This document shows positions 1-64,000 of a stretch of DNA of 64,000 nucleotides, piece by piece. Both the position numbers and the translations under genes were made by a program. Origin of the DNA: an uncultured Bacteroidales bacterium (lineage in GTDB: Bacteria > Bacteroidota > Bacteroidia > Bacteroidales > Paludibacteraceae). The stretch lies in contig CADCEV010000002.1 in assembly GCA_902800525.1 (NCBI GenBank), positions 95,695-159,694 of the forward strand, written 5' to 3'. Within the stretch, counting starts at the first letter, position 1. The number at the start of each line of letters is the position of its first letter. The notes beneath the pieces were generated by a model. The model was not told where the DNA came from and did not search any database. It worked only from the letters and a program-made list of their open reading frames with translations.

Positions 1-700
1 GTCGTTCGAAGGCGTTATGCGTACCAAGGAAGAGCTGTACGATTTTATTATTGCGCACAACGGACTGATCTTCCGCAATGCCGACAACCCCCATTTGGAG
101 AAGATGCTCGAGGAGGCGCAAAAGGCAATTGTCAATTGTCCATTGTCAATTATCAATTACCACACGGGTACCATGCCCGAGGGTACGCACTTGGTCGGCG
201 GCTATAACGCGGAGAATGTGTCTGCGGCTATTTGTGTGGGCACGTATTTCGGTGTGAGCGAAGAGGCGGCTTTGGCGGCTATCCGGACTTATGTGCCTTC
301 CAACAACCGCTCGCAACTGATGCAGACAGCGCGGAACACGGTGGTGATCGATGCCTATAACGCGAATCCGACATCTATGCAGGCGGCGATTGAAGCCTTT
401 GGAAAAGGGCAAAGGGACAAGGAAGGTGTAAAGGAGGCGTATATATTAGGTGCGATGCGTGAACTGGGCGAATACAGCCATCTGGAGCACCAGAATATCG
501 TGAATATGCTGTTGGAACGCAAGGCGGACAAAGTGCTGTTGGTCGGACCGGAATACCGCGAGACAACAGCTCCTTACCCCATCTACGAGAATGTGGAGGC
601 GCTTTGCGAAGCCTTGAAGGAGACGCCGCTTGTCGGGTATCGGATCCTGCTCAAAGGAAGCCGGAGTAACCAGTTGGAGAAGGCGGTGGAACTTCTTTAG
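1..700 (+). CDS. murF: UDP-N-acetylmuramoyl-tripeptide--D-alanyl-D-alanine ligase, C-terminal part (5' end lies outside the window)
   Basis: The frame is open from the window edge. Mur-ligase C-terminal domain motifs are present (VVIDAYNANPTSMQAAIEAF, LLKGSRSNQLE). Confidence 0.8.
   Translation, partial: SFEGVMRTKEELYDFIIAHNGLIFRNADNPHLEKMLEEAQKAIVNCPLSIINYHTGTMPEGTHLVGGYNAENVSAAICVGTYFGVSEEAALAAIRTYVPSNNRSQLMQTARNTVVIDAYNANPTSMQAAIEAFGKGQRDKEGVKEAYILGAMRELGEYSHLEHQNIVNMLLERKADKVLLVGPEYRETTAPYPIYENVEALCEALKETPLVGYRILLKGSRSNQLEKAVELL
126..160. repeat. Heptamer tandem array (CAATTGT-type, 5 units) inside murF
   Basis: caattgt caattgt ccattgt caattat caattac. Confidence 0.9.
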
Positions 701-770
701 TTGAAAGTTGAAAGTTGAAAGTTGAGAGAAGTCGTCTAGCTGAGAGTAGTTTAGTTGAAAGTAATTGAGA
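700..770. repeat. GTTGARA heptamer array plus non-periodic core; composite dispersed element
   Basis: gttgaaa x3, gttgaga, then gaagtcgtctagctgagagtagtttagttgaaagt. An inverted copy lies at 29481-29563. Confidence 0.9.
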
Positions 771-795
771 TTTTTTAAGTAAATCGTTATAACAA

Positions 796-1677
796 ATGAA
801 TAAGAAAGTATTTTGGGTGATTGTGATACTCTGTCTCGCGGTGATCGGGGGATTGGTGTATTGGAATCTGAGTCAGCACAACGAGCTGACCGAGTTAGTG
901 GAACAGATGCAGATCGAGAAAGAAGAACTGCAAGAGGAATATGAGGATCTGGCGATTCAGTTCGACGGCTATCAGTCCATGGACATCCGTAATGACAGTT
1001 TGCAGGATCTGCTGAGCCGTGAGCAGCAACGCGTGCAGGATCTGTTGGAAGAGTTGCGTCAGACCAAGGCCTCGAACGCACGGAAGATAGCTGAACTCAA
1101 GAAAGAGTTAGCTACCGTTCGTTCGGTGATGAAAGATTATGTGCGTCAGATAGACAGCCTCAATGCCACCAACCAGCGTCTGACGGCTGAGAACAAGCAG
1201 TACCGCGCGGAGAACAAGCAAGTCAAGGAGCAGAACTCGCAGTTGGCAAGTCTGAACACGCAGTTGACGGAGACCGTGACCCGTGCGTCGATGCTCGAGA
1301 TAACCTCCTGCACGATCACCACGCTCAACAAAAACGACCATAAGACCAAGATGACAGGGCATATCCGCAAACTGCAATTCGACTTTGTGGTGGCGAAGAA
1401 CATCACTTGTCCTCCGGGCATGAAAGAGGTGTATGCACGTATCATGGACCCGGAAGGCACGCTGTTAGGCGAGAGCGAAGAGCACCTGTTCCCCTTTGAG
1501 AGCGGCGAGATACCGTACAGCCTGATGCAACCGATCGAATACACCGGCGAGGCATATGAGGGAACCTGTTATTTCACCCTGCCCGAGGGGTACAAAATCG
1601 GCAAGGGCTTCTTCACCATCGATTTCTTTATCGACGGCAACTTGGTGGGCTCTTTCCCGTTCCAAATGAAGAAGTAA
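796..1677 (+). CDS. Membrane-anchored coiled-coil protein, function unknown
   Basis: 293-aa ORF with an N-terminal TM helix (VFWVIVILCLAVIGGLVYW), a long heptad-like E/Q/L-rich segment and a C-terminal globular part. Clean intergenic boundaries. Confidence 0.6.
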   Translation: MNKKVFWVIVILCLAVIGGLVYWNLSQHNELTELVEQMQIEKEELQEEYEDLAIQFDGYQSMDIRNDSLQDLLSREQQRVQDLLEELRQTKASNARKIAELKKELATVRSVMKDYVRQIDSLNATNQRLTAENKQYRAENKQVKEQNSQLASLNTQLTETVTRASMLEITSCTITTLNKNDHKTKMTGHIRKLQFDFVVAKNITCPPGMKEVYARIMDPEGTLLGESEEHLFPFESGEIPYSLMQPIEYTGEAYEGTCYFTLPEGYKIGKGFFTIDFFIDGNLVGSFPFQMKK

Positions 1678-1714
1678 ATTTCAAATTTCAAATCTCAAAT
1701 CTCAAATCTCAAAG
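1678..1714. repeat. TCAAAT(T/C) heptamer array (5 units)
   Basis: Begins immediately after the stop codon at 1677 and ends 8 nt before the ychF ATG. Confidence 0.9.
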
Positions 1715-1721
1715 AATAAAA

Positions 1722-2828
1722 ATGTCTTTACAATGTGGAATAGTGGGTTTGCCGAATGTGGGCAAAAGTACCCTCTTTAACTGTTTAAGCAATGCGAAAG
1801 CGCAAAGCGCCAATTTTCCTTTCTGTACCATCGAGCCGAACGTGGGTGTGATCACCGTGCCCGATGAGCGTTTGATTAAACTCGGTGAGATTTGTCACCC
1901 CGAACGCGGTGTCATTCCGACGACCGTGGAGATAGTAGATATAGCCGGACTCGTCAAGGGTGCCAGCAAAGGTGAAGGACTCGGAAACAAGTTCCTCGCC
2001 AATATCCGCGAGACTGATGCAATCATTCATGTGTTGCGCTGTTTCGACGATGAGAACGTGGTTCATGTGGACGGTTCTGTGAACCCGGTGCGCGACAAAG
2101 AGATCATCGACGCGGAGTTGCAACTCAAGGATTTGGAGACCGTAGAGAGCCGTATTCAGAAATGCGAGAAGGCCGCTAAAGCCGGCGGTGACAAGTTCGC
2201 CAAGTTACAACTGGAGGTGTTGGTAAAATACCGCGAGGCACTATCGCAAGGTAAGAACGCCCGCACGGTGGAGTTGGAAAACAAAGACCAGGAGCTGGCG
2301 GCGAAGGACTTGTTCCTGCTGACCAACAAGCCGGTGATGTACGTGTGCAACGTGGACGAGGCGTCGGCGGTGAACGGCAATGCGTATGTGGAGCAAGTGC
2401 GCGAGGCGGTGAAGGACGAAGATGCACAGGTGCTTGTTCTGGCCGCGAAGATCGAGAGCGAGATTGCTGAACTCGAGACGTATGAGGAGCGCCAGATGTT
2501 CCTCGGCGAGTTAGGTCTGGAGGAGAGCGGTGTGAACCGACTGATCAAAGCCGCTTATGCGTTGCTCAAACTGCGTACGTTCCTCACGGCAGGCTCGGAC
2601 GAAGTGCGCGCATGGACGTTCCGCGAGGGAATGAAAGCACCGCAGTGCGCCGGTGTTATTCACACGGATTTTGAGCGCGGATTCATTCGTGCAGAGGTGA
2701 TCAAATACGAGGATTTCGTGACCCTTGGCGGCGAAGCGCAATGCCGTGCAGCCGGCAAACTCGGCATCGAAGGCAAGGATTACCTCGTGCAGGACGGAGA
2801 TATAATGCACTTCTTGTTTAACGTATAA
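1722..2828 (+). CDS. ychF: Ribosome-binding ATPase YchF (Obg-like GTPase family)
   Basis: N-terminal P-loop [15 protein letters not shown], length 368 aa, conserved C-terminal TGS-like end ([11 protein letters not shown]). Confidence 0.93.
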
Positions 2829-2970
2829 ACCAATTGACGATTGGACGATTGACGAGGTACAATTGATTGAACAATTGAAAGAATTGATCAATTGATGCTG
2901 CATGGAAAATCGTAAATAATTATCAATCGTAAATAAATCGTTAAATCGTAAATCGTCAAATCGTAAATAA
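2829..2970. repeat. Compound short-period arrays (CAATTGA/CGATTGA type, then ATCGTAAAT type)
   Basis: Fills the whole ychF-antiporter spacer. The second half is the reverse complement of the CGATTTA family at 12635 and 13863. Confidence 0.85.
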
Positions 2971-2971
2971 T

Positions 2972-3970
2972 ATGATAGAATCATTATTAACATATGGCTG
3001 GTGGGTGGCCGCTATTCTGATCGTATTGGGATTTGTAGCGCTGGTTAAAGGCGCGGATTACCTGGTAGATGGAGCATCGGCTATCGCTAAACGGTTCGGT
3101 ATCAGCGATTTGGTAATCGGTCTGACCGTGGTGGCTTTCGGTACGAGTATGCCGGAGTTCGTGGTGAACATGGTGTCGGTGGCAGAAGGCACGACGGATC
3201 TCGCCATTACCAATATCTTGGGTTCGAACATCATCAACACCTTTGTGATTTTAGGTCTTACGGCACTCGTTTATCCTATTGTTTCGCAAAAACGCAGCCG
3301 CGATTTTGACATTCCGATGTCTATCATCGCCGGCGTGCTCGTGTTCGCTTTTGTGGCGGTGAACTCACCTTTCGGAGAAGAGTGCAAGGGTATCAGCCGT
3401 ATGGGCGGTATTATGCTTCTGGTGCTGTTCGCGTACTTCCTCTATAACACGTTCCGGCATGCTAAAGACCATCCGGATGAAGGACAAGGGGACGAGGTAC
3501 AAGGAACAAAGGAGATTAGTGTCCGCAGGGCTATTTGTCTGGTGCTTGGCGGATTAGTGGGATTGGTAGTCGGCGGTGAACTGATTGTGAAGAGCGCGGT
3601 TGATTTGGCAACCCGTCTGGGTGTCAGCGAGGCGATTATCGGTCTGACCATCGTGGCTCTGGGTACTTCTCTGCCGGAGTTGGCGACCTCGGTCATGGCA
3701 GCGGCGAAGAAGAACTGCGATATTGCTTTGGGCAACGTCGTGGGTTCGAATATCTTCAATGTGTTCTTTGTGTTGGGAACCAGCGCAGTGGTGCGTCCGT
3801 TGCCGGCCTATGATGGCATTGAGGTGGACGCATGGGCTGCTGCGGTGGGCAGTATGCTGGTGTGGCTGTTTGTCAAAACGAACCACGAACGCGAGATCAA
3901 ACGGTGGGGTGGAGCAATCCTTCTGCTCGTTTATGCGGGATACTTGACCTATCGGTTAATCAATGTATAA
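2972..3970 (+). CDS. Calcium/sodium:cation antiporter (CaCA / YrbG family)
   Basis: Two internal alpha-repeat motifs (GTSMPEF...GSNIINTF and GTSLPELATS...GSNIFNVF) and about 10 TM segments. Confidence 0.85.
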   Translation: MIESLLTYGWWVAAILIVLGFVALVKGADYLVDGASAIAKRFGISDLVIGLTVVAFGTSMPEFVVNMVSVAEGTTDLAITNILGSNIINTFVILGLTALVYPIVSQKRSRDFDIPMSIIAGVLVFAFVAVNSPFGEECKGISRMGGIMLLVLFAYFLYNTFRHAKDHPDEGQGDEVQGTKEISVRRAICLVLGGLVGLVVGGELIVKSAVDLATRLGVSEAIIGLTIVALGTSLPELATSVMAAAKKNCDIALGNVVGSNIFNVFFVLGTSAVVRPLPAYDGIEVDAWAAAVGSMLVWLFVKTNHEREIKRWGGAILLLVYAGYLTYRLINV

Positions 3971-4026
3971 TTCTTAGCCCTAAAGGGCACGATTATTTGG
4001 CGAACCAAATTTTCACAATTAGCGAG

Positions 4027-4059
4027 CCTAACCCCGACCCTTCCCTGAAGGGAAGGGAG
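4027..4059. repeat. 33-nt GC-rich palindromic element (CCTAACCCCGACCCTTCCCTGAAGGGAAGGGAG)
   Basis: Hairpin core CCCTTCCC-TGAA-GGGAAGGG, between convergent genes. Same family as 29095-29127 and 29358-29390. Confidence 0.85.
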
Positions 4060-4067
4060 ATTGGTGA

Positions 4068-4892
4068 TTAGAATTGGTTGAAGAGCCGGCGCTCTTTATC
4101 AAAGAGCCAACCCCATTTGTTGAAGTAACGGCACATGTTTTGGATATGAATCCGAAGCATGTGTTTGTTTTTGAATGAGGCTTTCTCATGCGCGTGGACG
4201 ATGGTCCATTGAGGGTAATAGAGGGTGAGGTAGTTTCGGTGAATGCGGCGCGTGAGGTCAATATCCTCTGGGTACATGAAGAATCGTTCGTCGAAGAGCC
4301 CTGCCTCCACCGCCGCGGTAGTGCGCAGGAGCATGAAACATCCGCTGAGATAGGGCGCGTTGACGGGTCGGCTCAGATCCAAGTCCCTCAGTTCGTACCG
4401 TTTGTTGCGTTTGGCGATCATCCATGCCGGAAGAAAACGACGCCCGAAGACATCTATCGGCGCAGGAAGACGTTTGGCAAGGTACTGCTGCGAACCGTCG
4501 GGGTTGATGACTTTGGGCATGAGTTGTCCCACTTCGGGGTGTACGATCATCCAATCGTGCATTTCGTCTATATCTTCTGCTTTGACCTGAATATCGCTGT
4601 TCATCACCAAGTGAAGGTCTGTCCGGTAGTACGCGCTCTCCCGCAAGGCGATGTTATGCGCTTTCCCATAACCCAAGTTCGCCTCCATCGCCATATACCG
4701 CAGTTTCTCCGTGCCGAACTGTTTGGCAAGCGTCTCTTTCTGCGCCGCCGTCTCCGCTTTGCGGAAGGTCGATTCGGTATTGTCCAACAGATAGATCTTC
4801 CGCAGGCTCTTCACCCGCAGCAGTTCCCGAACAAGTGGCAGCAACTCCTGCTCCCATTTGGGACGATAGATGACGATAGAGATATTGAGCAT
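4068..4892 (-). CDS. Family 2 glycosyltransferase (rhamnosyltransferase-like)
   Basis: Track ORF 4068..4973. I prefer the ATG at 4892 (MLNISIVIYRP...), which sits 1 nt after the stop of the upstream gene. GT2-like fold motifs are present (LDNTES, NLGYGKAHN, GCFMLLR). Confidence 0.75.
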   Translation of the reverse strand: MLNISIVIYRPKWEQELLPLVRELLRVKSLRKIYLLDNTESTFRKAETAAQKETLAKQFGTEKLRYMAMEANLGYGKAHNIALRESAYYRTDLHLVMNSDIQVKAEDIDEMHDWMIVHPEVGQLMPKVINPDGSQQYLAKRLPAPIDVFGRRFLPAWMIAKRNKRYELRDLDLSRPVNAPYLSGCFMLLRTTAAVEAGLFDERFFMYPEDIDLTRRIHRNYLTLYYPQWTIVHAHEKASFKNKHMLRIHIQNMCRYFNKWGWLFDKERRLFNQF

Positions 4893-4893
4893 C

Positions 4894-5652
4894 TTATTTC
4901 CGGTATTTTTTATAGCCGTTCCACGCCCAATGACAAAGGTAATAGAGACTGCGGAAGAAGCCGAGTTTCTCAACTTTGTAGTTGACCATGAACTGCGGAA
5001 TGATGACTTTGCGTTTGTTGCCGGTGACTTGATTTGCCGAGATGCGGTAGTTAGCCAGCACTTTTTGGTTTCCGTAGGCGTAGTCGGTCTGCTTCATGAG
5101 GGACAGCCAGAGGGCATAATCATCGCGCAGATTATGTAGTTCTTCCCGGAAATGGATGTCATGGAGTTTGGAGGCATCGATCACTGTAGCCAGACAGGGC
5201 AGGTTACAGCTTTTGAGAATATCGTAATAATCCATCCGTTCGGGCACGATTTGTGGCTGAAGGATCTCACGTCCTTTTTCGTCCACGCGTCGCACACAAG
5301 AGGTCACAATAGCGGCGTTCTTCTCCTCCATGAACCGTATTTGCTCCTCCAGGAAGGTCGGGTCCCAATAATCATCCGAGTCAAGGAAAGCGTAGTACCT
5401 TCCCTGCGCTTCCCGCAGTCCGTGATTGCGCGCAGAAGCACAACCTCCGTTGGGCTGTTCGAAGAGTTTGATGCGCTCGTCCTTGGCGGCATACCGGCGG
5501 ACGACATCGACGCCCTTGTCCTTGCTGCCGTCATTGACGATGATCATCTCCCAATGCGGGTATGTTTGCGCCAAGACGCTCTCAATGGTCTGTCCTACAA
5601 ACCGCTCAGAGTTATAGAGCGGTGTGATGATAGATACTAAGTTGTTATCCAT
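4894..5652 (-). CDS. Family 2 glycosyltransferase
   Basis: Canonical GT2 N-terminus SIITPLYNSERFVGQTIESVLAQTYPHWEMIIVNDGSKD and a DSDD motif. Confidence 0.85.
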   Translation of the reverse strand: MDNNLVSIITPLYNSERFVGQTIESVLAQTYPHWEMIIVNDGSKDKGVDVVRRYAAKDERIKLFEQPNGGCASARNHGLREAQGRYYAFLDSDDYWDPTFLEEQIRFMEEKNAAIVTSCVRRVDEKGREILQPQIVPERMDYYDILKSCNLPCLATVIDASKLHDIHFREELHNLRDDYALWLSLMKQTDYAYGNQKVLANYRISANQVTGNKRKVIIPQFMVNYKVEKLGFFRSLYYLCHWAWNGYKKYRK

Positions 5653-5655
5653 ATA

Positions 5656-6732
5656 TTATTTGCTCAAATTCTTAAATAGTTCTTCCCATTGTTTTCCGAT
5701 TTGTTCGGGCTGATAGGGTTCAACGATAGCCGAGCTTTCATTATGGCTCTTGTTTCGCAGCGCAGGGTCTTGGATCATTGTTAGAATTGCTTGTCCCAAA
5801 GCCGTTACGTTTTCTCTCTCGACGAGTATTCCTCCACCGTCTTTCAGTAGCACCGCGGGTCCTTCCGGGCAATCAAAACTGACGATAGGAAGTCCGCTTG
5901 ATGCAGCCTCTAACAAAACCATCGGAAAACCCTCAAACCGCGAACTCATGACATAGAAGGCACTCCCGGCATAGACGGTTTCGATATCAGCGCAATAACC
6001 CGGAAAATGAACCCGCTCGTTTAGCCCTAAGCGGCGACATTGTGCCTCTAAAGCAGGTCTGTCTTCGCCTTCGCCGTAGATTTCGATATAGTAGTCCTTC
6101 ATTCGGTCTGCGATCAGCGAAACGGCTTGCAGCAGCAGGTCATAGCCCTTTTGCGCGGTGAGGCGTCCGACCGAAACAATCCGTTTGGAGTCCTCACCCT
6201 GATAAGGAAGCGGGGAGATGGACACCATGTTCGGAATACAGAACACATTCTTCAGTCCGCTTTGTTCGAAAGCCTTTTGGTCGTTTTTGGTCAGCGTCAC
6301 AACGGCACTCATATGGCTGTAAAGCCGCTTGCGGAGTCTGCGGACAGGGGCATTATACATCGTATATCGGTAGTGTTCGCAGGCTATCGATTTATGTCCG
6401 AACCCTGCCGACCATGCCATGAACGAGGCAGCAATCTTTTGGCAGATGATGTAATCCGCTTCTTGTAGTTCCTTGCATGAACGGACGAGCGCTCTTTCTC
6501 GCCAAGCCTTCCTTAAACGCGTCAAGATCGTTTCTCGGAGCGTATATGTTTTGTGAGTGAGGTATATGAACGCCACCCCTTCCGCGGTATAATAAGGCTG
6601 AGGCTCGTTGCGAAAAACAGACACCACAGCCACCTTATGACCTCTCCGTGCCAACTCTTGTGCCAGACAACAAGTTGTACGTTCGGTTCCGCCTTCGGTC
6701 GATATATCTTGTATGAGAAAGGCTATTTTCAT
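5656..6732 (-). CDS. Family 4 (GT-B, GT1-type) glycosyltransferase
   Basis: The track ORF extends to 6843. I prefer the ATG at 6732 (MKIAFLIQDISTEGGTERT), which overlaps the upstream stop as ATGA. C-terminal EGFPMVLLEAASSGLPIVSFD motif. Confidence 0.85.
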   Translation of the reverse strand: MKIAFLIQDISTEGGTERTTCCLAQELARRGHKVAVVSVFRNEPQPYYTAEGVAFIYLTHKTYTLRETILTRLRKAWRERALVRSCKELQEADYIICQKIAASFMAWSAGFGHKSIACEHYRYTMYNAPVRRLRKRLYSHMSAVVTLTKNDQKAFEQSGLKNVFCIPNMVSISPLPYQGEDSKRIVSVGRLTAQKGYDLLLQAVSLIADRMKDYYIEIYGEGEDRPALEAQCRRLGLNERVHFPGYCADIETVYAGSAFYVMSSRFEGFPMVLLEAASSGLPIVSFDCPEGPAVLLKDGGGILVERENVTALGQAILTMIQDPALRNKSHNESSAIVEPYQPEQIGKQWEELFKNLSK

Positions 6733-7559
6733 GCGTTGCGAAGGGTATGAAGGGTGATAAAATACCGCGTTTTCCACCATAGGAAATGGAGTACGTTTCG
6801 GAATACAAGCGGATGCCCTGTTTGATAACTGCGGACAGCCCATTGGTATTTTTGGCGGAGATTAGTCAGCCGGAATCGGTACCGCTGTGCCCCACATACA
6901 TTGTCGCCGTGCTGGCGATAGAGGATGGTGGTGGTGTAAATAGGGATAACCAATCCACCTTGCTCCAACACGCGAATACCTATCCAGGCATCGTGCATGA
7001 AGACATGGGACGGGAAGGGAAGAACGGCTGCTTGTGCTTTTTTATTCATGATCATCGCGCACCCGGTAACGCTGTTGCAGATTGCCAAATAATGGATGTT
7101 CGTGTCCAGAATCTCGGGGTGAATACCTCCGTAGGTCCAGAAAGAGGGCGATAGTTCGTTCAGCTCCTCATCCACGACCTTGAGATCTGTGTGTACAACG
7201 ATTGGTTGGCCCGGATGGCTTTGCTCAGCTTTGTCCATGGCCGCCATAGTGACCTCAATCTTCTTGGGCAGCCAGACATCGTCCTGATCCGCAAAAGCAA
7301 AATAGTCCGCCTCTCCGTGCTGCGCCAGGAGGTACTCGAACGAACGCATTGCACCGAGGCCTCCCGGTGCTGTTTCGTCCACGAATATCTTCTCCGGGTA
7401 CTTCTGCGCGTACTCACGCAGAATGGCTTTGGTGCCGTCCTTGGAACCGTCATCGCGGATATAGAGCCGCCACTGGGTGTACGTCTGCGCCAAGATAGAG
7501 TCGATCTGCTCGGAGATATACCGTTCTCCGTTATATGTCGATAAAAGAATATGCAGCAT
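6729..7559 (-). CDS. Family 2 glycosyltransferase
   Basis: LSTYNGERYISEQIDSILAQTYTQWRLYIRDDGSKDGT and a DQDD motif. Its start overlaps the stop of the upstream wzy-like gene. Confidence 0.85.
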   Translation of the reverse strand: MLHILLSTYNGERYISEQIDSILAQTYTQWRLYIRDDGSKDGTKAILREYAQKYPEKIFVDETAPGGLGAMRSFEYLLAQHGEADYFAFADQDDVWLPKKIEVTMAAMDKAEQSHPGQPIVVHTDLKVVDEELNELSPSFWTYGGIHPEILDTNIHYLAICNSVTGCAMIMNKKAQAAVLPFPSHVFMHDAWIGIRVLEQGGLVIPIYTTTILYRQHGDNVCGAQRYRFRLTNLRQKYQWAVRSYQTGHPLVFRNVLHFLWWKTRYFITLHTLRNA

Positions 7560-8782
7560 CAGTTTACTTTATTATGGGTGTCTTTCATAAAATCTTCTTT
7601 CCAGAACTTCAGGGCTTTGTTCATTTGCGATTTTTCTATGTCGGAGGATCTATGGTCTAACAAATCAAAGACCGTAGAAGCGATATAGACATTGCTTTTC
7701 ATTTTCCGGGTGTCGCGGTTAAAAGCATATGTCGCGTACCCCATGTAGAGCAGCAAGAGGAACGACGCCGCCTGCTTGACCAGTGCGCCATAAGGCACTC
7801 TTTTTCCTTGATCTTCGCTCCCTTGAACGAGGCTGAAAGCATAGGTGATAACCAAGGGCAGGAAATATGACCGCAGACGTACCAGCAGGTAGTAATACTG
7901 ATACATAAACGCCACCAGAATCAAACCCGCGATGACAGAGACGGTAACGGCTTGGACGCGGGATCTGTTATACTGGGTGAAATAGGCTATCACAAAGAGC
8001 GTGACGGCATAGACGACAAAAATAGTCTGAATCTGCCTGCCTAAAGTCAAGTGATGCTGAATGGAAACGAGATAGGATGAGGGTAGCGGCAGATGCCGGA
8101 TAAACGGTCCGGAGATTTGTGCGATAGGCATGACAAGGGTCAAAACGAGTACCAATAACAATAACTGGTAAAGCGACGCCGAGTCTTTGCGGGCAGGAAT
8201 GAGCATCAACAAGCCCGTCAGACCTACTGCAAAAATACCCGATTTATGGAACAGCACCGTCAGCACCGCCATCAATACTCCGAGGATGTATCTCCGGTCT
8301 TTGAAACATAGCACAAAAAGGATAAAACAACTTACCGCCAAACACTGCCGATAGGTAGCGAAAATACAGTTAAAATCCAAAACGACCAGAATAGCCAATG
8401 CGAAAGAGCGTTTGCGGGGAATATTCCTGAATAGCAGCGCGATGACCGCAAAATAAAACAAACTGATGATAGCGGTCATCCAGTAAAAGGAGATTCCGAC
8501 ATGTTTCATGGCGGAGCATAGCAGGGCATACCCCAATTCGAAATTTAGTGGGATAGTATTGCTGTGATGCCATACGTATTTTGGGGAGGGGTTGATCTCG
8601 TTGTAGAAATGGACGTAATTCCAAATATCCGCCCCATAGTAATACTTAATGGTGAAAAGGAAGGTAATGGTGAAAAGAGAGAGATAGTAGATATCCCGCT
8701 GCAAACGCGGATACCGCTCTGTTAGGAAATCCGTCAACCCAAACAGAATCGCGATAACTTGTATGACCGTGATCAGATTCAT
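7559..8782 (-). CDS. wzy: EpsG/Wzy-like oligosaccharide repeat-unit polymerase (polytopic membrane protein)
   Basis: 407 aa with about 10-11 TM helices, aromatic-rich, positioned between the flippase and the glycosyltransferases. The assignment comes from context and topology, not from a sharp motif. Confidence 0.6.
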   Translation of the reverse strand: MNLITVIQVIAILFGLTDFLTERYPRLQRDIYYLSLFTITFLFTIKYYYGADIWNYVHFYNEINPSPKYVWHHSNTIPLNFELGYALLCSAMKHVGISFYWMTAIISLFYFAVIALLFRNIPRKRSFALAILVVLDFNCIFATYRQCLAVSCFILFVLCFKDRRYILGVLMAVLTVLFHKSGIFAVGLTGLLMLIPARKDSASLYQLLLLVLVLTLVMPIAQISGPFIRHLPLPSSYLVSIQHHLTLGRQIQTIFVVYAVTLFVIAYFTQYNRSRVQAVTVSVIAGLILVAFMYQYYYLLVRLRSYFLPLVITYAFSLVQGSEDQGKRVPYGALVKQAASFLLLLYMGYATYAFNRDTRKMKSNVYIASTVFDLLDHRSSDIEKSQMNKALKFWKEDFMKDTHNKVN

Positions 8783-10017
8783 CTCTCTTTCTTACCTTTG
8801 ATCATTAAAATAGTGCCCGACAGCACACATTCCAGGACCTCTGCGGCGATCCAACTGATACAGACAGCCGCTACGCCCATACGGGGAATGAGCACGGTGT
8901 TCATCGTGATACACACCACCGCCAGAGTCAGTCCTATCCACGGCGCAAACCGCTGCAAGCCCATCCCATACAAGCCCTGAATCGTCAGCAGGGTAGCCAT
9001 CATCACGAGGAAGGGGATCGGGGCTAACCATTTCAGGATATCAATAGCCGCCGTGAAATCCGCTCCGTACACAATCCTGATAGCTATCGGAGCTATGATA
9101 TACGTCCCGATGGAAACCACCAAAGCCGCCGAACCTGCATACAGCATCGCCCGCTTAAGGAAAGCCAGCCCCCCTTCTTTGGAGGCTTCAAACCGCTTGC
9201 TGATCTCCGGGAAAACGGATATACTGACCGGCAGAACAACTACCATGATCAGCGCCATAATCAGTTTCTGTGCCGCGGAGAAATAGCCCACAATCGTATC
9301 GGTTACGTACAGGCCCAGCATGGTCATATTCACCGTTGTGTAGAGGCTTCCAAAAAGATTGTTGAGGAAAATCGGCCAACTTGGCGACAGCACTTCGCGC
9401 AAGGACTGGCGTGTACATACATAGGAGCCGATACCAAAGTGGCGAATGACATAGAGTAACGCTCCACCGCCTACGACGATACTCGCCAATGAAAGCAATA
9501 ACGGATACAACCGATACATCGAAGCCTCGCGAACGAGCAATAAAACCAAGCCTGCTCCTAAGAGTTTAATGAAGAAATTAGCCCACGCCATCTTGTCCAT
9601 TTGTTGCTCCCCCTGCAAATACCAGGTAGGAAAGAGCACAAAACCGATATTAATCATCGCGGTATATAAATAGAGCAATGGATCCGCGGCAACTCGGTCA
9701 AAGAACAACGGCAACGCAGCCATCATCATAAACGAAACGAGTAGTAGCAGTGCTTTGAAGCTTATCACCGCCCAGAAAATCCGTCTTTTATGTTCCTTGT
9801 CTTCGCCCGCCAAGGCTATCTGGCGCGTCGCCGAATACTCAAAACCGAAATTGACCAATAAGGTGAGGTAGCTGACGATGTTTTGAGCATAACTGACAGA
9901 ACCAAAGAGGGTTGCGCCTAAGACACGGCTGATAATAGGGAGTACCAAAAACGGAATCAGGTAGTTAGCTACCTGTAGTACTCCGACTGAAACCATATTT
10001 TTATATATCCGCTGCAA
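8779..10017 (-). CDS. wzx: Wzx-type polysaccharide flippase (MOP superfamily)
   Basis: 412 aa with about 12 TM helices and a typical N-terminus (VLQVANYLIPFLVLPIISRVLG). 4-nt overlap with the downstream gene. Confidence 0.75.
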   Translation of the reverse strand: MQRIYKNMVSVGVLQVANYLIPFLVLPIISRVLGATLFGSVSYAQNIVSYLTLLVNFGFEYSATRQIALAGEDKEHKRRIFWAVISFKALLLLVSFMMMAALPLFFDRVAADPLLYLYTAMINIGFVLFPTWYLQGEQQMDKMAWANFFIKLLGAGLVLLLVREASMYRLYPLLLSLASIVVGGGALLYVIRHFGIGSYVCTRQSLREVLSPSWPIFLNNLFGSLYTTVNMTMLGLYVTDTIVGYFSAAQKLIMALIMVVVLPVSISVFPEISKRFEASKEGGLAFLKRAMLYAGSAALVVSIGTYIIAPIAIRIVYGADFTAAIDILKWLAPIPFLVMMATLLTIQGLYGMGLQRFAPWIGLTLAVVCITMNTVLIPRMGVAAVCISWIAAEVLECVLSGTILMIKGKKER

Positions 10018-10019
10018 TA

Positions 10020-11153
10020 TTACTTTCCTAATTGTTCGTTTGCCAAACGTAGAGCTTGCTCAATGGTTGGCGCCATGTCGTAGTATTTATATTCCGCAAG
10101 CCGCCCGCCGAAAAGAACTTTCTTCTCCTTTTCTGCAAGCGATTTGTATTGTTGATACAATGCTGCATTCCGGTCGTCGTTGACGGGATAATAAGGCTCC
10201 ATCCCCGGTTGCCATTCCATGCTAAACTCGCGGCTGATGACCGTCTTTGGGTTTTCGTACACCGCCTGACCGAACGACTCAAAATGCTTATGTTCGATGA
10301 TGCGCGTATAGGGTGTCTCGCGGTCCGTGTAGTTAATAACCGCATTGCCCTGATGGTTCGGCGTGTCCATTAGTTCGGTCTCAAATCGCACCGTGCGGTA
10401 CTGCAACGAACCGAAACGATAGTCGAAGAACTGATCAACCGGACCCGTATATACAATCTTCTCAGCTACCCTCTCCAACTCCTCGCGGTGCGCAAAAAAA
10501 TCGCAGTTTGTGCGCGTCTCAATATTATCTAATAGCTTTTCAATCAGTAGATTATATCCGCCGATAGGAATGCCTTGATAAGGGTCATTGAAATAATTAT
10601 TGTCATACACGAACCGTAACGGAAGACGACGGATGATAAATGCCGGCAACTCCGTACATGGTCTTCCCCATTGCTTCTCCGTATAACCCCGGATGAGTTT
10701 CTCGTAGATATCTTTTCCCACCAACAGTAACGCTTGCTCCTCAAGGTTCTGCGGTTGACTGCCGTTGAGTGCGCTACTGATAGCTGCCCGCTGTCGGTTG
10801 ATCTCCTCCTGCGCTTCCTCCGGTGTTCGTACGCCCCACATCTGATAGAACGTGTTCATATTGAATGGCAAATTGTACAACGCACCCTTGTAGTTCGCTA
10901 CAGGGCAGTTCGTGTACCGGTTGAACGGCACTAAACGGTTCGCAAAATCCCATACCTCCTTATTGGAAGTATGGAAGATATGTGCTCCATAAGTATGCAC
11001 ATGGATGCCCTCAACCGTCTCGCAATACACGTTTCCACCAAGATGGGCGCGTTTGTCAATGACCAAGCACCGCTTACCGGCTTGCTTTGCACGATAAGCA
11101 AACGTTGCTCCAAATAGTCCGGAACCTACTATCAAATAGTCGTACTCAAACAT
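10020..11153 (-). CDS. glf: UDP-galactopyranose mutase
   Basis: FAD-binding N-terminus DYLIVGSGLFGATFA...IDKRAHLGGNVY, GAHIFHT, typical length of 377 aa. Confidence 0.92.
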   Translation of the reverse strand: MFEYDYLIVGSGLFGATFAYRAKQAGKRCLVIDKRAHLGGNVYCETVEGIHVHTYGAHIFHTSNKEVWDFANRLVPFNRYTNCPVANYKGALYNLPFNMNTFYQMWGVRTPEEAQEEINRQRAAISSALNGSQPQNLEEQALLLVGKDIYEKLIRGYTEKQWGRPCTELPAFIIRRLPLRFVYDNNYFNDPYQGIPIGGYNLLIEKLLDNIETRTNCDFFAHREELERVAEKIVYTGPVDQFFDYRFGSLQYRTVRFETELMDTPNHQGNAVINYTDRETPYTRIIEHKHFESFGQAVYENPKTVISREFSMEWQPGMEPYYPVNDDRNAALYQQYKSLAEKEKKVLFGGRLAEYKYYDMAPTIEQALRLANEQLGK

Positions 11154-11243
11154 AGTTACTCAAAAAGTCTGCAAATTTACAACTTTTTTTGCATATATGC
11201 AAATAAAAGTAAAAACTTTCTTAAATAAACGACTAAATACGCA

Positions 11244-11271
11244 CAAAAAAGCCCAAAACTTTCGTTTCGGA
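11244..11271 (-). terminator. Possible intrinsic terminator downstream of rpsP
   Basis: On the minus strand, a CCGAAAC..GTTTTGG stem (one G:U pair) is followed by a T-run. Confidence 0.35.
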
Positions 11272-11329
11272 CTTCTTTTTCTCTTTCGGTGTTCCGATAT
11301 GTCGGTATTTCGAGATATCGTTATTCCGA

Positions 11330-11875
11330 TTAAGCTTCAGCCTCTTTAGCCTCTGCCTCAGCGGCAGCAGCCTCTTGAGCAGCCTCTTGTGCAGCAGCAG
11401 CGAGCTCTGCAGCAGCAGCGGCACGCTTCTCTGCTACTTTAGCAGCGATAGCTTTGTTGGTCTCTACCTCTTGTGCAAGCAATGCCTTTGCAGCAGCAGC
11501 TTTCTTGTCTGCCTCTGCCTGACTGATCTTACCAGCCTTAGCATCTTTCTGAGCCTTCCAAGCATCGAAACGCTTCTGAGCCTCTTCCTGGCTGAATGCA
11601 CCCTTAGCTACACCGCCTTGCAAGTGTTTGCAAAGCAATACACCCTCGTTGGAGAGGATAGTACGTACTGTGTCAGTCGGTTGTGCACCGCAGTTTACCC
11701 AATAAAGAGCACGCTCGAAGTTCAGGATAACTGCTGCAGGATTAGTGTTCGGGTTGAAAGAACCGATACGCTCGATGTACTTGCCGTCACGCGGGGAACG
11801 GCTGTCAGCTACTACGATGTGGTAGAATGCATAGTCCTTGTGACCATGACGAGCCAAACGAATTTTTGTTGCCAT
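11330..11875 (-). CDS. rpsP: 30S ribosomal protein S16 with a long Ala/Glu/Lys-rich C-terminal extension
   Basis: N-terminus [42 protein letters not shown]. The ORF is 181 aa, and the last ~90 aa are low-complexity A/E/K. Confidence 0.92.
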
Positions 11876-12062
11876 TGTTGTTTTGTTGTTTTGTGGGCCT
11901 TGAACTACGCGAGTTCTTCGCCCGGGTTAATAATAAAATGACGTGCTTTTTACTCGAAAAAGCCTGCAAAATTACAATATTTTTTTGAATTGCGCAAATT
12001 TTCGGGCAAAAAAATGCGTTTTTTCTTTATTTTGCTCTCTTAATAATCAATTTCAACGGGAA

Positions 12063-12632
12063 CTACCGATAAATCCAATACCCGGCGATGCCGGCAAGGA
12101 GGATAAGAAGGATAGGGTGGCTTAGTATATTCCCCTCTTTTTTCTTGACGAAATTCGGTAGCACGGTAAAGAAAGCAACCGCACCGAAAATGATCCAGCT
12201 GACCGGATCAATGAAATTAGTGGGCTTGATCAGCATCAAAGCCGCCGAAGCGATGAGACCGATTACCGTAAAACGCATCATACGCAGCGTCTGCTCGAAA
12301 TAAACATTCCCTTGAAAACGCCGGCTGAGCCAGAAATAGACCTTGCATATGGAAAGCATAATAATGAGACTCGGCAAAATAATAGCCGAAGTGGTCAACA
12401 CACTGCCCCACACGCTGCCGGTAGCGGTGTAGCCCACATATGTTGCGCAGTTAATACCGATCGGTCCCGGTGTGACTTGACTAACCGCCACAATATCAAT
12501 GAACTCCTGCTGACTCATCCATCCGTTTTGCTCCACTTCCATCTGTATGAGCGACAAGATAGCCAAGCCTCCTCCGAAACCGAAGAGACCTATCTTGAAG
12601 AAACTCAAAAACAACTGAAGATAAAGCAACAT
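12063..12632 (-). CDS. chrA: Chromate transporter family protein (short ChrA, second of a pair)
   Basis: FKIGLFGFGGGLAILSLIQ motif, about 5-6 TM helices, 189 aa. Confidence 0.8.
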   Translation of the reverse strand: MLLYLQLFLSFFKIGLFGFGGGLAILSLIQMEVEQNGWMSQQEFIDIVAVSQVTPGPIGINCATYVGYTATGSVWGSVLTTSAIILPSLIIMLSICKVYFWLSRRFQGNVYFEQTLRMMRFTVIGLIASAALMLIKPTNFIDPVSWIIFGAVAFFTVLPNFVKKKEGNILSHPILLILLAGIAGYWIYR

Positions 12633-12634
12633 GT

Positions 12635-12671
12635 GATTTACGATTTGACGATTTACGATTTGACGATTTAT
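12635..12671. repeat. CGATTTA/CGATTTGA alternating array (15-bp super-period)
   Basis: Occupies exactly the spacer between the two chrA halves. Confidence 0.9.
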
Positions 12672-13240
12672 CGGGTGATTTTCTCATTTAACCATAGCGC
12701 TGACAGGGTGAAGACGATGGTGGCGAGAATGACCCAGACAGGGTTAACTCCTCCGAGCCAAATCAACAGGGCTGCGGCTAAAGAGATCAGTAGCGGCAGA
12801 GCGTTGCGTCCTTTTTGGGACGAATCAGAATCTGGCTTGCCGATGGCTGATTTAGCCATCTTGAATAACGGAGCCGCAATCAGCGCCACCACAGCAGGAC
12901 GAATTCCCTTGAAAGCCGCCTCTACCGCCGGCAGTTCTTTCCATTCGGTGAAGACCATTGCGATGGCTAAAATGATTACAAATGAAGGCAATACGGCTCC
13001 CAAAACAGCGCCGCAAACACCTTTCCATCCGCCTATCCGCCAGCCGATGAAAATAGCCGAATTGACGGCAATCAAGCCCGGTGCAGCCTGCGCCAGAGCG
13101 ATCATGTTCAGGAACTCCTCCTCGTCAATCCACCCTTTGCGGTCCACCACTTCGCGCTGGATAAGGGGCAACATGGCATAACCTCCACCAAGGGTGAAGG
13201 TGCCGATCTTGAAATACGTGTAAAATAACTGCCAGAACAA
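12668..13240 (-). CDS. chrA: Chromate transporter family protein (short ChrA, first of a pair)
   Basis: FKIGTFTLGGGYAMLPLIQREVV motif, 190 aa, directly upstream of its paralogous partner. Confidence 0.8.
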   Translation of the reverse strand: MFWQLFYTYFKIGTFTLGGGYAMLPLIQREVVDRKGWIDEEEFLNMIALAQAAPGLIAVNSAIFIGWRIGGWKGVCGAVLGAVLPSFVIILAIAMVFTEWKELPAVEAAFKGIRPAVVALIAAPLFKMAKSAIGKPDSDSSQKGRNALPLLISLAAALLIWLGGVNPVWVILATIVFTLSALWLNEKITR

Positions 13241-13243
13241 AAC

Positions 13244-13858
13244 TTACTTCTCCGCAATCTGCTGTTTGACGAATTTAGCCAGCATGTTGATCGCAGCGTT
13301 GTTATGTCCGCCTTGCGGCACAATAACATCCGCAAAACGTTTGCAAGGCTCGATGAACTGCTCGTGCATCGGTTTCAGAATGCGCTGGTAACGCTCGATA
13401 ACCTGCTCTGCTGAACGTCCGCGCTCCACTACATCGCGCTTCATGACGCGTATCAAACGGTCGTCCGCATCTGCGTCCACAAAAATCTTCAGATCCATCT
13501 GTTTGCGCATGTTCGGCTCCCGCAACGCCATGATCCCTTCCACAATCACCACCTCTTTGGGTTCGATGTGAATAGTTTCCTCCGCACGTGTGCAAGTAAT
13601 ATAGGAATAAATCGGTTGCTCAATGGGCTTACCCTCTTTGAGCATAGCAATATGCTGGCTCAACAGATTCCAATCGAACGCGTCCGGGTGATCGAAATTG
13701 ATAAACTGACGTTCCGCTACAGGCACATTACTGCTGTCCTTGTAATACGAATCTTGAGGAATAACTACGACTTCGTTTTTAGGAAGACGCTCAATGAGTT
13801 TTTTGACTACCGTTGTTTTACCCGAGCCGGTACCGCCCGCAATGCCGATGATAAACAT
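13244..13858 (-). CDS. udk: Uridine kinase
   Basis: P-loop IGIAGGTGSGKTT, DSYY, FDHPDAFD, 204 aa. Confidence 0.9.
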   Translation of the reverse strand: MFIIGIAGGTGSGKTTVVKKLIERLPKNEVVVIPQDSYYKDSSNVPVAERQFINFDHPDAFDWNLLSQHIAMLKEGKPIEQPIYSYITCTRAEETIHIEPKEVVIVEGIMALREPNMRKQMDLKIFVDADADDRLIRVMKRDVVERGRSAEQVIERYQRILKPMHEQFIEPCKRFADVIVPQGGHNNAAINMLAKFVKQQIAEK

Positions 13859-13862
13859 AAGT

Positions 13863-13883
13863 CGATTTACGATTTACGATTGA
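13863..13883. repeat. CGATTTA heptamer array (3 units)
   Basis: Lies directly upstream of the udk start codon. Confidence 0.8.
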
Positions 13884-13893
13884 TTTCGGGGTG

Positions 13894-13901
13894 CAAAGGT
13901 A
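13894..13901 (-). promoter_or_regulatory. Bacteroidetes -7 box (TACCTTTG on the minus strand) for udk
   Basis: CAAAGGTA on the plus strand, preceded on the minus strand by TTGCGTATATCAAAAAAAAAGTG. This matches the promoter architecture repeated across the window. Confidence 0.55.
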
Positions 13902-13953
13902 CACTTTTTTTTTGATATACGCAAATAAATTTGCATATTTCAATTTTTTTTCG

Positions 13954-13961
13954 TACCTTTG
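13954..13961 (+). promoter_or_regulatory. Bacteroidetes -7 box (TACCTTTG) for rsfS-ftsH
   Basis: TTGCATATTTCAATTTTTTTTCGTACCTTTG, divergent from the udk promoter. Confidence 0.55.
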
Positions 13962-14029
13962 TGCCCGAATTCTTACTTTGCGGTAATCCGCACATAAGAA
14001 TATTAGAAAAATCGATAAATATTTGTTTT

Positions 14030-14395
14030 ATGAAAGAGATAACTACAAAAAAACTGATGGATACCATTATTGAGGGTATCCGTAACCGAAAAGGTCAACG
14101 TATTGTGACCATTGATTTGCGTAAGATTAAAGAGGCTCCGGTCGAGATGATGGTCATCTGTGAGGGGCAGAGTAACACCCAGGTAGCCGCTATCGCGGAC
14201 GAAGTGGATGATTTTGTGCGCACTACAACTCACGTGCATCCTATGAGCGTATCCGGAAAAGAGAACGCAGAATGGATTGCTATGGATTATGGCACGATTT
14301 TTGTCCACATTATGCAGCGTGAGCCGCGTGCGTTCTATGACATTGAGCACCTCTGGGCAGACGGTAAAATAACCGAACTCCCGGAAATACTCTGA
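14030..14395 (+). CDS. rsfS: Ribosome silencing factor RsfS (iojap family)
   Basis: The track ORF starts at 13931, but that region overlaps the promoter. I prefer the ATG at 14030 (MKEITTKKLMDTI). C-terminal WIAMDYGTIFVHIM..R.FYDIEHLW motif. Confidence 0.88.
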   Translation: MKEITTKKLMDTIIEGIRNRKGQRIVTIDLRKIKEAPVEMMVICEGQSNTQVAAIADEVDDFVRTTTHVHPMSVSGKENAEWIAMDYGTIFVHIMQREPRAFYDIEHLWADGKITELPEIL

Positions 14396-14450
14396 TCCCC
14401 GCATCGTGCCAAGCACGCTAAAAACATTGTTAAACTGTTATTTTATAGGA

Positions 14451-16541
14451 ATGGCGGATAAAAAAACTGTAAAGCGGCAAGCGCCGCAACAAAAGCAACC
14501 CGGCGGACCAAGACGATGGATCAGCCTCCTCTTTTATGTGCTGGCTTTTGCGTTCATGGGCTATTATTTCTTCGGCGACAAAGAAGGACAAGGGCTGAGC
14601 AAAGAAGTGAGTTACACCAACCTCACCAAATACATCGAAGCCGGTGTGATTGATAAAATCGAAGTGAAGGATGACCTGATGGCTACTGCCAAAGTGAAGC
14701 CGCAGAACTACACCGTGGTTTTCAATACCCAAGGTGACGGCGAACGGGCGAAAGGTGCTGTGCGTACCCAGGTACCCTCTATCGAAGAGTTCTCCAAATA
14801 CATGACTGAAGTCAACTCGACCCGCAAACAGAACGGTCAGGCGGTTATTGACGTGACCTATTCCAAGTCGCGCGACTATTGGTACCTCATTTTGGTGAAC
14901 ATCCTGCCTTTTGCGCTGATGATTCTCTTCTTTGTCTATCTCAGCCGGGGTATGAGCGGTTTAGGTGGCGCCGGAGGAATCTTCGGTGTCGGACGGGCTC
15001 AAGCGCAACTCTTCGACAAGGATAAAAAGGACAAAGTAACCTTTCAGGATGTAGCCGGCTTATACGGCGCCAAGCAAGAGGTACAAGAGATCGTGGAGTT
15101 CCTCAAGAACCCTAAGAAATACACCGAGATAGGTGCTAAGATCCCTAAGGGAGCACTTCTTGTAGGCCCTCCGGGAACCGGTAAAACGCTCCTTGCCAAA
15201 GCCGTAGCCGGCGAAGCCGATGTACCTTTCTTCTCGATGAGCGGCTCGGATTTCGTGGAGATGTTCGTCGGCGTCGGTGCAAGCCGCGTGCGTGACCTCT
15301 TCCGTCAAGCCAAAGAGAAAGCGCCGGCAATCATTTTCATTGATGAGATTGATGCCATCGGTCGTAGCCGTAGCAAAGGCGTCATGACAGGCGGTAACGA
15401 TGAGCGTGAGAGCACGCTGAACCAGCTCCTTACGGAGATGGACGGTTTTGGTACTAACTCAGGTGTTATCATCCTTGCGGCTACTAACCGCGCAGATGTG
15501 TTGGATGCTGCGCTTCTTCGCGCCGGACGTTTCGACCGACAGATACATGTTGAACTGCCGGACCTCCAGGAACGCAAAGAGATATTCCAGGTTCATCTCC
15601 GTCCTATCAAATTGGATGAGTCGGTAGATGTGGATTTCCTCAGCAAACAGACCCCGGGCTTCTCCGGTGCGGATATAGCGAACGTTTGTAACGAGGCGGC
15701 TCTGATTGCTGCGCGTGGCGGACGGAAGAAAGTCACCAAACAGGATTTCATGGATGCTGTCGATCGTATCGTGGGCGGTTTGGAACGCAAGAATAAGATC
15801 ATGACCGAGGAGGAAAAGAAATCTATTGCTTACCACGAAGCAGGTCATGCTACTATCAGTTGGATGCTTCGCTGGGCGAACCCCTTGGTCAAAGTGACCA
15901 TCGTGCCGCGTGGCATGGCGCTCGGCGCAGCGTGGTACTTGCCCGAAGAGCGTCAGTTGACCAACGAAGAGCATATTCTCGATGAGTTATGCTCCTTGCT
16001 CGGTGGTCGTGCTGCTGAGCAGCTCTTCTTGGACCAGACATCAACGGGAGCCCTCAATGATTTGGAGCGCGTTACTAAGCAGGCATATGCCATGGTGGCT
16101 TACTACGGCATGAGCGATAAACTGAAAGATGTCTCTTTCTATGACTCTACCGGACGCTACGACTATGGATTCACCAAGCCTTATTCGGACAAGACCGCTA
16201 CTCTCATTGACCAAGAGACGCAGCGTATTATCGCCGACCAGATGGCGCGCGCCAAACAGATCCTGACCGAGAACGCCGAGGGACATCACCAAATAGCCCA
16301 ACTCCTCATAGACCGCGAGGTCATCACTTCCGAGGATGTAGAGCGCATCCTTGGTCCGAGACCTTGGAAAAGCCGCGGGGACGAACTGCTTGCTGCGAAT
16401 GAGGAATTAGCCAAGGAAGCGGCGGCTAAGAAAAAACGGGCGCCCCGCAAGAAAAAAGAAGAGTCCCAAACATCGCCCGACGAGGCACAACAAAGTCAAA
16501 CCACTTTAAACGACGTCAATAATGAAACGACAACTGCTTAA
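14451..16541 (+). CDS. ftsH: ATP-dependent zinc metalloprotease FtsH
   Basis: Walker [19 protein letters not shown], Walker [10 protein letters not shown], zinc site HEAGHA. The ATG at 14451 (MADKK) is preferred over the GTG at 14406. Confidence 0.95.
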
Positions 16542-19329
16542 CATCGCGCTACTGGCTGTAGCTATGATGGTTTCGGCGCAGCAGGCGCCGGAGAAACTCG
16601 CCATGGACCCCGAGGTCCGTTATGGCAAGTTGGAAAACGGATTGACCTATTATATCCGTCATAATGAGCAACCCAAACAACGTGCTGAGTTCCACATCGC
16701 GCAAGCGGTTGGTGCTATCCTCGAAGAGGATCACCAGAACGGTCTGGCGCACTTCTTGGAGCACATGGCATTCAATGGTACCCAGCATTTCCCCGGCAAA
16801 GGAATCATCAATTATTTCGAGTCTGTGGGTGTGAACTTCGGTGGAAACATCAATGCATATACCTCGATTGACGAGACGGTCTATCGTCTCTCCGATGTGC
16901 CGACTTATCGTGCGGGTATCGTGGATAGCGCGCTGCTCGTTATGCACGATTGGAGCTGCGGCTTGCTGCTTCTGGACGAGGAGATAGACGCTGAGCGCGG
17001 CGTCATCCTGGAGGAATGGCGTACTGGACGCACCGCGCGCAGGCGCATATGGAAAGAGATGAACGCGCGCATGTACCCGGGCACGCAATACGCGAAACGC
17101 GATGTGATCGGGGACACGGCGGTGATCAATAATTTTGAGTACGAGGCGCTGCGTGATTATTATAAGAAATGGTATGGTCCTGATAACCAAGCTATTATCG
17201 TAGTGGGTGACATCAATGTGGATAGTATTGAGGCGAAGATCAAAGCCCTCTGGGCGGATGTACCGCGTCGTGCCAACTACGGTGAGCGCCCGATCTACAC
17301 GGTGAACCACAACGAGAAACCGCTGGTTGTAATCGTTACCGACCCCGAGGCGGAAGGTAGCCGTATCACTATGCAGTATAAGTTCGACCAACTGCCGGAG
17401 ATGCTTCAAGGTACCGCACAGGCATACATGATCGATGTGTTGCGCGGCTTGATCTGCGATATGATGGATAACCGTTTCTCGGAACTGGCGCTGGATCCCA
17501 AAGCGTCCTTCACCGGCGCCGGATGCCAATACGGCGAGTGCGCTAAGAAAATGGATGCGTTCTACGCCATCACCATCCCCAAAGAGGGACGTGAGACCGA
17601 GGCGTTCCAAGACCTCCTCTTCCAATTGGAATCCATGCACCGCTATGGCTTTACCAACGCGGAATTGGAGCGCGTGAAAGCAGAGAAACTGAATCGCATG
17701 GAGAAGGCTTACAACGAGCGTAACACTAACCGCAATATATCCTTAGCGCGTGAGTGCATCCGTAACTTCGAGGACGGAGAACCGATGCCGGGCATTGCGT
17801 GGGAATACGATTTCGTACAGGCTATGATGCCGATGGTCAGCCTTGAGATGATCAACGAAATGGCTAAATCTCTCATCCATGCGAACCCGACCGTTGCCAT
17901 CTCAGGCCCGCAGAAAGAAGGCGTGAACATCCCCTCGGAGGAAACGATCCTCAAGGCACTGGCTGGTCTCAGCGAACTGGCTATCGAAGCGCCGGCGGAA
18001 GAGGTCTTTGACTCGGAACTCGTGAAGAAAGCACCGCATAAAGGCAAGATCAAATCCGTCACTCGCAATGACGAACTCGGTATCACCGAATGGATCCTCT
18101 CCAACGGTATCAAGGTGGTGTTCAAACCCACGGAATTCAAGGCGGACGAGATCCTGATGCGTGCGTTCTCGAAGGGTGGTATGAGCCAGGTGGCTACCGC
18201 CGATCTGCCGTCTGCGCAAGTGGCTACTTCCATCGTCGGTTTCTCCGGTATCGGACGTTTTAACTACACCCAATTGGAGAAAGCCCTGACCGGTAAGAGC
18301 GTATCTATTGACCCGCAGATTGCGGAGAATACCGAGCAGTTGGTGGGCTCTTCGGCGGTTAAGGATTTCGAGTCACTCATGCAGTTGACCTATCTCTATT
18401 TTACTGCTCCTCGTCGCGACGAGCAGGCATACGAGACCTTCATCTCGCTGATGAAGAACCAACTCGCAAACCGCGATAAAAACCCAAAAATCACCTTCTC
18501 CGATTCGATACAGATGATGAGCACGAACCATTCGGAGCGTACTATCCTCTTCGACACCACGACGCTCAAACAAGTGTCGCTCGATAAGGCGCTGGAGATC
18601 TACAAAGCGCGCTTTGCGAACCCGGCGGACTTCACCTTCATCTTTGTCGGTAACATCAACCCCAATGACCCCAAAGTGCAGGAACTGATCTGCCAGTGGC
18701 TCGGTGGCTTGAAGACAAAAAAGAACAAGTTCGAGCAGGTGGTTGACCATCACATCACGGTCGCAAAAGGGCAGCAGAAGAACTATTTCAGCCGCCAGAT
18801 GGAGACTACAACGGCGTCTAACCGCATCCAATATACGTCCTATGACATCCCGTATTCGATTGCCAATGACCTGAATATGGAGATGATCGGACGTATCCTC
18901 AGCACCCGTTACTTGGAGTCGATTCGTGAGCGAGAAGGTGGTTCTTATGGTGTTGGCACGTACGGCTATCTCTCTATCCTCCCGACACCGAAAGCTGCCC
19001 TAATCATGCAATTCGACACCGATCCTAAGAAGCAGGCACGTCTCATGGAAATCATCCACGAGGAAGTACAGACCATCATCGAAAATGGCCCGCAGGCGAA
19101 AGACCTGCAGAAAGAGAAAGAGTCGATGCTCAAAGATTTCCAGGAAGATTTGGAGAAGAATACCTATTGGCGTCAGGAGATGTACATGTACTACATGTAT
19201 GGCATCAACAACATCCGCGATTACAAAGCGGCTGTCGAAGGCATCACTGCCGAGACCGTACAGGCTACGCTCAAAAAATTAGTCTCCTCCGGCAATATGT
19301 TTGAAGTAGTCATGTTCCCGGAAAACTAA
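16522..19329 (+). CDS. M16-family zinc peptidase (pitrilysin/PqqL-like, two-lobed)
   Basis: Signal peptide, inverted zinc motif HFLEHMAFNG, 935 aa. The start overlaps the ftsH 3' end by 20 nt. Confidence 0.88.
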   Translation: MKRQLLNIALLAVAMMVSAQQAPEKLAMDPEVRYGKLENGLTYYIRHNEQPKQRAEFHIAQAVGAILEEDHQNGLAHFLEHMAFNGTQHFPGKGIINYFESVGVNFGGNINAYTSIDETVYRLSDVPTYRAGIVDSALLVMHDWSCGLLLLDEEIDAERGVILEEWRTGRTARRRIWKEMNARMYPGTQYAKRDVIGDTAVINNFEYEALRDYYKKWYGPDNQAIIVVGDINVDSIEAKIKALWADVPRRANYGERPIYTVNHNEKPLVVIVTDPEAEGSRITMQYKFDQLPEMLQGTAQAYMIDVLRGLICDMMDNRFSELALDPKASFTGAGCQYGECAKKMDAFYAITIPKEGRETEAFQDLLFQLESMHRYGFTNAELERVKAEKLNRMEKAYNERNTNRNISLARECIRNFEDGEPMPGIAWEYDFVQAMMPMVSLEMINEMAKSLIHANPTVAISGPQKEGVNIPSEETILKALAGLSELAIEAPAEEVFDSELVKKAPHKGKIKSVTRNDELGITEWILSNGIKVVFKPTEFKADEILMRAFSKGGMSQVATADLPSAQVATSIVGFSGIGRFNYTQLEKALTGKSVSIDPQIAENTEQLVGSSAVKDFESLMQLTYLYFTAPRRDEQAYETFISLMKNQLANRDKNPKITFSDSIQMMSTNHSERTILFDTTTLKQVSLDKALEIYKARFANPADFTFIFVGNINPNDPKVQELICQWLGGLKTKKNKFEQVVDHHITVAKGQQKNYFSRQMETTTASNRIQYTSYDIPYSIANDLNMEMIGRILSTRYLESIREREGGSYGVGTYGYLSILPTPKAALIMQFDTDPKKQARLMEIIHEEVQTIIENGPQAKDLQKEKESMLKDFQEDLEKNTYWRQEMYMYYMYGINNIRDYKAAVEGITAETVQATLKKLVSSGNMFEVVMFPEN

Positions 19330-19347
19330 TCGCAGAAGCAGATCACA

Positions 19348-20091
19348 ATGAATATAGTAGTAGTAAACGACGATGGCTGGGGGACGGCAGGAATCCGTCT
19401 CTTAGCCAAAGAAATGACCAAATTGGGAAAAGTAACGGTGATCGCGCCGGATAGTGCCCGTAGTGGTTTCGGCGCAGCTATCACCGTCGCTAAACCGATC
19501 TATCTCAAACGCATCGAGGAGCATGATCTCAATGGGGCGGAGGTATATGTGACCAACGGCACCCCGGCGGATTGCGTGAAAATCGCCTTTGAGCACCTCT
19601 TTGCGGATCAGAAGATCGACCTCCTTGTCTCCGGTATCAACCATGGAAGCAATGCGGCCATCAACGCCATGTATTCGGGCACGATAGGAGCCTGCTTGGT
19701 GGCGGCGGAGAAAGGTATTCCGGCTATCGGATGGTCTATCGACAGCCATGAGATGGATGTCGATCTCCACTGGTTGCAACCTTTCCTTTGCGAGGTCACG
19801 CAACACCTCTACGAAGAAGGCATTGCCCCGCGGACGTGCTTTAATATCAATGCCCCGGTGGGCGAGATTGAAGGCATCCGTTGGACCCGCCAGTGTGTGG
19901 GACATTGGGCGAAAGAGCTCGTTCCGATTGAGGATGAACTGCCCGAAGGAGTGCTGAAAGGATGGATCTTGGGAGGCGCGTTCGAGCCCGATGAACCTTC
20001 TGCTACGGACACGGACCTCTGGGCAATGGGGCATCAACTGCTTTCCATTACACCGCTTACCATTGATTGGACCGACTATGGATCGCTTTGA
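19348..20091 (+). CDS. surE: 5'/3'-nucleotidase SurE
   Basis: MNIVVVNDDGWGTAGI, GINHGSNA, YSGTIGA. Confidence 0.92.
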   Translation: MNIVVVNDDGWGTAGIRLLAKEMTKLGKVTVIAPDSARSGFGAAITVAKPIYLKRIEEHDLNGAEVYVTNGTPADCVKIAFEHLFADQKIDLLVSGINHGSNAAINAMYSGTIGACLVAAEKGIPAIGWSIDSHEMDVDLHWLQPFLCEVTQHLYEEGIAPRTCFNINAPVGEIEGIRWTRQCVGHWAKELVPIEDELPEGVLKGWILGGAFEPDEPSATDTDLWAMGHQLLSITPLTIDWTDYGSL

Positions 20092-20356
20092 TCGGTATTG
20101 GATAGGAATAGTGTTGGGGCTGATCTTGCCGGCAGTGGTGTTCTTCGCCTATATTGACCTCATGAATCTCTGGTACCCGCTGCAAACCTTGCAGTTCCAT
20201 GCCGGTGGCATTCTGAGCAAACTGCTCATGGTCAGTGTCTTCCCGGACTTGGCGCTCATCTTCGTTTTCTATACCACCGATACGTGGCGTTTGGCTAAAG
20301 GAGTCCTTGTGGGGGCTATGCCGTATATATTGGCATCAATTATTGTCTTGATGTGA
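20078..20356 (+). CDS. Small integral membrane protein (3 TM), unknown function
   Basis: The ATG at 20078 (MDRFDRYWIGIVLGLILPAVVFF) is preferred over the track start at 19991, which lies inside surE. Confidence 0.5.
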   Translation: MDRFDRYWIGIVLGLILPAVVFFAYIDLMNLWYPLQTLQFHAGGILSKLLMVSVFPDLALIFVFYTTDTWRLAKGVLVGAMPYILASIIVLM

Positions 20357-21440
20357 TGATCGCCGCCGCGCCTGATGCAGCCGGCTGATCGCCTAATAAC
20401 TGGGAAAGGTGCTCGTAATTGGCGAGCATCTTTTTTGTGTAACTTTCGTCTTTCAGGAGCCGCGCTAATTCCTGAACGACCTTCTCTTCCGTAAAATCAT
20501 TGGCAATACATTCCTTTATTACCTCTTTGCCCGAGATAATATTGACCAGCGTGAAATAAGGAATGGAGAAAATCAGCGGTTGCATCCATCTCAATGCGCG
20601 GATAAGTGGAGTAAGGGCGAGGTGATAAACAGCTACTTGCGGACATCCCAACAAGGCCGTCTCCAAGGTGGCCGTACCGGAATTGACAATCGCCGCTTGT
20701 GCTTGCTGTATTGCGCCATACGTGTCTCTTGTCAGTTGTTCGCCCTCCTTCAAATAGGGCGCATAATACGCATCTTCAATTCCCGGTGCGGCGGTTACGA
20801 TGATCTCGTAACCCTTGAACCGTCGCGCGGCATGCAGCATCTTCTCCAGACAGTGCTTCACTTCGCTCTTCCGGCTACCCGGCAGAATAGCAATCTTTTT
20901 GCCTCTCACCGGAGCGCTCTTGCTTTTCGCCTTCATCTCCTCTGCCGTCGGGTTTCCCACATACGTGCACCGATACCCGTATTGGGCATAGAAAGCCGGC
21001 TCGAAAGGAAAGATTCCTAACACCTCGTCACAAAGCCGCGCAATGCGATGTATGCGTCTCCGTTTCCATGCCCACACTTTGGGAGGAATATAGTAATAAA
21101 TCTTGGTTGAAGGAAGGTGTTTGCGACAAAATGTGGCTATTCGAAGATTAAAAGAGGGGTAGTCGATCAATATCAGCGCGTCCGGCTTTTCGGACTGCAA
21201 TGCCTGGCGAGCCATCTCAAAATTGCGGCGTACCTGACCCATATTAGCCAGTACCGCCGCAAAACCCATAAAAGCCATCTTGCGGTAGTCTTGGTAAAGC
21301 ACACAGCCGGCTTGAGCCATCTTGTCGCCTCCCAAACCCGCAAAGACTGCTTCGGGGTCACGCTGCCGAATCGCTTTGATCAATTCCGCCGCGTGCAAAT
21401 CCCCCGACGCTTCGCCTGCTATTAAGAAATACTTCGCCAA
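20340..21440 (-). CDS. lpxB: Lipid-A-disaccharide synthase
   Basis: FLIAGEASGDLHAAELI, DYPSFNL, 366 aa. Confidence 0.9.
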   Translation of the reverse strand: MAKYFLIAGEASGDLHAAELIKAIRQRDPEAVFAGLGGDKMAQAGCVLYQDYRKMAFMGFAAVLANMGQVRRNFEMARQALQSEKPDALILIDYPSFNLRIATFCRKHLPSTKIYYYIPPKVWAWKRRRIHRIARLCDEVLGIFPFEPAFYAQYGYRCTYVGNPTAEEMKAKSKSAPVRGKKIAILPGSRKSEVKHCLEKMLHAARRFKGYEIIVTAAPGIEDAYYAPYLKEGEQLTRDTYGAIQQAQAAIVNSGTATLETALLGCPQVAVYHLALTPLIRALRWMQPLIFSIPYFTLVNIISGKEVIKECIANDFTEEKVVQELARLLKDESYTKKMLANYEHLSQLLGDQPAASGAAAIITSRQ

Positions 21441-21443
21441 ATA

Positions 21444-21467
21444 CTTTCAACTTTCAACTCTCAACTA
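21444..21467. repeat. CTTTCAA/CTCTCAA heptamer array (complement of the GTTGARA family)
   Basis: Fills the spacer between the lpxB start and the glmM stop. Confidence 0.85.
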
Positions 21468-22837
21468 TTATTCACCACCTTCATCACTTTCTGCGCCAAA
21501 GCATTGGCTTCTTCCATGGTCGCAGCCTCCGAATACACGCGGATAATCGGTTCGGTATTCGATTTGCGCAGATGAACCCATCCGTCCGCAAAATCAATCT
21601 TCACGCCGTCGCGGTCGTTCACGCGCTCGTTCTTATACAGCTCCTTCACGCGCACTAATATCGCATCCACATCGGTGTCCGGTGTCAGGTCGATACGGTT
21701 CTTGCTGATGCAGTAATTTGGCAGCGTGCGACGCAGTTCGCTCACTTTCATATCCAGATGCGCTAAATGGCTCAGGAACAGCGCAATGCCCACTAAAGCA
21801 TCGCGGCCGTAATGGCACTCAGGATAGATCACACCGCCGTTGCCTTCGCCGCCGATAACAGCGCCCACACGCTTCATCTCCGCTACTACGTTCACTTCGC
21901 CCACTGCACTCGCGCTGTACTCGCCACCATGTGCTTTCGTCACATCGCTCAGCGCACGCGTACTCGACATGTTGCTGACCGTATTGCCCGGAGTGTGACG
22001 CAGAATATAGTCCGCCACGCTCACTAAAGTATATTCCTCGCCGAACATCTCGCCGTTCTCGCAGATGATGGCCAAACGGTCCACATCCGGATCCACTACA
22101 AAACCCACATCCGCTTTGCCGCTCTTGAGCAAATCGCTGATCTCGGTCAGATGTTGTGGCAGCGGTTCGGGGTTATGTGGGAAATGACCGTTCGGGGTGC
22201 AGTTCAACTCGATGATATTTTCCACGCCAACTGCTTTCAGAATAGCCGGAATAGCCAGACCGCCCACCGAATTGACACAATCAATCGCTACGGTGAAATG
22301 GCGTTTTTGAATAGCCTCAACATCTACCAGCGGCAGTTTGAGCACCTGCTCGACGTGGTACGGCAGATAGTCTTTGCTCGTCATATGGCCTAACTGGTCC
22401 ACTTCTGCAAACGTGAAATCTTCCGCCTCGGCTATCGCCAAAACGCCTTTGCCTTCCGCGTCGTTCAGAAACTCCCCTTTCTCGTTCAGCAACTTCAGCG
22501 CGTTCCATTGTTTGGGGTTGTGGCTTGCGGTGAGGATAATACCGCCGGCGGCTTTCTCCCCGGTAACGGCTAACTCCGTCGTCGGCGTGGTGGCAAGACC
22601 GATATTCACTACGTCGTACCCCATACCCATCAGAGTACCGCATACAATCTGCTCTACCATATGACCGCTCAGACGGGCGTCGCGACCCACTACAATCACA
22701 TTATTCTCCGGCAGCGCGGCGCGGCGTTGGGTCGCATAGGCTGCGGTAAAACGAACGATATCCACTGGATTCAGACCATCGCCAACGCGACCGCCGATCG
22801 TGCCGCGGATACCGGAAATACTTTTAACTAAACTCAT
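21461..22837 (-). CDS. glmM: Phosphoglucosamine mutase (alpha-D-phosphohexomutase family)
   Basis: SGIRGTIGG, active-site TASHNPKQWNALK, metal loop DPDVDR, GGEGNGG. Confidence 0.8.
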   Translation of the reverse strand: MSLVKSISGIRGTIGGRVGDGLNPVDIVRFTAAYATQRRAALPENNVIVVGRDARLSGHMVEQIVCGTLMGMGYDVVNIGLATTPTTELAVTGEKAAGGIILTASHNPKQWNALKLLNEKGEFLNDAEGKGVLAIAEAEDFTFAEVDQLGHMTSKDYLPYHVEQVLKLPLVDVEAIQKRHFTVAIDCVNSVGGLAIPAILKAVGVENIIELNCTPNGHFPHNPEPLPQHLTEISDLLKSGKADVGFVVDPDVDRLAIICENGEMFGEEYTLVSVADYILRHTPGNTVSNMSSTRALSDVTKAHGGEYSASAVGEVNVVAEMKRVGAVIGGEGNGGVIYPECHYGRDALVGIALFLSHLAHLDMKVSELRRTLPNYCISKNRIDLTPDTDVDAILVRVKELYKNERVNDRDGVKIDFADGWVHLRKSNTEPIIRVYSEAATMEEANALAQKVMKVVNNS

Positions 22838-22838
22838 A

Positions 22839-23375
22839 TTATTGTTTCACTTTGATTTTCAGAATATACATATACGGTGTCACGCTCGTTTGCTCGGCGT
22901 TGAAACCTAACTTGCTGGGCACTAAGATCGCGCATTGTGCATTCGGGTGCTTCATCAGCTTGACCGCTGCATGCCATGCTACTGCCTCGCAATCCGTGTA
23001 ATTGCCGTAGTGGAACTCATACGGATAGGGCTGCTCCAACGTCGTCCAATAACTCAACGTGTCCGCATTCTCGGTCAGAGCGAACTGCTTGTAACGCACA
23101 ATGATCACATCGTTCGTGAAGACATCCACACCCTCATCGCCCCGTTCTATCAGGTGGAAATAGAAATTGTCGTACCCTTGTACTTTGTAATAGTCCTTCT
23201 CCCCCCATACGGCGGAATCAGCCGGCTCTTTGGTCAGGATATTCCAGTTATTCCGCTTGATATAGTTGGCAATCAGCTTGTCCTCCTGATTTCGGAGGTT
23301 GGAATACGTGTTGTTGTTACATCCGGTGGTCAGCAAGACCATTCCGGTTAGCAGTATAAATACTATTTTTTTCAT
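22839..23375 (-). CDS. Lipoprotein, FKBP-like / DUF4827-like
   Basis: Lipobox LLTTGC, 178 aa, 2 nt from the glmM start. Confidence 0.55.
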   Translation of the reverse strand: MKKIVFILLTGMVLLTTGCNNNTYSNLRNQEDKLIANYIKRNNWNILTKEPADSAVWGEKDYYKVQGYDNFYFHLIERGDEGVDVFTNDVIIVRYKQFALTENADTLSYWTTLEQPYPYEFHYGNYTDCEAVAWHAAVKLMKHPNAQCAILVPSKLGFNAEQTSVTPYMYILKIKVKQ

Positions 23376-23380
23376 CTGTT

Positions 23381-23902
23381 TTATTTTAGTTCAATATCAA
23401 TTATTACGTTTTCGTAAGGCGGAATATGCGTTGTTCCTTGTGCTCCGAAGGCGGAGTACCACGGAGCTATCAGCCGGGCTTTGGCACCATGGTGCAACTC
23501 GCTGATATTTTCTTCCACAGCCGCCGGCAGTTCGCCTTTGCGGATGCAGTAACTATGCTCTGAGTCCTCCAACAGCAAGCCGTCTAAGTTGCATACTTGC
23601 ATCCGGATAACCCATCTCTCCCCTTCTTTCGGTGTGCCGGAAGAAGCATCTCCGCGGTCGGATATATGCACCCATGTCTTGGCATCATATACCGCAAAGG
23701 GCTCTCCTTGTAACTGCGAGGCTTTGGTCACTTCGCGGTCGGCGGCAAAGGCTAATTGCTGGTTCATCTGCATCAATGCCAATGCCGCACTATCTACCGT
23801 CGCCGCCTCGCCTTTGCGCTGACTCGGGCGTTGTGGCGCCTGACGAGTGCAGCTGCATACGAGCAAGGCCGAAAGGCATAATATTACTATTTTCTTTGTC
23901 AC
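23381..23902 (-). CDS. Lipoprotein with an FKBP-type PPIase-like C-terminal domain
   Basis: Lipobox LLVCSC. The C-terminal end (IPPYENVIIDIELK) resembles the FKBP end motif. Confidence 0.55.
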   Translation of the reverse strand: MTKKIVILCLSALLVCSCTRQAPQRPSQRKGEAATVDSAALALMQMNQQLAFAADREVTKASQLQGEPFAVYDAKTWVHISDRGDASSGTPKEGERWVIRMQVCNLDGLLLEDSEHSYCIRKGELPAAVEENISELHHGAKARLIAPWYSAFGAQGTTHIPPYENVIIDIELK

Positions 23903-26900
23903 TTTTTCTTTTTCGGGGGTGTTGTTTCTTCTGTGGTGTTACCGAGGTTCTTGCGGTACTCGCTCGGGGTCACGCCGTAAGTGGTCTTGAAGCATTTGGC
24001 GAAATAACGGCTGTCGTTCATGCCGACCATATACGTCACCTCGGTGATGTTATATTTCGGATCTTCCAATAACTTGGCGGCGCGTTTGATACGCATCTCG
24101 CGGATGAACTCCACGGGGCTCAAACCCGTCATGTTCTTCAGTTTGTTGAAGAAGACCGTTCGACCCATACCCATCTCATCTACTAACTCATCTACCGTCA
24201 GCGTGTTGTTGTCCAACTGCTTCTCCATGATATTCAGCAGCTTCGCTAAGAATGTATCGCCGGGTAAATCCTCGTCATTTTTGGTGCTCTCCAGACGCAT
24301 CAGTCGTTGCCTGTAACTCTGCTCCAACTGTTTCCGTTGCAATAATATATTATGTACGCGCGCACGCAGGTATTCCGGTTCGAACGGTTTCGTCACATAG
24401 TCGTCAGCGCCATATTCCAATGCCTCCAAACGGCTCTCGATAGCTGTCTTTGCGGTCAGCAGAATCACCGGAATGAAATCCGTCTCCGGGTTTTTCTTGA
24501 TCCACTGTATCAGTTGCAACCCATCTACTTTAGGCATCATCAGGTCGGTCACAACAAAATCAATCTCTTTCGTCTTCAGGATTTTCTTGGCCTTCTCGCC
24601 GTTTTCTGCGGTCAAAACATGGTAGTCCTTGTCGAAAATACCGATTAGGAACTGACGCATGTCTTTATTGTCATCCACTACTAAGATCGTGTCTTTGGAC
24701 TCCTGTTGACCCTTTTCCAATTCTTCTAATTTCTCTTCGAATTTGGAATTCGCTGCCATTTGTTGGGAACTCAAATCATCCGCGATGAACTCCACTTCGT
24801 TTCCGAAATGCTCTTTGCCGCTATGCAGAAGAACCGTCATCGTCGTGCCTTCGCCCACGGTGCTCTCCACCTCTATATAGCCATGGTGCAAATCCACTAA
24901 CTCTTTGGTCAGATTCATTCCGATGCCTGTTCCGGTGGCGCCGATGCTGTTCAGTTCGTTGTTGCTCGAGAACCGTTCAAACAGCACGCTGCGCTTCTCC
25001 GGAGGAATACCGATTCCTTCGTCTTGTACCGCAAGCGTCACAAAGCCCGGCTTGTCACCGATAATCACGCGGATAGACTTGCCCGAAGGTGTGAACTTGA
25101 ACGCATTGCTCAGCAGGTTCCAGATAATTGTGTCCATTCGCTCGCGATCTACCCATACCGTCGAATCTTTGGCATTGTTGATGATCTCGAAATGAATATG
25201 TTTGCTGTCTGCCTCTTTCTCAAAATTGGCGCATGTCTCTTGTACTAACTCGCTCAGCAGCGTCTTCTGCACTTTGAGTCGCATCTTCTGGTTTTGCACT
25301 TTGCGGAACTCTAACAGCTGATTCACCATCCGCAACATCCGCTGCCCGTTCGATTGCACGATCTCTAACTGGCTCCGTACGTTTTTACTTATATGTTCGG
25401 TCTGCAGAATGTTCTCTACCGGCGCTGTGATCAGCGTCAGAGGGGTGCGCAACTCGTGGCTGATGTTCGTGAAGAAACGTAACTTGATATCCGTCACCTG
25501 TTGCTCTACCAATATCTTCCGGCGCAGCTTGTTGTAAAAGGCCATCGTTAGACCGATACATCCGATGATAACCAACAGCCCTAAGATATACAGCGCGATT
25601 GCCCACCACGTCAGCCACGTCGGGCGCGCTACGTAGATGACGATCGTCTTCTCGTTTTCCACTTCGCCGCCTTCGCGGTTGGTCGAACGAACATGGAATA
25701 CATAGTTGCCGTGTCTCAGGTGGCTGTATGTCACGCGCCGGATATCTTTGGCGGACGTCCATTCGCTATCGATGCCGTCCATTCGGTAGAAATAAACCAA
25801 CTTGTCCGCGCCGATATAATCCATCGCCGCATATTCGATGGTGATATTGCTCCCGTGCTCTAAATACAAGGTGTCTCCGTGCAACTCCTTGTCCTGCGTC
25901 TCGATGCGTTTGATATGCATCGGAGGAACGGATGTGGAGCGCTTGATAGAAGCCGGATTGAAGGCGCAATAACCGTTCGAATAACCGAACAGGATAATTC
26001 CCTCTGCCGTTCGTACCGCCTCCGCCTCCGTGAAATACGTATTGTTCTCGCTCGCTAGAGCGTCGTAGTAATACAGGTCGTTTGTCTTCAGATTCAGCTC
26101 CGCGATGTCGCTCTCGGATGTAAACCAGATACTCTCGCCGTCACCTGCCATACTCAGAATAATATCGTGGTATGTCTCTACGGACAAAATCTGGCGTTTC
26201 GGATCCTTTGGATCAAGAACCATCAAACCGCCGCCGAACGAGCCTAACCACAACTTGTCTTGGCAGTAATAAATGCAACGGATATCGTAACTGGGAATCA
26301 CGGTGCTCTCGCCGGTACTCAGATCGATGCGAAGCAAACCTGTCGTCGTGCCGCACCATAACACATCCGCTACTTTGGTAATGTCGCGCACTTTCATTCC
26401 CGGACCAAATACTTGCGGCTTACCCCAATTACGGCTGCTTTCGTCCCAACGGATGATGTTCACTCCGCCGCCGTAGGTCGCTACGTAGATCGTTCCGTCC
26501 TCGCCTTCTTCGATGTCATACACATCCGGATGAGAGGTCTCAATCGCCTTTTTCGTGCCGGCTTCAATCAGTCCATTACCTTTGGTGCCGTATAACATGC
26601 CGTGCTTGCTGTCCAATGCGCAATAGACGTTCGTCTCCGATTTGACGAGCGGTGTCGCCTCGCCTTGCTTGTTCAGCGCAAAGGCACGTACCTCGCCGTT
26701 CTCGCGCTCAGAATGACGCATGTCGTGCAACTGATAAGGCGTCGGCTCCATGTTCACGCAATCTACACCGCCGTCGTACGTCGAAATCCACATCTGACCG
26801 TCGCGGTCGATATACGCCGTGTGAATCATGTTCGTCAGACCCGCTATCGGGTAAACCAACTCGTCTTTCTCGTAGTTGTAGTAACTCCAACCGCCGCCGG

Positions 26901-27486
26901 TCGGGTTCACCCATGTGCGACCTTGCCTGTCCGTCAGCATGAAGAAATGCTCGCGCAACCGACCTGCATAACGGCTGTCCAACGGAGGCGTAAATCGTTT
27001 CCATTGACCGAAACGGTAACGCATAATTCCGTACGTGTCATCGGCTTGCCAGATAACACCCTGTGCATCCACTTTGGTGCGTTTCTCGGTGTCGGCTATT
27101 ATCGCCATCATTCCTTCCGGCAAACTGTCATACGGCTCTTCTACGGTCTCTGTCCGGCTTGCGTCCAAACGGTAGAAATGACCGTCGTACGTTGCCCACC
27201 AGATCTGCTCTTTCTCGTCTTCGTAGATTAGATCCACGCGGTTATTCACCTGAGCTTCTACACCGTTACTCTTGGCTTTGAATACCTCAAATGTATAACC
27301 GTCGAAGCGGTTCAGACCATCCCATGTTCCGAACCACATGAAACCCTGGCGATCTTGCATAATCGCCATTACGGTGTTTTGACTCATGCCGTCTTTGATC
27401 GAGTAGTGCTTGATCAAATAGTGCTCATGTGCTCCCGCCACGCATATCTGCGCCGCCAACAGGAGAAGAATGTAGAACCGTTTCAT
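23899..27486 (-). CDS. Hybrid two-component system regulator (periplasmic beta-propeller/Y_Y_Y sensor, HisKA-HATPase, receiver, AraC-type HTH)
   Basis: N-terminal propeller repeats (FMWFGTWDGLNRFDG), TM helix, H-box FFTNISHELRTPLT, GTGIGM, receiver ILVVDDN...DLMMPKVDG, C-terminal AraC HTH. Confidence 0.9.
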   Translation of the reverse strand: MKRFYILLLLAAQICVAGAHEHYLIKHYSIKDGMSQNTVMAIMQDRQGFMWFGTWDGLNRFDGYTFEVFKAKSNGVEAQVNNRVDLIYEDEKEQIWWATYDGHFYRLDASRTETVEEPYDSLPEGMMAIIADTEKRTKVDAQGVIWQADDTYGIMRYRFGQWKRFTPPLDSRYAGRLREHFFMLTDRQGRTWVNPTGGGWSYYNYEKDELVYPIAGLTNMIHTAYIDRDGQMWISTYDGGVDCVNMEPTPYQLHDMRHSERENGEVRAFALNKQGEATPLVKSETNVYCALDSKHGMLYGTKGNGLIEAGTKKAIETSHPDVYDIEEGEDGTIYVATYGGGVNIIRWDESSRNWGKPQVFGPGMKVRDITKVADVLWCGTTTGLLRIDLSTGESTVIPSYDIRCIYYCQDKLWLGSFGGGLMVLDPKDPKRQILSVETYHDIILSMAGDGESIWFTSESDIAELNLKTNDLYYYDALASENNTYFTEAEAVRTAEGIILFGYSNGYCAFNPASIKRSTSVPPMHIKRIETQDKELHGDTLYLEHGSNITIEYAAMDYIGADKLVYFYRMDGIDSEWTSAKDIRRVTYSHLRHGNYVFHVRSTNREGGEVENEKTIVIYVARPTWLTWWAIALYILGLLVIIGCIGLTMAFYNKLRRKILVEQQVTDIKLRFFTNISHELRTPLTLITAPVENILQTEHISKNVRSQLEIVQSNGQRMLRMVNQLLEFRKVQNQKMRLKVQKTLLSELVQETCANFEKEADSKHIHFEIINNAKDSTVWVDRERMDTIIWNLLSNAFKFTPSGKSIRVIIGDKPGFVTLAVQDEGIGIPPEKRSVLFERFSSNNELNSIGATGTGIGMNLTKELVDLHHGYIEVESTVGEGTTMTVLLHSGKEHFGNEVEFIADDLSSQQMAANSKFEEKLEELEKGQQESKDTILVVDDNKDMRQFLIGIFDKDYHVLTAENGEKAKKILKTKEIDFVVTDLMMPKVDGLQLIQWIKKNPETDFIPVILLTAKTAIESRLEALEYGADDYVTKPFEPEYLRARVHNILLQRKQLEQSYRQRLMRLESTKNDEDLPGDTFLAKLLNIMEKQLDNNTLTVDELVDEMGMGRTVFFNKLKNMTGLSPVEFIREMRIKRAAKLLEDPKYNITEVTYMVGMNDSRYFAKCFKTTYGVTPSEYRKNLGNTTEETTPPKKKK

Positions 27487-27520
27487 AATTATTAAATTTT
27501 AAAGGTGAGTATCAATCCTC

Positions 27521-27609
27521 AATTGTGCATTGTGCATTGTGCATTGTGCATTGTGAATTGTGCATTGTGAATTGTGAATTGTGCATTGTGAATTGTGCAT
27601 TGTGAATTG
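27521..27609. repeat. (A/C)ATTGTG heptamer array, about 13 units
   Basis: 89 nt of uninterrupted 7-nt period. Ends at the base before the rfbA stop codon. Confidence 0.95.
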
Positions 27610-28476
27610 TCACTTCGCAATGCGCTCCAGATACCGCCCGTAATTGGTCTTCATCTCTTTGCCCAATGCCGCCAATTGCTCGGTGCTGATCCATCCGTTG
27701 CGCCATGCTATCTCTTCGATGCAGCTTACATAGAAGCCCTGGCGGTTCTGGATCGTGGCGATGAAGTTACCGGCATCCAACAGACTGTCGCAGTTGCCCG
27801 TATCTAACCATGCAAAACCGCGGCTGAACAGCTTCACTTTCAGCGTGCCTTCGTTCAAATAGATCTTGTTCAAATCCGTGATCTCATATTCGCCACGGGC
27901 ACTCGGCTGTAAGTTAGCAGCCTTCTCGCATACACTCGCGTCGTAGAAATACAGACCCGGAACAGCATAGTTGCTCTTCGGTTCTGCCGGTTTCTCCTCC
28001 AGACTCAGCACATTGCCTTCTGCGTCAAACTCAACGACACCATATGCACGCGGATCAGCTACTTCATAGCCGAAAATACATGCGCCGCCGTTCTGTACGC
28101 TCTCTACCGCCTCTTTCAGCATCTTGCCGAAATGCTGGCCGTAGAACATGTTGTCGCCTAATATCAAGCAACCCGGCTCGCCGTTCAAAAACTCGCGACC
28201 TAACACAAACGCTTGCGCCAGACCGTTCGGCACCAACTGCACTTTGTAGGACAACTTCATGCCCAGACGGCTTCCGTCTCCCAATAACTCTTCAAACATC
28301 GGCAGATCGCGCGGAGTACTGATCACCAATACCTCACGTATTCCCGCTAACATCAATGCACTCAGCGGATAATAAATCATCGGCTTGTCATAAACCGGCA
28401 TAATCTGCTTACTGATCGCCTTGCTCAACGGGTACAAACGCGTTGCGCTACCTCCTGCTAAAATAATTCCTTTCAT
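27610..28476 (-). CDS. rfbA: Glucose-1-phosphate thymidylyltransferase
   Basis: MKGIILAGGSATRLYPLSKAISKQIMPVYDKPMIYYP. The ATG at 28476 is preferred over the track start at 28545. Confidence 0.93.
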   Translation of the reverse strand: MKGIILAGGSATRLYPLSKAISKQIMPVYDKPMIYYPLSALMLAGIREVLVISTPRDLPMFEELLGDGSRLGMKLSYKVQLVPNGLAQAFVLGREFLNGEPGCLILGDNMFYGQHFGKMLKEAVESVQNGGACIFGYEVADPRAYGVVEFDAEGNVLSLEEKPAEPKSNYAVPGLYFYDASVCEKAANLQPSARGEYEITDLNKIYLNEGTLKVKLFSRGFAWLDTGNCDSLLDAGNFIATIQNRQGFYVSCIEEIAWRNGWISTEQLAALGKEMKTNYGRYLERIAK

Positions 28477-28581
28477 ATCTGGTAAAATAATGGTTAACAA
28501 AAATCGTGTACAAAGATACAACAAAAAATCCACATATGCAAGCATTGTGGACTTTTTTACACATAAAATGTGTATTTTTTG

Positions 28582-29478
28582 TCAAAATAGTGCCAAAATT
28601 GCCACTAATAGCGTACTGAACATCAAAACCGGCATCTGTTTGTCCAACTTCTCGTCGTGTGTTCCGACGTAACGGATATGCCATGCCCAGATAGGAACGA
28701 CCGCTCCGACCCAGTAATGACCATATACCATAAAAATCACTAAACAACCCAACAGCAACAGAAAATGATAAACCCGAGCACCTTTCGGACCAAGCCAACT
28801 CGCAAACGTCCGTTTCCCGTGCTGAATATCATTCTGCATGTCGCGTATATTATTGAGATTCAGCACGCCCACACAGGGCATTCCTATCGCTGCACCGCAC
28901 CAGAATACCTCCCAATTCATCGTCTGAACTTGCAGGTAATAAGCACCCATCGTGCTCAGCAACCCGAAGAACAGAAACACGCCCAAATCGCCTAAACCCA
29001 TATACCCGTAACTATGCTTTCCCAGGGTATATTTGATAGCTCCGATAATAGCAAGGGCGCCTAATCCGAAGAATACAAGCGTGGAAGTAAGCGGCTCCCC
29101 TCCTTGCAGGGAGGGGGTGGGGGTAGGCTTCCAAAATGCACTGTAAATCAACGCAGTACCGAACACTATGCATAGCCCCAAAAATAGCCAAATCATGCCT
29201 TTCATTTGACCCTTTGTGATAGCCCCTGTCTGCAACCCGTAAGCCGCTCTTCCCTGTTGTGCCTCATCCGTCCCTTTTTCCGCATCCCCTAACTCATTGC
29301 ACAAGTTACTCAATATCTGCAAACTCAACGTCGTCAATATAGCCAAAACAAAAATCACTCCCTTCCCTTCAGGGAGGGGCTGGGGGTAGGCTCTCCACGC
29401 CAGCCCTGTTCCCAATATGATCCCCGCCACCGATAGCGGTAACGTCCTTGGCCGTAATGATTGTATATACGGATTCAT
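28582..29478 (-). CDS. menA: 1,4-dihydroxy-2-naphthoate polyprenyltransferase (UbiA superfamily)
   Basis: RPRTLPLS, NELGDAEKGTD and NNIRDMQNDIQHGKRT aspartate-rich motifs. Carries two in-frame palindromic-element insertions (see findings). Confidence 0.85.
   Translation of the reverse strand: MNPYIQSLRPRTLPLSVAGIILGTGLAWRAYPQPLPEGKGVIFVLAILTTLSLQILSNLCNELGDAEKGTDEAQQGRAAYGLQTGAITKGQMKGMIWLFLGLCIVFGTALIYSAFWKPTPTPSLQGGEPLTSTLVFFGLGALAIIGAIKYTLGKHSYGYMGLGDLGVFLFFGLLSTMGAYYLQVQTMNWEVFWCGAAIGMPCVGVLNLNNIRDMQNDIQHGKRTFASWLGPKGARVYHFLLLLGCLVIFMVYGHYWVGAVVPIWAWHIRYVGTHDEKLDKQMPVLMFSTLLVAILALF
29095..29127. repeat. 33-nt GC-rich palindromic element, in-frame inside menA
   Basis: CTCCCCTCCTTGCAGGGAGGGGGTGGGGGTAGG, translated as PTPTPSLQGGE. 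Confidence 0.85.
29358..29390. repeat. 33-nt GC-rich palindromic element, in-frame inside menA
   Basis: CTCCCTTCCCTTCAGGGAGGGGCTGGGGGTAGG, translated as YPQPLPEGKG. Confidence 0.85.
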
Positions 29479-29480
29479 CT

Positions 29481-29563
29481 CTTAACTCTCAACTTTCAAC
29501 TAAACTACTTTCAACTAGAAGACTTCTCTCAACTCTCAACTTTCAACTCTCAACTATCAATTT
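29481..29563. repeat. Composite TCTCAAC/TTTCAAC element, inverted copy of 700-770
   Basis: The reverse complement contains gttgagagaagtcttctagttgaaagtagtttagttgaaagt, about 39/42 identical to 721-762. It overlaps the last codons of the sirtuin gene. Confidence 0.9.
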
Positions 29564-30250
29564 CTCCACTAATTCCGGCACGCCTTCCGTCGCTTTCTTC
29601 CGGATATGCGTAATTCGGTTTGCCCACATTCCGAACTCCGGCTGTCCCGGATCCACAAAGTATATCGGGCAGTTCTCCGGCGCGTAATGAATCAAACTTG
29701 CCGCCGGATACACATTCAGACTTGTTCCTATTACCACCATGATATCCGCCTGACTCGCAATGCGGCAAGCCTCATCGAAATAGGGCACGCCTTCGCCGAA
29801 GAAAACGATATACGGCCGTAATAACGAACCGTCCGGATGCCTGTCCCCATAGTGTTGTTCCCAGCCTTCCAAGGGCACAGTTGCGGTCTCGTTGCGTTCC
29901 GAACGCAGTTTCGTGATCTCGCCGTGCAGATGTACCACATCCGTCGCACCGGCGCGTTCATGCAGATCGTCTATGTTCTGTGTGATAATACGCGTGCTCG
30001 GTATCGCTTTTTGCAACTTCGCGATGGCTATATGGGCGGCATTCGGCTGAGCCGCTAAAGTGTCCTTTCGCCGCGCGTTGTAGAAATCCACGCACAACTG
30101 CGGATTTCGTAACCATGCCTCATGGGTACACACATCCTCGATGCGGTATTTCTCCCATAATCCGTCTGAGTCCCTGAATGTACCCAAACCACTCTCTGCG
30201 CTCACTCCTGCGCCGGTAAATACAACAATTCGTTTCATAATATTGAACAA
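29543..30250 (-). CDS. cobB: NAD-dependent protein deacylase (Sir2 family)
   Basis: VVFTGAGVSAESGLGTFRDSDGLW, QNIDDLHERAG, LHG. An alternative ATG lies at 30238. The last codons run into a heptamer array. Confidence 0.88.
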   Translation of the reverse strand: MFNIMKRIVVFTGAGVSAESGLGTFRDSDGLWEKYRIEDVCTHEAWLRNPQLCVDFYNARRKDTLAAQPNAAHIAIAKLQKAIPSTRIITQNIDDLHERAGATDVVHLHGEITKLRSERNETATVPLEGWEQHYGDRHPDGSLLRPYIVFFGEGVPYFDEACRIASQADIMVVIGTSLNVYPAASLIHYAPENCPIYFVDPGQPEFGMWANRITHIRKKATEGVPELVEKLIVES

Positions 30251-30279
30251 TTTAACAGCTTAACAATTTAACGATTTAA
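30248..30279. repeat. CAATTTAA-type octamer array (4 units)
   Basis: caatttaa cagcttaa caatttaa cgatttaa, followed by the hairpin gtcgc-ttca-gcgac. Confidence 0.8.
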
Positions 30280-30293
30280 CGTCGCTTCAGCGA

Positions 30294-30665
30294 CTACTTA
30301 AACCCGAAGACAAAGTACACCGCCGCAATCAGCAGCAAACAAGCCACAAAATGGTTCCATCTCAGCGGCATGCCAAAAGCAATTGCGGAGAAAACCACAA
30401 ACACCACTAACGTGATAACCTCCTGAATAACTTTCAGTTGCATCAGCGTGAAAGGTCCTCCGTTTCCGTCAAAACCTATCCGGTTCGCCGGCACTTGCAG
30501 GCAGTACTCAAAAAACGCGATTCCCCAGGACAGGAGGATCACAAAAATCAGTGGTGTAGCATGAGTGAAGAACCCCATGTTCTGCAACTTCAAGTGCCCG
30601 TACCACGCTAACGTCATAAACACATTCGACGCCAATAACAATAATATAGTATATATCGCATTCAT
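30294..30665 (-). CDS. DMT-superfamily small membrane protein (DUF486-like)
   Basis: The ATG at 30665 (MNAIYTILLLLASNVFMTLAWYGHLK) is preferred over the track start at 30719. 4 TM helices. Confidence 0.7.
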   Translation of the reverse strand: MNAIYTILLLLASNVFMTLAWYGHLKLQNMGFFTHATPLIFVILLSWGIAFFEYCLQVPANRIGFDGNGGPFTLMQLKVIQEVITLVVFVVFSAIAFGMPLRWNHFVACLLLIAAVYFVFGFK

Positions 30666-30721
30666 TTTTTTATTTGTTTTATGCTCTTCGTCTATTTCGT
30701 CGGGATTGAATCCCGACATCT

Positions 30722-30753
30722 CTCCCCTTTAGGGGAGTTGGAGGGGTCTTACC
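30722..30753. repeat. Degenerate relative of the GC-rich palindromic element
   Basis: CTCCCCTTTAGGGGAGTTGGAGGGGTCTTACC. It supplies the last codons and the stop of the ttcA ORF. Confidence 0.5.
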
Positions 30754-31562
30754 AAGTACTCCTCCTTCACATTCCCCATAGCCCCGAACATCGTGTCCGC
30801 CGCCTCGGGGTTCAGCGCTTTTATCTCCGCCAACAGCCCTTTCACTTTCTCCCTCGAACTCACATGCTCGAACGGACACAGCGACACCTGTTTCTTGTAC
30901 TCCCGCATCGCCGCATATTCCTTTATATCCGCCTCGTCGATCAGACACAGCGGCCGGATGATCTGTAGCGGCATCTTCTCCAATTGCAGTTTCGGCGGCA
31001 TAGTGGCAAAAGCGCCCTGATAAATCAGGTTCATCAGCATCGTCTCTAATAAGTCGTCCCTGTGATGCCCGAAAGCAATCTTGTTGCACCCCATTTCCTG
31101 CGCCACATTGAACAACTCTTTCCGCCTGTACCAGCTGCATAAGAAACAAGGATTATTGATCTCCCGCGTCTTTTTGGATCCCTCCAATTGTGAATTGTGA
31201 ATTGTAAATTGTGCATTGTCAATGCTTACATCCCTCACCATCAGCGGAATCCCGGCCTCTTTGCAGAACTCTTCCAAGTACGTCAGATCACTCGTATAGT
31301 CCCGTTCTTTCACACGCACATGGAGCGCGCTCACGGTAAAATGAGGCTTGTATATGCGTGCGCGTTTTCCTAACAGTTCCGTCAGCAGCAAACTGTCTTT
31401 TCCGCCGCTCAGACCGATCAGTATATGGTCGCCGTCCTCTATCAATCCGTACTCCGCACACGCCTTATGAAACCGCTTCGTCAATTTTCCCCGCAGTTTC
31501 TCTTCCGCTTTCTTTTTCGCGTTCTCTTTCTCTTCCGCTATCTCTTCCGGGCTTTTTTCCAT
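30729..31562 (-). CDS. ttcA: tRNA 2-thiocytidine biosynthesis protein TtcA-like (PP-loop ATPase)
   Basis: PP-loop IGLSGGKDS, CFLCSW..RR cysteine motif, HHRDD. Contains an in-frame heptamer array, and its 3' end terminates in a palindromic element. Confidence 0.85.
   Translation of the reverse strand: MEKSPEEIAEEKENAKKKAEEKLRGKLTKRFHKACAEYGLIEDGDHILIGLSGGKDSLLLTELLGKRARIYKPHFTVSALHVRVKERDYTSDLTYLEEFCKEAGIPLMVRDVSIDNAQFTIHNSQLEGSKKTREINNPCFLCSWYRRKELFNVAQEMGCNKIAFGHHRDDLLETMLMNLIYQGAFATMPPKLQLEKMPLQIIRPLCLIDEADIKEYAAMREYKKQVSLCPFEHVSSREKVKGLLAEIKALNPEAADTMFGAMGNVKEEYLVRPLQLP
31186..31222. repeat. (A/C)ATTGTG-family heptamer array (5 units) inside ttcA
   Basis: caattgt gaattgt gaattgt aaattgt gcattgt, translated on the minus strand as DNAQFTIHNSQL. 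Confidence 0.9.
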
Positions 31563-31593
31563 TGTCTCTTCTGCTTATTTACTTAAAACGCTG

Positions 31594-31601
31594 CAAAATT
31601 A
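31594..31601 (-). promoter_or_regulatory. -7 box (TAATTTTG on the minus strand) for ttcA
   Basis: The minus strand reads TTGCGTATATCAAAAAAAAGCAGTAATTTTGCAG, about 30 nt upstream of the ATG at 31562. Confidence 0.5.
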
Positions 31602-31675
31602 CTGCTTTTTTTTGATATACGCAAAAAAACACAATTTTTTTTGTTAATTTACTTGCATATATTAAAAAAAAGTCG

Positions 31676-31698
31676 TACCTTTGCAGCGTCAAAAGGTA
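31676..31698 (+). promoter_or_regulatory. Palindromic promoter/operator TACCTTTG-CAGCGT-CAAAAGGTA upstream of the PIN TA pair
   Basis: The -7 box forms one arm of a hairpin-capable palindrome. Near-identical copies lie at 54433-54454 and 54690-54711. Confidence 0.55.
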
Positions 31699-31716
31699 AA
31701 ATGAAAGGTAAAAGTT

Positions 31717-31932
31717 ATGGCACAGGTTTTTTCTCCATACCAAATGCAAATTTTGGATAGCATCGCAGATGTGCATAGTGATCAGGAGTTGTGCGATATT
31801 CGTGATTTGATTGCTGAGTATTTCTCTAACAAAGCATTGGATAAGATGGATCAGTTGTGCTCAGAAGGCAAATTATCTACGCCAATGATTCAGTCTTGGT
31901 CTAAGGAGCATCTTCGTACAGCCTATATTTGA
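31717..31932 (+). CDS. Putative antitoxin of the PIN pair (71 aa)
   Basis: Small acidic ORF 8 nt upstream of the PIN gene. The assignment rests on position only. Confidence 0.5.
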   Translation: MAQVFSPYQMQILDSIADVHSDQELCDIRDLIAEYFSNKALDKMDQLCSEGKLSTPMIQSWSKEHLRTAYI

Positions 31933-31939
31933 TTAGGTT

Positions 31940-32356
31940 ATGATAAATATTGTCTTAGATACCAATTGTCTCCTTCCGTCCATTAAGAGAGATAGTGTTT
32001 ACTATCCTATCTGGCGGGATTTTATCGCCGGAAAGTATTGCTTGTGCTTTACGGATGAGATTTTGAATGAATACGAGGAGATTATCACGCAACGTACTGG
32101 TTCTGCAGAAGTCGCGCAGAATATTATTAGAGCTATACTGAACCGCACAAACACCAAACACGTCCGCGTACACTTTCGTTTCGAATTGATTCAATCCGAT
32201 CCCGATGACAATAAGTTTGTAGATTGTGCCATCAAGGCTGAAGCCAAATATATAGTCTCAGAGGATCATCATTACGATGTACTTAAAGACCTCAAATTTC
32301 CACCAGTTTGTGTAATTGGTATTGATGAGTTTTTACGTGAATTGGAAATGATGTAA
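31940..32356 (+). CDS. PIN-domain toxin (putative ribonuclease)
   Basis: N-terminal VLDTNCLL, internal acidic residues (DDNKFVDCA, SEDHH) typical of the PIN family. 138 aa. Confidence 0.75.
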   Translation: MINIVLDTNCLLPSIKRDSVYYPIWRDFIAGKYCLCFTDEILNEYEEIITQRTGSAEVAQNIIRAILNRTNTKHVRVHFRFELIQSDPDDNKFVDCAIKAEAKYIVSEDHHYDVLKDLKFPPVCVIGIDEFLRELEMM

Positions 32357-32436
32357 TAGTTTCCGTTCTCTCTCTCCTTCCCGCGTTCACGTGGTCTTCC
32401 CTTTTCCTCTATAAGTTCCGTCCATTTTGCCGGATA

Positions 32437-32829
32437 CTATCCGGCGTTTTCCTCTCTCCGTCTCCTTTTCCACACCAAATACCCGAGTGCCATCAGCATC
32501 AGCGGCAACACCGCATCGCCGATGGGCGTATCTTTGTCACCATCTGGATTAACTACTGGATTAACGTCCCTTCTTAGATGTCTGCCAGATTGTGGAATGG
32601 ATGTTTCTTCTCCGTACGATGCCACGCCATGCGCATTCAAAGCCGCCGGTGTCGCACTATAAGCACTGCCGCTGGATGCTAATGTGCTGGTGCTCCTGAA
32701 AGCCGGCTGGCTATAGGTCTGTTCGCCGAAAATAGGCTGTGAGCTACCGAATCCCTGTGCCTTAACTGGTAGCGCGAACATCGCTACCGACATGACTAAT
32801 ACTATTATTGTGCTCTTTTTCATCTTCAT
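32437..32829 (-). CDS. Small secreted protein with a C-terminal TM helix and a polybasic tail
   Basis: Signal peptide MKMKKSTIIVLVMSVAMFALPVKAQ, S/A/G-rich middle, C-terminus PIGDAVLPLMLMALGYLVWKRRRREENAG. Last gene of the leftward operon, 4 nt after the 877-aa gene. Confidence 0.6.
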   Translation of the reverse strand: MKMKKSTIIVLVMSVAMFALPVKAQGFGSSQPIFGEQTYSQPAFRSTSTLASSGSAYSATPAALNAHGVASYGEETSIPQSGRHLRRDVNPVVNPDGDKDTPIGDAVLPLMLMALGYLVWKRRRREENAG

Positions 32830-32833
32830 CTTT

Positions 32834-35467
32834 TTATTTTACTAAACTACCTTCTGCGCTGTATATCCGTCCGTCACGGATGATGTAAAGAATGCCGTCA
32901 ATCATCTGTTTACGCGCTTTGTTGCTTGTGTTCAACTCATCCATTCCTGTGGCAATAGAAGGTGAGTTGTAAGGCGTCTTGCTAATGATGAAACGTGCCT
33001 CTTCATCGTCAGGCGTACTGTAGAACGTATAACTGCTTGCATCTGTAATTGGTGTTGAAACCTGCTCTTTCATATCATTCAGGTAGTACGTCTGATCGCC
33101 CGTATATTGGAAAGTCAGCGTATATACATCATCTTCGCTGCCGGCTTTGAAACCAAGTAACTGTCCCTCTATTTCAGGTACGCTATTGATAGACATATTT
33201 CCATCCTCGGTGATAGCGTAGAATTTAGGTGCATAACCGGCACCGCCTATTTTGCGTCCGTCACAGCCGTTATCGTAACCGGATGTAAACTCTTGACCTA
33301 TGTATGTCATTACACGGTCGCCGTATCCGCTTTCACCGGTTACATCCATATGTAACTTAATAGAAGGTGTGCTATTTTCTGCCAACTGTCGTGGAGCGTG
33401 AAGTGGTTTGATCTTAACATCACTGGCTGCTGGCTCGTAAACTAATCTCTTATAATCCAGTGTCAGGGTGTGCGGATCATTTACTGCGCCTGTTATATGA
33501 ACCATTACCGCCTGCATCGAAGGGATGACAGTATAATCTCCAAAATCTTCCGGGTGTGCCTTTACAGTCACAATAGGCATATTTTGCCATTGTCCGGCTG
33601 ATGTGCCGCGTGCTCCCCCTGCGTTTTCTACTTGCGAAGCAGTTCCGGCATTGAAAATAAATAGTTCTGCATCCATTCCTACAAAGTCTGTTGTCTCCAT
33701 TTGAGTGACATCTATCGGAGCCGTCCAACTATTGGCAAACATCTCATCTGTCGCTATAGATGCCGATACATCTTCTGCTCTGCGGGTAAAGTTCACTACA
33801 TGGTCTTTATTGGTGGTTGTTCCCGGGAAGTTAAGTGTTCCGTCAAGCCAATAACTGCCTGCACTTGCATCCCTGCGAAGAATATTGTATGCATGGAAAG
33901 CACGCATTGGCGCGTAGCTGTAGATGTTTGTCCATGAGTTAGAGGATACGGTATATTCATACAAGTAAGTACCTGTTGCGGCATATGCGCCGGTGTTTGT
34001 GTTCTCAAAAGGAATACCGAAATATTGGTTAACCCAACCATGAGTGGCATCTTTGTATGCCTTGGTATAAAACTGAACCGTCGCTTGCGTATTATTACTC
34101 TCTTCGCCTGTTATTAACGCACCGGTACCGTTCTCGTCGGAGAGAATCACCAAATCGCTGCTGCTCGTTCCTCCGAAGGCTCCGTCGGCAAACTTACTGA
34201 TCTTACTATCCACAATAAGCGCCTGGTCAGCTCTGATAGTGAGCGAACCACTTCCCTTGAGCACCACCTCTTTCGCCCTGGCATCTGCTACATCAATCGT
34301 CATCGGCTCATTGATCACCACAATGTCATCCTCTGTCGGCGCAATCGCCAGACCGTCCCAACTGCCTCCTTCGCCTGCTGTTAAGGAAATAATGTTTGGC
34401 AGCGTAACCAAGGAAACTCCGGTTAAAGTACTTCCGTTGCGCCAATAAAGAATCATGGATTTGTTCTCTTTCTCCGAGAAATCCAACGTGTTAAATGTAA
34501 AGGTATATGTATTAGTAGTTTTTGGTGTTCCTATACTTACGGCGCCGGTAGTTGTACTACCCATTTTTGCGACTACTTTGTTGGCTGTGCCAATGTTTGC
34601 CACAACTTCTATATCTTTTTGTGTCCATTGGGTTACTTCCGCCTCTACCGGATCCACACAAGCAAACTTATAGTCGTTATATACCGGATTGGTGATGGTT
34701 AGATAATATGAGTTGGATGCCTCGCAATAATCGCCATTAGCTGCTATTGTTGCAGTGATCAATGCCTCACCTGTCCCTGTGAAACTCACCACACCTGTTG
34801 AGGGGTTAATTGAGAATCCCTCATCATCAGTTGTTAATTCATAACTTATTGTTCCGCTACCTGCGCTGGCAGTGGGCGTCTGGCTATAGGTTCCGGCAGC
34901 AACGGTTTGCGTTACATCCGAATTGGCAAAACTCAACGTCCGTGAACTACATGGAGCATTGGCTATAATCGTAAAAGGAATACTAAGTGTGCCCGTTACT
35001 TCCCATTCTGAGTCATAACATGTGATGTCCAAACTCCCTGAAAAGTTACCGGATGATGCTACTGTGTAGTAAAAATATATATTTGCATATGTGTTAGCAT
35101 CTGTTGAGTGATATATATAATATAAATTATTTTCTTTTGAATCTGCAGTGCTTGAATGAATAGAAACTTCTACATTGTCTGCAAAATCACCAGTTCCCTC
35201 AACGCTCCAATAAGTACTCCCATATAGAGCAGGAGATGTTATGTTGATAGTATAACTATCCGTCCATCCGCTCATCCATGCTTCTTCATCAAAATCTCCT
35301 TCAATAACAATCTCGCTAACAGGATTACCTCCTTTAGTCACGTTTACTGTCGTTCCCCACACGTTTCCATTCATCCCTACCAACATTAGGAACATGCAAA
35401 TATATTTGATAGACTGTTTCATACTTGTATTGAATAATGTATTGTTCATAACTTTTAAATTCTTCAT
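32834..35467 (-). CDS. Secreted cell-surface repeat protein, 877 aa
   Basis: Signal peptide ending NVWG. Ig-like N-terminal modules. Its C-terminal ~450-aa module is co-linear with the C-terminus of the 2735-aa protein and ends with the shared tag YIIRDGRIYSAEGSLVK. Confidence 0.8.
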   Translation of the reverse strand: MKNLKVMNNTLFNTSMKQSIKYICMFLMLVGMNGNVWGTTVNVTKGGNPVSEIVIEGDFDEEAWMSGWTDSYTINITSPALYGSTYWSVEGTGDFADNVEVSIHSSTADSKENNLYYIYHSTDANTYANIYFYYTVASSGNFSGSLDITCYDSEWEVTGTLSIPFTIIANAPCSSRTLSFANSDVTQTVAAGTYSQTPTASAGSGTISYELTTDDEGFSINPSTGVVSFTGTGEALITATIAANGDYCEASNSYYLTITNPVYNDYKFACVDPVEAEVTQWTQKDIEVVANIGTANKVVAKMGSTTTGAVSIGTPKTTNTYTFTFNTLDFSEKENKSMILYWRNGSTLTGVSLVTLPNIISLTAGEGGSWDGLAIAPTEDDIVVINEPMTIDVADARAKEVVLKGSGSLTIRADQALIVDSKISKFADGAFGGTSSSDLVILSDENGTGALITGEESNNTQATVQFYTKAYKDATHGWVNQYFGIPFENTNTGAYAATGTYLYEYTVSSNSWTNIYSYAPMRAFHAYNILRRDASAGSYWLDGTLNFPGTTTNKDHVVNFTRRAEDVSASIATDEMFANSWTAPIDVTQMETTDFVGMDAELFIFNAGTASQVENAGGARGTSAGQWQNMPIVTVKAHPEDFGDYTVIPSMQAVMVHITGAVNDPHTLTLDYKRLVYEPAASDVKIKPLHAPRQLAENSTPSIKLHMDVTGESGYGDRVMTYIGQEFTSGYDNGCDGRKIGGAGYAPKFYAITEDGNMSINSVPEIEGQLLGFKAGSEDDVYTLTFQYTGDQTYYLNDMKEQVSTPITDASSYTFYSTPDDEEARFIISKTPYNSPSIATGMDELNTSNKARKQMIDGILYIIRDGRIYSAEGSLVK

Positions 35468-35491
35468 TGTTTATTATTCATTATTCATGTA

Positions 35492-38400
35492 TCACTCAAT
35501 GGTGCTCCATACGGCGAAGTAGGTCTTGCCGTCTCGATCCTGTGTATCAATACTTGCGCCGGCTGTATAGAAATAGCCCGTGGCTGCCTCAATAGCCGCT
35601 TTGTCTGGCGCTGTATCCGATTCACCGCTCATATACACCACCAATGGCGTCCATTCGCTGTCTATCCATCCTACCAGGTGTTGGTGCGTCTTGTCGCACG
35701 CTTCACCATCCTCCACTATATCATCATTCGTCGGTGTCGCTTGATCTTTAGTGAATACACCTTCAGGAGTAGTCGCCACTACATCGCTGAAATTCACACC
35801 ATGAACAATATCTACGAAATGTACTCGCGGCAATGGCTTAACAGTTACATCAATAGTAGCCGTCTTGCTCGGATCGGAGGATGCTGTCAAAGTCACGGTT
35901 TCAACTTGAACCTTGGTGACTGATTTACCGGTTATGGTAATATTGTCATTACTTCGCCCGATGGTTACATAACTATACGATCCTGTAGTATAGCCTTTCG
36001 TGGTTACGTTCACCGGGTCATATGTTACTGCTATCTCCTCGCTTTCGCCAACATATAGTTCCGTAGCTGACTTCGCTACTTGAATATTGCTCAGTGCCAC
36101 CGGAACGACATTGACGGTTACCTTGGCATAGGTACCGCTGCCATCGTTGGCGGTGATGATAATCTCTGCCGTGCCTGCTGCTTTAGCTACCAGTCTGCCG
36201 GTGGATTTGGTGAACTCTATCACGCTGTTAGTCGTCAATTCGTTTCCGTCAAATACCTGTGCTACGCCATTCACGGTAGCCGACCATGTGTAGCCTTTGT
36301 TCAGTGCGTTTGCCGGTAATACATCTCCTGCGGTGATACTCAGTTTGTGACCAAACACATCTGCTGGACTACTCGTCTTGCCTTCTGTCGGATAGAGGTT
36401 AAGCACCACATTGCTTCCGGTCTCCGTGGAAATAGTGGCATCCTTATTGTCCAACTTGGTCGCGGTCAAAGAAAGTCCTGTCACTAATATCGGTGTTGTC
36501 GTTGCGGTCGCAGCCACCGTCATATTAGCATCTTTCGGATAGGTAAGTGTATAGGTCTGAGCGCTCTCCAATGGCAGCGAGATAGCCGGTTCTATACTGC
36601 TGTAACCGCTTCCGAAACTCAATGCCGTCACCTTATATCCGGCTGTCGGAGTGACGGTCGCGTGTACCGTGTTCGTTCCTCCGCAACTCGGAATCGGCGA
36701 CAAGGCTTGTTCTGTGTAGGTGATCGTTCCGTTTGAAATGGTAGAAGCGCCTAATGTCAACAAGTTGTCGCAGCATTCTGTCACATAGTTGGTTACCGAT
36801 ACCGGGGTATAAGTGTATTCCAATGTCGCATTGTAATACCGCACATTGTAACCGGTCTCCTTCGTATGGTAAATACGCACGCCATATGCTGAATTGACGT
36901 TACCGAAAGGCATATCTACTTGGAATGTGGAGCCGCCGGCATCAGTAACCTTGTCGGTCAACACTTGCGGTACACCTAACTCGTCGCCGTTGGCATCAAG
37001 CCATACGGCATAGACGTTATTGGTTAATGGATTCTTCGTTGTTCCTCCGCCTATCGAAGCATATAGGGTTACCTTCGTCGGAATGCGTAACTCATTCTCG
37101 GGAATGAGCGGAGTAGAGGTGTCGCTTTTCTTGAATTGAACATAGCGTTTTTCTCCATCGCTGGAGCCATCTTCAAAATAGGTGGCGCTAGATCCTCCGG
37201 CTGATGCATTGAATGCAAATCCGCTTGTAACCGTGTTGGTGCTGCTGGATCTGCTCCACGAGGCAAGCGTCTCCGATTCGCTTTCCAAGTTCTGCTTGTA
37301 GGCAAACACAGCGTAATAGGTCACGTCGCCATCTAATGCAGGCGCGTCTTCGGCATCGTCAAACAAGCCCAACGCTTCTATATCTTCTCCGTTCACCGGT
37401 ACAAAACCGATATTAGTGCTGCTCCAGCCTGCGAAATAGTTTGCACAATCGCCGATGGTGGAACCGCTTGGCTCAGTCGGTAAACTACTAACGGCAGAAC
37501 CATGTTTTGCAACTTCCGTCGGGTCGCCGGTGGTGTACGCCTCGTTATTCACTACCCACGCTACGGAAACAGGCGCGTAGAACACGGCTTTTACCGTCAC
37601 ATTGCCTGTCGGTGTTCCGCTCAGGGTGGTGTTCATGTCGCTTGCATCAACGAAACTCAATCCTTTGTTTCCGCCTACAAACTCCCATTGCTTGAACGCA
37701 TAGTTCGTACTGCCTTCGCTGGCACTCAGCGTCATTCCTGTGCCCTCTGCGCTTACGCCCAAAGCATCAATCGCTCCTCCGCTTACTGTCGCTTTGTTAA
37801 CTGTCAGCGTATAAACATTGATAGCTTGGTCGGCCTCTTTGTCTTCGTAAGAAATGGTAATATTGCTGTTGGAAGACGTCAAAGCGGTAGTCGGACTGAA
37901 CGTACATAGCGGTGTCACCGGCTCACTCGTCTCGTCCGAATAATAGGCGGTTACTACCATTCCTGCCGTGCTGAATGTCTCGCCTTCCAAATAGGCGGCA
38001 CGGGGCGCTGTGGTGATAGCTATACTGCTCAACGTCTTCGAGGACTTGGTTCGAACTGCACCGCTGGCATCGCTCACGGGGCCTCCTGCGCAATAAACCA
38101 GATCATCACCAATGGTCTGAACTTTGAAATAGTATTCCGTGCTCTCTTCCAAACCGGCAAACGTCGCGCTGACTGTCGGAGCATCAACTACTATCGGATT
38201 TACCGTCGCACTTGCCGGACTTGTACATTCTGCATCCGAATAAAGGGTTACCCGGTATTGTGAGGCATTGGCGGCTGCTGTCCAACCTACGGTCAATGAG
38301 TTGGTCGTAGCCGCTCCTGTCTGGCTCAAACCGCTGGCTGTGCCCGGCTGAGTGCAACAACGCGCTACATAATCTTCATATTCGCCATAATCAACGCTGA

Positions 38401-41260
38401 AATCCCATATGCGAATAGCACCACTCGCTGTTATATATCCGGTAGTCAGTCCTAATGCCTCACAATCCAATGTAATAGAAGAACCGCCTGTTCCGGAAAC
38501 AGCCGTTCCGGATGCCACACCGGCTGCTGCGGTAGTATTGTTATTGCTGCTACTGAAATACAGCGTTGCGATATTATTACCTCCATCTCTTGCTTGAGAA
38601 GTTCCGGATACCGTCATCGTAATTGACTTAATTGTCGCCGGCATAGTGGGCACTTGAACGTAATAAGCCGTAGGAGAATCGTAAGTCCTAATTTGTAAGA
38701 AATGAACATCACTGGTAGCGTTACTATGTTGATTTTTTATAGCATATGCATTCCAAGTGGATTCTTCGCTATCTGTTATCGCATATGAGCCATAACCAGT
38801 ACCACCTGCCCCGTCTTCCTTAATCTCTTCGCTACGGAGTGTGCGTGTTCCGCCGTTTTTATTGGAAGCAAACACAGCGCGATAGGTTACATCCTCCGTC
38901 AACGCCTCTACATTCGGACTGCCGGCGCTCTTGAATAGCTTAAGATCCGCTACATCGTCGCCGTTAACCGGATCTACTCCAATTGCTGCGGCACTCCAAC
39001 CTACAAAGGTCTCTGTACAACTCGGCGCCTCTGCCGGAGCAGTAGGCAAAGCACTAATCTTGCCGCCATAGGCTACCTCGGTCGTCTGACTACCTGCCGG
39101 TGCATCATCCAAACCTATCTTCCATGTCACAATAATGGGCTTGTAATATACAGCGGTTACGGTAACCGAACCTGTCGGATTAGTAATCGTGTTCTCTTTG
39201 ACATCCTCATCATCGCCTAACTCTGCTCCGCTTATCTGCCACTCTTTGAAGACATAGTTTGCAGCATCATCATCCGGACTAATCGCTATACCTTCGCGGT
39301 TCGGCGTTCCGGGACCTCCAACGGCTATCGCATTTCCATCCTCGTCTTGCGCTTGCATCGTCACGCCATAGACGGTCACAGCCGTCGTGGCGGTCTTGCT
39401 TCCGTCGGTCGTGGTACAAGTGATCGTCGCTGTGCCGGCAGCAGCACCGGTTACTACACCCAAACCGTTTACACTCGCCTTGCTGTCATCGCTCGATGAC
39501 CAACCTACGCTCTTATCCGTCGCGTCAACAGGAGATACTGTCGGAGTAATACTGAAACTCTCACCCGGTATAATCGCTTTGCTGGTAGGACTAACCTCTA
39601 CGCTCGTCACATTGACCGTCTCGTCCACAATCGTCACTACCATTTCATCGTTCTGCTCACATTTGTTTGTACTGGTGTTGATATCTTGGTGGGCTCTGAC
39701 TGTAACCGTTCCGGCGCTTATCGGGGTTAGCGTCGTGCCTTCTATGCTGGCGCTTCCTGTGCCATCTACTACACTCCAACTAACTGTCATCCCGTTTCCG
39801 CCTGCCGAACTTAGAGACAGTGTTTTGTCTAACGCAACACCGTCAGCACTCGTGATACCCAATGCCGTTGCCGGATCTGTACAACAACGCGTGCGGTAAT
39901 TAGTATAGGTGTGGTCGCGCCAGACGGCATAAAGGGTATATGTATCACTATTGGTTGAGGTTAGGTTGATTACACTCTGTCCGTCTGTATAATCAACAGT
40001 TCCTGCTAATGCACGAGAAGAACTGGTTGCCCAGCCAGCAAAATATTTATGCGTTGGAGGCGTATAGGTGTTAGTGCTTAAAGCCTGCGTCTCATCGTAT
40101 GTGAAGTTTTGGCTGCTCATTATAGTTCCGGAACCACCATTTGCATTAAATGCAACGCTATAACTATTCGGTGTCCACTGAGCGTAGAAGGTCACATTTC
40201 CATTACCGGTGTATGTCCCGCTTAATGAATGCTCCTCTCCGCTGGCTGAACCGAGAAGCCAATTGGTAAGCCGATAACCCATTTTGCTCATGCCCGAACC
40301 ATTGGAAAGGGTAAAATCAATCCCATGATCTTTATATGCAGACACAACAGAACCCGTGCCGCCATTGTTGTTGTAATCAATTGTATAGCGTTGCAAAGTA
40401 GTGAACGAAGTTTGTGTTCCATAACCCGTTCCGAATCCATTCGTCGCGTACGGACGTACGTAGTATGTTGTATTAGGTGTTAATCCTGTCAAATTATGAC
40501 TGAATGCCGTGCCGGTTGTAGTATAAGTCGTTCCCTTCTCATAAGTAGTAGTCCCCTCTGCACTTAATTCCGGGTTTGCACTCGGTCCAACTACAAATCC
40601 ATAACTGGTAACTGTACATCCACCAACTCCCAAAGCACTCAAACCGCTTGCACAACTAATGGTTGCTGTAGTCGATCTCAAATCACCATAACTTCCTGCC
40701 GTCACTGTCGGTGCAGCAGTACAGGCAGCTACGGAGTATGTTACAGTGATTGATTTTATCCATACTGATTTATCACTTGCACCGTTAGTGACTGATATGG
40801 CAATTTCACCAGTCGCAGATCCACTAAAAGTATAACTTTTATTTTTATTAGAAGTTCCGCTCGCAATAGAAAGCGATGTATTACTGCCATTTTTAAATGT
40901 TGTACTTCCTACAGATACTGCTAATGAAGAACTCGATCCATTAGTTGAAGCTACAATACTTACGGAGGTAATTGTACCAATTTGAGTCGTTGTTATAATA
41001 GGATCGGCACCACTAGAAAATTGTAAGCCGCGATCAGATGCTTCAAATCCATTCGGAGCGATTGAAGAAGCCCACGACCAACCTCCGGATACACAAGGAA
41101 GTGGATTTTTGCTGTCCTCCCATGGCTTTGAACCTGATTTCGCGGCAAAGGTTGTAGTTTTTTCCGCTCCCCATACATTCCCCACAACCAAAGCCATAGC
41201 AACCACCATCACTACGCGTTTCGCAATTCTCATATATGTCGTATTGAATAAAGTCTTCAT
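35492..41260 (-). CDS. Giant secreted cell-surface repeat protein, 1922 aa (Listeria-Bacteroides/InlB-B repeats, Big_2 and Big_3-type Ig-like domains, FN3-like modules)
   Basis: Signal peptide ending NVWG. YTIDYNNNGGTG...FYAQW and YSVAFNANGGSG...LYAVW repeats. Big_2-like VTSVEVSPTSKAIIPGESF...TATITC. Big_3-like LSSIAITTAPRAAYLEGETFSTAGMVVTAYY. Confidence 0.88.
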   Translation of the reverse strand: MKTLFNTTYMRIAKRVVMVVAMALVVGNVWGAEKTTTFAAKSGSKPWEDSKNPLPCVSGGWSWASSIAPNGFEASDRGLQFSSGADPIITTTQIGTITSVSIVASTNGSSSSLAVSVGSTTFKNGSNTSLSIASGTSNKNKSYTFSGSATGEIAISVTNGASDKSVWIKSITVTYSVAACTAAPTVTAGSYGDLRSTTATISCASGLSALGVGGCTVTSYGFVVGPSANPELSAEGTTTYEKGTTYTTTGTAFSHNLTGLTPNTTYYVRPYATNGFGTGYGTQTSFTTLQRYTIDYNNNGGTGSVVSAYKDHGIDFTLSNGSGMSKMGYRLTNWLLGSASGEEHSLSGTYTGNGNVTFYAQWTPNSYSVAFNANGGSGTIMSSQNFTYDETQALSTNTYTPPTHKYFAGWATSSSRALAGTVDYTDGQSVINLTSTNSDTYTLYAVWRDHTYTNYRTRCCTDPATALGITSADGVALDKTLSLSSAGGNGMTVSWSVVDGTGSASIEGTTLTPISAGTVTVRAHQDINTSTNKCEQNDEMVVTIVDETVNVTSVEVSPTSKAIIPGESFSITPTVSPVDATDKSVGWSSSDDSKASVNGLGVVTGAAAGTATITCTTTDGSKTATTAVTVYGVTMQAQDEDGNAIAVGGPGTPNREGIAISPDDDAANYVFKEWQISGAELGDDEDVKENTITNPTGSVTVTAVYYKPIIVTWKIGLDDAPAGSQTTEVAYGGKISALPTAPAEAPSCTETFVGWSAAAIGVDPVNGDDVADLKLFKSAGSPNVEALTEDVTYRAVFASNKNGGTRTLRSEEIKEDGAGGTGYGSYAITDSEESTWNAYAIKNQHSNATSDVHFLQIRTYDSPTAYYVQVPTMPATIKSITMTVSGTSQARDGGNNIATLYFSSSNNNTTAAAGVASGTAVSGTGGSSITLDCEALGLTTGYITASGAIRIWDFSVDYGEYEDYVARCCTQPGTASGLSQTGAATTNSLTVGWTAAANASQYRVTLYSDAECTSPASATVNPIVVDAPTVSATFAGLEESTEYYFKVQTIGDDLVYCAGGPVSDASGAVRTKSSKTLSSIAITTAPRAAYLEGETFSTAGMVVTAYYSDETSEPVTPLCTFSPTTALTSSNSNITISYEDKEADQAINVYTLTVNKATVSGGAIDALGVSAEGTGMTLSASEGSTNYAFKQWEFVGGNKGLSFVDASDMNTTLSGTPTGNVTVKAVFYAPVSVAWVVNNEAYTTGDPTEVAKHGSAVSSLPTEPSGSTIGDCANYFAGWSSTNIGFVPVNGEDIEALGLFDDAEDAPALDGDVTYYAVFAYKQNLESESETLASWSRSSSTNTVTSGFAFNASAGGSSATYFEDGSSDGEKRYVQFKKSDTSTPLIPENELRIPTKVTLYASIGGGTTKNPLTNNVYAVWLDANGDELGVPQVLTDKVTDAGGSTFQVDMPFGNVNSAYGVRIYHTKETGYNVRYYNATLEYTYTPVSVTNYVTECCDNLLTLGASTISNGTITYTEQALSPIPSCGGTNTVHATVTPTAGYKVTALSFGSGYSSIEPAISLPLESAQTYTLTYPKDANMTVAATATTTPILVTGLSLTATKLDNKDATISTETGSNVVLNLYPTEGKTSSPADVFGHKLSITAGDVLPANALNKGYTWSATVNGVAQVFDGNELTTNSVIEFTKSTGRLVAKAAGTAEIIITANDGSGTYAKVTVNVVPVALSNIQVAKSATELYVGESEEIAVTYDPVNVTTKGYTTGSYSYVTIGRSNDNITITGKSVTKVQVETVTLTASSDPSKTATIDVTVKPLPRVHFVDIVHGVNFSDVVATTPEGVFTKDQATPTNDDIVEDGEACDKTHQHLVGWIDSEWTPLVVYMSGESDTAPDKAAIEAATGYFYTAGASIDTQDRDGKTYFAVWSTIE

Positions 41261-41281
41261 AATTCTATAATGTTCATTATT

Positions 41282-41305
41282 AACTCTTCACTCTTAACTT
41301 TTCAC
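41282..41305. repeat. AACTCTT/CACTCTT heptamer array (3 units)
   Basis: Lies in the 49-nt spacer between the 747-aa and 1922-aa genes. Confidence 0.7.
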
Positions 41306-41309
41306 CCCC

Positions 41310-43553
41310 TTATTCCGCATAATCCGCAAAAACTGCGTAGAACACTTGATCGCCCGTAGCGTTCGGGAATTCCGATGCCGTAGTATAAAGTTCCGAACTA
41401 CCATGCACATAAGCGCCGCCTTCTGCGTCTGTCCAGCCCATAAACCGGTCTCCGCAGAATTCTCCCGTGGTAGGCGCAGTCGGTAACGTACTTATATGCC
41501 CGCCTCCGTTCACTGTGGTAGAACCGCCTTTATCGGACCATTCTGATCCATCAACCATCCAGGTTACGTTGTATTGAATAGTGAATGTGCCGCTCAATTG
41601 ATTAGAATTACTACATCCGTCTTTCCATGCAATAGCCTTGATCTTAGTTACAACCGTCATGTGAATAGGACCATCATATTCTGTACTGCTTTCTGACGGA
41701 GTTCCGGGCGTAGTTCCATCTTCGGTCAAGGTATAGTAAATCTTATCACCATAAGTGGTACTCAATTCAACATCTTGCGGACCGGAATGTGTTCCGGCTG
41801 CTGGAGATGCAGTCGGAACAGCACATTTAATGGTATAGGTGCCCGACTTTTGGTCAGATTTCGTATATCCGCTCTTGAATGCTCTCGCTTTTAAGGTTTT
41901 GGTTGTAGAAAAGGTAATGGCACTGGTATAAATCGTGCTACTTTCCGTCGGATCACTTCCGTCCAATGTATATCGGATAACTGCATCTGTAGTCCCGCAT
42001 GTGATGGTAATATCTTGTGACCCAATATATGTGTTAGTCTCAGCACTCAAACTCGGCTGTTCACATTTAAGCGTATAGGCGGCACTAACCATACTTGAAG
42101 CCGTATAGCCGCTCTTGAATACTTTTGCTTTCAGCGTTTTGGATGAAGTGATTGCAATTGCGCTGGAATAAACAGCACTACTCTCTGTCGGTGTCGTTCC
42201 ATCCAGCGTATAACGAATAGTTGCTCCGGCTGTTGTCGTGCTAATTGTTGTGCTCTGATCATTATAATACGTACCACCGGTAAGAGTGATTGTCGGATTA
42301 ACGCAAACCATCGTATAAGTTGCACTCGCCACATCAGAATCCGAGCACCCGGATTTTACTGCGATTGCCTTTATTGTCTGCGTGGCATTGACAGTAATAG
42401 CGCTGCTATATAAAGTACTGTTTGTCGTCGGGGTCGTACCATCCGTGGTGTAATAAATACTTGTTCCAAAAGTCGTAGAGAGAGTGACATCGACATCATT
42501 GTTTTTTGTGCCGCCTGCGACAGAGAATGTAGGCGTAGCACATTTTATGGTGTATGTCGCCGAAGCAACATCTGATGCAGTCAAGCCGGCTTTAAATGCT
42601 TTTGCTTTAATCGTTTTACTCGCATCCACTGTAATGGCAGAACTATATGCAGTACTGCTCCCTGTAGGATCTGTTCCGTCGGTCGTATAGCGAATCGTTG
42701 CTCCGGCAGTACCACAACTAAGTGTTACACTCTTACTCGTCGTGTATGTTCCTTCTGCAACAGAGAACGTGGGAGCTGCTACGGCTACTTCGTCATAAGT
42801 TAATGTGTACTCTGTTGTATATACGGCACATGCGTATCCTCCGTAAATCTTGTATCCGGTTACAGCAGATGTAGGGCTGAAGGTAAAAATATTCCAATTT
42901 GCATTACTTGAACTACTTCCTGTAGTCACAGAAGTTGTTGTTTGAGCATTGCCTACAACTCCTCCTGTACTATTTAATAGAACTACGCTCAAACTATTCG
43001 AATAACCGGAAGCTGCGGTATTACAAACTGCTTTGACACGAATAGTAAGAGAAAAATTACTATACTGACCATTAGATAGTACATTCTTTAGTGCGGTGAT
43101 GTTGTAGTCACTTACATACCAATTGGTATTTTTCCCGTATCCACCACAATAAGAAGTACCACTTTTATTTGTCCATCCAGAAGAAATCGTAATGGAAGTT
43201 GGACCTAACGTGGATGCTCCCCAAGCATCCCCGACGCCTATAATTAAAAGCATTGCCAGCATAGCAGCAATGTGCGCCCATTTACGACTCGATTTTGAGA
43301 CGGTCGTTGGAGATAAGAAGGAAATAAGTTGGAGGTTTGTTTGTGCCTCCCCCTCCTTCACTCTACTGCCCTTCTTCTCATTGTTTGCGAAAAATGGCAT
43401 GAGACTTTTGAGACTTTTGAGACTTTCAGAAAAAATTGCACTGGCAGTTTTGTCAGTTTTGACAGTTTTCTGATTTTTGTGGTTGTTTCTAATTTCCATA
43501 TCTTCTATCTTTTCCATATCTTTTGTCTTATTTGTGTCCTTTGTGAACACCAA
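41310..43553 (-). CDS. Secreted repeat protein, up to 747 aa, with ~6 tandem ~75-aa chitobiase/hexosaminidase-C-like (CHB_HEX_C_1-type) domains
   Basis: Repeats of the form TFSVAEGTY..VTLS....ATIRYTTDGTDPT.SST.YSSAITV..T.TIKA.A.K.G...S.V.SATYT. The hydrophobic signal region ends in DAWG. The start is uncertain: the track uses the TTG at 43553, and the first ATG before the signal region is at 43400. Confidence 0.8.
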   Translation of the reverse strand: MVFTKDTNKTKDMEKIEDMEIRNNHKNQKTVKTDKTASAIFSESLKSLKSLMPFFANNEKKGSRVKEGEAQTNLQLISFLSPTTVSKSSRKWAHIAAMLAMLLIIGVGDAWGASTLGPTSITISSGWTNKSGTSYCGGYGKNTNWYVSDYNITALKNVLSNGQYSNFSLTIRVKAVCNTAASGYSNSLSVVLLNSTGGVVGNAQTTTSVTTGSSSSNANWNIFTFSPTSAVTGYKIYGGYACAVYTTEYTLTYDEVAVAAPTFSVAEGTYTTSKSVTLSCGTAGATIRYTTDGTDPTGSSTAYSSAITVDASKTIKAKAFKAGLTASDVASATYTIKCATPTFSVAGGTKNNDVDVTLSTTFGTSIYYTTDGTTPTTNSTLYSSAITVNATQTIKAIAVKSGCSDSDVASATYTMVCVNPTITLTGGTYYNDQSTTISTTTAGATIRYTLDGTTPTESSAVYSSAIAITSSKTLKAKVFKSGYTASSMVSAAYTLKCEQPSLSAETNTYIGSQDITITCGTTDAVIRYTLDGSDPTESSTIYTSAITFSTTKTLKARAFKSGYTKSDQKSGTYTIKCAVPTASPAAGTHSGPQDVELSTTYGDKIYYTLTEDGTTPGTPSESSTEYDGPIHMTVVTKIKAIAWKDGCSNSNQLSGTFTIQYNVTWMVDGSEWSDKGGSTTVNGGGHISTLPTAPTTGEFCGDRFMGWTDAEGGAYVHGSSELYTTASEFPNATGDQVFYAVFADYAE
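43401..43472. repeat. Two short 9-bp tandem arrays (GAGACTTTT x~3; CAGTTTTGN x3)
   Basis: gagacttttgagacttttgagacttt at 43401-43427 and cagttttgtcagttttgacagttttct at about 43445-43472. Both lie in the 5' region of the 747-aa ORF. Confidence 0.8.
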
Positions 43554-43587
43554 AATCTATTCCACCTGTTTAATCTGTGGATCTCCT

Positions 43588-43612
43588 AAACCGTCCCTTT
43601 TTTGTGTGCCAC
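43588..43612. repeat. Inverted repeat, left arm (AAACCGTCCCTTTTTTGTGTGCCAC)
   Basis: Exact reverse complement of 44015-44039 (25/25, checked base by base). Confidence 0.95.
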
Positions 43613-43804
43613 GCGCTCAAACGACTATGTGTGTGCGCGTTACGTACGCGCGATATATAAATAAGGTGTGGTTCTAAAAGTGCAGAAAAGCGCTACCGAA
43701 TAAAACATAAAATGTTGTATTATAACGTTTTTAGGTTTTTTTGTTAGGTAAAAATAGCAATATATATATTTTTGCATAAAAATAAAAAAAAAATTCTTAA
43801 AGAC

Positions 43805-43835
43805 TTGCGTATATCAAAAAAAAGTTGTACCTTTG
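43805..43835 (+). promoter_or_regulatory. Consensus promoter inside the IR-bounded segment, currently facing rightward
   Basis: TTGCGTATATCAAAAAAAAGTTGTACCTTTGCA: -33-like TTG at 43805 and -7 TACCTTTG at 43828-43835. Same extended motif as the udk, ttcA and pnp promoters in this window. Confidence 0.65.
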
Positions 43836-44014
43836 CACTCGCAATTGAAATTACAGTTCAGTTGGAAGTACCAACGGTTAAGACACTACTTCGACATGAC
43901 AAAATATTACTTCAATAGCAATTTAATAACTAATCCTCTGATCATTTGTGAGGGTTAGCAATACTGCGCACTATCTATTTCAGGTGGTGCGCTCTGCGTT
44001 TATTAAGTTGAGTA

Positions 44015-44039
44015 GTGGCACACAAAAAAGGGACGGTTT
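44015..44039. repeat. Inverted repeat, right arm (GTGGCACACAAAAAAGGGACGGTTT)
   Basis: Exact reverse complement of 43588-43612. Confidence 0.95.
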
Positions 44040-44103
44040 TGCGAAACCATTAAATAATTCGTAAGAGTGGTCATTGGAATGATGTATTTAGCGAAAAAAA
44101 TCG

Positions 44104-44111
44104 TAACTTTG
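44104..44111 (+). promoter_or_regulatory. -7 box (TAACTTTG) immediately upstream of the recombinase gene, outside the inverted repeats
   Basis: GCGAAAAAAATCGTAACTTTGCACTAAAAAAGCTTATG, with the ATG at 44126. Confidence 0.45.
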
Positions 44112-44125
44112 CACTAAAAAAGCTT

Positions 44126-44740
44126 ATGAAGTACGGTTATATTCGCGTTAGTAGCGACAAACAAACAGTTGAAAACCAGCGTTTTGAAATCAACCGGTTT
44201 TGCCTTCGGGAAGGTATCGCCGTGGACGGATGGATCGAAGAAACAGTCTCCGGCACACAGCCTTATTCCAAACGACAATTGGGCAAACTGCTCCACCATG
44301 TCAACAAAGGCGATCTCATCATCTGTAGCGAACTCAGCCGTTTGGGCAGAAACCTCTACATGATCATGGAGATCCTCAGTCTCTGCATGAACCGCGGTTG
44401 TGCGGTTTGGACCATCAAAGACGGTTACCGCCTCGGGGATGATCTTCAATCCAAAGTCTTAGCTTTCGCTTTTGGTCTCTCTGCTGAGATTGAACGAACG
44501 CTCATCAGTCAGCGGACACGAGAAGCCCTCGCGCGACTCAAAGCGGAAGGTAAACCCATCGGTCGCCCCAAAGGCAGCCGCACGCGCAAAGAGGCGCATC
44601 CTCTTTTCCGCCATGAGACCTATATCCGCCTCTCGCTCTCCCGCGGTACGTCCCAGCGTGAAATCGCCCGTCGCCTTCATTGCAACCGCAGCACCCTCCG
44701 CCGCTTCATCACATCTAACATGACAACCCCTAACCCCTAA
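44126..44740 (+). CDS. Serine site-specific recombinase (resolvase/invertase family; candidate DNA invertase)
   Basis: MKYGYIRVSSDKQTVENQ with the catalytic Ser in YIRVSS, SRLGRN, ERTLISQRTREALA, and a C-terminal HTH (SQREIARRLHCNRSTLRRF). 204 aa. Confidence 0.9.
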   Translation: MKYGYIRVSSDKQTVENQRFEINRFCLREGIAVDGWIEETVSGTQPYSKRQLGKLLHHVNKGDLIICSELSRLGRNLYMIMEILSLCMNRGCAVWTIKDGYRLGDDLQSKVLAFAFGLSAEIERTLISQRTREALARLKAEGKPIGRPKGSRTRKEAHPLFRHETYIRLSLSRGTSQREIARRLHCNRSTLRRFITSNMTTPNP

Positions 44741-44823
44741 CTCATCAGACATCAAACATAACACATCAAACATACCTTAGTGCCATCTCGCGGCACTTAA
44801 AAGCAGCGAGAAACGACCTTTGA

Positions 44824-44850
44824 CATAATGATATGATGAAAAATTATCTA
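44824..44850 (+). repeat. Start-codon repeat, copy A (CATAATGATATGATGAAAAATTATCTA)
   Basis: Direct copy of the 45175-45204 start region of the giant gene and inverted copy of 45113-45138. Followed only by an 11-codon ORF. Confidence 0.7.
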
Positions 44851-45129
44851 CAGAGAATGGACCGATAATGCATCTTTATCATTGGGCGTTAGGGTATAGT
44901 AATACGGGGTCTGACTGGATGGCAAAGCCGTTAAACCCCAATTGGACGTACCACTATAATGGAATCCGGAGCCATCAATACCCAATACGTAAACGGCATT
45001 AGCATCAATACCTGATATAGACTCCAAGCGTGTGTACGTATAACCCCATGCTTGTCCCAAACTGAGTGTTAATAACATCAATGGCACTAAAAGCCATTTA
45101 AATTTAGAAGAGATAAAATTTGTCATCAT
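44848..45129 (-). CDS. 93-aa signal-peptide-bearing fragment, paralogous to the N-terminus of the 2735-aa protein
   Basis: Signal peptide ending QAWG. VYVLGIDGSGFHYSGTSNWG resembles KYVIGNYNGSKYLAATSGNWG of the giant protein. The ORF exactly fills the space between repeat copies A and B. It may be a cassette or a pseudogene remnant. Confidence 0.45.
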   Translation of the reverse strand: MMTNFISSKFKWLLVPLMLLTLSLGQAWGYTYTRLESISGIDANAVYVLGIDGSGFHYSGTSNWGLTALPSSQTPYYYTLTPNDKDALSVHSL

Positions 45130-45138
45130 ATTGTTATG
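45113..45138 (-). repeat. Start-codon repeat, copy B (inverted)
   Basis: The reverse complement CATAACAATATGATGACAAATTTTAT matches copy A at about 21/26 positions, with a perfect 9-nt core ATATGATGA. Confidence 0.65.
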
Positions 45139-45174
45139 TTAATTATGTTTGCGTTGGGTTGTAAATATTTAAAA

Positions 45175-45204
45175 CACAATGATATGAAGAAAAGATTATT
45201 TACA
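45175..45204 (+). repeat. Start-codon repeat, copy C (start of the giant gene)
   Basis: CACAATGATATGAAGAAAAGATTATTTAC. Similarity to copy A continues for about 45 nt. Confidence 0.65.
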
Positions 45205-48200
45205 AATTTTCGAAGGATGATAGGCATCGTCCTATTAGCATGTTTGGCGAACACTAATGTGTGGGCTACTTTAACTGCGGATAGTATTGTTACCACTGCT
45301 TCTACATCTCTTGTTGATGGAGGAAAGTATGTCATTGGCAACTATAATGGATCAAAATATTTGGCAGCAACAAGTGGAAACTGGGGTAGTATTGCAACCC
45401 TAAGTTCAGCCTACGTTTTTACTGTACACGGAAGTGCAACTGCGTTTTATGTTACATGTGTAGATGGCACCTTAAAAACGGCTAGCGCAAAATCATGGGG
45501 AGGTTATGATAATAGTACTAGTAATAACATCAAATTAAGTAACAGTGGAGATATAATTAAATACGGAGCTACGAAACCATATCTCAAGATAAATGGAACC
45601 TCCGGCTTTAGATGGTACGATTCTGGACAAACAGCAGTTTATATGTATCAGGTTGGTTTCAATATCTTCTTTACACAACCTGCTTCAGGTGGTTCTATTG
45701 CTGCGACATCAACTGTTGCTACTTTTAATAACTCTAAGAACTTAATGGCGGGTGTATACAAGACAAAAACCGTTACACTTACAGCAACTCCACCTTCAGG
45801 AAAAACAGTCAATGCTTGGACGGTTAAGAAGAAGTCTGATAATTCTGATGTTACTTCTACTGTCTTGTCCGGGACAACTCTTACAATGCCTGCTTATGAT
45901 GTGGTTGTGAGCGTCACTTGGAGAGATGCTGCTTCTTGTGCGGTTAATCCTACCGTGGGTGGTTCAGAAAAAGGTTCTATTTCTTGCACCACCGCGACGA
46001 TTAATTGTAACAACGGTTCTGACAAGGGTGTTGTGAAGGGAAGTTGCGACATTTCAGAGTGGGGATTTGTGTATGGAGCAAGTAGCAATCCTACTGGCAA
46101 TAAAACCAGCAAAGGTACAAATGCAGAGGGTGATGTGGCTAATTTTAGTCACACGTTTACCAATTTAACTCCAGGTGCAACGTATTATGTTCGTGCTTAT
46201 GCAATTGTGAACGGAACAACATATTATGGAACAGAGACGAGTTTTACGACTAAAACGATTACAGTAACCGCTAATAATGGAAGTTATGGCTCTGTATCCG
46301 GAGAAGGATTAAGTTGGACAGGTTCTCCTAACTCGGGATATGTATATGCAAGTCCGGCTTATACGATTACAGCTGGTAACAATACCACAGTAGAAAAAGA
46401 AGGAAATACGTTTACGATCACTTCTACTTCGACGGAAAATGTAGAGATCACGATTAACTTTGAGCCGAAGGGATGTGAAGAAAAAGGAGCATCAAGTATA
46501 ACGAGTGGTACAAGCACAGGTTATACATCTGGTCCTGTGGACGAATACTACAAATATAGTGCTCGTCAAATTCTTTATACAAAATCTGACTTAGGATTAG
46601 CTGCAGGAAAGAAAGGTGTCATCAAGTCCATTTATTTCCAGTATAGTTATAACACGGCTATGTCAAAAAAGACCAATGTGGATATTTATTTGGCGAACAC
46701 AAATTTGACAAGTCTTTCAACAAGTTCTTACGTGCCATTTGCTAATTTCACCAAGGTATATACAGGTGCTTTGAATTGTTCTGGTAATGGCACATGGAAT
46801 GAAATAACGTTCGATGATTCATTTGAATATAATGGTATAGGTCAGTTAGTAGTTTTGATAGACGACAACTCAAATCAATATGATGGTTCCGATTATAAAT
46901 TCAAATATCATTCAGGAGTAAGCGGAGCGCAAATCTATATGCGCGACGACAATTCAAACATTGACCCATCTAGTGCTAGTACATGGACAAGTGCTAATGA
47001 ACTCACAGATCGTCCTAACACTAAGTTCTGTATAGAAGAAAAGGATATGGTAAAATCAACAGTATCCTTTAGTACAGGAACGGGTAATACAGCGCAAGCA
47101 AATATAACTGAATCCTCTGCTGGTTCCGGTATTACTTTGCCGGCAGGTCCTACGCCAAAGTGTTCTGCTGATGGTTGGAGTTTTGCGGGTTGGGTTGAAT
47201 CTGAGGTGTCAAGTGAGACAACTACTGCTCCAACATTACTCACAGCAGGTGATACCTATTATCCTGCATCTAATATAACGCTTTACGCAGTATATGTAAA
47301 AAGTGAAGCTGCAGCAAATGCTACGACAACGACATATACCCTCAACGGTAACTGGACTACAAATAATGGCAATTGGACAAAAGTAGATGGTAATAACCTT
47401 AGTCAAGTGTCGTCGAAATGGGGACTTACTAGTGGTTCATCGACGGCTGTTTCTCCATCTTCATGGACAGATATTGAAACTATTACCTTTACCGGATCAA
47501 AATCAGATGCAGGAGCAGGTTCGGTCGCTTTCTATTATGGATCTGGTGACTCATGGACTTTAATCGAAAGTAAAAGTTTTGGTACTTCGTTAACATGGTC
47601 TCCGAATCCTAAAGTCACAGGAGAGTTAAAATGCGTCTTTACACGTACGAATGGAAATATCTATATCGCATCAATTGCTGTGAAGGGAAAGATCACAGTT
47701 AGCACCTATTTTAGCAACCCGACATGTTGCGAAACGTTAGCAGATATCAACGGTGAAGTTGAGTTTACTGATCCGACAACGGCTGTGGTAACATGGGATA
47801 AACTGGCAAATGTGGCTGCATCGAATGCATATGCAGTTTCATACAGAACAGGTGAGGCTGCTTATGGAACAACGAATGTGGGTGCTATTGATTTGACAGG
47901 AAGCAAAGCAACTTGCACGATTACAGGTTTGGGTTGTAATACAAGTTATGATATTAAGATTGCGGTAACGGCAGCAACCGGCTATTGCGACAAAGAGCAA
48001 GTGATTGCAAGTCAAAACTCCGGCAAATATGCGATTACATTGAACGGAAACGGAACTATTACCGGTGGTACGTTTGAGGCAGATGAGACTTCAGCTTGTG
48101 ATGGTGCTACGATTACATTAAGCGCAAGCAAGAGTGCAGGATATAATTTCAACAGTTGGGCTATTTCGGATGGTAATAATATCACTGCTGATGTCCTCAA

Positions 48201-51200
48201 GGATGGTTATGCTGCAACAGACGATATCGTTGAAATCACGATGCCGGCTAAGGATATTACTATTAACGCTTCGTTTAGTACGATATCTTATGATATTACG
48301 TACGCGAACATGGAGGGTGCTACTAACCATGTAAGCAATCCTGCTAACTATACAATAGAAAGCTCGGATATTTCGTTAGGCAATCCGACGAAGGAAGGCT
48401 TTAACTTCGGTGGTTGGTTCGTAGATAGCGATTTGGCTGTAGGTCACGAGGCAGGTTCGCCGGCAATTGCGGCAGGTTCGACCGGTAATAAGACATTCTA
48501 TGCAAAATGGATCGCTGATGATAAATGGAACGTGGCTATTACGACTCCGAGCAACGGAAGTATAAGCGTGACATATGAGGGTATGGAGTCAGCGTTGACA
48601 AGTGGTTCGAGAGAGATAGCAAAGAACACAGTTATTACGATTACTGCTACTCCGAGTGCGGGATATTCATTGGAATCGTTGAAGATAGGCGATGCTGATT
48701 TTACAAGTGGTAATACCCATACATTGACTTCGTCGATAGTTATCTCTGCAACGTTCTCTATTATCAATTATAGTATTACGTATAACAACATGGAGGGCGC
48801 TACCAACCATGAGGATAATGTTGCAAGTTATACTATTGAAGCGGCAGAAGACGTATTGCTGAATGATGCTTCTAAGACGGGATATCATTTTGATGGTTGG
48901 TTCACCGACAATGGAACTTGGGAGAATCAGATAATGTGGATTGATAAGGGATCTACCGGCAATGTAGTTGTTTATGCAAAATGGACAGCAAATACGTATC
49001 AAGTTACTATTGATAAGAATTATGGTACGGCAGGTACTGTTGATGTAACGGCTACATTTGATGCTGCAATGCCGAGTCTGACTGGAAAATCAATAAGTCG
49101 CTCTGGATATAATTTAGCAGGTATCTTTGCGAACAATGATGGTACTGGTACGAAGTATTACAATGCAGATAAGACCAGCGCGCATGAATGGGATCAGGCA
49201 CAAGATAAGACCATCTATGCAACTTGGAGCCCGAAGAATTATACTATCACGCTGAATAACGAAGGCGCCGATACCGGTCATGAAGGTACGGCAAGTATTG
49301 CGGTCACATTTGATAGTAGCGATAATCTGACAAGTGCTATAGATAGACCGGAAAAGGAGGGCTACAAGTTCTGCGGATACTTCACGGAAACAGGTGGAGC
49401 AGGCACTCAACTTATTGGAGAGGACGGAAATGTTATTGCAAGCGTATCTAACTACACAAGTTCTACAAAGCAATGGAAGAAAGCAGGAGATGTGGAATTA
49501 CACGCGTTCTGGAAAGCTTGCCATACCGTAACTTGGTATGTGAACTCAACAGAGACACCGGAAATCGTAGTTCACGGAGAAAAGGTAGCGGCGATGCCGA
49601 CACCTCCCACTTCTGCGGAATGCGATGATGCGAAGAAGTTCGTAGGATGGCGTGCAGAGAAGATCACCGGTATTTCGCCGAGTACACCCGACGGTATCTT
49701 TACGGCCGTTGCAGGTTCACCTGAAGTTACGGAAGATGTAACATTCTATGCGGTATTTGCAACAGAAACGATAGGAGATATCGTTTTGGTTAAGAATATT
49801 AATGATTTGACAGATGGCGCAAAGGTTTACATCTACTCTGAATTTGAGGCAAGCGAAACAACTTATGGTGCTGTAGCAAAGGCATATGAAACTGGTAATA
49901 ATGTACGTGCCGTTTCCGGTACGGTTTCAAACGAAAAATTGACACCGGGTACTGGTGCTTGTGCATATACTTTCGGTAAAGTAAAAGTAGGCAATACCGA
50001 TTACTATACCTTTAACGATGGTACCTATTATTTGTATCCATCCGGTTCAGATAAAAACTATCTCGTAGGAGAAACAGATCTTAATGACAATGACTATAGT
50101 TTATTTACAGTAGAGATTAATACTACAACAGGTGTTGCATCTATCAATAGCAAGGGTAATACAAGTAGAGGCAAAATGCAATTCAATAAGAATGCTGATA
50201 CCGGCGATTATACGAAGGCTATATTTGCTTGCTATAAATCAGACGCTAGCCAAACTGATGTAAAACTATTCAAAAAGATTCCAGATGTATATTCCGACTA
50301 TGTTACCAAGTGTGCGTCGTGCGATGCGGATGCTACGTTTACAACGGCTTTACCGGCAGTAAGTGAAGAGGCTTGTACGAGTGCAACGGTAACGGCAACA
50401 GGTGGTTTAGCAACGTTAGGTTCAGAAGGTTGCAACATCAGCGACTATGGATTTGTTCTTGGTACAGCTACTAATCCTGTACTGGATGGTGAGGGCGTTA
50501 CTAAACTGCAAGTAGGTACGAGCAACCCGACCGTAGGTAATGACTTCTCGTATGACTTGACCGGTTTGACGAAGGGCACACACTATTATGTACGTGCATA
50601 CGCGGTCAATAAACACGGTGTTGCTTATAGCAGCACGAAGGACTTCTGGACGAAAGATGTAAGCAGCATTGCAATCACGACCGCTCCGACAAAGACCAAT
50701 TACATCGTAGGTGAGACGTTCGATGCAACGGGAATGGTTGTTACGGCTACTTTGGCTGGCGGAGCAACAGAGAATGTCTCGGAAGGCGTAACGTACTCGA
50801 GTGCTGCTTTGACGGCAGGAACAAACAATGACTTCACTGTAAGTTATACACTTTGCGAGACAGAGAAGACGGCTACGCAGAAAATCAATGTATATAGCGC
50901 TACAGTCACCGAAGGTACCAATGAGGATAAGGGCGTTATGGCATATGACAATGCCGGTACGATTACGATTAGCAGCTTGGCTGAACATACGACGGTTGAG
51001 TTTGTGAAGACGAATGCTGATATCCGCGACAACGGAGATGGTTCGTTCTCGATTATCAACCCAACGGGTACGGTAAATATCACGGTTAATTATGTAACGG
51101 CTGTTCAGGTGGCAGTTAAGTTCTATGCTAAAGGTACTGAATTGACAGGTTTGGCATTGAGTCCGTACCAGAGCGAGAACTTCGATATGCCTGATGCAAG

Positions 51201-53391
51201 TGCTGCTGCAAGTGCGATGACTGCAGCAAGTGTGAGTGTAAGCGATGATGTACACTTCGTAGGCTGGTCTGCAAGTGATTTCCCGTACCAGACGAGTGAG
51301 CCGACTATGGTTGGTGCGACCGGAAAGGTAACAGCTGCTACGAACTTCTATGCTGTATTCTCGAATATTCAAAAGGTAAGAGTTGATGAAGGTGTCATTA
51401 CCGGTAGTTATCAAAGTAATGAGACTGAAGTATCGGCAGGAGGCTTTGAAAATGGCTTTGTACATAAGCAAGTAATGAAGAATGCAACGACAAGGCTTCA
51501 ATTCCACAAAGGATCTTCTGATTATGGCTATGTATATAACAAGACAGCTATTTCTAATATTGTACGAATTGAAGTAGGCGTTCCGGGTACTGGTTATCGT
51601 GGTGGTATTCCGGTATACGCTTGTTCGGCAAAGAAGACGATATCAGGAAGTGCGTTAATTGATGAAGATACTGCAGACGATAGATATATCTACTTGTTCC
51701 CTGCGAACACGCAGTACTTCTGGGTCAAGGGAAATAATGATGATACCTACAATGTAGATTATATTGACATCTACTATGCTCCGGAAGCGGTATATTACAC
51801 AACTCAGTTCCAGACTCTAACGTTCAATAAGGCAGACGGTAACAAAGATAAGGATGAGATGGTTGCTAAGAACAAAGCTTATGCGTTGACGGAAGATGAT
51901 GCTCCTGAAGCAGTTGAGCACTATACGTTCCTTGACAAGTGGACAGACAGCCAGAATACCTATGAAATAGGTGACGCTGTGACCATGAGCACAAATGTTA
52001 CACTGACTCCGATTAGTGCGTACGAAACAACGGGAGATACTGACATCGACGACCTGCCTGCAACCGTGACGGAGATTGTTGTAACGGATGGTAAGAATCT
52101 GAACGTTAATGACGACAAGACCCTTGATAACCTCATCGTTGAGAATGGCGGTAAGGTAACTTTGAGCAGCAACAAACTGACCGTCGTTGGTACATTCTCC
52201 ATAGAGACAACTATGGCAGGTGGTAACTCAGGTCAATTGGAAGGTGCAACAGCATCGAACTTTGAGGCAAGTGAGGCTTATATCGACATTACGCTGGGTA
52301 AGAATGGAGACCCGAATCAGTGGCATGCGTTTACGGTTCCGTTCCCGGTTGATGTGATGAACGGTATCTATGATCTGGAAGGTAATAAGTTAGCGAACGA
52401 AGTGAACTACGCTATCATGGATTACCACGGAGACATCCGTGCACAAGGTCAATACGGATGGAAGAAATATCGTGGTGTATTGGTTCCGGGTACCTTCTAT
52501 ATCATGGCAACCGACGGCGGCCGCACGACCTACCGCTTCAAGAAGACGGCTAATGGTGCTCTCGTAGCTGGCAACAGCAAGGCTATCTATGAGTATGCAA
52601 GTTCGACCGGCGGCAATGACAATGGTTGGAACGGCATCGGTAACCCGAACTTGTTCTACGGCAAGGTTAATCTGGCAGTACAGGTTCTTGATCCGAATAG
52701 TTACACCTTTATTACCAAGACCGCTCAGTCAACGAACTTCGTTGTGGGAACACCGTTCTTCTATCAGGCAACAGCCGATGGTACGATGGTAATGGAAACC
52801 GCAAACGCAGGTGGCAACTACGCACCGGCACGCGAACGCGCAATGGAGATAAAGGATGTACCGGTAGGCTTCGGCAACGAGGACTTCACTGACTACCTCT
52901 ATGTTACGGCCAACGAGGATGCGCTCAACGAGTATGAGACCGGCAAGGATCTTGCGAAGATGACGATGACCAATACGCCGAAGGTGGCACAGATCTTCGG
53001 TAAGGCATACAACACCAAACTCAGTATGGTTAACGTTCCGATGGTGAACGATCAAGCCGAAGTGGCGCTTGAGCTCTATGCTCCGCAAGCCGGTACATAC
53101 ACCATCAGCGTTCCGACAGAGCGCGAGGATGCAAGTCTCTACCTGACCAAGGACGGTAACATCATCTGGGATCTGACAGTCTCGCCGTATGAAGCAGAGT
53201 TTGACAAGGGTCAGAACAACGGCTACGGTTTGATGCTTGTCCGCAAAGCTCCGCAAGTGACAACCGGTGTGGAGACAATTGACAATTCACAATTGACAAT
53301 TCACAATTGTCAGAAGGTGATCCTCAATGACCATGTGTACATCCTCCGCGATGGACAACTCTATGACGTCATCGGAAAAGCGGTTAAATAA
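45184..53391 (+). CDS. Giant secreted cell-surface repeat protein, 2735 aa (Listeria-Bacteroides/InlB-B repeats, FN3-like, Big_3-like, C-terminal module shared with the 877-aa protein)
   Basis: The ATG at 45184 (MKKRLFTNFRRMIGIVLLACLANTNVWA) is preferred over the track start at 45136. Multiple YxITYxNMEGATNH...GWF...YAKW repeats. Ends with YILRDGQLYDVIGKAVK. Confidence 0.88.
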   Translation: MKKRLFTNFRRMIGIVLLACLANTNVWATLTADSIVTTASTSLVDGGKYVIGNYNGSKYLAATSGNWGSIATLSSAYVFTVHGSATAFYVTCVDGTLKTASAKSWGGYDNSTSNNIKLSNSGDIIKYGATKPYLKINGTSGFRWYDSGQTAVYMYQVGFNIFFTQPASGGSIAATSTVATFNNSKNLMAGVYKTKTVTLTATPPSGKTVNAWTVKKKSDNSDVTSTVLSGTTLTMPAYDVVVSVTWRDAASCAVNPTVGGSEKGSISCTTATINCNNGSDKGVVKGSCDISEWGFVYGASSNPTGNKTSKGTNAEGDVANFSHTFTNLTPGATYYVRAYAIVNGTTYYGTETSFTTKTITVTANNGSYGSVSGEGLSWTGSPNSGYVYASPAYTITAGNNTTVEKEGNTFTITSTSTENVEITINFEPKGCEEKGASSITSGTSTGYTSGPVDEYYKYSARQILYTKSDLGLAAGKKGVIKSIYFQYSYNTAMSKKTNVDIYLANTNLTSLSTSSYVPFANFTKVYTGALNCSGNGTWNEITFDDSFEYNGIGQLVVLIDDNSNQYDGSDYKFKYHSGVSGAQIYMRDDNSNIDPSSASTWTSANELTDRPNTKFCIEEKDMVKSTVSFSTGTGNTAQANITESSAGSGITLPAGPTPKCSADGWSFAGWVESEVSSETTTAPTLLTAGDTYYPASNITLYAVYVKSEAAANATTTTYTLNGNWTTNNGNWTKVDGNNLSQVSSKWGLTSGSSTAVSPSSWTDIETITFTGSKSDAGAGSVAFYYGSGDSWTLIESKSFGTSLTWSPNPKVTGELKCVFTRTNGNIYIASIAVKGKITVSTYFSNPTCCETLADINGEVEFTDPTTAVVTWDKLANVAASNAYAVSYRTGEAAYGTTNVGAIDLTGSKATCTITGLGCNTSYDIKIAVTAATGYCDKEQVIASQNSGKYAITLNGNGTITGGTFEADETSACDGATITLSASKSAGYNFNSWAISDGNNITADVLKDGYAATDDIVEITMPAKDITINASFSTISYDITYANMEGATNHVSNPANYTIESSDISLGNPTKEGFNFGGWFVDSDLAVGHEAGSPAIAAGSTGNKTFYAKWIADDKWNVAITTPSNGSISVTYEGMESALTSGSREIAKNTVITITATPSAGYSLESLKIGDADFTSGNTHTLTSSIVISATFSIINYSITYNNMEGATNHEDNVASYTIEAAEDVLLNDASKTGYHFDGWFTDNGTWENQIMWIDKGSTGNVVVYAKWTANTYQVTIDKNYGTAGTVDVTATFDAAMPSLTGKSISRSGYNLAGIFANNDGTGTKYYNADKTSAHEWDQAQDKTIYATWSPKNYTITLNNEGADTGHEGTASIAVTFDSSDNLTSAIDRPEKEGYKFCGYFTETGGAGTQLIGEDGNVIASVSNYTSSTKQWKKAGDVELHAFWKACHTVTWYVNSTETPEIVVHGEKVAAMPTPPTSAECDDAKKFVGWRAEKITGISPSTPDGIFTAVAGSPEVTEDVTFYAVFATETIGDIVLVKNINDLTDGAKVYIYSEFEASETTYGAVAKAYETGNNVRAVSGTVSNEKLTPGTGACAYTFGKVKVGNTDYYTFNDGTYYLYPSGSDKNYLVGETDLNDNDYSLFTVEINTTTGVASINSKGNTSRGKMQFNKNADTGDYTKAIFACYKSDASQTDVKLFKKIPDVYSDYVTKCASCDADATFTTALPAVSEEACTSATVTATGGLATLGSEGCNISDYGFVLGTATNPVLDGEGVTKLQVGTSNPTVGNDFSYDLTGLTKGTHYYVRAYAVNKHGVAYSSTKDFWTKDVSSIAITTAPTKTNYIVGETFDATGMVVTATLAGGATENVSEGVTYSSAALTAGTNNDFTVSYTLCETEKTATQKINVYSATVTEGTNEDKGVMAYDNAGTITISSLAEHTTVEFVKTNADIRDNGDGSFSIINPTGTVNITVNYVTAVQVAVKFYAKGTELTGLALSPYQSENFDMPDASAAASAMTAASVSVSDDVHFVGWSASDFPYQTSEPTMVGATGKVTAATNFYAVFSNIQKVRVDEGVITGSYQSNETEVSAGGFENGFVHKQVMKNATTRLQFHKGSSDYGYVYNKTAISNIVRIEVGVPGTGYRGGIPVYACSAKKTISGSALIDEDTADDRYIYLFPANTQYFWVKGNNDDTYNVDYIDIYYAPEAVYYTTQFQTLTFNKADGNKDKDEMVAKNKAYALTEDDAPEAVEHYTFLDKWTDSQNTYEIGDAVTMSTNVTLTPISAYETTGDTDIDDLPATVTEIVVTDGKNLNVNDDKTLDNLIVENGGKVTLSSNKLTVVGTFSIETTMAGGNSGQLEGATASNFEASEAYIDITLGKNGDPNQWHAFTVPFPVDVMNGIYDLEGNKLANEVNYAIMDYHGDIRAQGQYGWKKYRGVLVPGTFYIMATDGGRTTYRFKKTANGALVAGNSKAIYEYASSTGGNDNGWNGIGNPNLFYGKVNLAVQVLDPNSYTFITKTAQSTNFVVGTPFFYQATADGTMVMETANAGGNYAPARERAMEIKDVPVGFGNEDFTDYLYVTANEDALNEYETGKDLAKMTMTNTPKVAQIFGKAYNTKLSMVNVPMVNDQAEVALELYAPQAGTYTISVPTEREDASLYLTKDGNIIWDLTVSPYEAEFDKGQNNGYGLMLVRKAPQVTTGVETIDNSQLTIHNCQKVILNDHVYILRDGQLYDVIGKAVK
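53276..53311. repeat. CAATTGA/CAATTCA heptamer array (5 units) inside the giant gene
   Basis: Translated as IDNSQLTIHNCQ, about 25 codons before the stop. Confidence 0.9.
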
Positions 53392-53416
53392 CGTAAACAG
53401 CAAAATAACAAGCATA

Positions 53417-53566
53417 TGAAAAAGAAAAATTATATTCAGCCAACAATGAAGATTGAGGAACTGAGTTCCCAAGATTCGCTGATGCAAATGGTACTTGGCT
53501 CTTCCACAGGACCGGAACCGGGAAAGTATGCCCCCGAACGCCGACTCATCGAAGGCGCTTACTAAC
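53417..53566 (+). CDS. Possible 49-aa ORF downstream of the giant gene
   Basis: ATG 25 nt after the giant gene stop (MKKKNYIQPTMKIEELSS...PERRLIEGAY), followed by a strong terminator. Too short to judge, and not in the supplied track. Confidence 0.3.
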
Positions 53567-53620
53567 TCTCGAAACGGGAAGAATATCAGCAAAAAAGAGC
53601 ATTAATCGTGCTCTTTTTTG
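53545..53620 (+). repeat. 76-bp direct repeat, copy 1 (3' end of the 49-aa ORF plus terminator)
   Basis: 75/76 identical to 55461-55536. Confidence 0.9.
53589..53620 (+). terminator. Intrinsic terminator (AAAAAAGAGCA-TTAATCG-TGCTCTTTTTT)
   Basis: 11-bp stem with an A-run and a T-run. It could act bidirectionally. Confidence 0.8.
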
Positions 53621-53692
53621 CTGATTGTCGTAAAAAATGAAGAAAAATAAACGATTTTGCATAAAATATTTGGATTGTAACTAAAAAATAGT

Positions 53693-53700
53693 TACCTTTG
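53693..53700 (+). promoter_or_regulatory. -7 box (TACCTTTG) for hicAB
   Basis: AAAAAATAGTTACCTTTGCACAAAATTTGTAATATG, with the ATG at 53716. Confidence 0.5.
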
Positions 53701-53715
53701 CACAAAATTTGTAAT

Positions 53716-53973
53716 ATGAGTACAAAAGATAAATTAATCGAGCGGTTCTTGACGCTTCCATCTGACTTCACCTTTGACGAACTGGAGCGGCTGCTGAGCG
53801 CACTTGGCTATACGAAATCGAACAAAGGGAAAACATCCGGTTCGCGTGTTATTTTTAAAGACAAGGAAGGACGCCCTATAATGCTCCATAAACCGCATCC
53901 GGGTAACATCGTTAAAATGTATGCCTTGCGGCAAATATTAGAAGAATTACAATCCAAAGGACATTTGAAATAG
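53716..53973 (+). CDS. hicA: HicA-family toxin (mRNA interferase)
   Basis: KGKTSGSRVIFKDKEGRPIMLHKPHPGNIVKMYALRQILEEL fits the HicA dsRBD-like pattern. Directly upstream of a HicB-like gene. The ATG at 53716 is preferred. Confidence 0.75.
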   Translation: MSTKDKLIERFLTLPSDFTFDELERLLSALGYTKSNKGKTSGSRVIFKDKEGRPIMLHKPHPGNIVKMYALRQILEELQSKGHLK

Positions 53974-53982
53974 GAGGAAATT

Positions 53983-54321
53983 ATGAATACAATCAGTTAT
54001 AAAGGTTATCTCGGAACGGTGAATTTCTCTGAGAAAGACGGCTGTTTTTACGGAAAGATAGAAGGCATAGATGGTTTGGTGAACTTCGAAGGCGAGAGTG
54101 TGCATGAGTTGACAGAGGCTTTTCACGAAGCGGTAGATGACTATGTGGCGTACTGCATCGCCGAGGGATTGGAACCGCATAAAAGCTATTCCGGTCAACT
54201 GAATATCCGTATCAAACCCGAGACACACAGCCGCATTGCTGCTTTGTCTAAACAAGCCGGAGAGTCTATCAATGCGTTTATCAGTCATGCTTTGGATCTG
54301 CGAGTTGCAGCAATGCTGTAA
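53983..54321 (+). CDS. hicB: HicB-family antitoxin with a C-terminal RHH-like DNA-binding segment
   Basis: YKGYLGTVNFSEKDGCFYGKIEGIDGLVNFEGESVHEL and QLNIRIKPETHSRIAALSKQAGESINAFISHAL. Confidence 0.8.
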   Translation: MNTISYKGYLGTVNFSEKDGCFYGKIEGIDGLVNFEGESVHELTEAFHEAVDDYVAYCIAEGLEPHKSYSGQLNIRIKPETHSRIAALSKQAGESINAFISHALDLRVAAML

Positions 54322-54339
54322 AAAATAGCGCATATTACC

Positions 54340-54368
54340 AAAAAAGAGCACGTCCGGTGCTCTTTTTT
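54340..54368 (+). terminator. Intrinsic terminator (AAAAAAGAGCA-CGTCCGG-TGCTCTTTTTT)
   Basis: Same stem as the terminators at 53589 and 55506, with a different loop. Confidence 0.8.
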
Positions 54369-54417
54369 GTGTGAAATGTCCCTTTTTGCGTGCAAAACGA
54401 AAATTTCTCTTGCGTAT
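54361..54417 (+). repeat. 57-bp direct repeat, copy 1
   Basis: TCTTTTTTGTGTGAAATGTCCCTTTTTGCGTGCAAAACGAAAATTTCTCTTGCGTAT, identical to 55528-55584. Confidence 0.9.
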
Positions 54418-54432
54418 TTGGATTTTTTTTAC

Positions 54433-54454
54433 TACCTTTGCAGCGTCAAAGGTA
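54433..54454 (+). promoter_or_regulatory. Palindromic promoter/operator TACCTTTG-CAGCGT-CAAAGGTA
   Basis: Copy of the element at 31676-31698, 19 nt upstream of the ATG at 54473. Confidence 0.55.
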
Positions 54455-54472
54455 AAACGGAAGAAAATAACT

Positions 54473-54607
54473 ATGGAAGCAGTTACTTACAAAACGGAAG
54501 AGGAGCGCTTGGAGGCCTTACGTCGGATGGTAGGCATGAGAAAAATATTTGAAGCACGTGCCAGAGAGATTTATGAAAAAAAGTATGGAATCTCTTTAGC
54601 ACAATGA
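54473..54607 (+). CDS. Small 44-aa helical basic protein, unknown function
   Basis: MEAVTYKTEEERLEALRRMVGMRKIFEARAREIYEKKYGISLAQ. It has its own palindromic promoter. The track ORF 54371..54607 starts upstream of that promoter. Confidence 0.4.
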   Translation: MEAVTYKTEEERLEALRRMVGMRKIFEARAREIYEKKYGISLAQ

Positions 54608-54689
54608 TAAGCCTTTCCGAAAATGCTATTAACCAGCGTGCTCCTTATAAGGTGGAGCAGACGGGAGATACTTCTTTCATGTTTTTTAC

Positions 54690-54711
54690 TACCTTTGCCC
54701 CATCAAAGGTA
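54690..54711 (+). promoter_or_regulatory. Palindromic promoter/operator TACCTTTG-CCCCAT-CAAAGGTA
   Basis: Third copy with the same arms and a different spacer, upstream of the MNT/HEPN pair. Confidence 0.5.
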
Positions 54712-54725
54712 AAACGGGATATTCC

Positions 54726-55046
54726 ATGAGAGATCAAAAGCAGTTCATAAGACGGTTATCCAAACTGGGGAAAGAAGTTCTTCCCAGTACGGCATCTCTT
54801 TGGCTATATGGTTCTCGTGCAAGAGGTACAGCTCATGAAGAATCCGATTGGGATTTGTTGATTTTATTGGACGAGGAGAGCCAAAAAACCACCGATTTTG
54901 TGCAATATGCTTATCCGTTTACGTTAATGGCATCGGAGGATGATCAACTGGTCATTCCGCAGATTTACACCAAAAAACAATGGCAACAAATGCACTTTAC
55001 CCCGTTTGTCAAGAATGTAGAACACGATAAAATTGTATTAGTATGA
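54726..55046 (+). CDS. Minimal nucleotidyltransferase (MNT) antitoxin-type protein
   Basis: LYGSRARGTAHEESDWDLLILLDE matches the GSxxRG...DxD pattern. 4-nt overlap with the HEPN gene. Confidence 0.8.
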   Translation: MRDQKQFIRRLSKLGKEVLPSTASLWLYGSRARGTAHEESDWDLLILLDEESQKTTDFVQYAYPFTLMASEDDQLVIPQIYTKKQWQQMHFTPFVKNVEHDKIVLV

Positions 55047-55444
55047 GTTTATCCGATGACGAGCGCCGTATCATGGTGGAATTGGAAATAGAACGTGCAG
55101 AGAAAATTATGGAACAGTTTGAAACACTGCGCGAACAACAATATTGGGATACGCTTGTAAACCGCATGTATTATGCTGCCTTCCATGCTGTAAGCGCATT
55201 GCTGATTCATAATGCCTTGCAGGTGCATACCCATAGGGGCGCACTCAGCGCATTCAATAAGGAGTTTGTGCGAACGGGAGTGTTTTCTGTTGACGAAGGA
55301 CACTTGTTTTCTAAATTGGAAGGTTTGCGCGAACGAGGGGATTATAATTGCTTCGTCGATGCAACCGAAGATGAGATTGCTCCACTAATAGAGCCGCTAA
55401 AGGCCTTAATCGCAAAGATCAAAGGACAACTACAGGCAAACTGA
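55043..55444 (+). CDS. HEPN-domain protein (toxin partner of MNT)
   Basis: 133 aa, helical, YYAAFHAVSALL and LRERGDYN motifs, genetic coupling to MNT. Confidence 0.75.
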   Translation: MSLSDDERRIMVELEIERAEKIMEQFETLREQQYWDTLVNRMYYAAFHAVSALLIHNALQVHTHRGALSAFNKEFVRTGVFSVDEGHLFSKLEGLRERGDYNCFVDATEDEIAPLIEPLKALIAKIKGQLQAN

Positions 55445-55460
55445 ATGTACCCTCTAACGC

Positions 55461-55536
55461 CTCATCGAAGGCGCTTACTAACTCTCGAAACGGGATGAAT
55501 ATCAGCAAAAAAGAGCATTAATCGTGCTCTTTTTTG
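55461..55536 (+). repeat. 76-bp direct repeat, copy 2
   Basis: 75/76 identical to 53545-53620. Confidence 0.9.
55506..55536 (+). terminator. Intrinsic terminator, duplicate of 53589-53620
   Basis: AAAAAAGAGCATTAATCGTGCTCTTTTTT. Confidence 0.8.
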
Positions 55537-55584
55537 TGTGAAATGTCCCTTTTTGCGTGCAAAACGAAAATTTCTCTTGCGTAT
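55528..55584 (+). repeat. 57-bp direct repeat, copy 2
   Basis: Identical to 54361-54417. Overlaps the end of the 76-bp repeat and runs into the pnp promoter. Confidence 0.9.
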
Positions 55585-55599
55585 GTCAAAAAAAAGTAG

Positions 55600-55607
55600 T
55601 ACCTTTG
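55600..55607 (+). promoter_or_regulatory. -7 box (TACCTTTG) for pnp
   Basis: TTGCGTATGTCAAAAAAAAGTAGTACCTTTGTG. Confidence 0.55.
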
Positions 55608-55673
55608 TGCGACTTTTTATGGGTCTTAATAATTAACAGGTCGCAAACGGCGGCCAAAAATGACGAATAAATA

Positions 55674-57944
55674 ATGAATATTGTAACCAAAGAAATCGCT
55701 CTCCCCGATGGACGAGTGATCAAACTGGAGACAGGCAAGTTGGCTAAACAGGCCGATGGCGCAGTAATGGCGACCCTTGGCAACACGATGATTTTAGCTA
55801 CTGTCTGCTCCGCCAAAGATGCGGTACCGGGCACAGATTTTATGCCCTTGACCGTAGAGTACAAAGAGAAATTTGCGTCCGCAGGACGCTTCCCGGGCGG
55901 TTTTACCCGCCGCGAGGGCAAAGCATCGGATTATGAAATCCTGATCGCACGTCTCATCGACCGTGCCCTTCGTCCCCTCTTCCCTTCTAACTATCACGCA
56001 GAGACCTTCGTTAACGTCACCATGTATTCGGCTGACGGTATCGACATGCCGGAGAGCATTGCCGGTCTCGCAGCAGGTGCAGCACTCGCTTGCTCCGACA
56101 TTCCTTTCGAGGGTCCGGTGAGCGAAGTACGTGTAGCGCGTGTGAACGGTCAGATGGTGATCAACCCGACCTTCGAGCAATGCGAGCACGCTGACCTCGA
56201 GCTGATGGTGGCTGCTACGTATGACAACATCATGATGGTCGAGGGCGAGATGAAAGAGGTGCCGGAGTCCGTTATGCTGGAGGCTATCAAAGCAGCGCAC
56301 GAGGCTATCAAACCGCAGTGTCTGGCTATCAACGAGATGATGAAAGCTTACGGCAAAGAGGTAAAACGTGAGTACTGCCATGAGGTAAATGATGAGGAGT
56401 TGAAGCAGGCAGTTCATGACTTCTCCTACGCTCGCGCTTATGCACAGGCTACTTCCGCAGACACTGACAAACATCACCGCGAGGAGATGTTCACCCAGAT
56501 CCGCGAGGACTTCAAAGCCGAGAAAGCTGACTACATGGCAGCTCGCGCTGAGGCGTTAGGCATCGATATCGATGAGGTGGCAGCGCTTGTAGATCGTTAC
56601 TATCATGATGTAGAGAAAGAGGCTATGCGTCGCGCGGTGCTCGATGAAGGCAAGCGTCTCGATGGCCGTAAGACCACGGAAATCCGTCCGATCTGGTGTG
56701 AGGTAGGTTACCTGCCCGGCCCTCACGGATCCTCTATCTTCACCCGTGGCGAGACTCAGTCGCTCTCGACCGTTACCCTCGGTACGAGCCGTGATGAGAA
56801 GATCGTGGATGAGGCGCTGATCCAAGGCACCGATAAGTTCCTCCTGCACTATAACTTCCCGCCGTTCTCCACGGGTGAGGCAAAAGCCGCTCGCGGTGTA
56901 GGCCGTCGTGAGATCGGTCACGGTAACCTCGCTTGCCGTGCGCTGAAGAACATGATTCCGGAAGACTTCCCTTATACCGTACGTGTAGTAAGTGATATCT
57001 TGGAGTCGAACGGTTCCAGCTCGATGGCTACCGTTTGCGCAGGTACCCTCGCTCTCATGGACGCCGGTGTACCGATGAAGAAACCTGTTTCCGGTATCGC
57101 GATGGGTCTGATCTCCGAGAACCAAGGTAAGAACTACGCTATCCTGAGCGATATCCTCGGCGATGAGGACCACCTCGGCGACATGGACTTCAAGACCACC
57201 GGTACCAAGGACGGTCTGACCGCTTGCCAGATGGATATCAAGGTAGATGGTCTTTCATACGAAATATTAGAGAACGCGCTCGCACAGGCGCACGAGGCAC
57301 GTATGTACATCCTCGGTAAGATCCTCGAGTGCATGCCTGCTCCGCGTGCTGACCTCAAACCGCACGCACCGCGTATCACCTCTTTCTATATCCCGAAAGA
57401 TATGATCGGCGCTGTCATTGGCCCGGGCGGTAAGATCATCCAAGGCATTCAGGCTGAGACCGGAGCTGTCATCTCCATCGACGAAGATGAGAAGGGCGGC
57501 AAGGTAGAGGTAGCTTCCAACAACGGCGAACAGATGGCAGCTGCTATCGCGAAGATCAAAGCGATTGTTGCTCTGCCGGAGGTTGGCGAGGTATATGACT
57601 CTGTCGTTAAGAGCCTCATGCCGTACGGCTGCTTCGTAGAGTTCATGCCGGGCAAGGAAGGTCTGCTGCATATCTCCGAGATCGATTGGAAGCGTTATGA
57701 GACCATGGAAGAGACCGGTATCAAAGAGGGTGACCACATCCGCATCAAACTGCTGGAGGTAGATCCGAAGACCGGTAAGTTCCGTCTCTCCGCCAAAGCG
57801 CTCAAAGAGAAACCCGAAGGCTACGTAGAGCCGGAGCGTCCTGCCCGTGCACCGCGTGGAGACCGCAACAGCAATCCGGACGGAGCTCGTCTCGACAGAG
57901 GCCCGCGTCCTGAGCGCCGTGGTCCGAGACCCGAGCGTCACTAA
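55674..57944 (+). CDS. pnp: Polyribonucleotide nucleotidyltransferase (PNPase)
   Basis: Two RNase PH domains, then KH ([15 protein letters not shown]) and S1 ([20 protein letters not shown]) domains. 756 aa. Confidence 0.95.
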
Positions 57945-57950
57945 ACAAAA

Positions 57951-57982
57951 ATAAGCAGCGCAACCGCGCTGCTTATTTTTTA
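57951..57982 (+). terminator. Intrinsic terminator after pnp
   Basis: AAGCAGCG-CAACCG-CGCTGCTT followed by ATTTTTT. Confidence 0.8.
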
Positions 57983-58013
57983 ATTCACAATTCACAATTC
58001 ACAATTCACAATT
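57982..58013. repeat. AATTCAC heptamer array (4.5 units)
   Basis: Inverted relative to the array at 58389-58501. The two flank the four-helix-bundle gene. Confidence 0.9.
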
Positions 58014-58374
58014 TTATATCATTGTTGTTTTTTGAGGTTTTAATAATAGATGTCAGAATCTTTAATAGCTCTTTATTATCAGAATATACACTATTAAATA
58101 ATGTTTGCTCAAGTATATTACTTTCGTACAAAAGTTCTAACCAATATTCCGTCTCTTCCGCTTCTTTTAGCGCAATGGAAAATTTGGCAATAAAGTCTGG
58201 GGTGCTCTGTGCTCTAACTCCTTCTTTTACATTCGCGCCAATGCTTGTACCCGATCGTAATAGTTGTTTTGAAAGAACATACTCATGTTTATCGTTGCTT
58301 AACAATTGGTATAAACTTATTATTCGCAACGCGAATGCTTTGCTTTTTTGCTCTATTACATTTCCCTCTTTCAT
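58006..58374 (-). CDS. Four-helix-bundle protein (23S rRNA intervening-sequence protein family)
   Basis: 122 aa. KHEYVLSKQLLRSGTSIGANVKEG....S..DFI.KF.IALKEA.ET.YWLELL is typical of the family. Confidence 0.8.
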   Translation of the reverse strand: MKEGNVIEQKSKAFALRIISLYQLLSNDKHEYVLSKQLLRSGTSIGANVKEGVRAQSTPDFIAKFSIALKEAEETEYWLELLYESNILEQTLFNSVYSDNKELLKILTSIIKTSKNNNDIKL

Positions 58375-58388
58375 AGATTTATCTATTT

Positions 58389-58501
58389 TAATTGTGCATT
58401 ATTAATTGTAAATTGTGCATTGTGCATTATTAATTGTGAATTGTGCATTGTGAATTGTGCATTATTAATTGTGCATTGTGAATTGTGCATTGTGAATTGT
58501 C
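58389..58501. repeat. (A/C)ATTGTG heptamer array with ATTATTA interruptions, about 113 nt
   Basis: Runs from the four-helix-bundle gene start up to the tamB stop codon. Confidence 0.95.
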
Positions 58502-61500
58502 AAAACTCTTTCTTCCACATGAATCCGACACCTTGCACAGTGGAGGCTTGACGGAGCGAGTATTTGTCCACGGTGTGGGTATAGCCCTTGATGCGCCACT
58601 GGCCGTCTTCGGTCAGCAGCACTTCCACATCGAGGTCGCCGAAGAACGGCTGGTTGGAAATATCGTTGTAGCGATAGCCGAAGTTACCGTTGATTACCAG
58701 CCTGTCCACCGGTTGCAACTGGAACTGCGCCTCATATTCCTGACTCGTACCGGTGTTGCCTTGGTCCGTCCGGATCGCCACGCCGAGGGTCAGCATGTTC
58801 GTCAGTTTGGATAGCCAGGCGTTGATCTGGCTCGTTACGGTCGAGGACAGCAGCGAATAGGTGGAGTTCAGCGTCGCGTACTGCGAGTTGGACATGTAAT
58901 CCGGCGTGAAGAAACGGCCGAACACTAACAGATAAATAACCTGCCTCATCAGCATCTCGTCCGTGTTGATCACTTGCCTTACTTGCTGCTGAATCGTCTG
59001 GTCGGACAGCGGGAGCTCTAACGAGAAGGACAGAATAGGGCTCCGCAGCGTGCCGCTCATGTGCAGACACGTCAGAACGGGTATGTTCGTCCGCGCTACC
59101 GTCAGCTGCTCCGCCTCGTCGCCGAAGAGGTCACGCAGGTTCGCCGTTACGCGGTATTTGGCGGTCACGTTCAGCTGCGGGTTCGTCGCATCGCCGGAGA
59201 ACGAGATCGTGGAGCCTTGACCCACGGTGAACTCTTTGCGGATGACGTTTCCTACGGTGTAAGACATCGAGCCTTGGTCTATATCGTACGAGCCTAAGAG
59301 CGACACATTGGACGAACGGGTATCGAACGCCAACTGCAAAGCGCCGTTGCCCCGACCTTGCAGCACATCGCCGTTGCGCTCGCCCAAAACGAGCTGGAAG
59401 AGCAGCTGCGGGTTGATGTCGATATTCAGTTTGAGCAGACAGCCGCCTTTGCGTCGGAATATAGTGCTGTCTATTTTCGCCACACGCTTGAGGTCGATAT
59501 TGTCCAGATCGGTCTCGATAACCGTGTCTCGGGAGGTCGTGTCCGGGTGTTCCACAAAATGGATGAAATTCGACTCCTCGGCGTTGTTGATCTTGTCCAG
59601 ACTGAGCCGGAAAGAGGAGTTCTTGGTCGTCTTGGCGGTCGCGGAAACGATGATGTCGGTCTGCGGTCCGGTCACGTCCACATGTCCGTCGGCGAACACA
59701 TGCCCGCGGACCATCTCGCCGGCGGTGTTCTTGTTAAACACCAGCGCGTGTTCCGCATCCACATGCAGATCCAGCACGTAGTTCTTGAACTGCTCGTGAT
59801 AGATACCGCCGTTCACGAGCACCGGGTTGCCTTCTGCGTCACGGGCATGTACTTCCGGGAAGAGAATAGCCATTGTGTCCATGACGATCGTGTCCGACGG
59901 AATGGTATAGCGCACGTCGGTCCATGGGAGCGTGAAAGAAGCGTTATGCGCCTCGCATCGCAGGAGCACATACACGCCTTTCTTCTTGCTGCCGCCTACT
60001 ACCACCCGGCCGTTACCCGAACCGTCCATGTCGCGCAACACCACGGAAGTCCAGTGGTTGATGAACTGCAAAGGAACGGAATCCGCCTTCATGTCCAGAC
60101 ACCAGGTGGGGTTCTTGCCGAATTTGGCTACACCGTCTAAGTTGACCGTCTTGCGTACACCCCGCATCACATCGGCGTGGAAATACAGCGAGTCATCCAC
60201 ATGCAGATCCACGTCCGCCTCGCCGAAATAGCAGTTGTTCAGACCCATCGAATCAACATGAATCTGCGTCTCCACCAGCGGATGTTTGAACAGCGAAGTG
60301 ATGTCCGCCTGTCCGGTGAGATAGCCGTTGAACATGATCGCCTGCACCGGCAGGAAGAACGGTACTACATATGCCGCATTCACGCGTTTGAGATCCACCG
60401 ACAGCGTGTCACTTGCCCGCCGGGAAGCAACACCGTTGGCGCGGAGATGCTGGCCGCCGCCTTCAAACGAGAAATGGTCTATCTGCACGGATTTGTCTGC
60501 CCCGCAGTATGTCACGCGGCTTTCGCCCAAGGAATAGACGGAGTCGCGCAGCAGAAGCGTGCCGGGCATGAAATGCATGTCTATCAGCGGTTTCTTGTTG
60601 TATTTGGTAAAATGAGTGACGCACTTCAAATCGCCGCCGTAGTTACCTGCCCGCTGTGCTGCTACTAATGCTTTCAGCCGCTCCCGATGTGTCAGCGTCA
60701 TGTCCTCCGCCAGAGCCCGTTGCAACTCGCGAGGCGTGAGGTGTTGCCAGCCTTCCGGCAGCAACTCCTGCAACTGCGAGTGCTGGCGGAGCGTGACGTG
60801 CGAAAGGAGTGTATCGTTATACGCCAACATCGAAATCAGAGTCTGCATCTGCATCGCTTCCGTCGAGGCGTTGAACGTCAGCGCCGTACTGCCTTTGGTA
60901 GCTGACGAGTCGCGGCGCGTGATCGTGCTCAGCGTGAGCGTCAGGTCGTGCAGCGGCGTGTTGCCGGCGCGCACGCCCGGGGCAAAGAAGCGTACATCCA
61001 CAAACGGCTCTTTGTCCGCCCGGACTGTCGCCTCGGCGCGCAGAGTAGGGTGGTCCGACAGCGTGATCGGAGCTACGAACAGCCGCTGCACATCCCGCAA
61101 ACGCTCGCCGTTAGCCCGCAGCGAGAGCGTCACAGGTTGCCACGACTTGGCAGGTGACGCAACGGCGGTCGGCAGGTAATGATGCAGCATCGCCTGCATC
61201 GCCGGTACCACATCGCCGTAACGGAACAGACCGTCGCATTGCGCGGAGAGATAGTCCGAACGTAGCGTGATCGACTTCGTTCCATTCGGCTCGGCGGCGG
61301 CGAACAGCGACAACTGGCGCATCAGAACCGAGTCCCGCGCTGTCCCCACATAAAGCGAGTCGATCACCAGATAGCCCGACATCTCATCCGGCTTGCTGCC
61401 GCTCAGGTCAACCGCCATCGCGAAAGAGGACGTCAAACCGAACTGCGAGTCCTTGTCTATCAGCGGATGAGTCGCAAAATTCTTGCACCGCAGGTTGAAA

Positions 61501-63032
61501 TTGATCTCGGGATTCTCGTCGCGCAGGTTCACTACGCCGTCGAACGCCATGTCCATGTGCGGATCACGGATCCGGAACTGACCCTTGTAGTGCTTCGGCG
61601 CATAGTGACCGTCGATACGCAGGTCCTCGTACGTATATCCGTTATAGGTGAACTGCCGCAGGTGTGCCTTCACGTCTCCTTCCACCACGCCGTCGTTGAT
61701 CTCGCCGCGCGACTGAAAATCCAAGGTCAGCGAACCGATCTTCGGCTGGTTCAGCAACCGCCCTAAGCGGAACTTGCGGCCTACGATCTTCGCGTCATAG
61801 TCCATGTGCTCGAATAACGAATCGGAGCGGAACGAACCGTCCGTTGTGATCGTACCCAAAGCCGTCCGGAAGGCGCCGTGCAGCGTCAGATCGTGCAAAC
61901 GCCCTTCCGCGATACCACGGTAATGAATGTCGCCCAAACGGTGTATCTCTTTGGGCAAACGGACAGGGCGGTTATACAGCTGCGAAAGGAAATCCTGCAT
62001 TTTGGAAGCGTTTGTGTTCACATCGCGCAGGTTCGCACGCAGATGAGGATTATTGAAATCCGGCAGACCCACCGCCGAAACATCGCCTTCTAATATCGTG
62101 TGACCGTTATAGCGGATAGCCATGTCTTCGAATCCTAACGAGTCCAGCGTGCCCCGCAAAGCTCCGCTCAGTTCGACCGGCTTTTTGAGACCTTTGAGCC
62201 GCGGCGCGAACAACGCTATGTCCGCCGGCACTAACTGCGCCTCGTGAAAGGCAAGCGCAAACGTGATCTCATGCGCCGAACGGCTCAGATAGAGCGTATC
62301 TACATCCGGAAAACGCACCTCTATGCCGCTCATGTCCAGACGGGAGTTGGGCAACTGAGCCGTCAGAGTAGGGACCAGAAAGGCGCTGTCGTTCAGCATC
62401 ATATGTGCCCGCAGGGACTGTATATCCAGACGCTGCGAACGGTTGCCCCGCTTGCGGACCTGAGCCTTGAACTCGCTGATCTGAGCGTCTAACAACTCCT
62501 CGCTCAACTGATGCAGATCCATGTCCGCGTATTCCAATTCCGCCAACAGATCGTCGTACCGCAAGCGGATACGGTCCAGCTGCACGTCCTGAACGGAGAT
62601 CAGACTCCGCAGCGGACCACGTTCTTTCTTCTCGCGTTTGGGAAGACGGCCGGTTAGGAAACTGTAGTTCCATGTGCTGTCCGGCAGATGATACAGATTA
62701 GCCACCACGTCCGAAAGACGCACATGCGAGAAACGTATCTCCCCGTGATAGAGCGGCAACGGGCGGAAGTGCGCAAACACTTCGCCCACATACACCAACG
62801 TGTCCTGCTGTTGGTCCTCGATATACACATCCCGGATCGCTAAACGCGCAGGAAAACGATATTCTATCGCACCCACATGCGCCTCTGTGCCTAAGGCGCG
62901 CGAGAACTCCGCCGTCACTAATTGTACCGCCGCCGTCTCCACTTCATCGCTCATCAGGGCACGAACCAACATGGTGCCTACTAACAGCAGACTCACTATC
63001 AAAACGGCTAATATGTACAAAAAGCGCTTCAT
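58500..63032 (-). CDS. tamB: Translocation and assembly module protein TamB (AsmA-like, C-terminal DUF490)
   Basis: N-terminal anchor MKRFLYILAVLIVSLLLVG (ATG at 63032; the track starts at 63053), very long beta-rich body, C-terminal GNFGYRYN...FFGDLDVEVLLTEDGQWRIKGY. Confidence 0.85.
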   Translation of the reverse strand: MKRFLYILAVLIVSLLLVGTMLVRALMSDEVETAAVQLVTAEFSRALGTEAHVGAIEYRFPARLAIRDVYIEDQQQDTLVYVGEVFAHFRPLPLYHGEIRFSHVRLSDVVANLYHLPDSTWNYSFLTGRLPKREKKERGPLRSLISVQDVQLDRIRLRYDDLLAELEYADMDLHQLSEELLDAQISEFKAQVRKRGNRSQRLDIQSLRAHMMLNDSAFLVPTLTAQLPNSRLDMSGIEVRFPDVDTLYLSRSAHEITFALAFHEAQLVPADIALFAPRLKGLKKPVELSGALRGTLDSLGFEDMAIRYNGHTILEGDVSAVGLPDFNNPHLRANLRDVNTNASKMQDFLSQLYNRPVRLPKEIHRLGDIHYRGIAEGRLHDLTLHGAFRTALGTITTDGSFRSDSLFEHMDYDAKIVGRKFRLGRLLNQPKIGSLTLDFQSRGEINDGVVEGDVKAHLRQFTYNGYTYEDLRIDGHYAPKHYKGQFRIRDPHMDMAFDGVVNLRDENPEINFNLRCKNFATHPLIDKDSQFGLTSSFAMAVDLSGSKPDEMSGYLVIDSLYVGTARDSVLMRQLSLFAAAEPNGTKSITLRSDYLSAQCDGLFRYGDVVPAMQAMLHHYLPTAVASPAKSWQPVTLSLRANGERLRDVQRLFVAPITLSDHPTLRAEATVRADKEPFVDVRFFAPGVRAGNTPLHDLTLTLSTITRRDSSATKGSTALTFNASTEAMQMQTLISMLAYNDTLLSHVTLRQHSQLQELLPEGWQHLTPRELQRALAEDMTLTHRERLKALVAAQRAGNYGGDLKCVTHFTKYNKKPLIDMHFMPGTLLLRDSVYSLGESRVTYCGADKSVQIDHFSFEGGGQHLRANGVASRRASDTLSVDLKRVNAAYVVPFFLPVQAIMFNGYLTGQADITSLFKHPLVETQIHVDSMGLNNCYFGEADVDLHVDDSLYFHADVMRGVRKTVNLDGVAKFGKNPTWCLDMKADSVPLQFINHWTSVVLRDMDGSGNGRVVVGGSKKKGVYVLLRCEAHNASFTLPWTDVRYTIPSDTIVMDTMAILFPEVHARDAEGNPVLVNGGIYHEQFKNYVLDLHVDAEHALVFNKNTAGEMVRGHVFADGHVDVTGPQTDIIVSATAKTTKNSSFRLSLDKINNAEESNFIHFVEHPDTTSRDTVIETDLDNIDLKRVAKIDSTIFRRKGGCLLKLNIDINPQLLFQLVLGERNGDVLQGRGNGALQLAFDTRSSNVSLLGSYDIDQGSMSYTVGNVIRKEFTVGQGSTISFSGDATNPQLNVTAKYRVTANLRDLFGDEAEQLTVARTNIPVLTCLHMSGTLRSPILSFSLELPLSDQTIQQQVRQVINTDEMLMRQVIYLLVFGRFFTPDYMSNSQYATLNSTYSLLSSTVTSQINAWLSKLTNMLTLGVAIRTDQGNTGTSQEYEAQFQLQPVDRLVINGNFGYRYNDISNQPFFGDLDVEVLLTEDGQWRIKGYTHTVDKYSLRQASTVQGVGFMWKKEF

Positions 63033-63141
63033 GTGCGTATATTGAGCATGCAAATTTACGAAAAATATTTCGTACGTGCAAATAAAATCAATAAAAAAGC
63101 ATTTTTTTGCAAAAAAATTTGCTCATTTCAAAAAAAAGCAG

Positions 63142-63149
63142 TATCTTTG
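63142..63149 (+). promoter_or_regulatory. -7 box (TATCTTTG) for rplS
   Basis: TTTGCTCATTTCAAAAAAAAGCAGTATCTTTGCA. This implies a leader of about 210 nt. Confidence 0.45.
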
Positions 63150-63366
63150 CACGCTTTTTCTCGTCGGAAGTGGCTTGCGACGACTTCGTTGCCCTGCAAC
63201 TCGTATAGTCGCCGTACTTCCTCCTCTCCCCAAAAATTAAAATTTCCGGGGACCCCGATGTAGAAGAAGTACATATCGTGCCTCTGGCGATTGCAATAGG
63301 TTCGACCGAATAGTAGTAAATGCCCGATGTGTTTTTGTTGAAATCCATAAAAAATGAGTTAACGAA

Positions 63367-63720
63367 ATGGATTTGATTAAAGTAGCTGAGCAAGCTTTTG
63401 CCGGCGAGAAGAAAGAGTTCCCTGCATTCAAGGCAGGTGATCAGATTACGGTAGGTTACCGTATTAAAGAGGGTAACAAAGAGCGTGTACAGGAGTTCCG
63501 CGGTGATGTCATCTGCATCCACGGTAGCGGCGACAAGAAACGCTTCACGGTTCGCAAAATGAGCGGCAACGTTGGTGTTGAGCGTATCTTCCCGATGGAC
63601 AGCCCCTTCATTGAGAGCATCACTGTTAACAAGTACGGTAAAGTACGTCGTTCGAAACTGTATTACCTCCGCGAGCGTACGGGTAAGAAAGCCCGCATCC
63701 AGGAGCGCCGCGTTAAGTAA
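63367..63720 (+). CDS. rplS: 50S ribosomal protein L19
   Basis: FKAGDQITVGYRIKEGNKERVQEFRGDVICIHGSG..KRFTVRKMSGNVGVERIFP.DSPFIESI. Confidence 0.93.
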   Translation: MDLIKVAEQAFAGEKKEFPAFKAGDQITVGYRIKEGNKERVQEFRGDVICIHGSGDKKRFTVRKMSGNVGVERIFPMDSPFIESITVNKYGKVRRSKLYYLRERTGKKARIQERRVK

Positions 63721-63754
63721 TCACGCACCCGTGATTACCGCGTCAACCAAGCGA

Positions 63755-63787
63755 CAAAGGAGTCTCAACCGAGACTCCTTTTTTTCG
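63755..63787 (+). terminator. Intrinsic terminator after rplS
   Basis: AAGGAGTCTC-AACC-GAGACTCCTT followed by TTTTTT. Confidence 0.8.
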
Positions 63788-64000
63788 TTCAATAACTTTT
63801 TTTTGTCCTTTCAGCCCCGATTTTCATGGATATTTTGTGCTTAAAAATAGCCCGAAATGGCTCAAAAAACATAGGATTCGCACATTTTGATAACAAAAAG
63901 GCGAAAATTGGAATATCAATGGAAAAGGGTAGACCGGGCGGACGGGCGGACACCCTTTCCGTAAAATACATACACCCACACGCGTGTGTGAGTTTATAAA

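Follow-up and report, generated by a model that had tools for sequence, protein, structure and literature searches.

A probable promoter inverton beside an Mpi-family invertase gene and a surface-protein operon in an uncultured ruminant Bacteroidales bacterium

Background

Mpi, the master DNA invertase of Bacteroides fragilis, targets inverted repeats (IRs) with the core ARACGTWCGT. Among other small serine invertases, Hin and Gin, which act on the H segment of Salmonella and the G segment of phage Mu, respectively, both depend on Fis and on an enhancer located within the recombinase gene, and hin lies inside its own 1-kb segment, which carries a promoter. The orientation of fimS, in turn, feeds back on recombinase expression through fimE mRNA stability. 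Mpi and the invertible promoters of B. fragilis were described by Krinos 2001 and Coyne 2003 (cited in PMC5903667, PMC12632263 and PMC10403206), and Mpi acts on at least 13 dispersed loci. A further invertible promoter beside B. fragilis mpi, IVp-I, which controls a nearby surface (EPS) operon, is flipped by a tyrosine recombinase encoded in its neighbourhood (tsr19/BF2766; PMC4747536), and fimS is a promoter segment of ~300 bp that lies beside recombinase genes and switches an adhesin operon (PMC3911127). Bacteroidota invertons of the PhaseFinder type (Jiang 2019, cited in PMC10994844; PMC11892184) are enriched near surface genes and invertases, and in a gut inverton survey the tyrosine-type invertase genes of cluster 3b are oriented so that the inverton promoter cannot drive them (PMC11892184). 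In the opsX/UpxY-type leaders of Bacteroides capsule operons, a conserved hairpin lies just 3' of an invertible promoter and is followed by a start codon a few nucleotides later (PMC11685472).

In this study we describe a switch of this well-known kind in a new lineage and with unusual details, located in a 64-kb stretch of DNA (the window, which always means the whole stretch analysed) from an uncultured ruminant Bacteroidales bacterium of the Paludibacteraceae type. Its invertase belongs to the same NCBIfam equivalog family as B. fragilis Mpi and is ~68% identical to a Bacteroides homologue (L089; compared loci and assemblies carry L numbers throughout), and the two systems share a short promoter segment between IRs of ~20-25 bp, a Bacteroidota -33/-7 promoter and surface molecules as the putatively controlled products. 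However, the system in the window shows one local target (in the 64 kb and in the metagenome collection) rather than at least 13 dispersed ones, its IR is unrelated to the ARACGTWCGT core, its putative cargo is an operon for giant secreted proteins with no UpxY/UpxZ, its segment is about twice as long and includes a conserved RNA unit, and its promoter faces the invertase gene in the commoner of two states. Like IVp-I, the segment is an invertible promoter candidate that adjoins mpi and a nearby surface operon, but no tyrosine recombinase gene is present in the 64-kb window. Hin and Gin resemble the window enzyme as small serine invertases of about 190-200 aa, with Gin as the closest solved structure, and one related site, that of L035, shows the dyad symmetry of hix and gix, with its GC core set between an A-tract and a T-tract; in contrast, the recombinase gene of the window lies 87 bp outside the segment. 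The resemblance to fimS, a promoter segment of similar setting, does not extend to the enzymes and sites, which in E. coli are the tyrosine recombinases FimB/FimE and 9-bp IRs. Unlike the cluster 3b invertase genes, mpi in the window is placed where the inverton promoter could drive it, and a segment promoter able to reach mpi leaves room for an orientation feedback on recombinase level, as in fimS. The PhaseFinder-type invertons represent the same element class with the same promoter motif, but the ruminant Paludibacteraceae-like lineage falls outside those surveys, as far as they are presented in PMC10994844 and PMC11892184.

Results

The locus is centred on a segment of 402 bp between two perfect repeats, with a recombinase gene to its right:

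43588..43612, no strand: left inverted repeat (IR-L), presumed recombination site on the operon side, sequence AAACCGTCCCTTTTTTGTGTGCCAC
43613..44014, no strand: invertible segment, 402 bp, seen in both orientations across assemblies
44015..44039, no strand: right inverted repeat (IR-R), presumed recombination site on the mpi side
44094..44113, plus strand: own promoter of mpi, outside the IR, with -7 box TAACTTTG at 44104-44111
44126..44740, plus strand: mpi, encoding an Mpi-family small serine DNA invertase of 204 aa (NCBIfam NF009949; Pfam Resolvase and HTH)

As an earlier sequence-only reading of this DNA had stated, IR-L is complementary to IR-R at 25/25 positions and the pairing ends abruptly, with T at 43587 opposite T at 44040 directly outside and G at 43613 opposite A at 44014 directly inside; the absence of a convincing ORF between the arms, also stated there, was likewise found, the largest ORF within the segment being 48 aa at most. 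The IR sequence with up to 3 mismatches occurs at 2 sites only in 64 kb, where shuffles predict 0, and no further IR-family sites were found in the window. The length of the segment between its IR bounds falls within the about 0.1-1 kb that characterises promoter invertons.

Assemblies were gathered via contigs encoding exactly the same recombinase and by a 25-mer scan of metagenome contigs, which yielded 12 further independent assemblies. The comparison set thus comprised 13 independent metagenome or MAG assemblies in which the recombinase is 100% identical, among them the GTDB representative (L014), and cluster P0001 was left out of the orientation count because its contig is too short. Ten of the 13 assemblies (L001-L004, L006, L008-L010, L014 and L094) have the orientation of the window, hereafter state A, and the remaining three (L005, L007, which equals L012, and L013) have the flipped orientation, hereafter state B, as had been predicted for related genomes. 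The flipped interior, 402-403 bp long, matches the reverse complement of the segment at 98% identity, both flanks are as in state A, and the inversion junctions lie exactly at the IRs, which are themselves unchanged in 13/13 assemblies while the interior gathers SNPs. The segment hence occurs in two orientations in nature, with the breakpoints in the repeats. Moreover, the two flipped assemblies L005 and L013 differ in their interior SNP haplotypes, and the left-flank haplotype of the flipped L005 is that of the unflipped L006, L008 and L009, so that state B is present on at least two distinct haplotypes and the inversion has occurred more than once, i.e. it is recurrent. The flipped contigs are large-k assemblies, and since the k-mers of, for example, the k141 contig L005 span the 25-bp IR, the flipped path must have had read support. 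The differences in orientation were observed between samples, by comparison of assemblies.

The recombinase gene begins at ATG 44126, 87 bp beyond the right arm, exactly where the sequence-only reading had placed a serine recombinase. The product of 204 aa scores 298.9 bits on NF009949 (master DNA invertase Mpi family; equivalog cut-off 272), with a Resolvase domain at residues 3-143 and a C-terminal HTH at 167-196, and in the alignment with Gin invertase, its closest solved structure, the catalytic YIRVSS motif is intact. By Pfam annotation mpi is the sole recombinase gene in the 64 kb, and the adjoining Mpi-family enzyme is likely to perform the inversion. The IR does not contain the ARACGTWCGT core, and the 18 matches to this core in the window, versus 15 expected, indicate no enrichment. 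As the exact IR was seen at a single locus across the metagenome collection and does not include the B. fragilis core, a 'master' role for this enzyme is not supported, and its pairing with the site is based on adjacency.

In three other species, IRs related to that of the window adjoin an mpi homologue of 71-75% protein identity, and in two of these species they enclose a promoter. In L035 and L029, a 249-bp promoter segment lies 161-172 bp upstream of mpi between repeats that contain AAACGACCCTTT(A/T)ATTGGTGCA, and its promoter faces mpi in the reference assembly; in L043, an 87-bp segment lies between GACCCTTTTTTTGATACC repeats, just past a copy of the RNA unit described below. The consensus of the IR in the window and the related sites reads AAAC-G(A/T)CCCTTT(T/A)(T/A)TTG-TGC, and the site in L035 is a dyad of 15+2+15, the layout of the hix and gix sites. 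An unrelated repeat type, TTGTAGAGTATAAAA, was found beside very similar mpi genes in L015, L018 and L020, and another unrelated repeat, ATTGGAATTACCGA, surrounds a 126-bp promoter segment beside a very similar mpi in L019; when the recombinase HTH was compared with the IR type at 18 loci, no clear relation between the two emerged. Given these unrelated repeats and the HTH comparison, the assignment of the enzyme draws on adjacency and on the fact that related sites recur next to homologues.

To the right of mpi lies one further large gene:

45184..53391, plus strand: giant surface protein gene, 2735 aa, with Pfam Flg_new, Flg_new_2, fn3 and Big_3 domains and a signal peptide

This gene has its own -7 box at 45144-45151. 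The terminator scan recorded no terminator-like site on the plus strand between mpi and the 2735-aa gene, and the latter could receive read-through transcription in the orientation of the window. The spacer between the two genes contains an antisense ORF of 93 aa, and in other strains a gene for a 373-aa ATPase is located between mpi and the giant gene. A second repeat pair in this region, 44820-44845 / 45117-45142, was considered as another inverton and dropped, as it is 85% complementary, AT-rich, of marginal significance and missing from other strains. By Pfam, the remaining genes of the window are housekeeping, polysaccharide-synthesis and toxin-antitoxin genes only.

The segment carries a promoter motif, and a conserved leader and four genes extend from its left arm:

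43805..43835, plus strand: Bacteroidota-type promoter by motif match, with -33 TTGC at 43805-43808, -7 box TACCTTTG at 43828-43835 and predicted TSS at ~43842
43401..43587, minus strand: conserved leader of 187 nt from IR-L to the first gene, from the left-flank alignment
41310..43400, minus strand: gene 1, 696-aa secreted protein with 5 CHB_HEX_C_1/Fn3_assoc repeats (Pfam) and a signal peptide
35492..41260, minus strand: gene 2, 1922-aa protein with a signal peptide, Big_2, Listeria-Bacteroides repeat and Fn3, 49 nt past gene 1
32834..35467, minus strand: gene 3, 877-aa protein with a signal peptide and no known domain, after a gap of 24 nt to gene 2
32437..32829, minus strand: gene 4, 130-aa protein with a signal peptide, a C-terminal TM helix and an RRRR tail, after a gap of 4 nt to gene 3

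The -33 TTGC stands 20 nt upstream of the -7 box TACCTTTG, and both the position of this box and its direction, to the right and away from the operon, agree with the earlier reading. Motifs of the -7 type occur on one strand only within the segment, which in the orientation of the window means towards mpi; judged by motif, the segment therefore contains a promoter, as an inverton of this type does. The extended motif AAAAAAGTTGTACCTTTGCA has 7 copies in the window with up to 3 mismatches, versus 0.02 expected, and most of them lie directly 5' of an ORF on the same strand, those of udk, mpi, pnp and a PIN toxin gene divergent from ttcA among them. This recurrence upstream of ORFs suggests that the motif is a general strong promoter of the organism. 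The sequence-only reading had noted the motif upstream of udk, ttcA and pnp. On the operon strand, we found no TAnnTTTG between 39118 and 44752 and no -7 motif over the 1.35 kb upstream of ATG 43400, and thus no promoter is recognisable for the operon as long as the segment stays unflipped. The best reading of these promoter motifs is that the operon would be OFF in the sequenced orientation and ON after a flip.

The surface-protein operon of four genes proposed to the left of the segment was recovered as four minus-strand genes, all with signal peptides and with gaps of 49, 24 and 4 nt, and the four proteins are secreted and adhesin-like. Its start had been set 35 nt outside the left arm, which corresponds to the longest ORF of gene 1 (TTG 43553); comparison with L005 and L013 puts the true start at ATG 43400, so the operon begins after a 187-nt leader and had been misplaced by about 150 nt. 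From ATG 43400 the N-terminus of gene 1 reads MPFFANNEKKGSRVK..., with a signal peptide ending ...GDAWG, and the allele of the window has an in-frame insertion of 26 aa. No UpxY/UpxZ genes are present in the operon. The leader carries three short tandem arrays of 9-nt units, whose copy number differs among strains, and it is kept among strains even where the genes downstream differ. The genes right of mpi likewise differ among strains, and with variable genes on both sides the conserved core consists of the leader, the inverton and mpi.

Within the segment, the promoter is followed by a hairpin with an invariant 16-nt loop and then by a terminator-like hairpin:

43864..43893, plus strand: conserved 5' RNA hairpin, with block AAGTACCAACGGTTAAGACACTACTT at 43866-43891, stem AAGUA/UACUU and loop CCAACGGUUAAGACAC
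43896..43958, plus strand: short ORF of 20 aa, MTKYYFNSNLITNPLIICEG, probably not a functional product
43966..43992, plus strand: 3' hairpin by folding, GCGCACUAUCU/AGGUGGUGCGC, followed by a weak U-tract, a candidate leaky terminator

The block AAGTACCAACGGTTAAGACACTACTT is identical at 26/26 positions at the mpi loci of 10 other species, whose recombinases are 71-82% identical, and the 16-nt loop CCAACGGUUAAGACAC is unvarying in those ten copies, with three positions changed in the divergent copy of L024. Flanking pairs extend the hairpin with covariation (9 double-change cells versus 3.2 in shuffles, with 0/500 shuffles as high), as in L043, where a U-A pair is replaced by G-C. A covariance model, R1, built from copies of the hairpin element matches the window and L013-15, L017-20, L023, L024, L027 (twice), L034, L038 and L043. 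Roughly a dozen related species carry the unit, in every case no more than about 2 kb from mpi, and the R1 element was not found in the mpi loci of Prevotella, Bacteroides and Porphyromonas that were scanned. A consensus promoter precedes the RNA element in all copies, and a hairpin with a U-tract follows after a variable stretch. In most copies an ATG lies 3-7 nt past the block, but the encoded peptides are poorly conserved and L024 has none; the short ORF MTKYYFNSNLITNPLIICEG was accordingly rejected as the product, and we read the unit as an RNA rather than as a protein gene. The SNPs of the segment fall into 4 variable columns in the RNA part versus 11 in the upstream part.

The 3' hairpin is homologous to those in L019, L038 and L024, with a compensatory change from C-G to U-A. 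The U-tract after it is UCUGCGUUUAUU in the window versus UGUGUUUU in L019, CUUGUGUUUUU in L038 and UUGGUUUUUG in L024, the U-run being at most 3 in the window, 4-5 in these three loci and 7-9 in the other class, and the 3' hairpin of the window does not pass the terminator scan. Such a degraded U-tract would fit a leaky stop, past which transcription from the promoter could leave the segment. Searches of Rfam gave no match at E<=1 in 43000-45400 and none when the RNA unit of five related loci was scanned, no viral contig of IMG/VR contains the 26-nt block, and the search for pairing targets of the loop CCAACGGUUAAGACAC across the window returned nothing above background except its own antisense. 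Like the hairpin of the opsX/UpxY leaders, the element is conserved, lies just 3' of an invertible promoter candidate and precedes a start codon by a few nucleotides; in contrast to those leaders, no NusG/UpxY-like gene follows, the sequence is unrelated, and in most species the hairpin element precedes a terminator, not an operon. A UpxY/opsX antitermination leader was rejected on the grounds that the first gene of the operon encodes a CHB_HEX_C/Fn3_assoc repeat protein and that the window has no NusG paralogue, no NusG-like gene being annotated by Pfam in the 64 kb.

Discussion

Taken with the occurrence of both orientations in nature, the adjoining Mpi-family invertase gene and the consensus promoter inside the segment bear out the inverton proposed by the sequence-only reading, and we consider it probable that the segment is a promoter inverton, i.e. 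a phase-variation switch that is driven by the adjoining Mpi-family invertase and controls the four-gene operon. We infer the invertase assignment, the crossover position, the promoter activity, the read-through of the hairpin and the ON/OFF outcome as follows. The serine invertase encoded 87 bp to the right most likely recombines the 25-bp sites and thereby flips the 402-bp segment, with a crossover that is probably located in the C(C)G(A/T)CCC core between the A-rich and T-rich half-sites, as in the hix and gix sites. In state A, the orientation of the window and the majority state, transcription would run towards mpi and the divergent operon, from 43400 down to 32437, would be OFF. In state B, the predicted start from the segment promoter is at ~43785 on the minus strand, and the transcript would cross the hairpin RNA, the leaky hairpin, IR-L and the conserved 187-nt leader and, by entering the operon, would switch it ON. 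The homologous units of other species end in good terminators, and the read-out from the segment could accordingly be small.

The promoter inverton may also act in both directions. As an extension of the explanation above, with which it is compatible, the promoter in state A would also read into mpi and possibly the 2735-aa gene, so that the two states would express alternative giant surface proteins, and the invertase dosage and switching rate would depend on orientation. In state A the promoter points towards mpi, from which 284 nt and no more than a weak hairpin separate it, the plus strand has no terminator-like site between mpi and the giant gene, the inverton promoters of L035 and L029 face mpi from 161-172 bp upstream, and state A is the commoner (10/13). 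However, mpi has a good promoter of its own outside the IR and the giant gene has its own -7 box at 45144-45151, the spacer between them holds the antisense ORF of 93 aa, and in other strains the gene for the 373-aa ATPase intervenes. We put this extension forward tentatively, as less likely than not.

A related proposal, which we regard as rather doubtful, concerns the origin of the flipping cassette, namely that it represents a complete conserved small-RNA gene of a new family restricted to Paludibacteraceae-like rumen Bacteroidales, captured between Mpi sites and with its terminator weakened, such that one inversion would re-aim the promoter, change the invertase dosage and move the hairpin RNA to the 5' end of the other transcript. 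If true, a single flip would alter both the target of the promoter (the invertase gene versus the giant-adhesin operon) and the dosage of the invertase, thereby self-biasing the switching rates, and a conserved hairpin RNA with the loop CCAACGGUUAAGACAC would be placed at the 5' end of a different transcript.

Alternatively, transcription might end inside the segment in either orientation, in which case the segment would yield a small RNA only, the flip would have little or no effect on the flanking genes, and the operon would either depend on a promoter elsewhere or not be expressed. The RNA unit does occur on its own next to mpi, with no IRs around it, in L017, L018, L023, L024, L027 (two copies), L034 and L038, most of these stand-alone copies end in canonical terminators, and in the segment the RNA part is the less variable one (4 versus 11 columns). 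Nevertheless, to flip a self-contained gene would change nothing and would leave both the perfection of the 25-bp sites and the recurrence of the inversion without a reason, the U-tract is degraded specifically in the species of the window, and the operon has no other promoter motif, yet its conserved leader abuts the IR. This alternative thus appears unlikely.

It is far less plausible still that the two orientations reflect a passive polymorphism, in which a rare RecA-dependent inversion became fixed in some strains with no programmed switching. While the observed differences in orientation are between samples rather than within one, as such a polymorphism would have it, repeats of 25 bp offer very little length for homologous recombination, the flipped state is found on at least two haplotypes with flanks common to unflipped strains, a dedicated invertase gene adjoins the segment, and the IRs are perfect in 13/13 assemblies despite the SNPs of the interior. 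The notion that the IRs represent the two ends of a MITE or IS remnant, the test that the sequence-only reading had set for itself, has terminal inverted repeats in its favour and nothing more, and can practically be dismissed, as the 25-mer occurs at a single locus in the metagenome collection (3 contigs, every one mpi-adjacent) and in 2 copies in the window, the ends of the IRs show no target-site duplication (flanks CTCCT and TGCGA), no transposase is present, and the 26-nt RNA block of the segment is absent from IMG/VR.

With the promoter inverton as the preferred reading, public assemblies alone provide sequence-level evidence for promoter switching of the Mpi type in uncultured ruminant Bacteroidales, here with giant adhesin-like proteins rather than capsules as the cargo. 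Giant surface proteins probably affect the attachment to plant fibre, host or phage, and the switch would thus be a handle on surface heterogeneity in the rumen. An Mpi-family enzyme would, moreover, be matched here with a local site that differs in sequence, which widens the target repertoire to be expected in inverton searches. Two details of this switch stand out, i.e. a promoter that would alternate between the invertase gene and the surface operon, and a hairpin RNA unit in the flipping segment, which, in its position adjoining mpi, constitutes a conserved and unannotated RNA motif.

Sequence variation between mpi and the giant gene

In other strains, mpi (the Mpi-family serine invertase gene) is separated from the giant 2735-aa surface-protein gene by a 373-aa ATPase_2 (PF01637) gene, which the window lacks (44741-44840 versus 3616-5109 of L001, a contig whose recombinase is identical to the window's). 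The junction consists of a ~70-nt repeated sequence with the palindrome AGTGCC...GGCACT, suggesting that an insertion or deletion took place between repeats. Window 44820-45142, not present in the compared strains, is bounded by an imperfect (85% complementary), AT-rich 26-nt inverted repeat enclosing one ORF:

44848-45129, minus strand, 93-aa ORF with a signal peptide, similar in sequence to the N-terminus of the adjoining 2735-aa protein

This ORF looks like a truncated, inverted paralogue of the giant gene, to which it is oriented head-to-head; it may be either a relic or another invertible module.

Leader and surface proteins

The leader of the 696-aa surface-protein gene contains three arrays of 9-nt tandem repeats at 43400-43480 (minus strand), including, as read on the plus strand, three copies of TGAGACTTT and four of CAGTTTTGT, and copy number in these arrays varies from strain to strain (3 vs 5). 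In L027 and L015, contigs of other species, the RNA unit (promoter, conserved hairpin and terminator-like hairpin) is followed by a leader with similar triple repeats. Relative to L005 and L013, the window allele of the 696-aa protein is extended by 26 aa within the n-region of its signal peptide, through an in-frame insertion (43243-43320). At the end of the invertible segment near its left inverted repeat lies an alternating purine-pyrimidine tract, GTGTGTGCGCGTTACGTACGCGCGATATATA (43630-43657), which may act as a regulatory site or an accessory one; in L019 a tract resembling it, CACACACATGAGTC...TACGCGCGTACG, precedes the mpi promoter by ~60 nt.

Since neither Pfam nor NCBIfam revealed a T9SS sorting domain in the 130-aa (32437-32829), 877-aa (32834-35467) or 2735-aa (45184-53391) proteins, these may be sorted via an unrecognised signal. 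The 130-aa protein ends in a transmembrane helix and RRRR, with a weak JDVT-CTERM-like match, and the C-terminal motif ...Y(I/L)(I/L)RDG..Y...G..VK is common to the other two.

Other loci in the window

Two further loci were annotated as follows:

4068-11189, polysaccharide-synthesis locus with glycosyltransferases, EpsG polymerase, flippase and UDP-galactopyranose mutase
58006-58374, minus strand, 23S_rRNA_IVP (four-helix-bundle) gene within a repeat-flanked region (57970-58503)

The polysaccharide-synthesis locus is driven from a fixed consensus promoter at 11170-11189 without flanking repeats; unlike those of gut Bacteroides, the window's capsule-type genes are not under inversion control. 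Arrays of 7-nt repeats in inverted arrangement border the 23S_rRNA_IVP gene: (AATTCAC)n lies to one side and (AATTGTG/CATTGTG)n to the other. The same repeats surround its homologue in L023 (677-1066). Between the giant gene and pnp, a 36-nt hairpin resembling a bidirectional terminator, CAAAAAAGAGCA...TGCTCTTTTTTG, occurs three times (53585-53625, 54334-54369 and 55501-55536), interspersed among toxin-antitoxin genes (NTP_transf_2/HEPN at 54726-55444).

mpi loci of other species

In L027, two copies of the RNA unit with diverging promoters (3673-3865 and 4654-4847) form a 170-190-bp inverted repeat around the entire mpi gene, which might itself be invertible. In L018, two copies of mpi whose N-terminal sequences are identical (4001-4603 and 5768-6370) lie on either side of a ParE/RelE-like gene bordered by the TTGTAGAGTATAAAA repeats. 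Long inverted repeats of 29-268 nt, located 0.6-2.3 kb downstream of mpi homologues in L044, L045, L050, L066, L069 and L074 (Duncaniella, Prevotella, Porphyromonas, Aphodosoma), sit within coding sequence with a GRDIKRY-type motif and have the appearance of invertible restriction-modification specificity modules. Many contigs of this set end just downstream of mpi.

What the first reader, a model, noticed from the sequence alone, without database searches (positions are those of the whole stretch)
44815..45204. Three copies of a start-codon-spanning sequence (two direct, one inverted) bracket a 93-aa gene fragment: a second invertible segment or a scar of one
Copy A (44824-44850, CATAATGATATGATGAAAAATTATCTA) is preceded by a promoter-like GACCTTTG (44815-44822) but opens only an 11-codon ORF. 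Copy C (45175-45204) is the real start of the 2735-aa gene, and its similarity to A continues for about 45 nt. Copy B (45113-45138) is inverted (about 21/26 to A, perfect ATATGATGA core) and is the start of the minus-strand 93-aa ORF. That ORF's stop codon (44848-44850) abuts copy A, so it exactly fills the A-B interval. Its product is a signal peptide plus about 65 aa homologous to the N-terminus of the giant protein. Inversion between A and B would place this ORF in sense behind the 44815 promoter-like element. Recombination between A and C would delete it and put the giant gene directly behind that element. This resembles Bacteroidales shufflons, in which the 5' ends of surface-protein genes are exchanged at a single expression site.
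Basis: seen in the sequence. Interest (0 to 1): 0.62.

Follow-up and report, generated by a model that had tools for sequence, protein, structure and literature searches.

The report
Scar of a head-swapping surface-protein shufflon
The 93-codon gene fragment is the decayed spare "front end" of a DNA-flipping switch that, in a sister rumen species, still gives a giant surface protein one of two different front ends; in this genome the switch is broken and locked, and the three look-alike start sequences are not where the flipping happens.

Summary
The three copies are real. A/B match 22 of 26 (inverted) and A/C 27 of 30 (direct). Only five such matches exist in the 2.39-Mb genome, and three lie here.

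The proposed A-B inversion and A-C deletion have no support. Contigs from three rumen samples show only the present arrangement.

Copy A is the 3' end of a genus-wide repeat: a hairpin, a covarying second stem and a promoter-like box. It follows the Mpi-family invertase gene. B and C are the back-to-back starts of two alternative 5' "heads".

The 93-aa ORF is a truncated head: a signal peptide plus 57 residues of an N-terminal domain found in 800-1600-aa surface proteins.

A same-genus genome (G320) carries the intact system. A 1,712-bp double-headed segment is bounded by about 77-nt imperfect inverted repeats at the head/body junction. Both orientations occur at about 1:1 in one metagenome, with crossover in a 6-bp GGTTCC core. 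Inversion fuses either a 292-aa or a 269-aa head (26% identical) to the same giant body.

The window keeps only the right arm (about 45925-46000), which has no partner in the genome. It is therefore locked with the C head on.

Verdict: a scar of a shufflon with different sites and boundaries than proposed; a new member of a known kind.

The parts
44126..44740 (+). Mpi-family master DNA invertase (204-aa serine recombinase). It is a candidate enzyme acting in trans.
   Evidence: Pfam Resolvase E 5.6e-32. NCBIfam NF009949 scores 298.9 bits against a cut-off of 272. More than 563 relatives exist across Bacteroidales.
44779..44841 (+). Genus-wide repeat: hairpin AGTGCC/GGCACT, an A-rich linker, a stretch complementary to the hairpin loop (GCGAGA), then the promoter-like box GACCTTTGACATAATGATATGATGAAA. 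Copy A (44820-44850) is its 3' end.
   Evidence: The same architecture follows the recombinase stop codon in L003, L006, L008, L009, L011, L017, L020, L022 and L023, and it occurs elsewhere too. Window 44815-44841 is 93-96% identical in many genomes of the genus. There is a weak match to the unpaired 5' end of RF02956.
44842..44874 (+). Tail of the repeat, including the rest of the 11-codon ORF. It ends at the deletion junction at 44874/44875.
   Evidence: A contig in X25 matches 44778-44874 and then diverges. Family homology of the 93-aa ORF ends at residue ~85, which is nt ~44875. A similar tail follows the repeat in L112.
44848..45129 (-). 93-aa ORF, the truncated silent head. 45044-45129 encodes the B-type signal peptide. 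44875-45043 encodes 57 residues of a 'TYEQLTSI' N-terminal domain. The last 8 codons are read from the repeat tail.
   Evidence: 45044-45287 is 83% identical to G320. Left of 45044, G320 and X25 carry a different head. phmmer finds 77 hits at E<1e-10 to the N-termini of 800-1600-aa proteins (alignment). There is no paralog in the same genome.
45130..45183 (.). Spacer between the two divergent starts (copy B 45117-45142, copy C 45174-45204). It holds a canonical promoter for the giant gene: -33 TTTG at 45118-45121 and -7 TATGTTTG at 45144-45151.
   Evidence: Promoter-motif scan. The spacer and both boxes are conserved in G320.
45184..45972 (+). C-type head now fused to the body: signal peptide plus about 260 residues.
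   Evidence: It is 63.5% identical to the detached 285-aa C head of G320. blastn matches window 45044-45993 to L119 8489-9441.
45925..46000 (+). Surviving right arm of the shufflon inverted repeat. The crossover core is GGTTCT at 45973-45978 (GGTTCC in G320).
   Evidence: It aligns to both G320 arms, and no inverted partner exists anywhere in the genome. The crossover was mapped to the 6-bp core in X26.
45979..53391 (+). Constant body of the 2735-aa surface protein (Flg_new, fn3 and Big_3 repeats).
   Evidence: Pfam. 45959-46701 is 80.6% identical to G320, where it lies in the opposite orientation relative to the C head.
43588..44039 (.). Context: the separate invertible promoter, with perfect 25-nt inverted repeats, upstream of the invertase gene.
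   Evidence: Contigs in X3 break at the repeats. An earlier follow-up reached the same conclusion.

Best explanation
The locus is a degenerate, locked copy of a head-swapping shufflon.

In the intact form (sister species G320), a 1.7-kb segment carries two divergent 5' modules, or 'heads'. Each head has its own start codon, its own signal peptide and about 270-290 residues of N-terminal domain. The two heads are separated by a spacer of about 50 bp that holds back-to-back promoters.

Both heads end in the same sequence of about 77 nt, arranged as an inverted repeat. Site-specific inversion crosses over in a 6-bp GGTTCC core. It fuses one head or the other, in frame, to the constant giant body. 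The other head is left as a short dead-end ORF.

In the window's genome the C head is fused to the body. The other head has been reduced by replacement and deletion to 93 codons. The left repeat arm is gone, so the segment can no longer invert.

Copies B and C resemble each other because they are the mirrored starts and promoters of the two heads. Copy A is the end of an unrelated promoter-like repeat that happens to border the scar.

Shown: the anatomy, both orientations in one sample, the crossover core, and the absence of a partner arm in the window. Inferred: which enzyme acts (an Mpi-family invertase working in trans is the leading candidate), and that the promoters function.
For: G320 has the same modules with the double-headed segment inverted relative to the body and to copy A.

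The B head plus body in G320 form one open frame of at least 2858 aa. The C head there is a detached 285-aa ORF.

In X26, G320's own sample, contigs break at both ends of L119 7714-9425. The two 54-nt reference junction contigs have depths of 7.5 and 11.7. They coexist with two 54-nt alternative junction contigs of depths 6.9 and 14. The sequences of the alternative contigs are exactly those predicted for the inverted form. The flanks carry no differences.

X28 contigs show the C head fused to the body and the B head placed next to copy A. RNA contigs from X41/X42 show both kinds of junction.

The window's arm has no inverted partner anywhere in the genome. X1 has a single unbroken 9.8-kb contig here.

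The 93-aa ORF is the first ~85 residues of a large-protein family.

A canonical promoter lies inside the spacer.

The inverted repeats next to Mpi genes (AAACCGTCCCTTTTTT, AAACGACCCTTTTAT) resemble the shufflon core AAAAGGTTCCTTTTCT in 12 of 16 positions.
Against: All read evidence is from assembled Logan contigs, not raw or long reads. The 1:1 mix in X26 could in principle be two co-resident clones fixed in opposite states.

Only one other species among 267 in the genus carries the segment.

In G320 the Mpi homolog lies 230 kb away and no recombinase is adjacent, so the enzyme is unassigned.

The strong A-to-C similarity (27/30), which crosses a reading-frame shift, is not fully explained by shared promoter or start function.

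The order of the events that truncated the spare head is reconstructed, not observed.
Confidence: 0.75

Rival explanations
1. A and B are recombination sites of a small (271-bp) invertible segment that is still active, or A and C recombine to delete it. Either event would place the 93-aa ORF or the giant gene behind a fixed promoter at 44815.
For: The A/B/C similarity is far above chance and crosses reading frames, which suggests conservation at the DNA level. A serine invertase gene lies 80 bp upstream. Copy A carries a -7-like box.
Against: No inverted or deleted junction appears in X1 (39x), X2 or X24. The A sequence is a genus-wide repeat found in contexts with no partner copy. The longest perfect identity between A and B is 9 nt, and the sites bear no resemblance to the inverted repeats next to Mpi genes. 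Inversion would only express a truncated 93-aa peptide. The giant gene has its own promoter. In G320 copy A lies outside the segment that actually flips.
Confidence: 0.05
2. There is no programmed switch. The window and G320 differ by a one-off evolutionary inversion through homologous recombination between similar coding stretches. The mixed junctions in X26, X28 and X41 reflect co-resident strains fixed in different states. The 93-aa ORF is an ordinary pseudogene.
For: The data are contigs from metagenomes, not clones. The repeat arms are only about 75% identical in G320. No recombinase gene is adjacent in G320. Tandem paralogs elsewhere show 22/26 similarity in their start regions without any repeat system.
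Against: Exchange falls in the same 6-bp core at both ends, between mismatches. That is too little identity for RecA-type recombination. The flanks and the segment have zero differences between the two forms in X26. The same breakpoints recur in X25, X28 and X41/42, which come from different studies and years. The design is purpose-built: two complete heads, back-to-back promoters, and both heads ending in frame at the same junction.
Confidence: 0.15
3. The A, B and C similarity is simply the shared translation-start and promoter context of secreted-protein genes in this lineage. It has no bearing on recombination, past or present.
For: An unrelated secreted-protein gene at C7:98016 starts with AAATAATGATATGATGAAGA. 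Members of the family in other metagenomes have ACATAA a few bases before the ATG. Most genome-wide inverted repeats of this strength are divergent promoters. The -33 and -7 boxes of each head overlap the other head's start region.
Against: This does not explain why the locus sits next to a demonstrable shufflon scar. It also does not explain why three of the five genome-wide matches cluster within 380 bp. It is compatible with the best explanation for B and C and is included in it. It fails only as a complete account.
Confidence: 0.05

Closest known systems
Bacteroides susC-like PUL shufflons (B. thetaiotaomicron BT1033-52 locus; B. fragilis SusC/SusD shufflons), as described in bioRxiv 10.1101/521070
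   Same: DNA recombination in Bacteroidales exchanges the 5' ends of surface-protein genes. The recombination site is a short core (7 bp there, 6 bp here) inside the 5' coding region, flanked by imperfect repeats.
   Different: In those systems a single promoter and 5' end is shuffled among several complete genes or operons, and a tyrosine recombinase is usually adjacent (from my knowledge of the literature). Here one constant giant body receives one of two complete heads. Each head brings its own promoter, start codon and signal peptide on a single double-headed invertible segment. No tyrosine recombinase is nearby.
Partial intergenic invertons / shufflon-type invertons (Milman et al. 2023 and Chanin et al., as summarised in PMC10028968)
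   Same: An invertible segment partly overlaps a gene and swaps homologous modules of the protein. Such segments are longer than promoter invertons (1.7 kb here).
   Different: Most described cases swap C-terminal or specificity domains, such as the R64 pilV shufflon, Type I hsdS genes and phage tail fibres. This one swaps the N-terminal 270-290 residues, including the export signal, of a protein of more than 2700 aa. It was found in uncultured rumen Bacteroidales, and the window's copy is a dead version.
Mpi (master DNA invertase) of Bacteroides fragilis and its invertible promoters
   Same: The adjacent gene meets the NCBIfam Mpi equivalog model. It sits beside a classic invertible promoter. 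Mpi enzymes act in trans on many sites (from knowledge of Coyne et al. 2003).
   Different: Mpi is known for flipping promoters, not coding modules. Its action on the GGTTCC-core repeats is only an inference from a 12/16 resemblance.
Rfam RF02956 (DUF2693 RNA)
   Same: The unpaired 5' end of its consensus (GAUCUUUGACAUAcUUGAUA) is the same box as copy A.
   Different: The score is 17.3 bits against a gathering score of 81.3, and the structured part of the model is absent. Copy A is therefore not a member.

Membership tests
Shufflon / partial intergenic inverton (gene-module-swapping inversion) | Inverted repeats bound the invertible segment | tested here: not met
   In the window only the right arm (45925-46000) survives, and the genome holds no inverted partner. 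The feature is met in the sister genome G320: arms of about 77 nt at L119 7680-7760 and 9365-9441, about 75% identical, with the core GGTTCC.
Shufflon / partial intergenic inverton (gene-module-swapping inversion) | Both orientations coexist in a population | tested here: not met
   Window species: X1 (39x) has one unbroken contig and no alternative junction contigs, and X2 and X24 show the same arrangement. Met in G320's sample X26, where the reference junctions have depths 7.5 and 11.7 and the alternative junctions 6.9 and 14.
Shufflon / partial intergenic inverton (gene-module-swapping inversion) | Alternative modules are joined in frame to a constant part of the gene | tested here: met
   In the window the C head and body form a 2735-aa ORF. 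In G320 the B head and body form an open frame of at least 2858 aa, and X28 and X26 show the C head fused to the body.
Shufflon / partial intergenic inverton (gene-module-swapping inversion) | A dedicated site-specific recombinase acts on the repeats | not testable with these tools
   An Mpi-family invertase gene is adjacent in the window, but it lies 230 kb away in G320. No tyrosine recombinase is nearby in either genome. Activity would need an experiment.
   Each head has its own ATG and signal peptide, and a canonical -33/-7 promoter lies inside the segment. Copy A lies outside the flipping segment in G320. Promoter activity itself was not tested.
Mpi-family master DNA invertase (NF009949) | Score above the curated equivalog cut-off, with a resolvase catalytic domain and a C-terminal HTH | tested here: met
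   298.9 bits against a cut-off of 272. PF00239 E 5.6e-32 plus HTH hits.
DUF2693 RNA (RF02956) | Reaches the Rfam gathering score | tested here: not met
   17.3 bits against 81.3, E 2.3. Only the unstructured 5' box matches.

The most novel reading that the evidence does not exclude
Two linked possibilities remain open.

(a) An Mpi-family 'promoter' invertase also flips coding modules. In that case one global enzyme would control both the on/off state and the N-terminal identity of giant surface proteins in rumen Bacteroidales. The evidence is that the shufflon core (AAAAGGTTCCTTTTCT) resembles the inverted repeats next to Mpi genes.

(b) The repeat that ends in copy A is an undescribed structured element that marks cassette borders downstream of Mpi genes. 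It consists of a conserved AGTGC hairpin, an A-rich linker, a second stem that co-varies with the hairpin loop, and then the GAnCnTTGACATAnTG box. It would be either an RNA pseudoknot or a DNA recombination or insertion signal. The rearrangements that built and then broke this locus would have happened at it.
Probability: 0.25. Interest if true: 0.65.

Novelty: new member of a known kind. Interest (0 to 1): 0.45.

Why it matters
This shows that rumen Bacteroidales vary giant surface proteins by swapping whole N-terminal heads, not only by flipping promoters. Each head is 270-290 residues and includes the export signal. The heads presumably contact host, phage or substrate, so the switch would change what the cell presents without changing the 7-kb body.

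It also gives a worked example of how such a switch decays. One head is deleted, one repeat arm is lost, and the gene is locked. Short "orphan signal-peptide ORFs" facing large adhesin genes can therefore be read as shufflon scars when genomes are annotated.

For the window itself the practical conclusion is modest. The 93-aa ORF should be annotated as a pseudogene fragment, and the giant gene is constitutively of the C-head type.

Tried and rejected
(1) Paralogs of the 93-aa ORF in the same genome: none by tblastn.

(2) The 93-aa ORF in 150 genomes of the same family: no match. Its relatives come from other rumen taxa.

(3) Start-codon-spanning repeats or recombinases next to 14 family members in metagenome contigs: none found.

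(4) Exact-protein look-up of the 92-aa product: not on record.

(5) Treating the contig breaks in X25 as proof of inversion: rejected. There the repeat may be 30 nt or longer and perfect, which breaks de Bruijn contigs even with one orientation. X26 is informative because only 6 nt are shared.

(6) An inverted repeat next to G320's own Mpi gene: none found within 1.5 kb.

(8) Enrichment of AATGATATGA, a possible 'MI-stop' mini-ORF overlapping the start: 8 occurrences in the genome against about 10 expected from base composition (my own estimate, not a tool result), so it is not enriched.

(9) Rfam scan of 43300-45600: nothing near a gathering score.

Full report
**What is at the coordinates**

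Copy A is TTGACATAATGATATGATGAAAAATT at 44820-44845. Its inverted counterpart B lies at 45117-45142 and matches 22 of 26. Direct copy C lies at 45174-45204 and is the real start of the 2735-aa gene.

Local alignment gives A/C 27 of 30 with one gap and A/B 26 of 30 with a 2-nt gap. Each is above all 300 shuffles.

In the whole 2.39-Mb genome the A 20-mer has only five matches at three or fewer mismatches, and three of them are A, B and C. The clustering is therefore not chance.

As a bare inverted repeat, however, A/B is weak. Genome-wide, 36 inverted pairs reach 22/26, against 14 mirror-repeat controls. Most of the inverted pairs are divergent promoters or heptamer arrays.

**What copy A is**

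The gene upstream (44126-44740) is an Mpi-family master DNA invertase. It scores 298.9 bits on NF009949 against a cut-off of 272.

In many relatives its stop codon is followed by the same composite element. This element has a hairpin (AGTGC...GCACT), an A-rich linker, a stretch complementary to the hairpin loop, and then GAnCnTTGACATAnTG.

Window 44815-44841 (GACCTTTGACATAATGATATGATGAAA) recurs at 93-96% identity in many genomes of the genus. In those copies it is followed by unrelated, mostly non-coding sequence.

The element is also the unpaired 5' end of the Rfam DUF2693 RNA consensus, although the window does not meet that model.

Copy A is therefore the end of a lineage-wide repeat. It is not the relic of a gene start.

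**What the 93-aa ORF is**

The ORF has no paralog in its own genome. Its match to the giant protein is insignificant (E 0.71; hhalign probability 20%).

A search of 1.8 billion representative proteins gave 77 hits below 1e-10. The ORF is 55-75% identical to residues ~10-85 of surface proteins of 800-1600 aa.

In those proteins the N-terminal domain runs on for about 90 more residues. The ORF is therefore a truncated head.

Homology stops at residue ~85, which is nt ~44875. At this same position a contig from another cattle sample (X25) diverges from the window. A full-length family member shares a 29-residue motif with the giant protein's N-terminal domain (E 2e-4). A distant common domain type is thus likely.

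**No evidence for A-B inversion or A-C deletion**

Logan contigs of X1 (the source sample, 39x), X2 and X24 all show the present arrangement. None has a strand-switch joint at A or B.

Contigs can miss rare variants, so this excludes only frequent inversion.

**The decisive comparison**

One other species of the genus, G320, carries the B|C double start (83% identity). There the modules are arranged differently.

- The giant body lies on the opposite strand relative to the C head.
- The body is fused in frame to a 292-aa B-type head that begins MMTNFISFKFKWLL.... Together they form an open frame of at least 2858 aa.
- The C-type head (MKKKLFTNFRRM...) is a detached 285-aa ORF pointing at copy A.

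Flipping the 1,712-bp double-headed segment (L119 7714-9425) converts the G320 order into the window's order.

The two heads are only 26% identical, except for their last 34 residues (47%). Those residues are encoded by imperfect inverted repeats of about 77 nt.

**Both orientations coexist**

In X26, the sample G320 came from, contigs break at both ends of the segment. The two 54-nt reference junction contigs have depths of 7.5 and 11.7.

They are accompanied by two alternative 54-nt contigs of depths 6.9 and 14. One alternative reads rc(flank)-GGAACC-B-head end. The other reads C-head end-GGTTCC-TGTACCACCGCAACGATC, which is the body.

With k = 31, a 54-nt junction contig implies only 6 shared bases (my own arithmetic from the contig and k-mer lengths). 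Those bases are the GGTTCC core, which is bracketed by mismatches. The breaks therefore cannot be a repeat-collapse artefact, and the identity is too short for homologous recombination.

Independent samples add support. X28 shows the C head fused to the body and the B head next to copy A. RNA contigs from X41/X42 show both kinds of junction. In X25 the segment assembles as its own contig, ending at the same sites.

**Back to the window**

The window retains the right arm (about 45925-46000, core GGTTCT at 45973-45978). No inverted partner exists anywhere in the genome. X1 shows no alternative junction there.

The spare head has been altered twice. Left of 45044 its body was replaced by a fragment of the 'TYEQLTSI' domain. 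At 44874/44875 it was cut off against the tail of the copy-A repeat.

The locus is therefore a locked scar with the C head permanently fused.

**Why B and C look alike**

The 54-bp spacer holds a canonical Bacteroidetes promoter for the giant gene. Its -33 TTTG lies at 45118-45121, inside B's first codons. Its -7 TATGTTTG lies at 45144-45151. A weaker mirror-image promoter for the B head has its -7-like box, TATCATTG, overlapping copy C. All of this is conserved in G320.

Two back-to-back starts, each overlapping the other's promoter, account for much of the inverted similarity.

The strong A/C match, which persists across a frame shift, is not fully explained. It may reflect the same promoter and start module in the repeat.

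**Enzyme**

No recombinase is adjacent in G320. Its Mpi homolog lies 230 kb away, and the genome has only four tyrosine recombinases, none of them near.

The inverted repeats next to Mpi genes in this clade (AAACCGTCCCTTTTTT, AAACGACCCTTTTAT) resemble the shufflon core region AAAAGGTTCCTTTTCT in 12 of 16 positions. Mpi enzymes are known to act in trans on many sites.

An Mpi-family invertase is therefore the leading candidate. This is inference only.

**Comparison with what is known**

Bacteroides shufflons exchange the 5' ends of susC-like genes at a 7-bp site (bioRxiv 10.1101/521070). 'Partial intergenic invertons', or shufflons, that swap protein modules are established (PMC10028968).

This system is of the same kind. 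It differs in three ways:

- one constant giant body receives one of two complete heads;
- each head brings its own promoter, start codon and signal peptide on a double-headed segment;
- no tyrosine recombinase is adjacent.

I rate it a new member of a known kind. The window's copy is a dead example.

**Earlier notes of this scan**

My data agree. X3 contigs break at those repeats, and the NCBIfam model is met.

Noticed in passing
window 44779-44841; also L003, L004, L006, L008, L015, L017, L020, L022, L023, L119 9579-9643 (minus strand), and the same genome at about C7:100016 (minus strand): A repeated element has the topology of an H-type pseudoknot. It has a conserved AGTGC/GCACT stem, an A-rich linker, and a second stretch that co-varies with the hairpin loop (atctcgc/gcgaga, tcactcc/ggagtga, cttgccg/cggcaa, atccatc/gatgga, gccgtta/taacgg, gcgctt/aagcg). 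The GAnCnTTGACATAnTG box follows. The mean complementary match of a loop to its own tail is 5.4 nt, against 3.3 nt to other copies' tails (permutation p<5e-5, though the instances were hand-picked). No Rfam family matches. In L002 two direct copies flank an ATPase_2 gene, like the borders of a cassette. An RNA contig reads through the element.
   Followed up: partly
window 43390-44784 compared with L002 3255-4673: A block of about 1.4 kb is 97.7% identical in another species' genome, and the flanks on both sides are unrelated. The block holds the first ~54 codons of the leftward surface-protein gene, the invertible promoter, the Mpi gene and its hairpin. It behaves like a transferable cassette. 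Protein-identical Mpi genes occur in at least 18 contigs from goat, sheep and cattle samples.
   Followed up: partly
window 43588-43612 / 44015-44039: Perfect 25-nt inverted repeats bound a 402-bp promoter segment. Goat-rumen contigs (X3) break exactly at the repeats, as expected if both orientations are present. An earlier follow-up already reported this.
   Followed up: partly
window 45118-45151: A canonical Bacteroidetes promoter for the giant gene (-33 TTTG, -7 TATGTTTG) lies inside the spacer between the two divergent starts. Its -33 box falls within the first codons of the 93-aa ORF.
   Followed up: partly
window 44743-44770: The 14-nt unit ACATCAAACATAAC just after the invertase stop codon varies in copy number between strains. 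X7 and L002 each have one more copy.
   Followed up: no
window 43805-43845: A generic strong promoter block (AAAAAAGTTGTACCTTTGCACT) has word depths in the thousands in every rumen run. It is therefore shared by very many genes and organisms, and it breaks assemblies.
   Followed up: no
L119 9505-9570 (G320): A multi-copy repeat of about 60 nt lies between the shufflon's outer arm and copy A. Its depth is 570-780, against about 20 for the flanks.
   Followed up: no
L096 873-1085 and L097 3352-3564: Other metagenome contigs carry 70-aa truncated heads of the same 'TYEQLTSI' family, with a second similar start region 983 nt downstream. Orphan heads of this family are therefore not unique to the window.
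   Followed up: no
window 57981-58014 and 58390-58500: Arrays of the heptamer CAATTCA/CAATGCA lie in inverted orientation about 400 bp apart, between pnp and the TamB-like gene.
   Followed up: no
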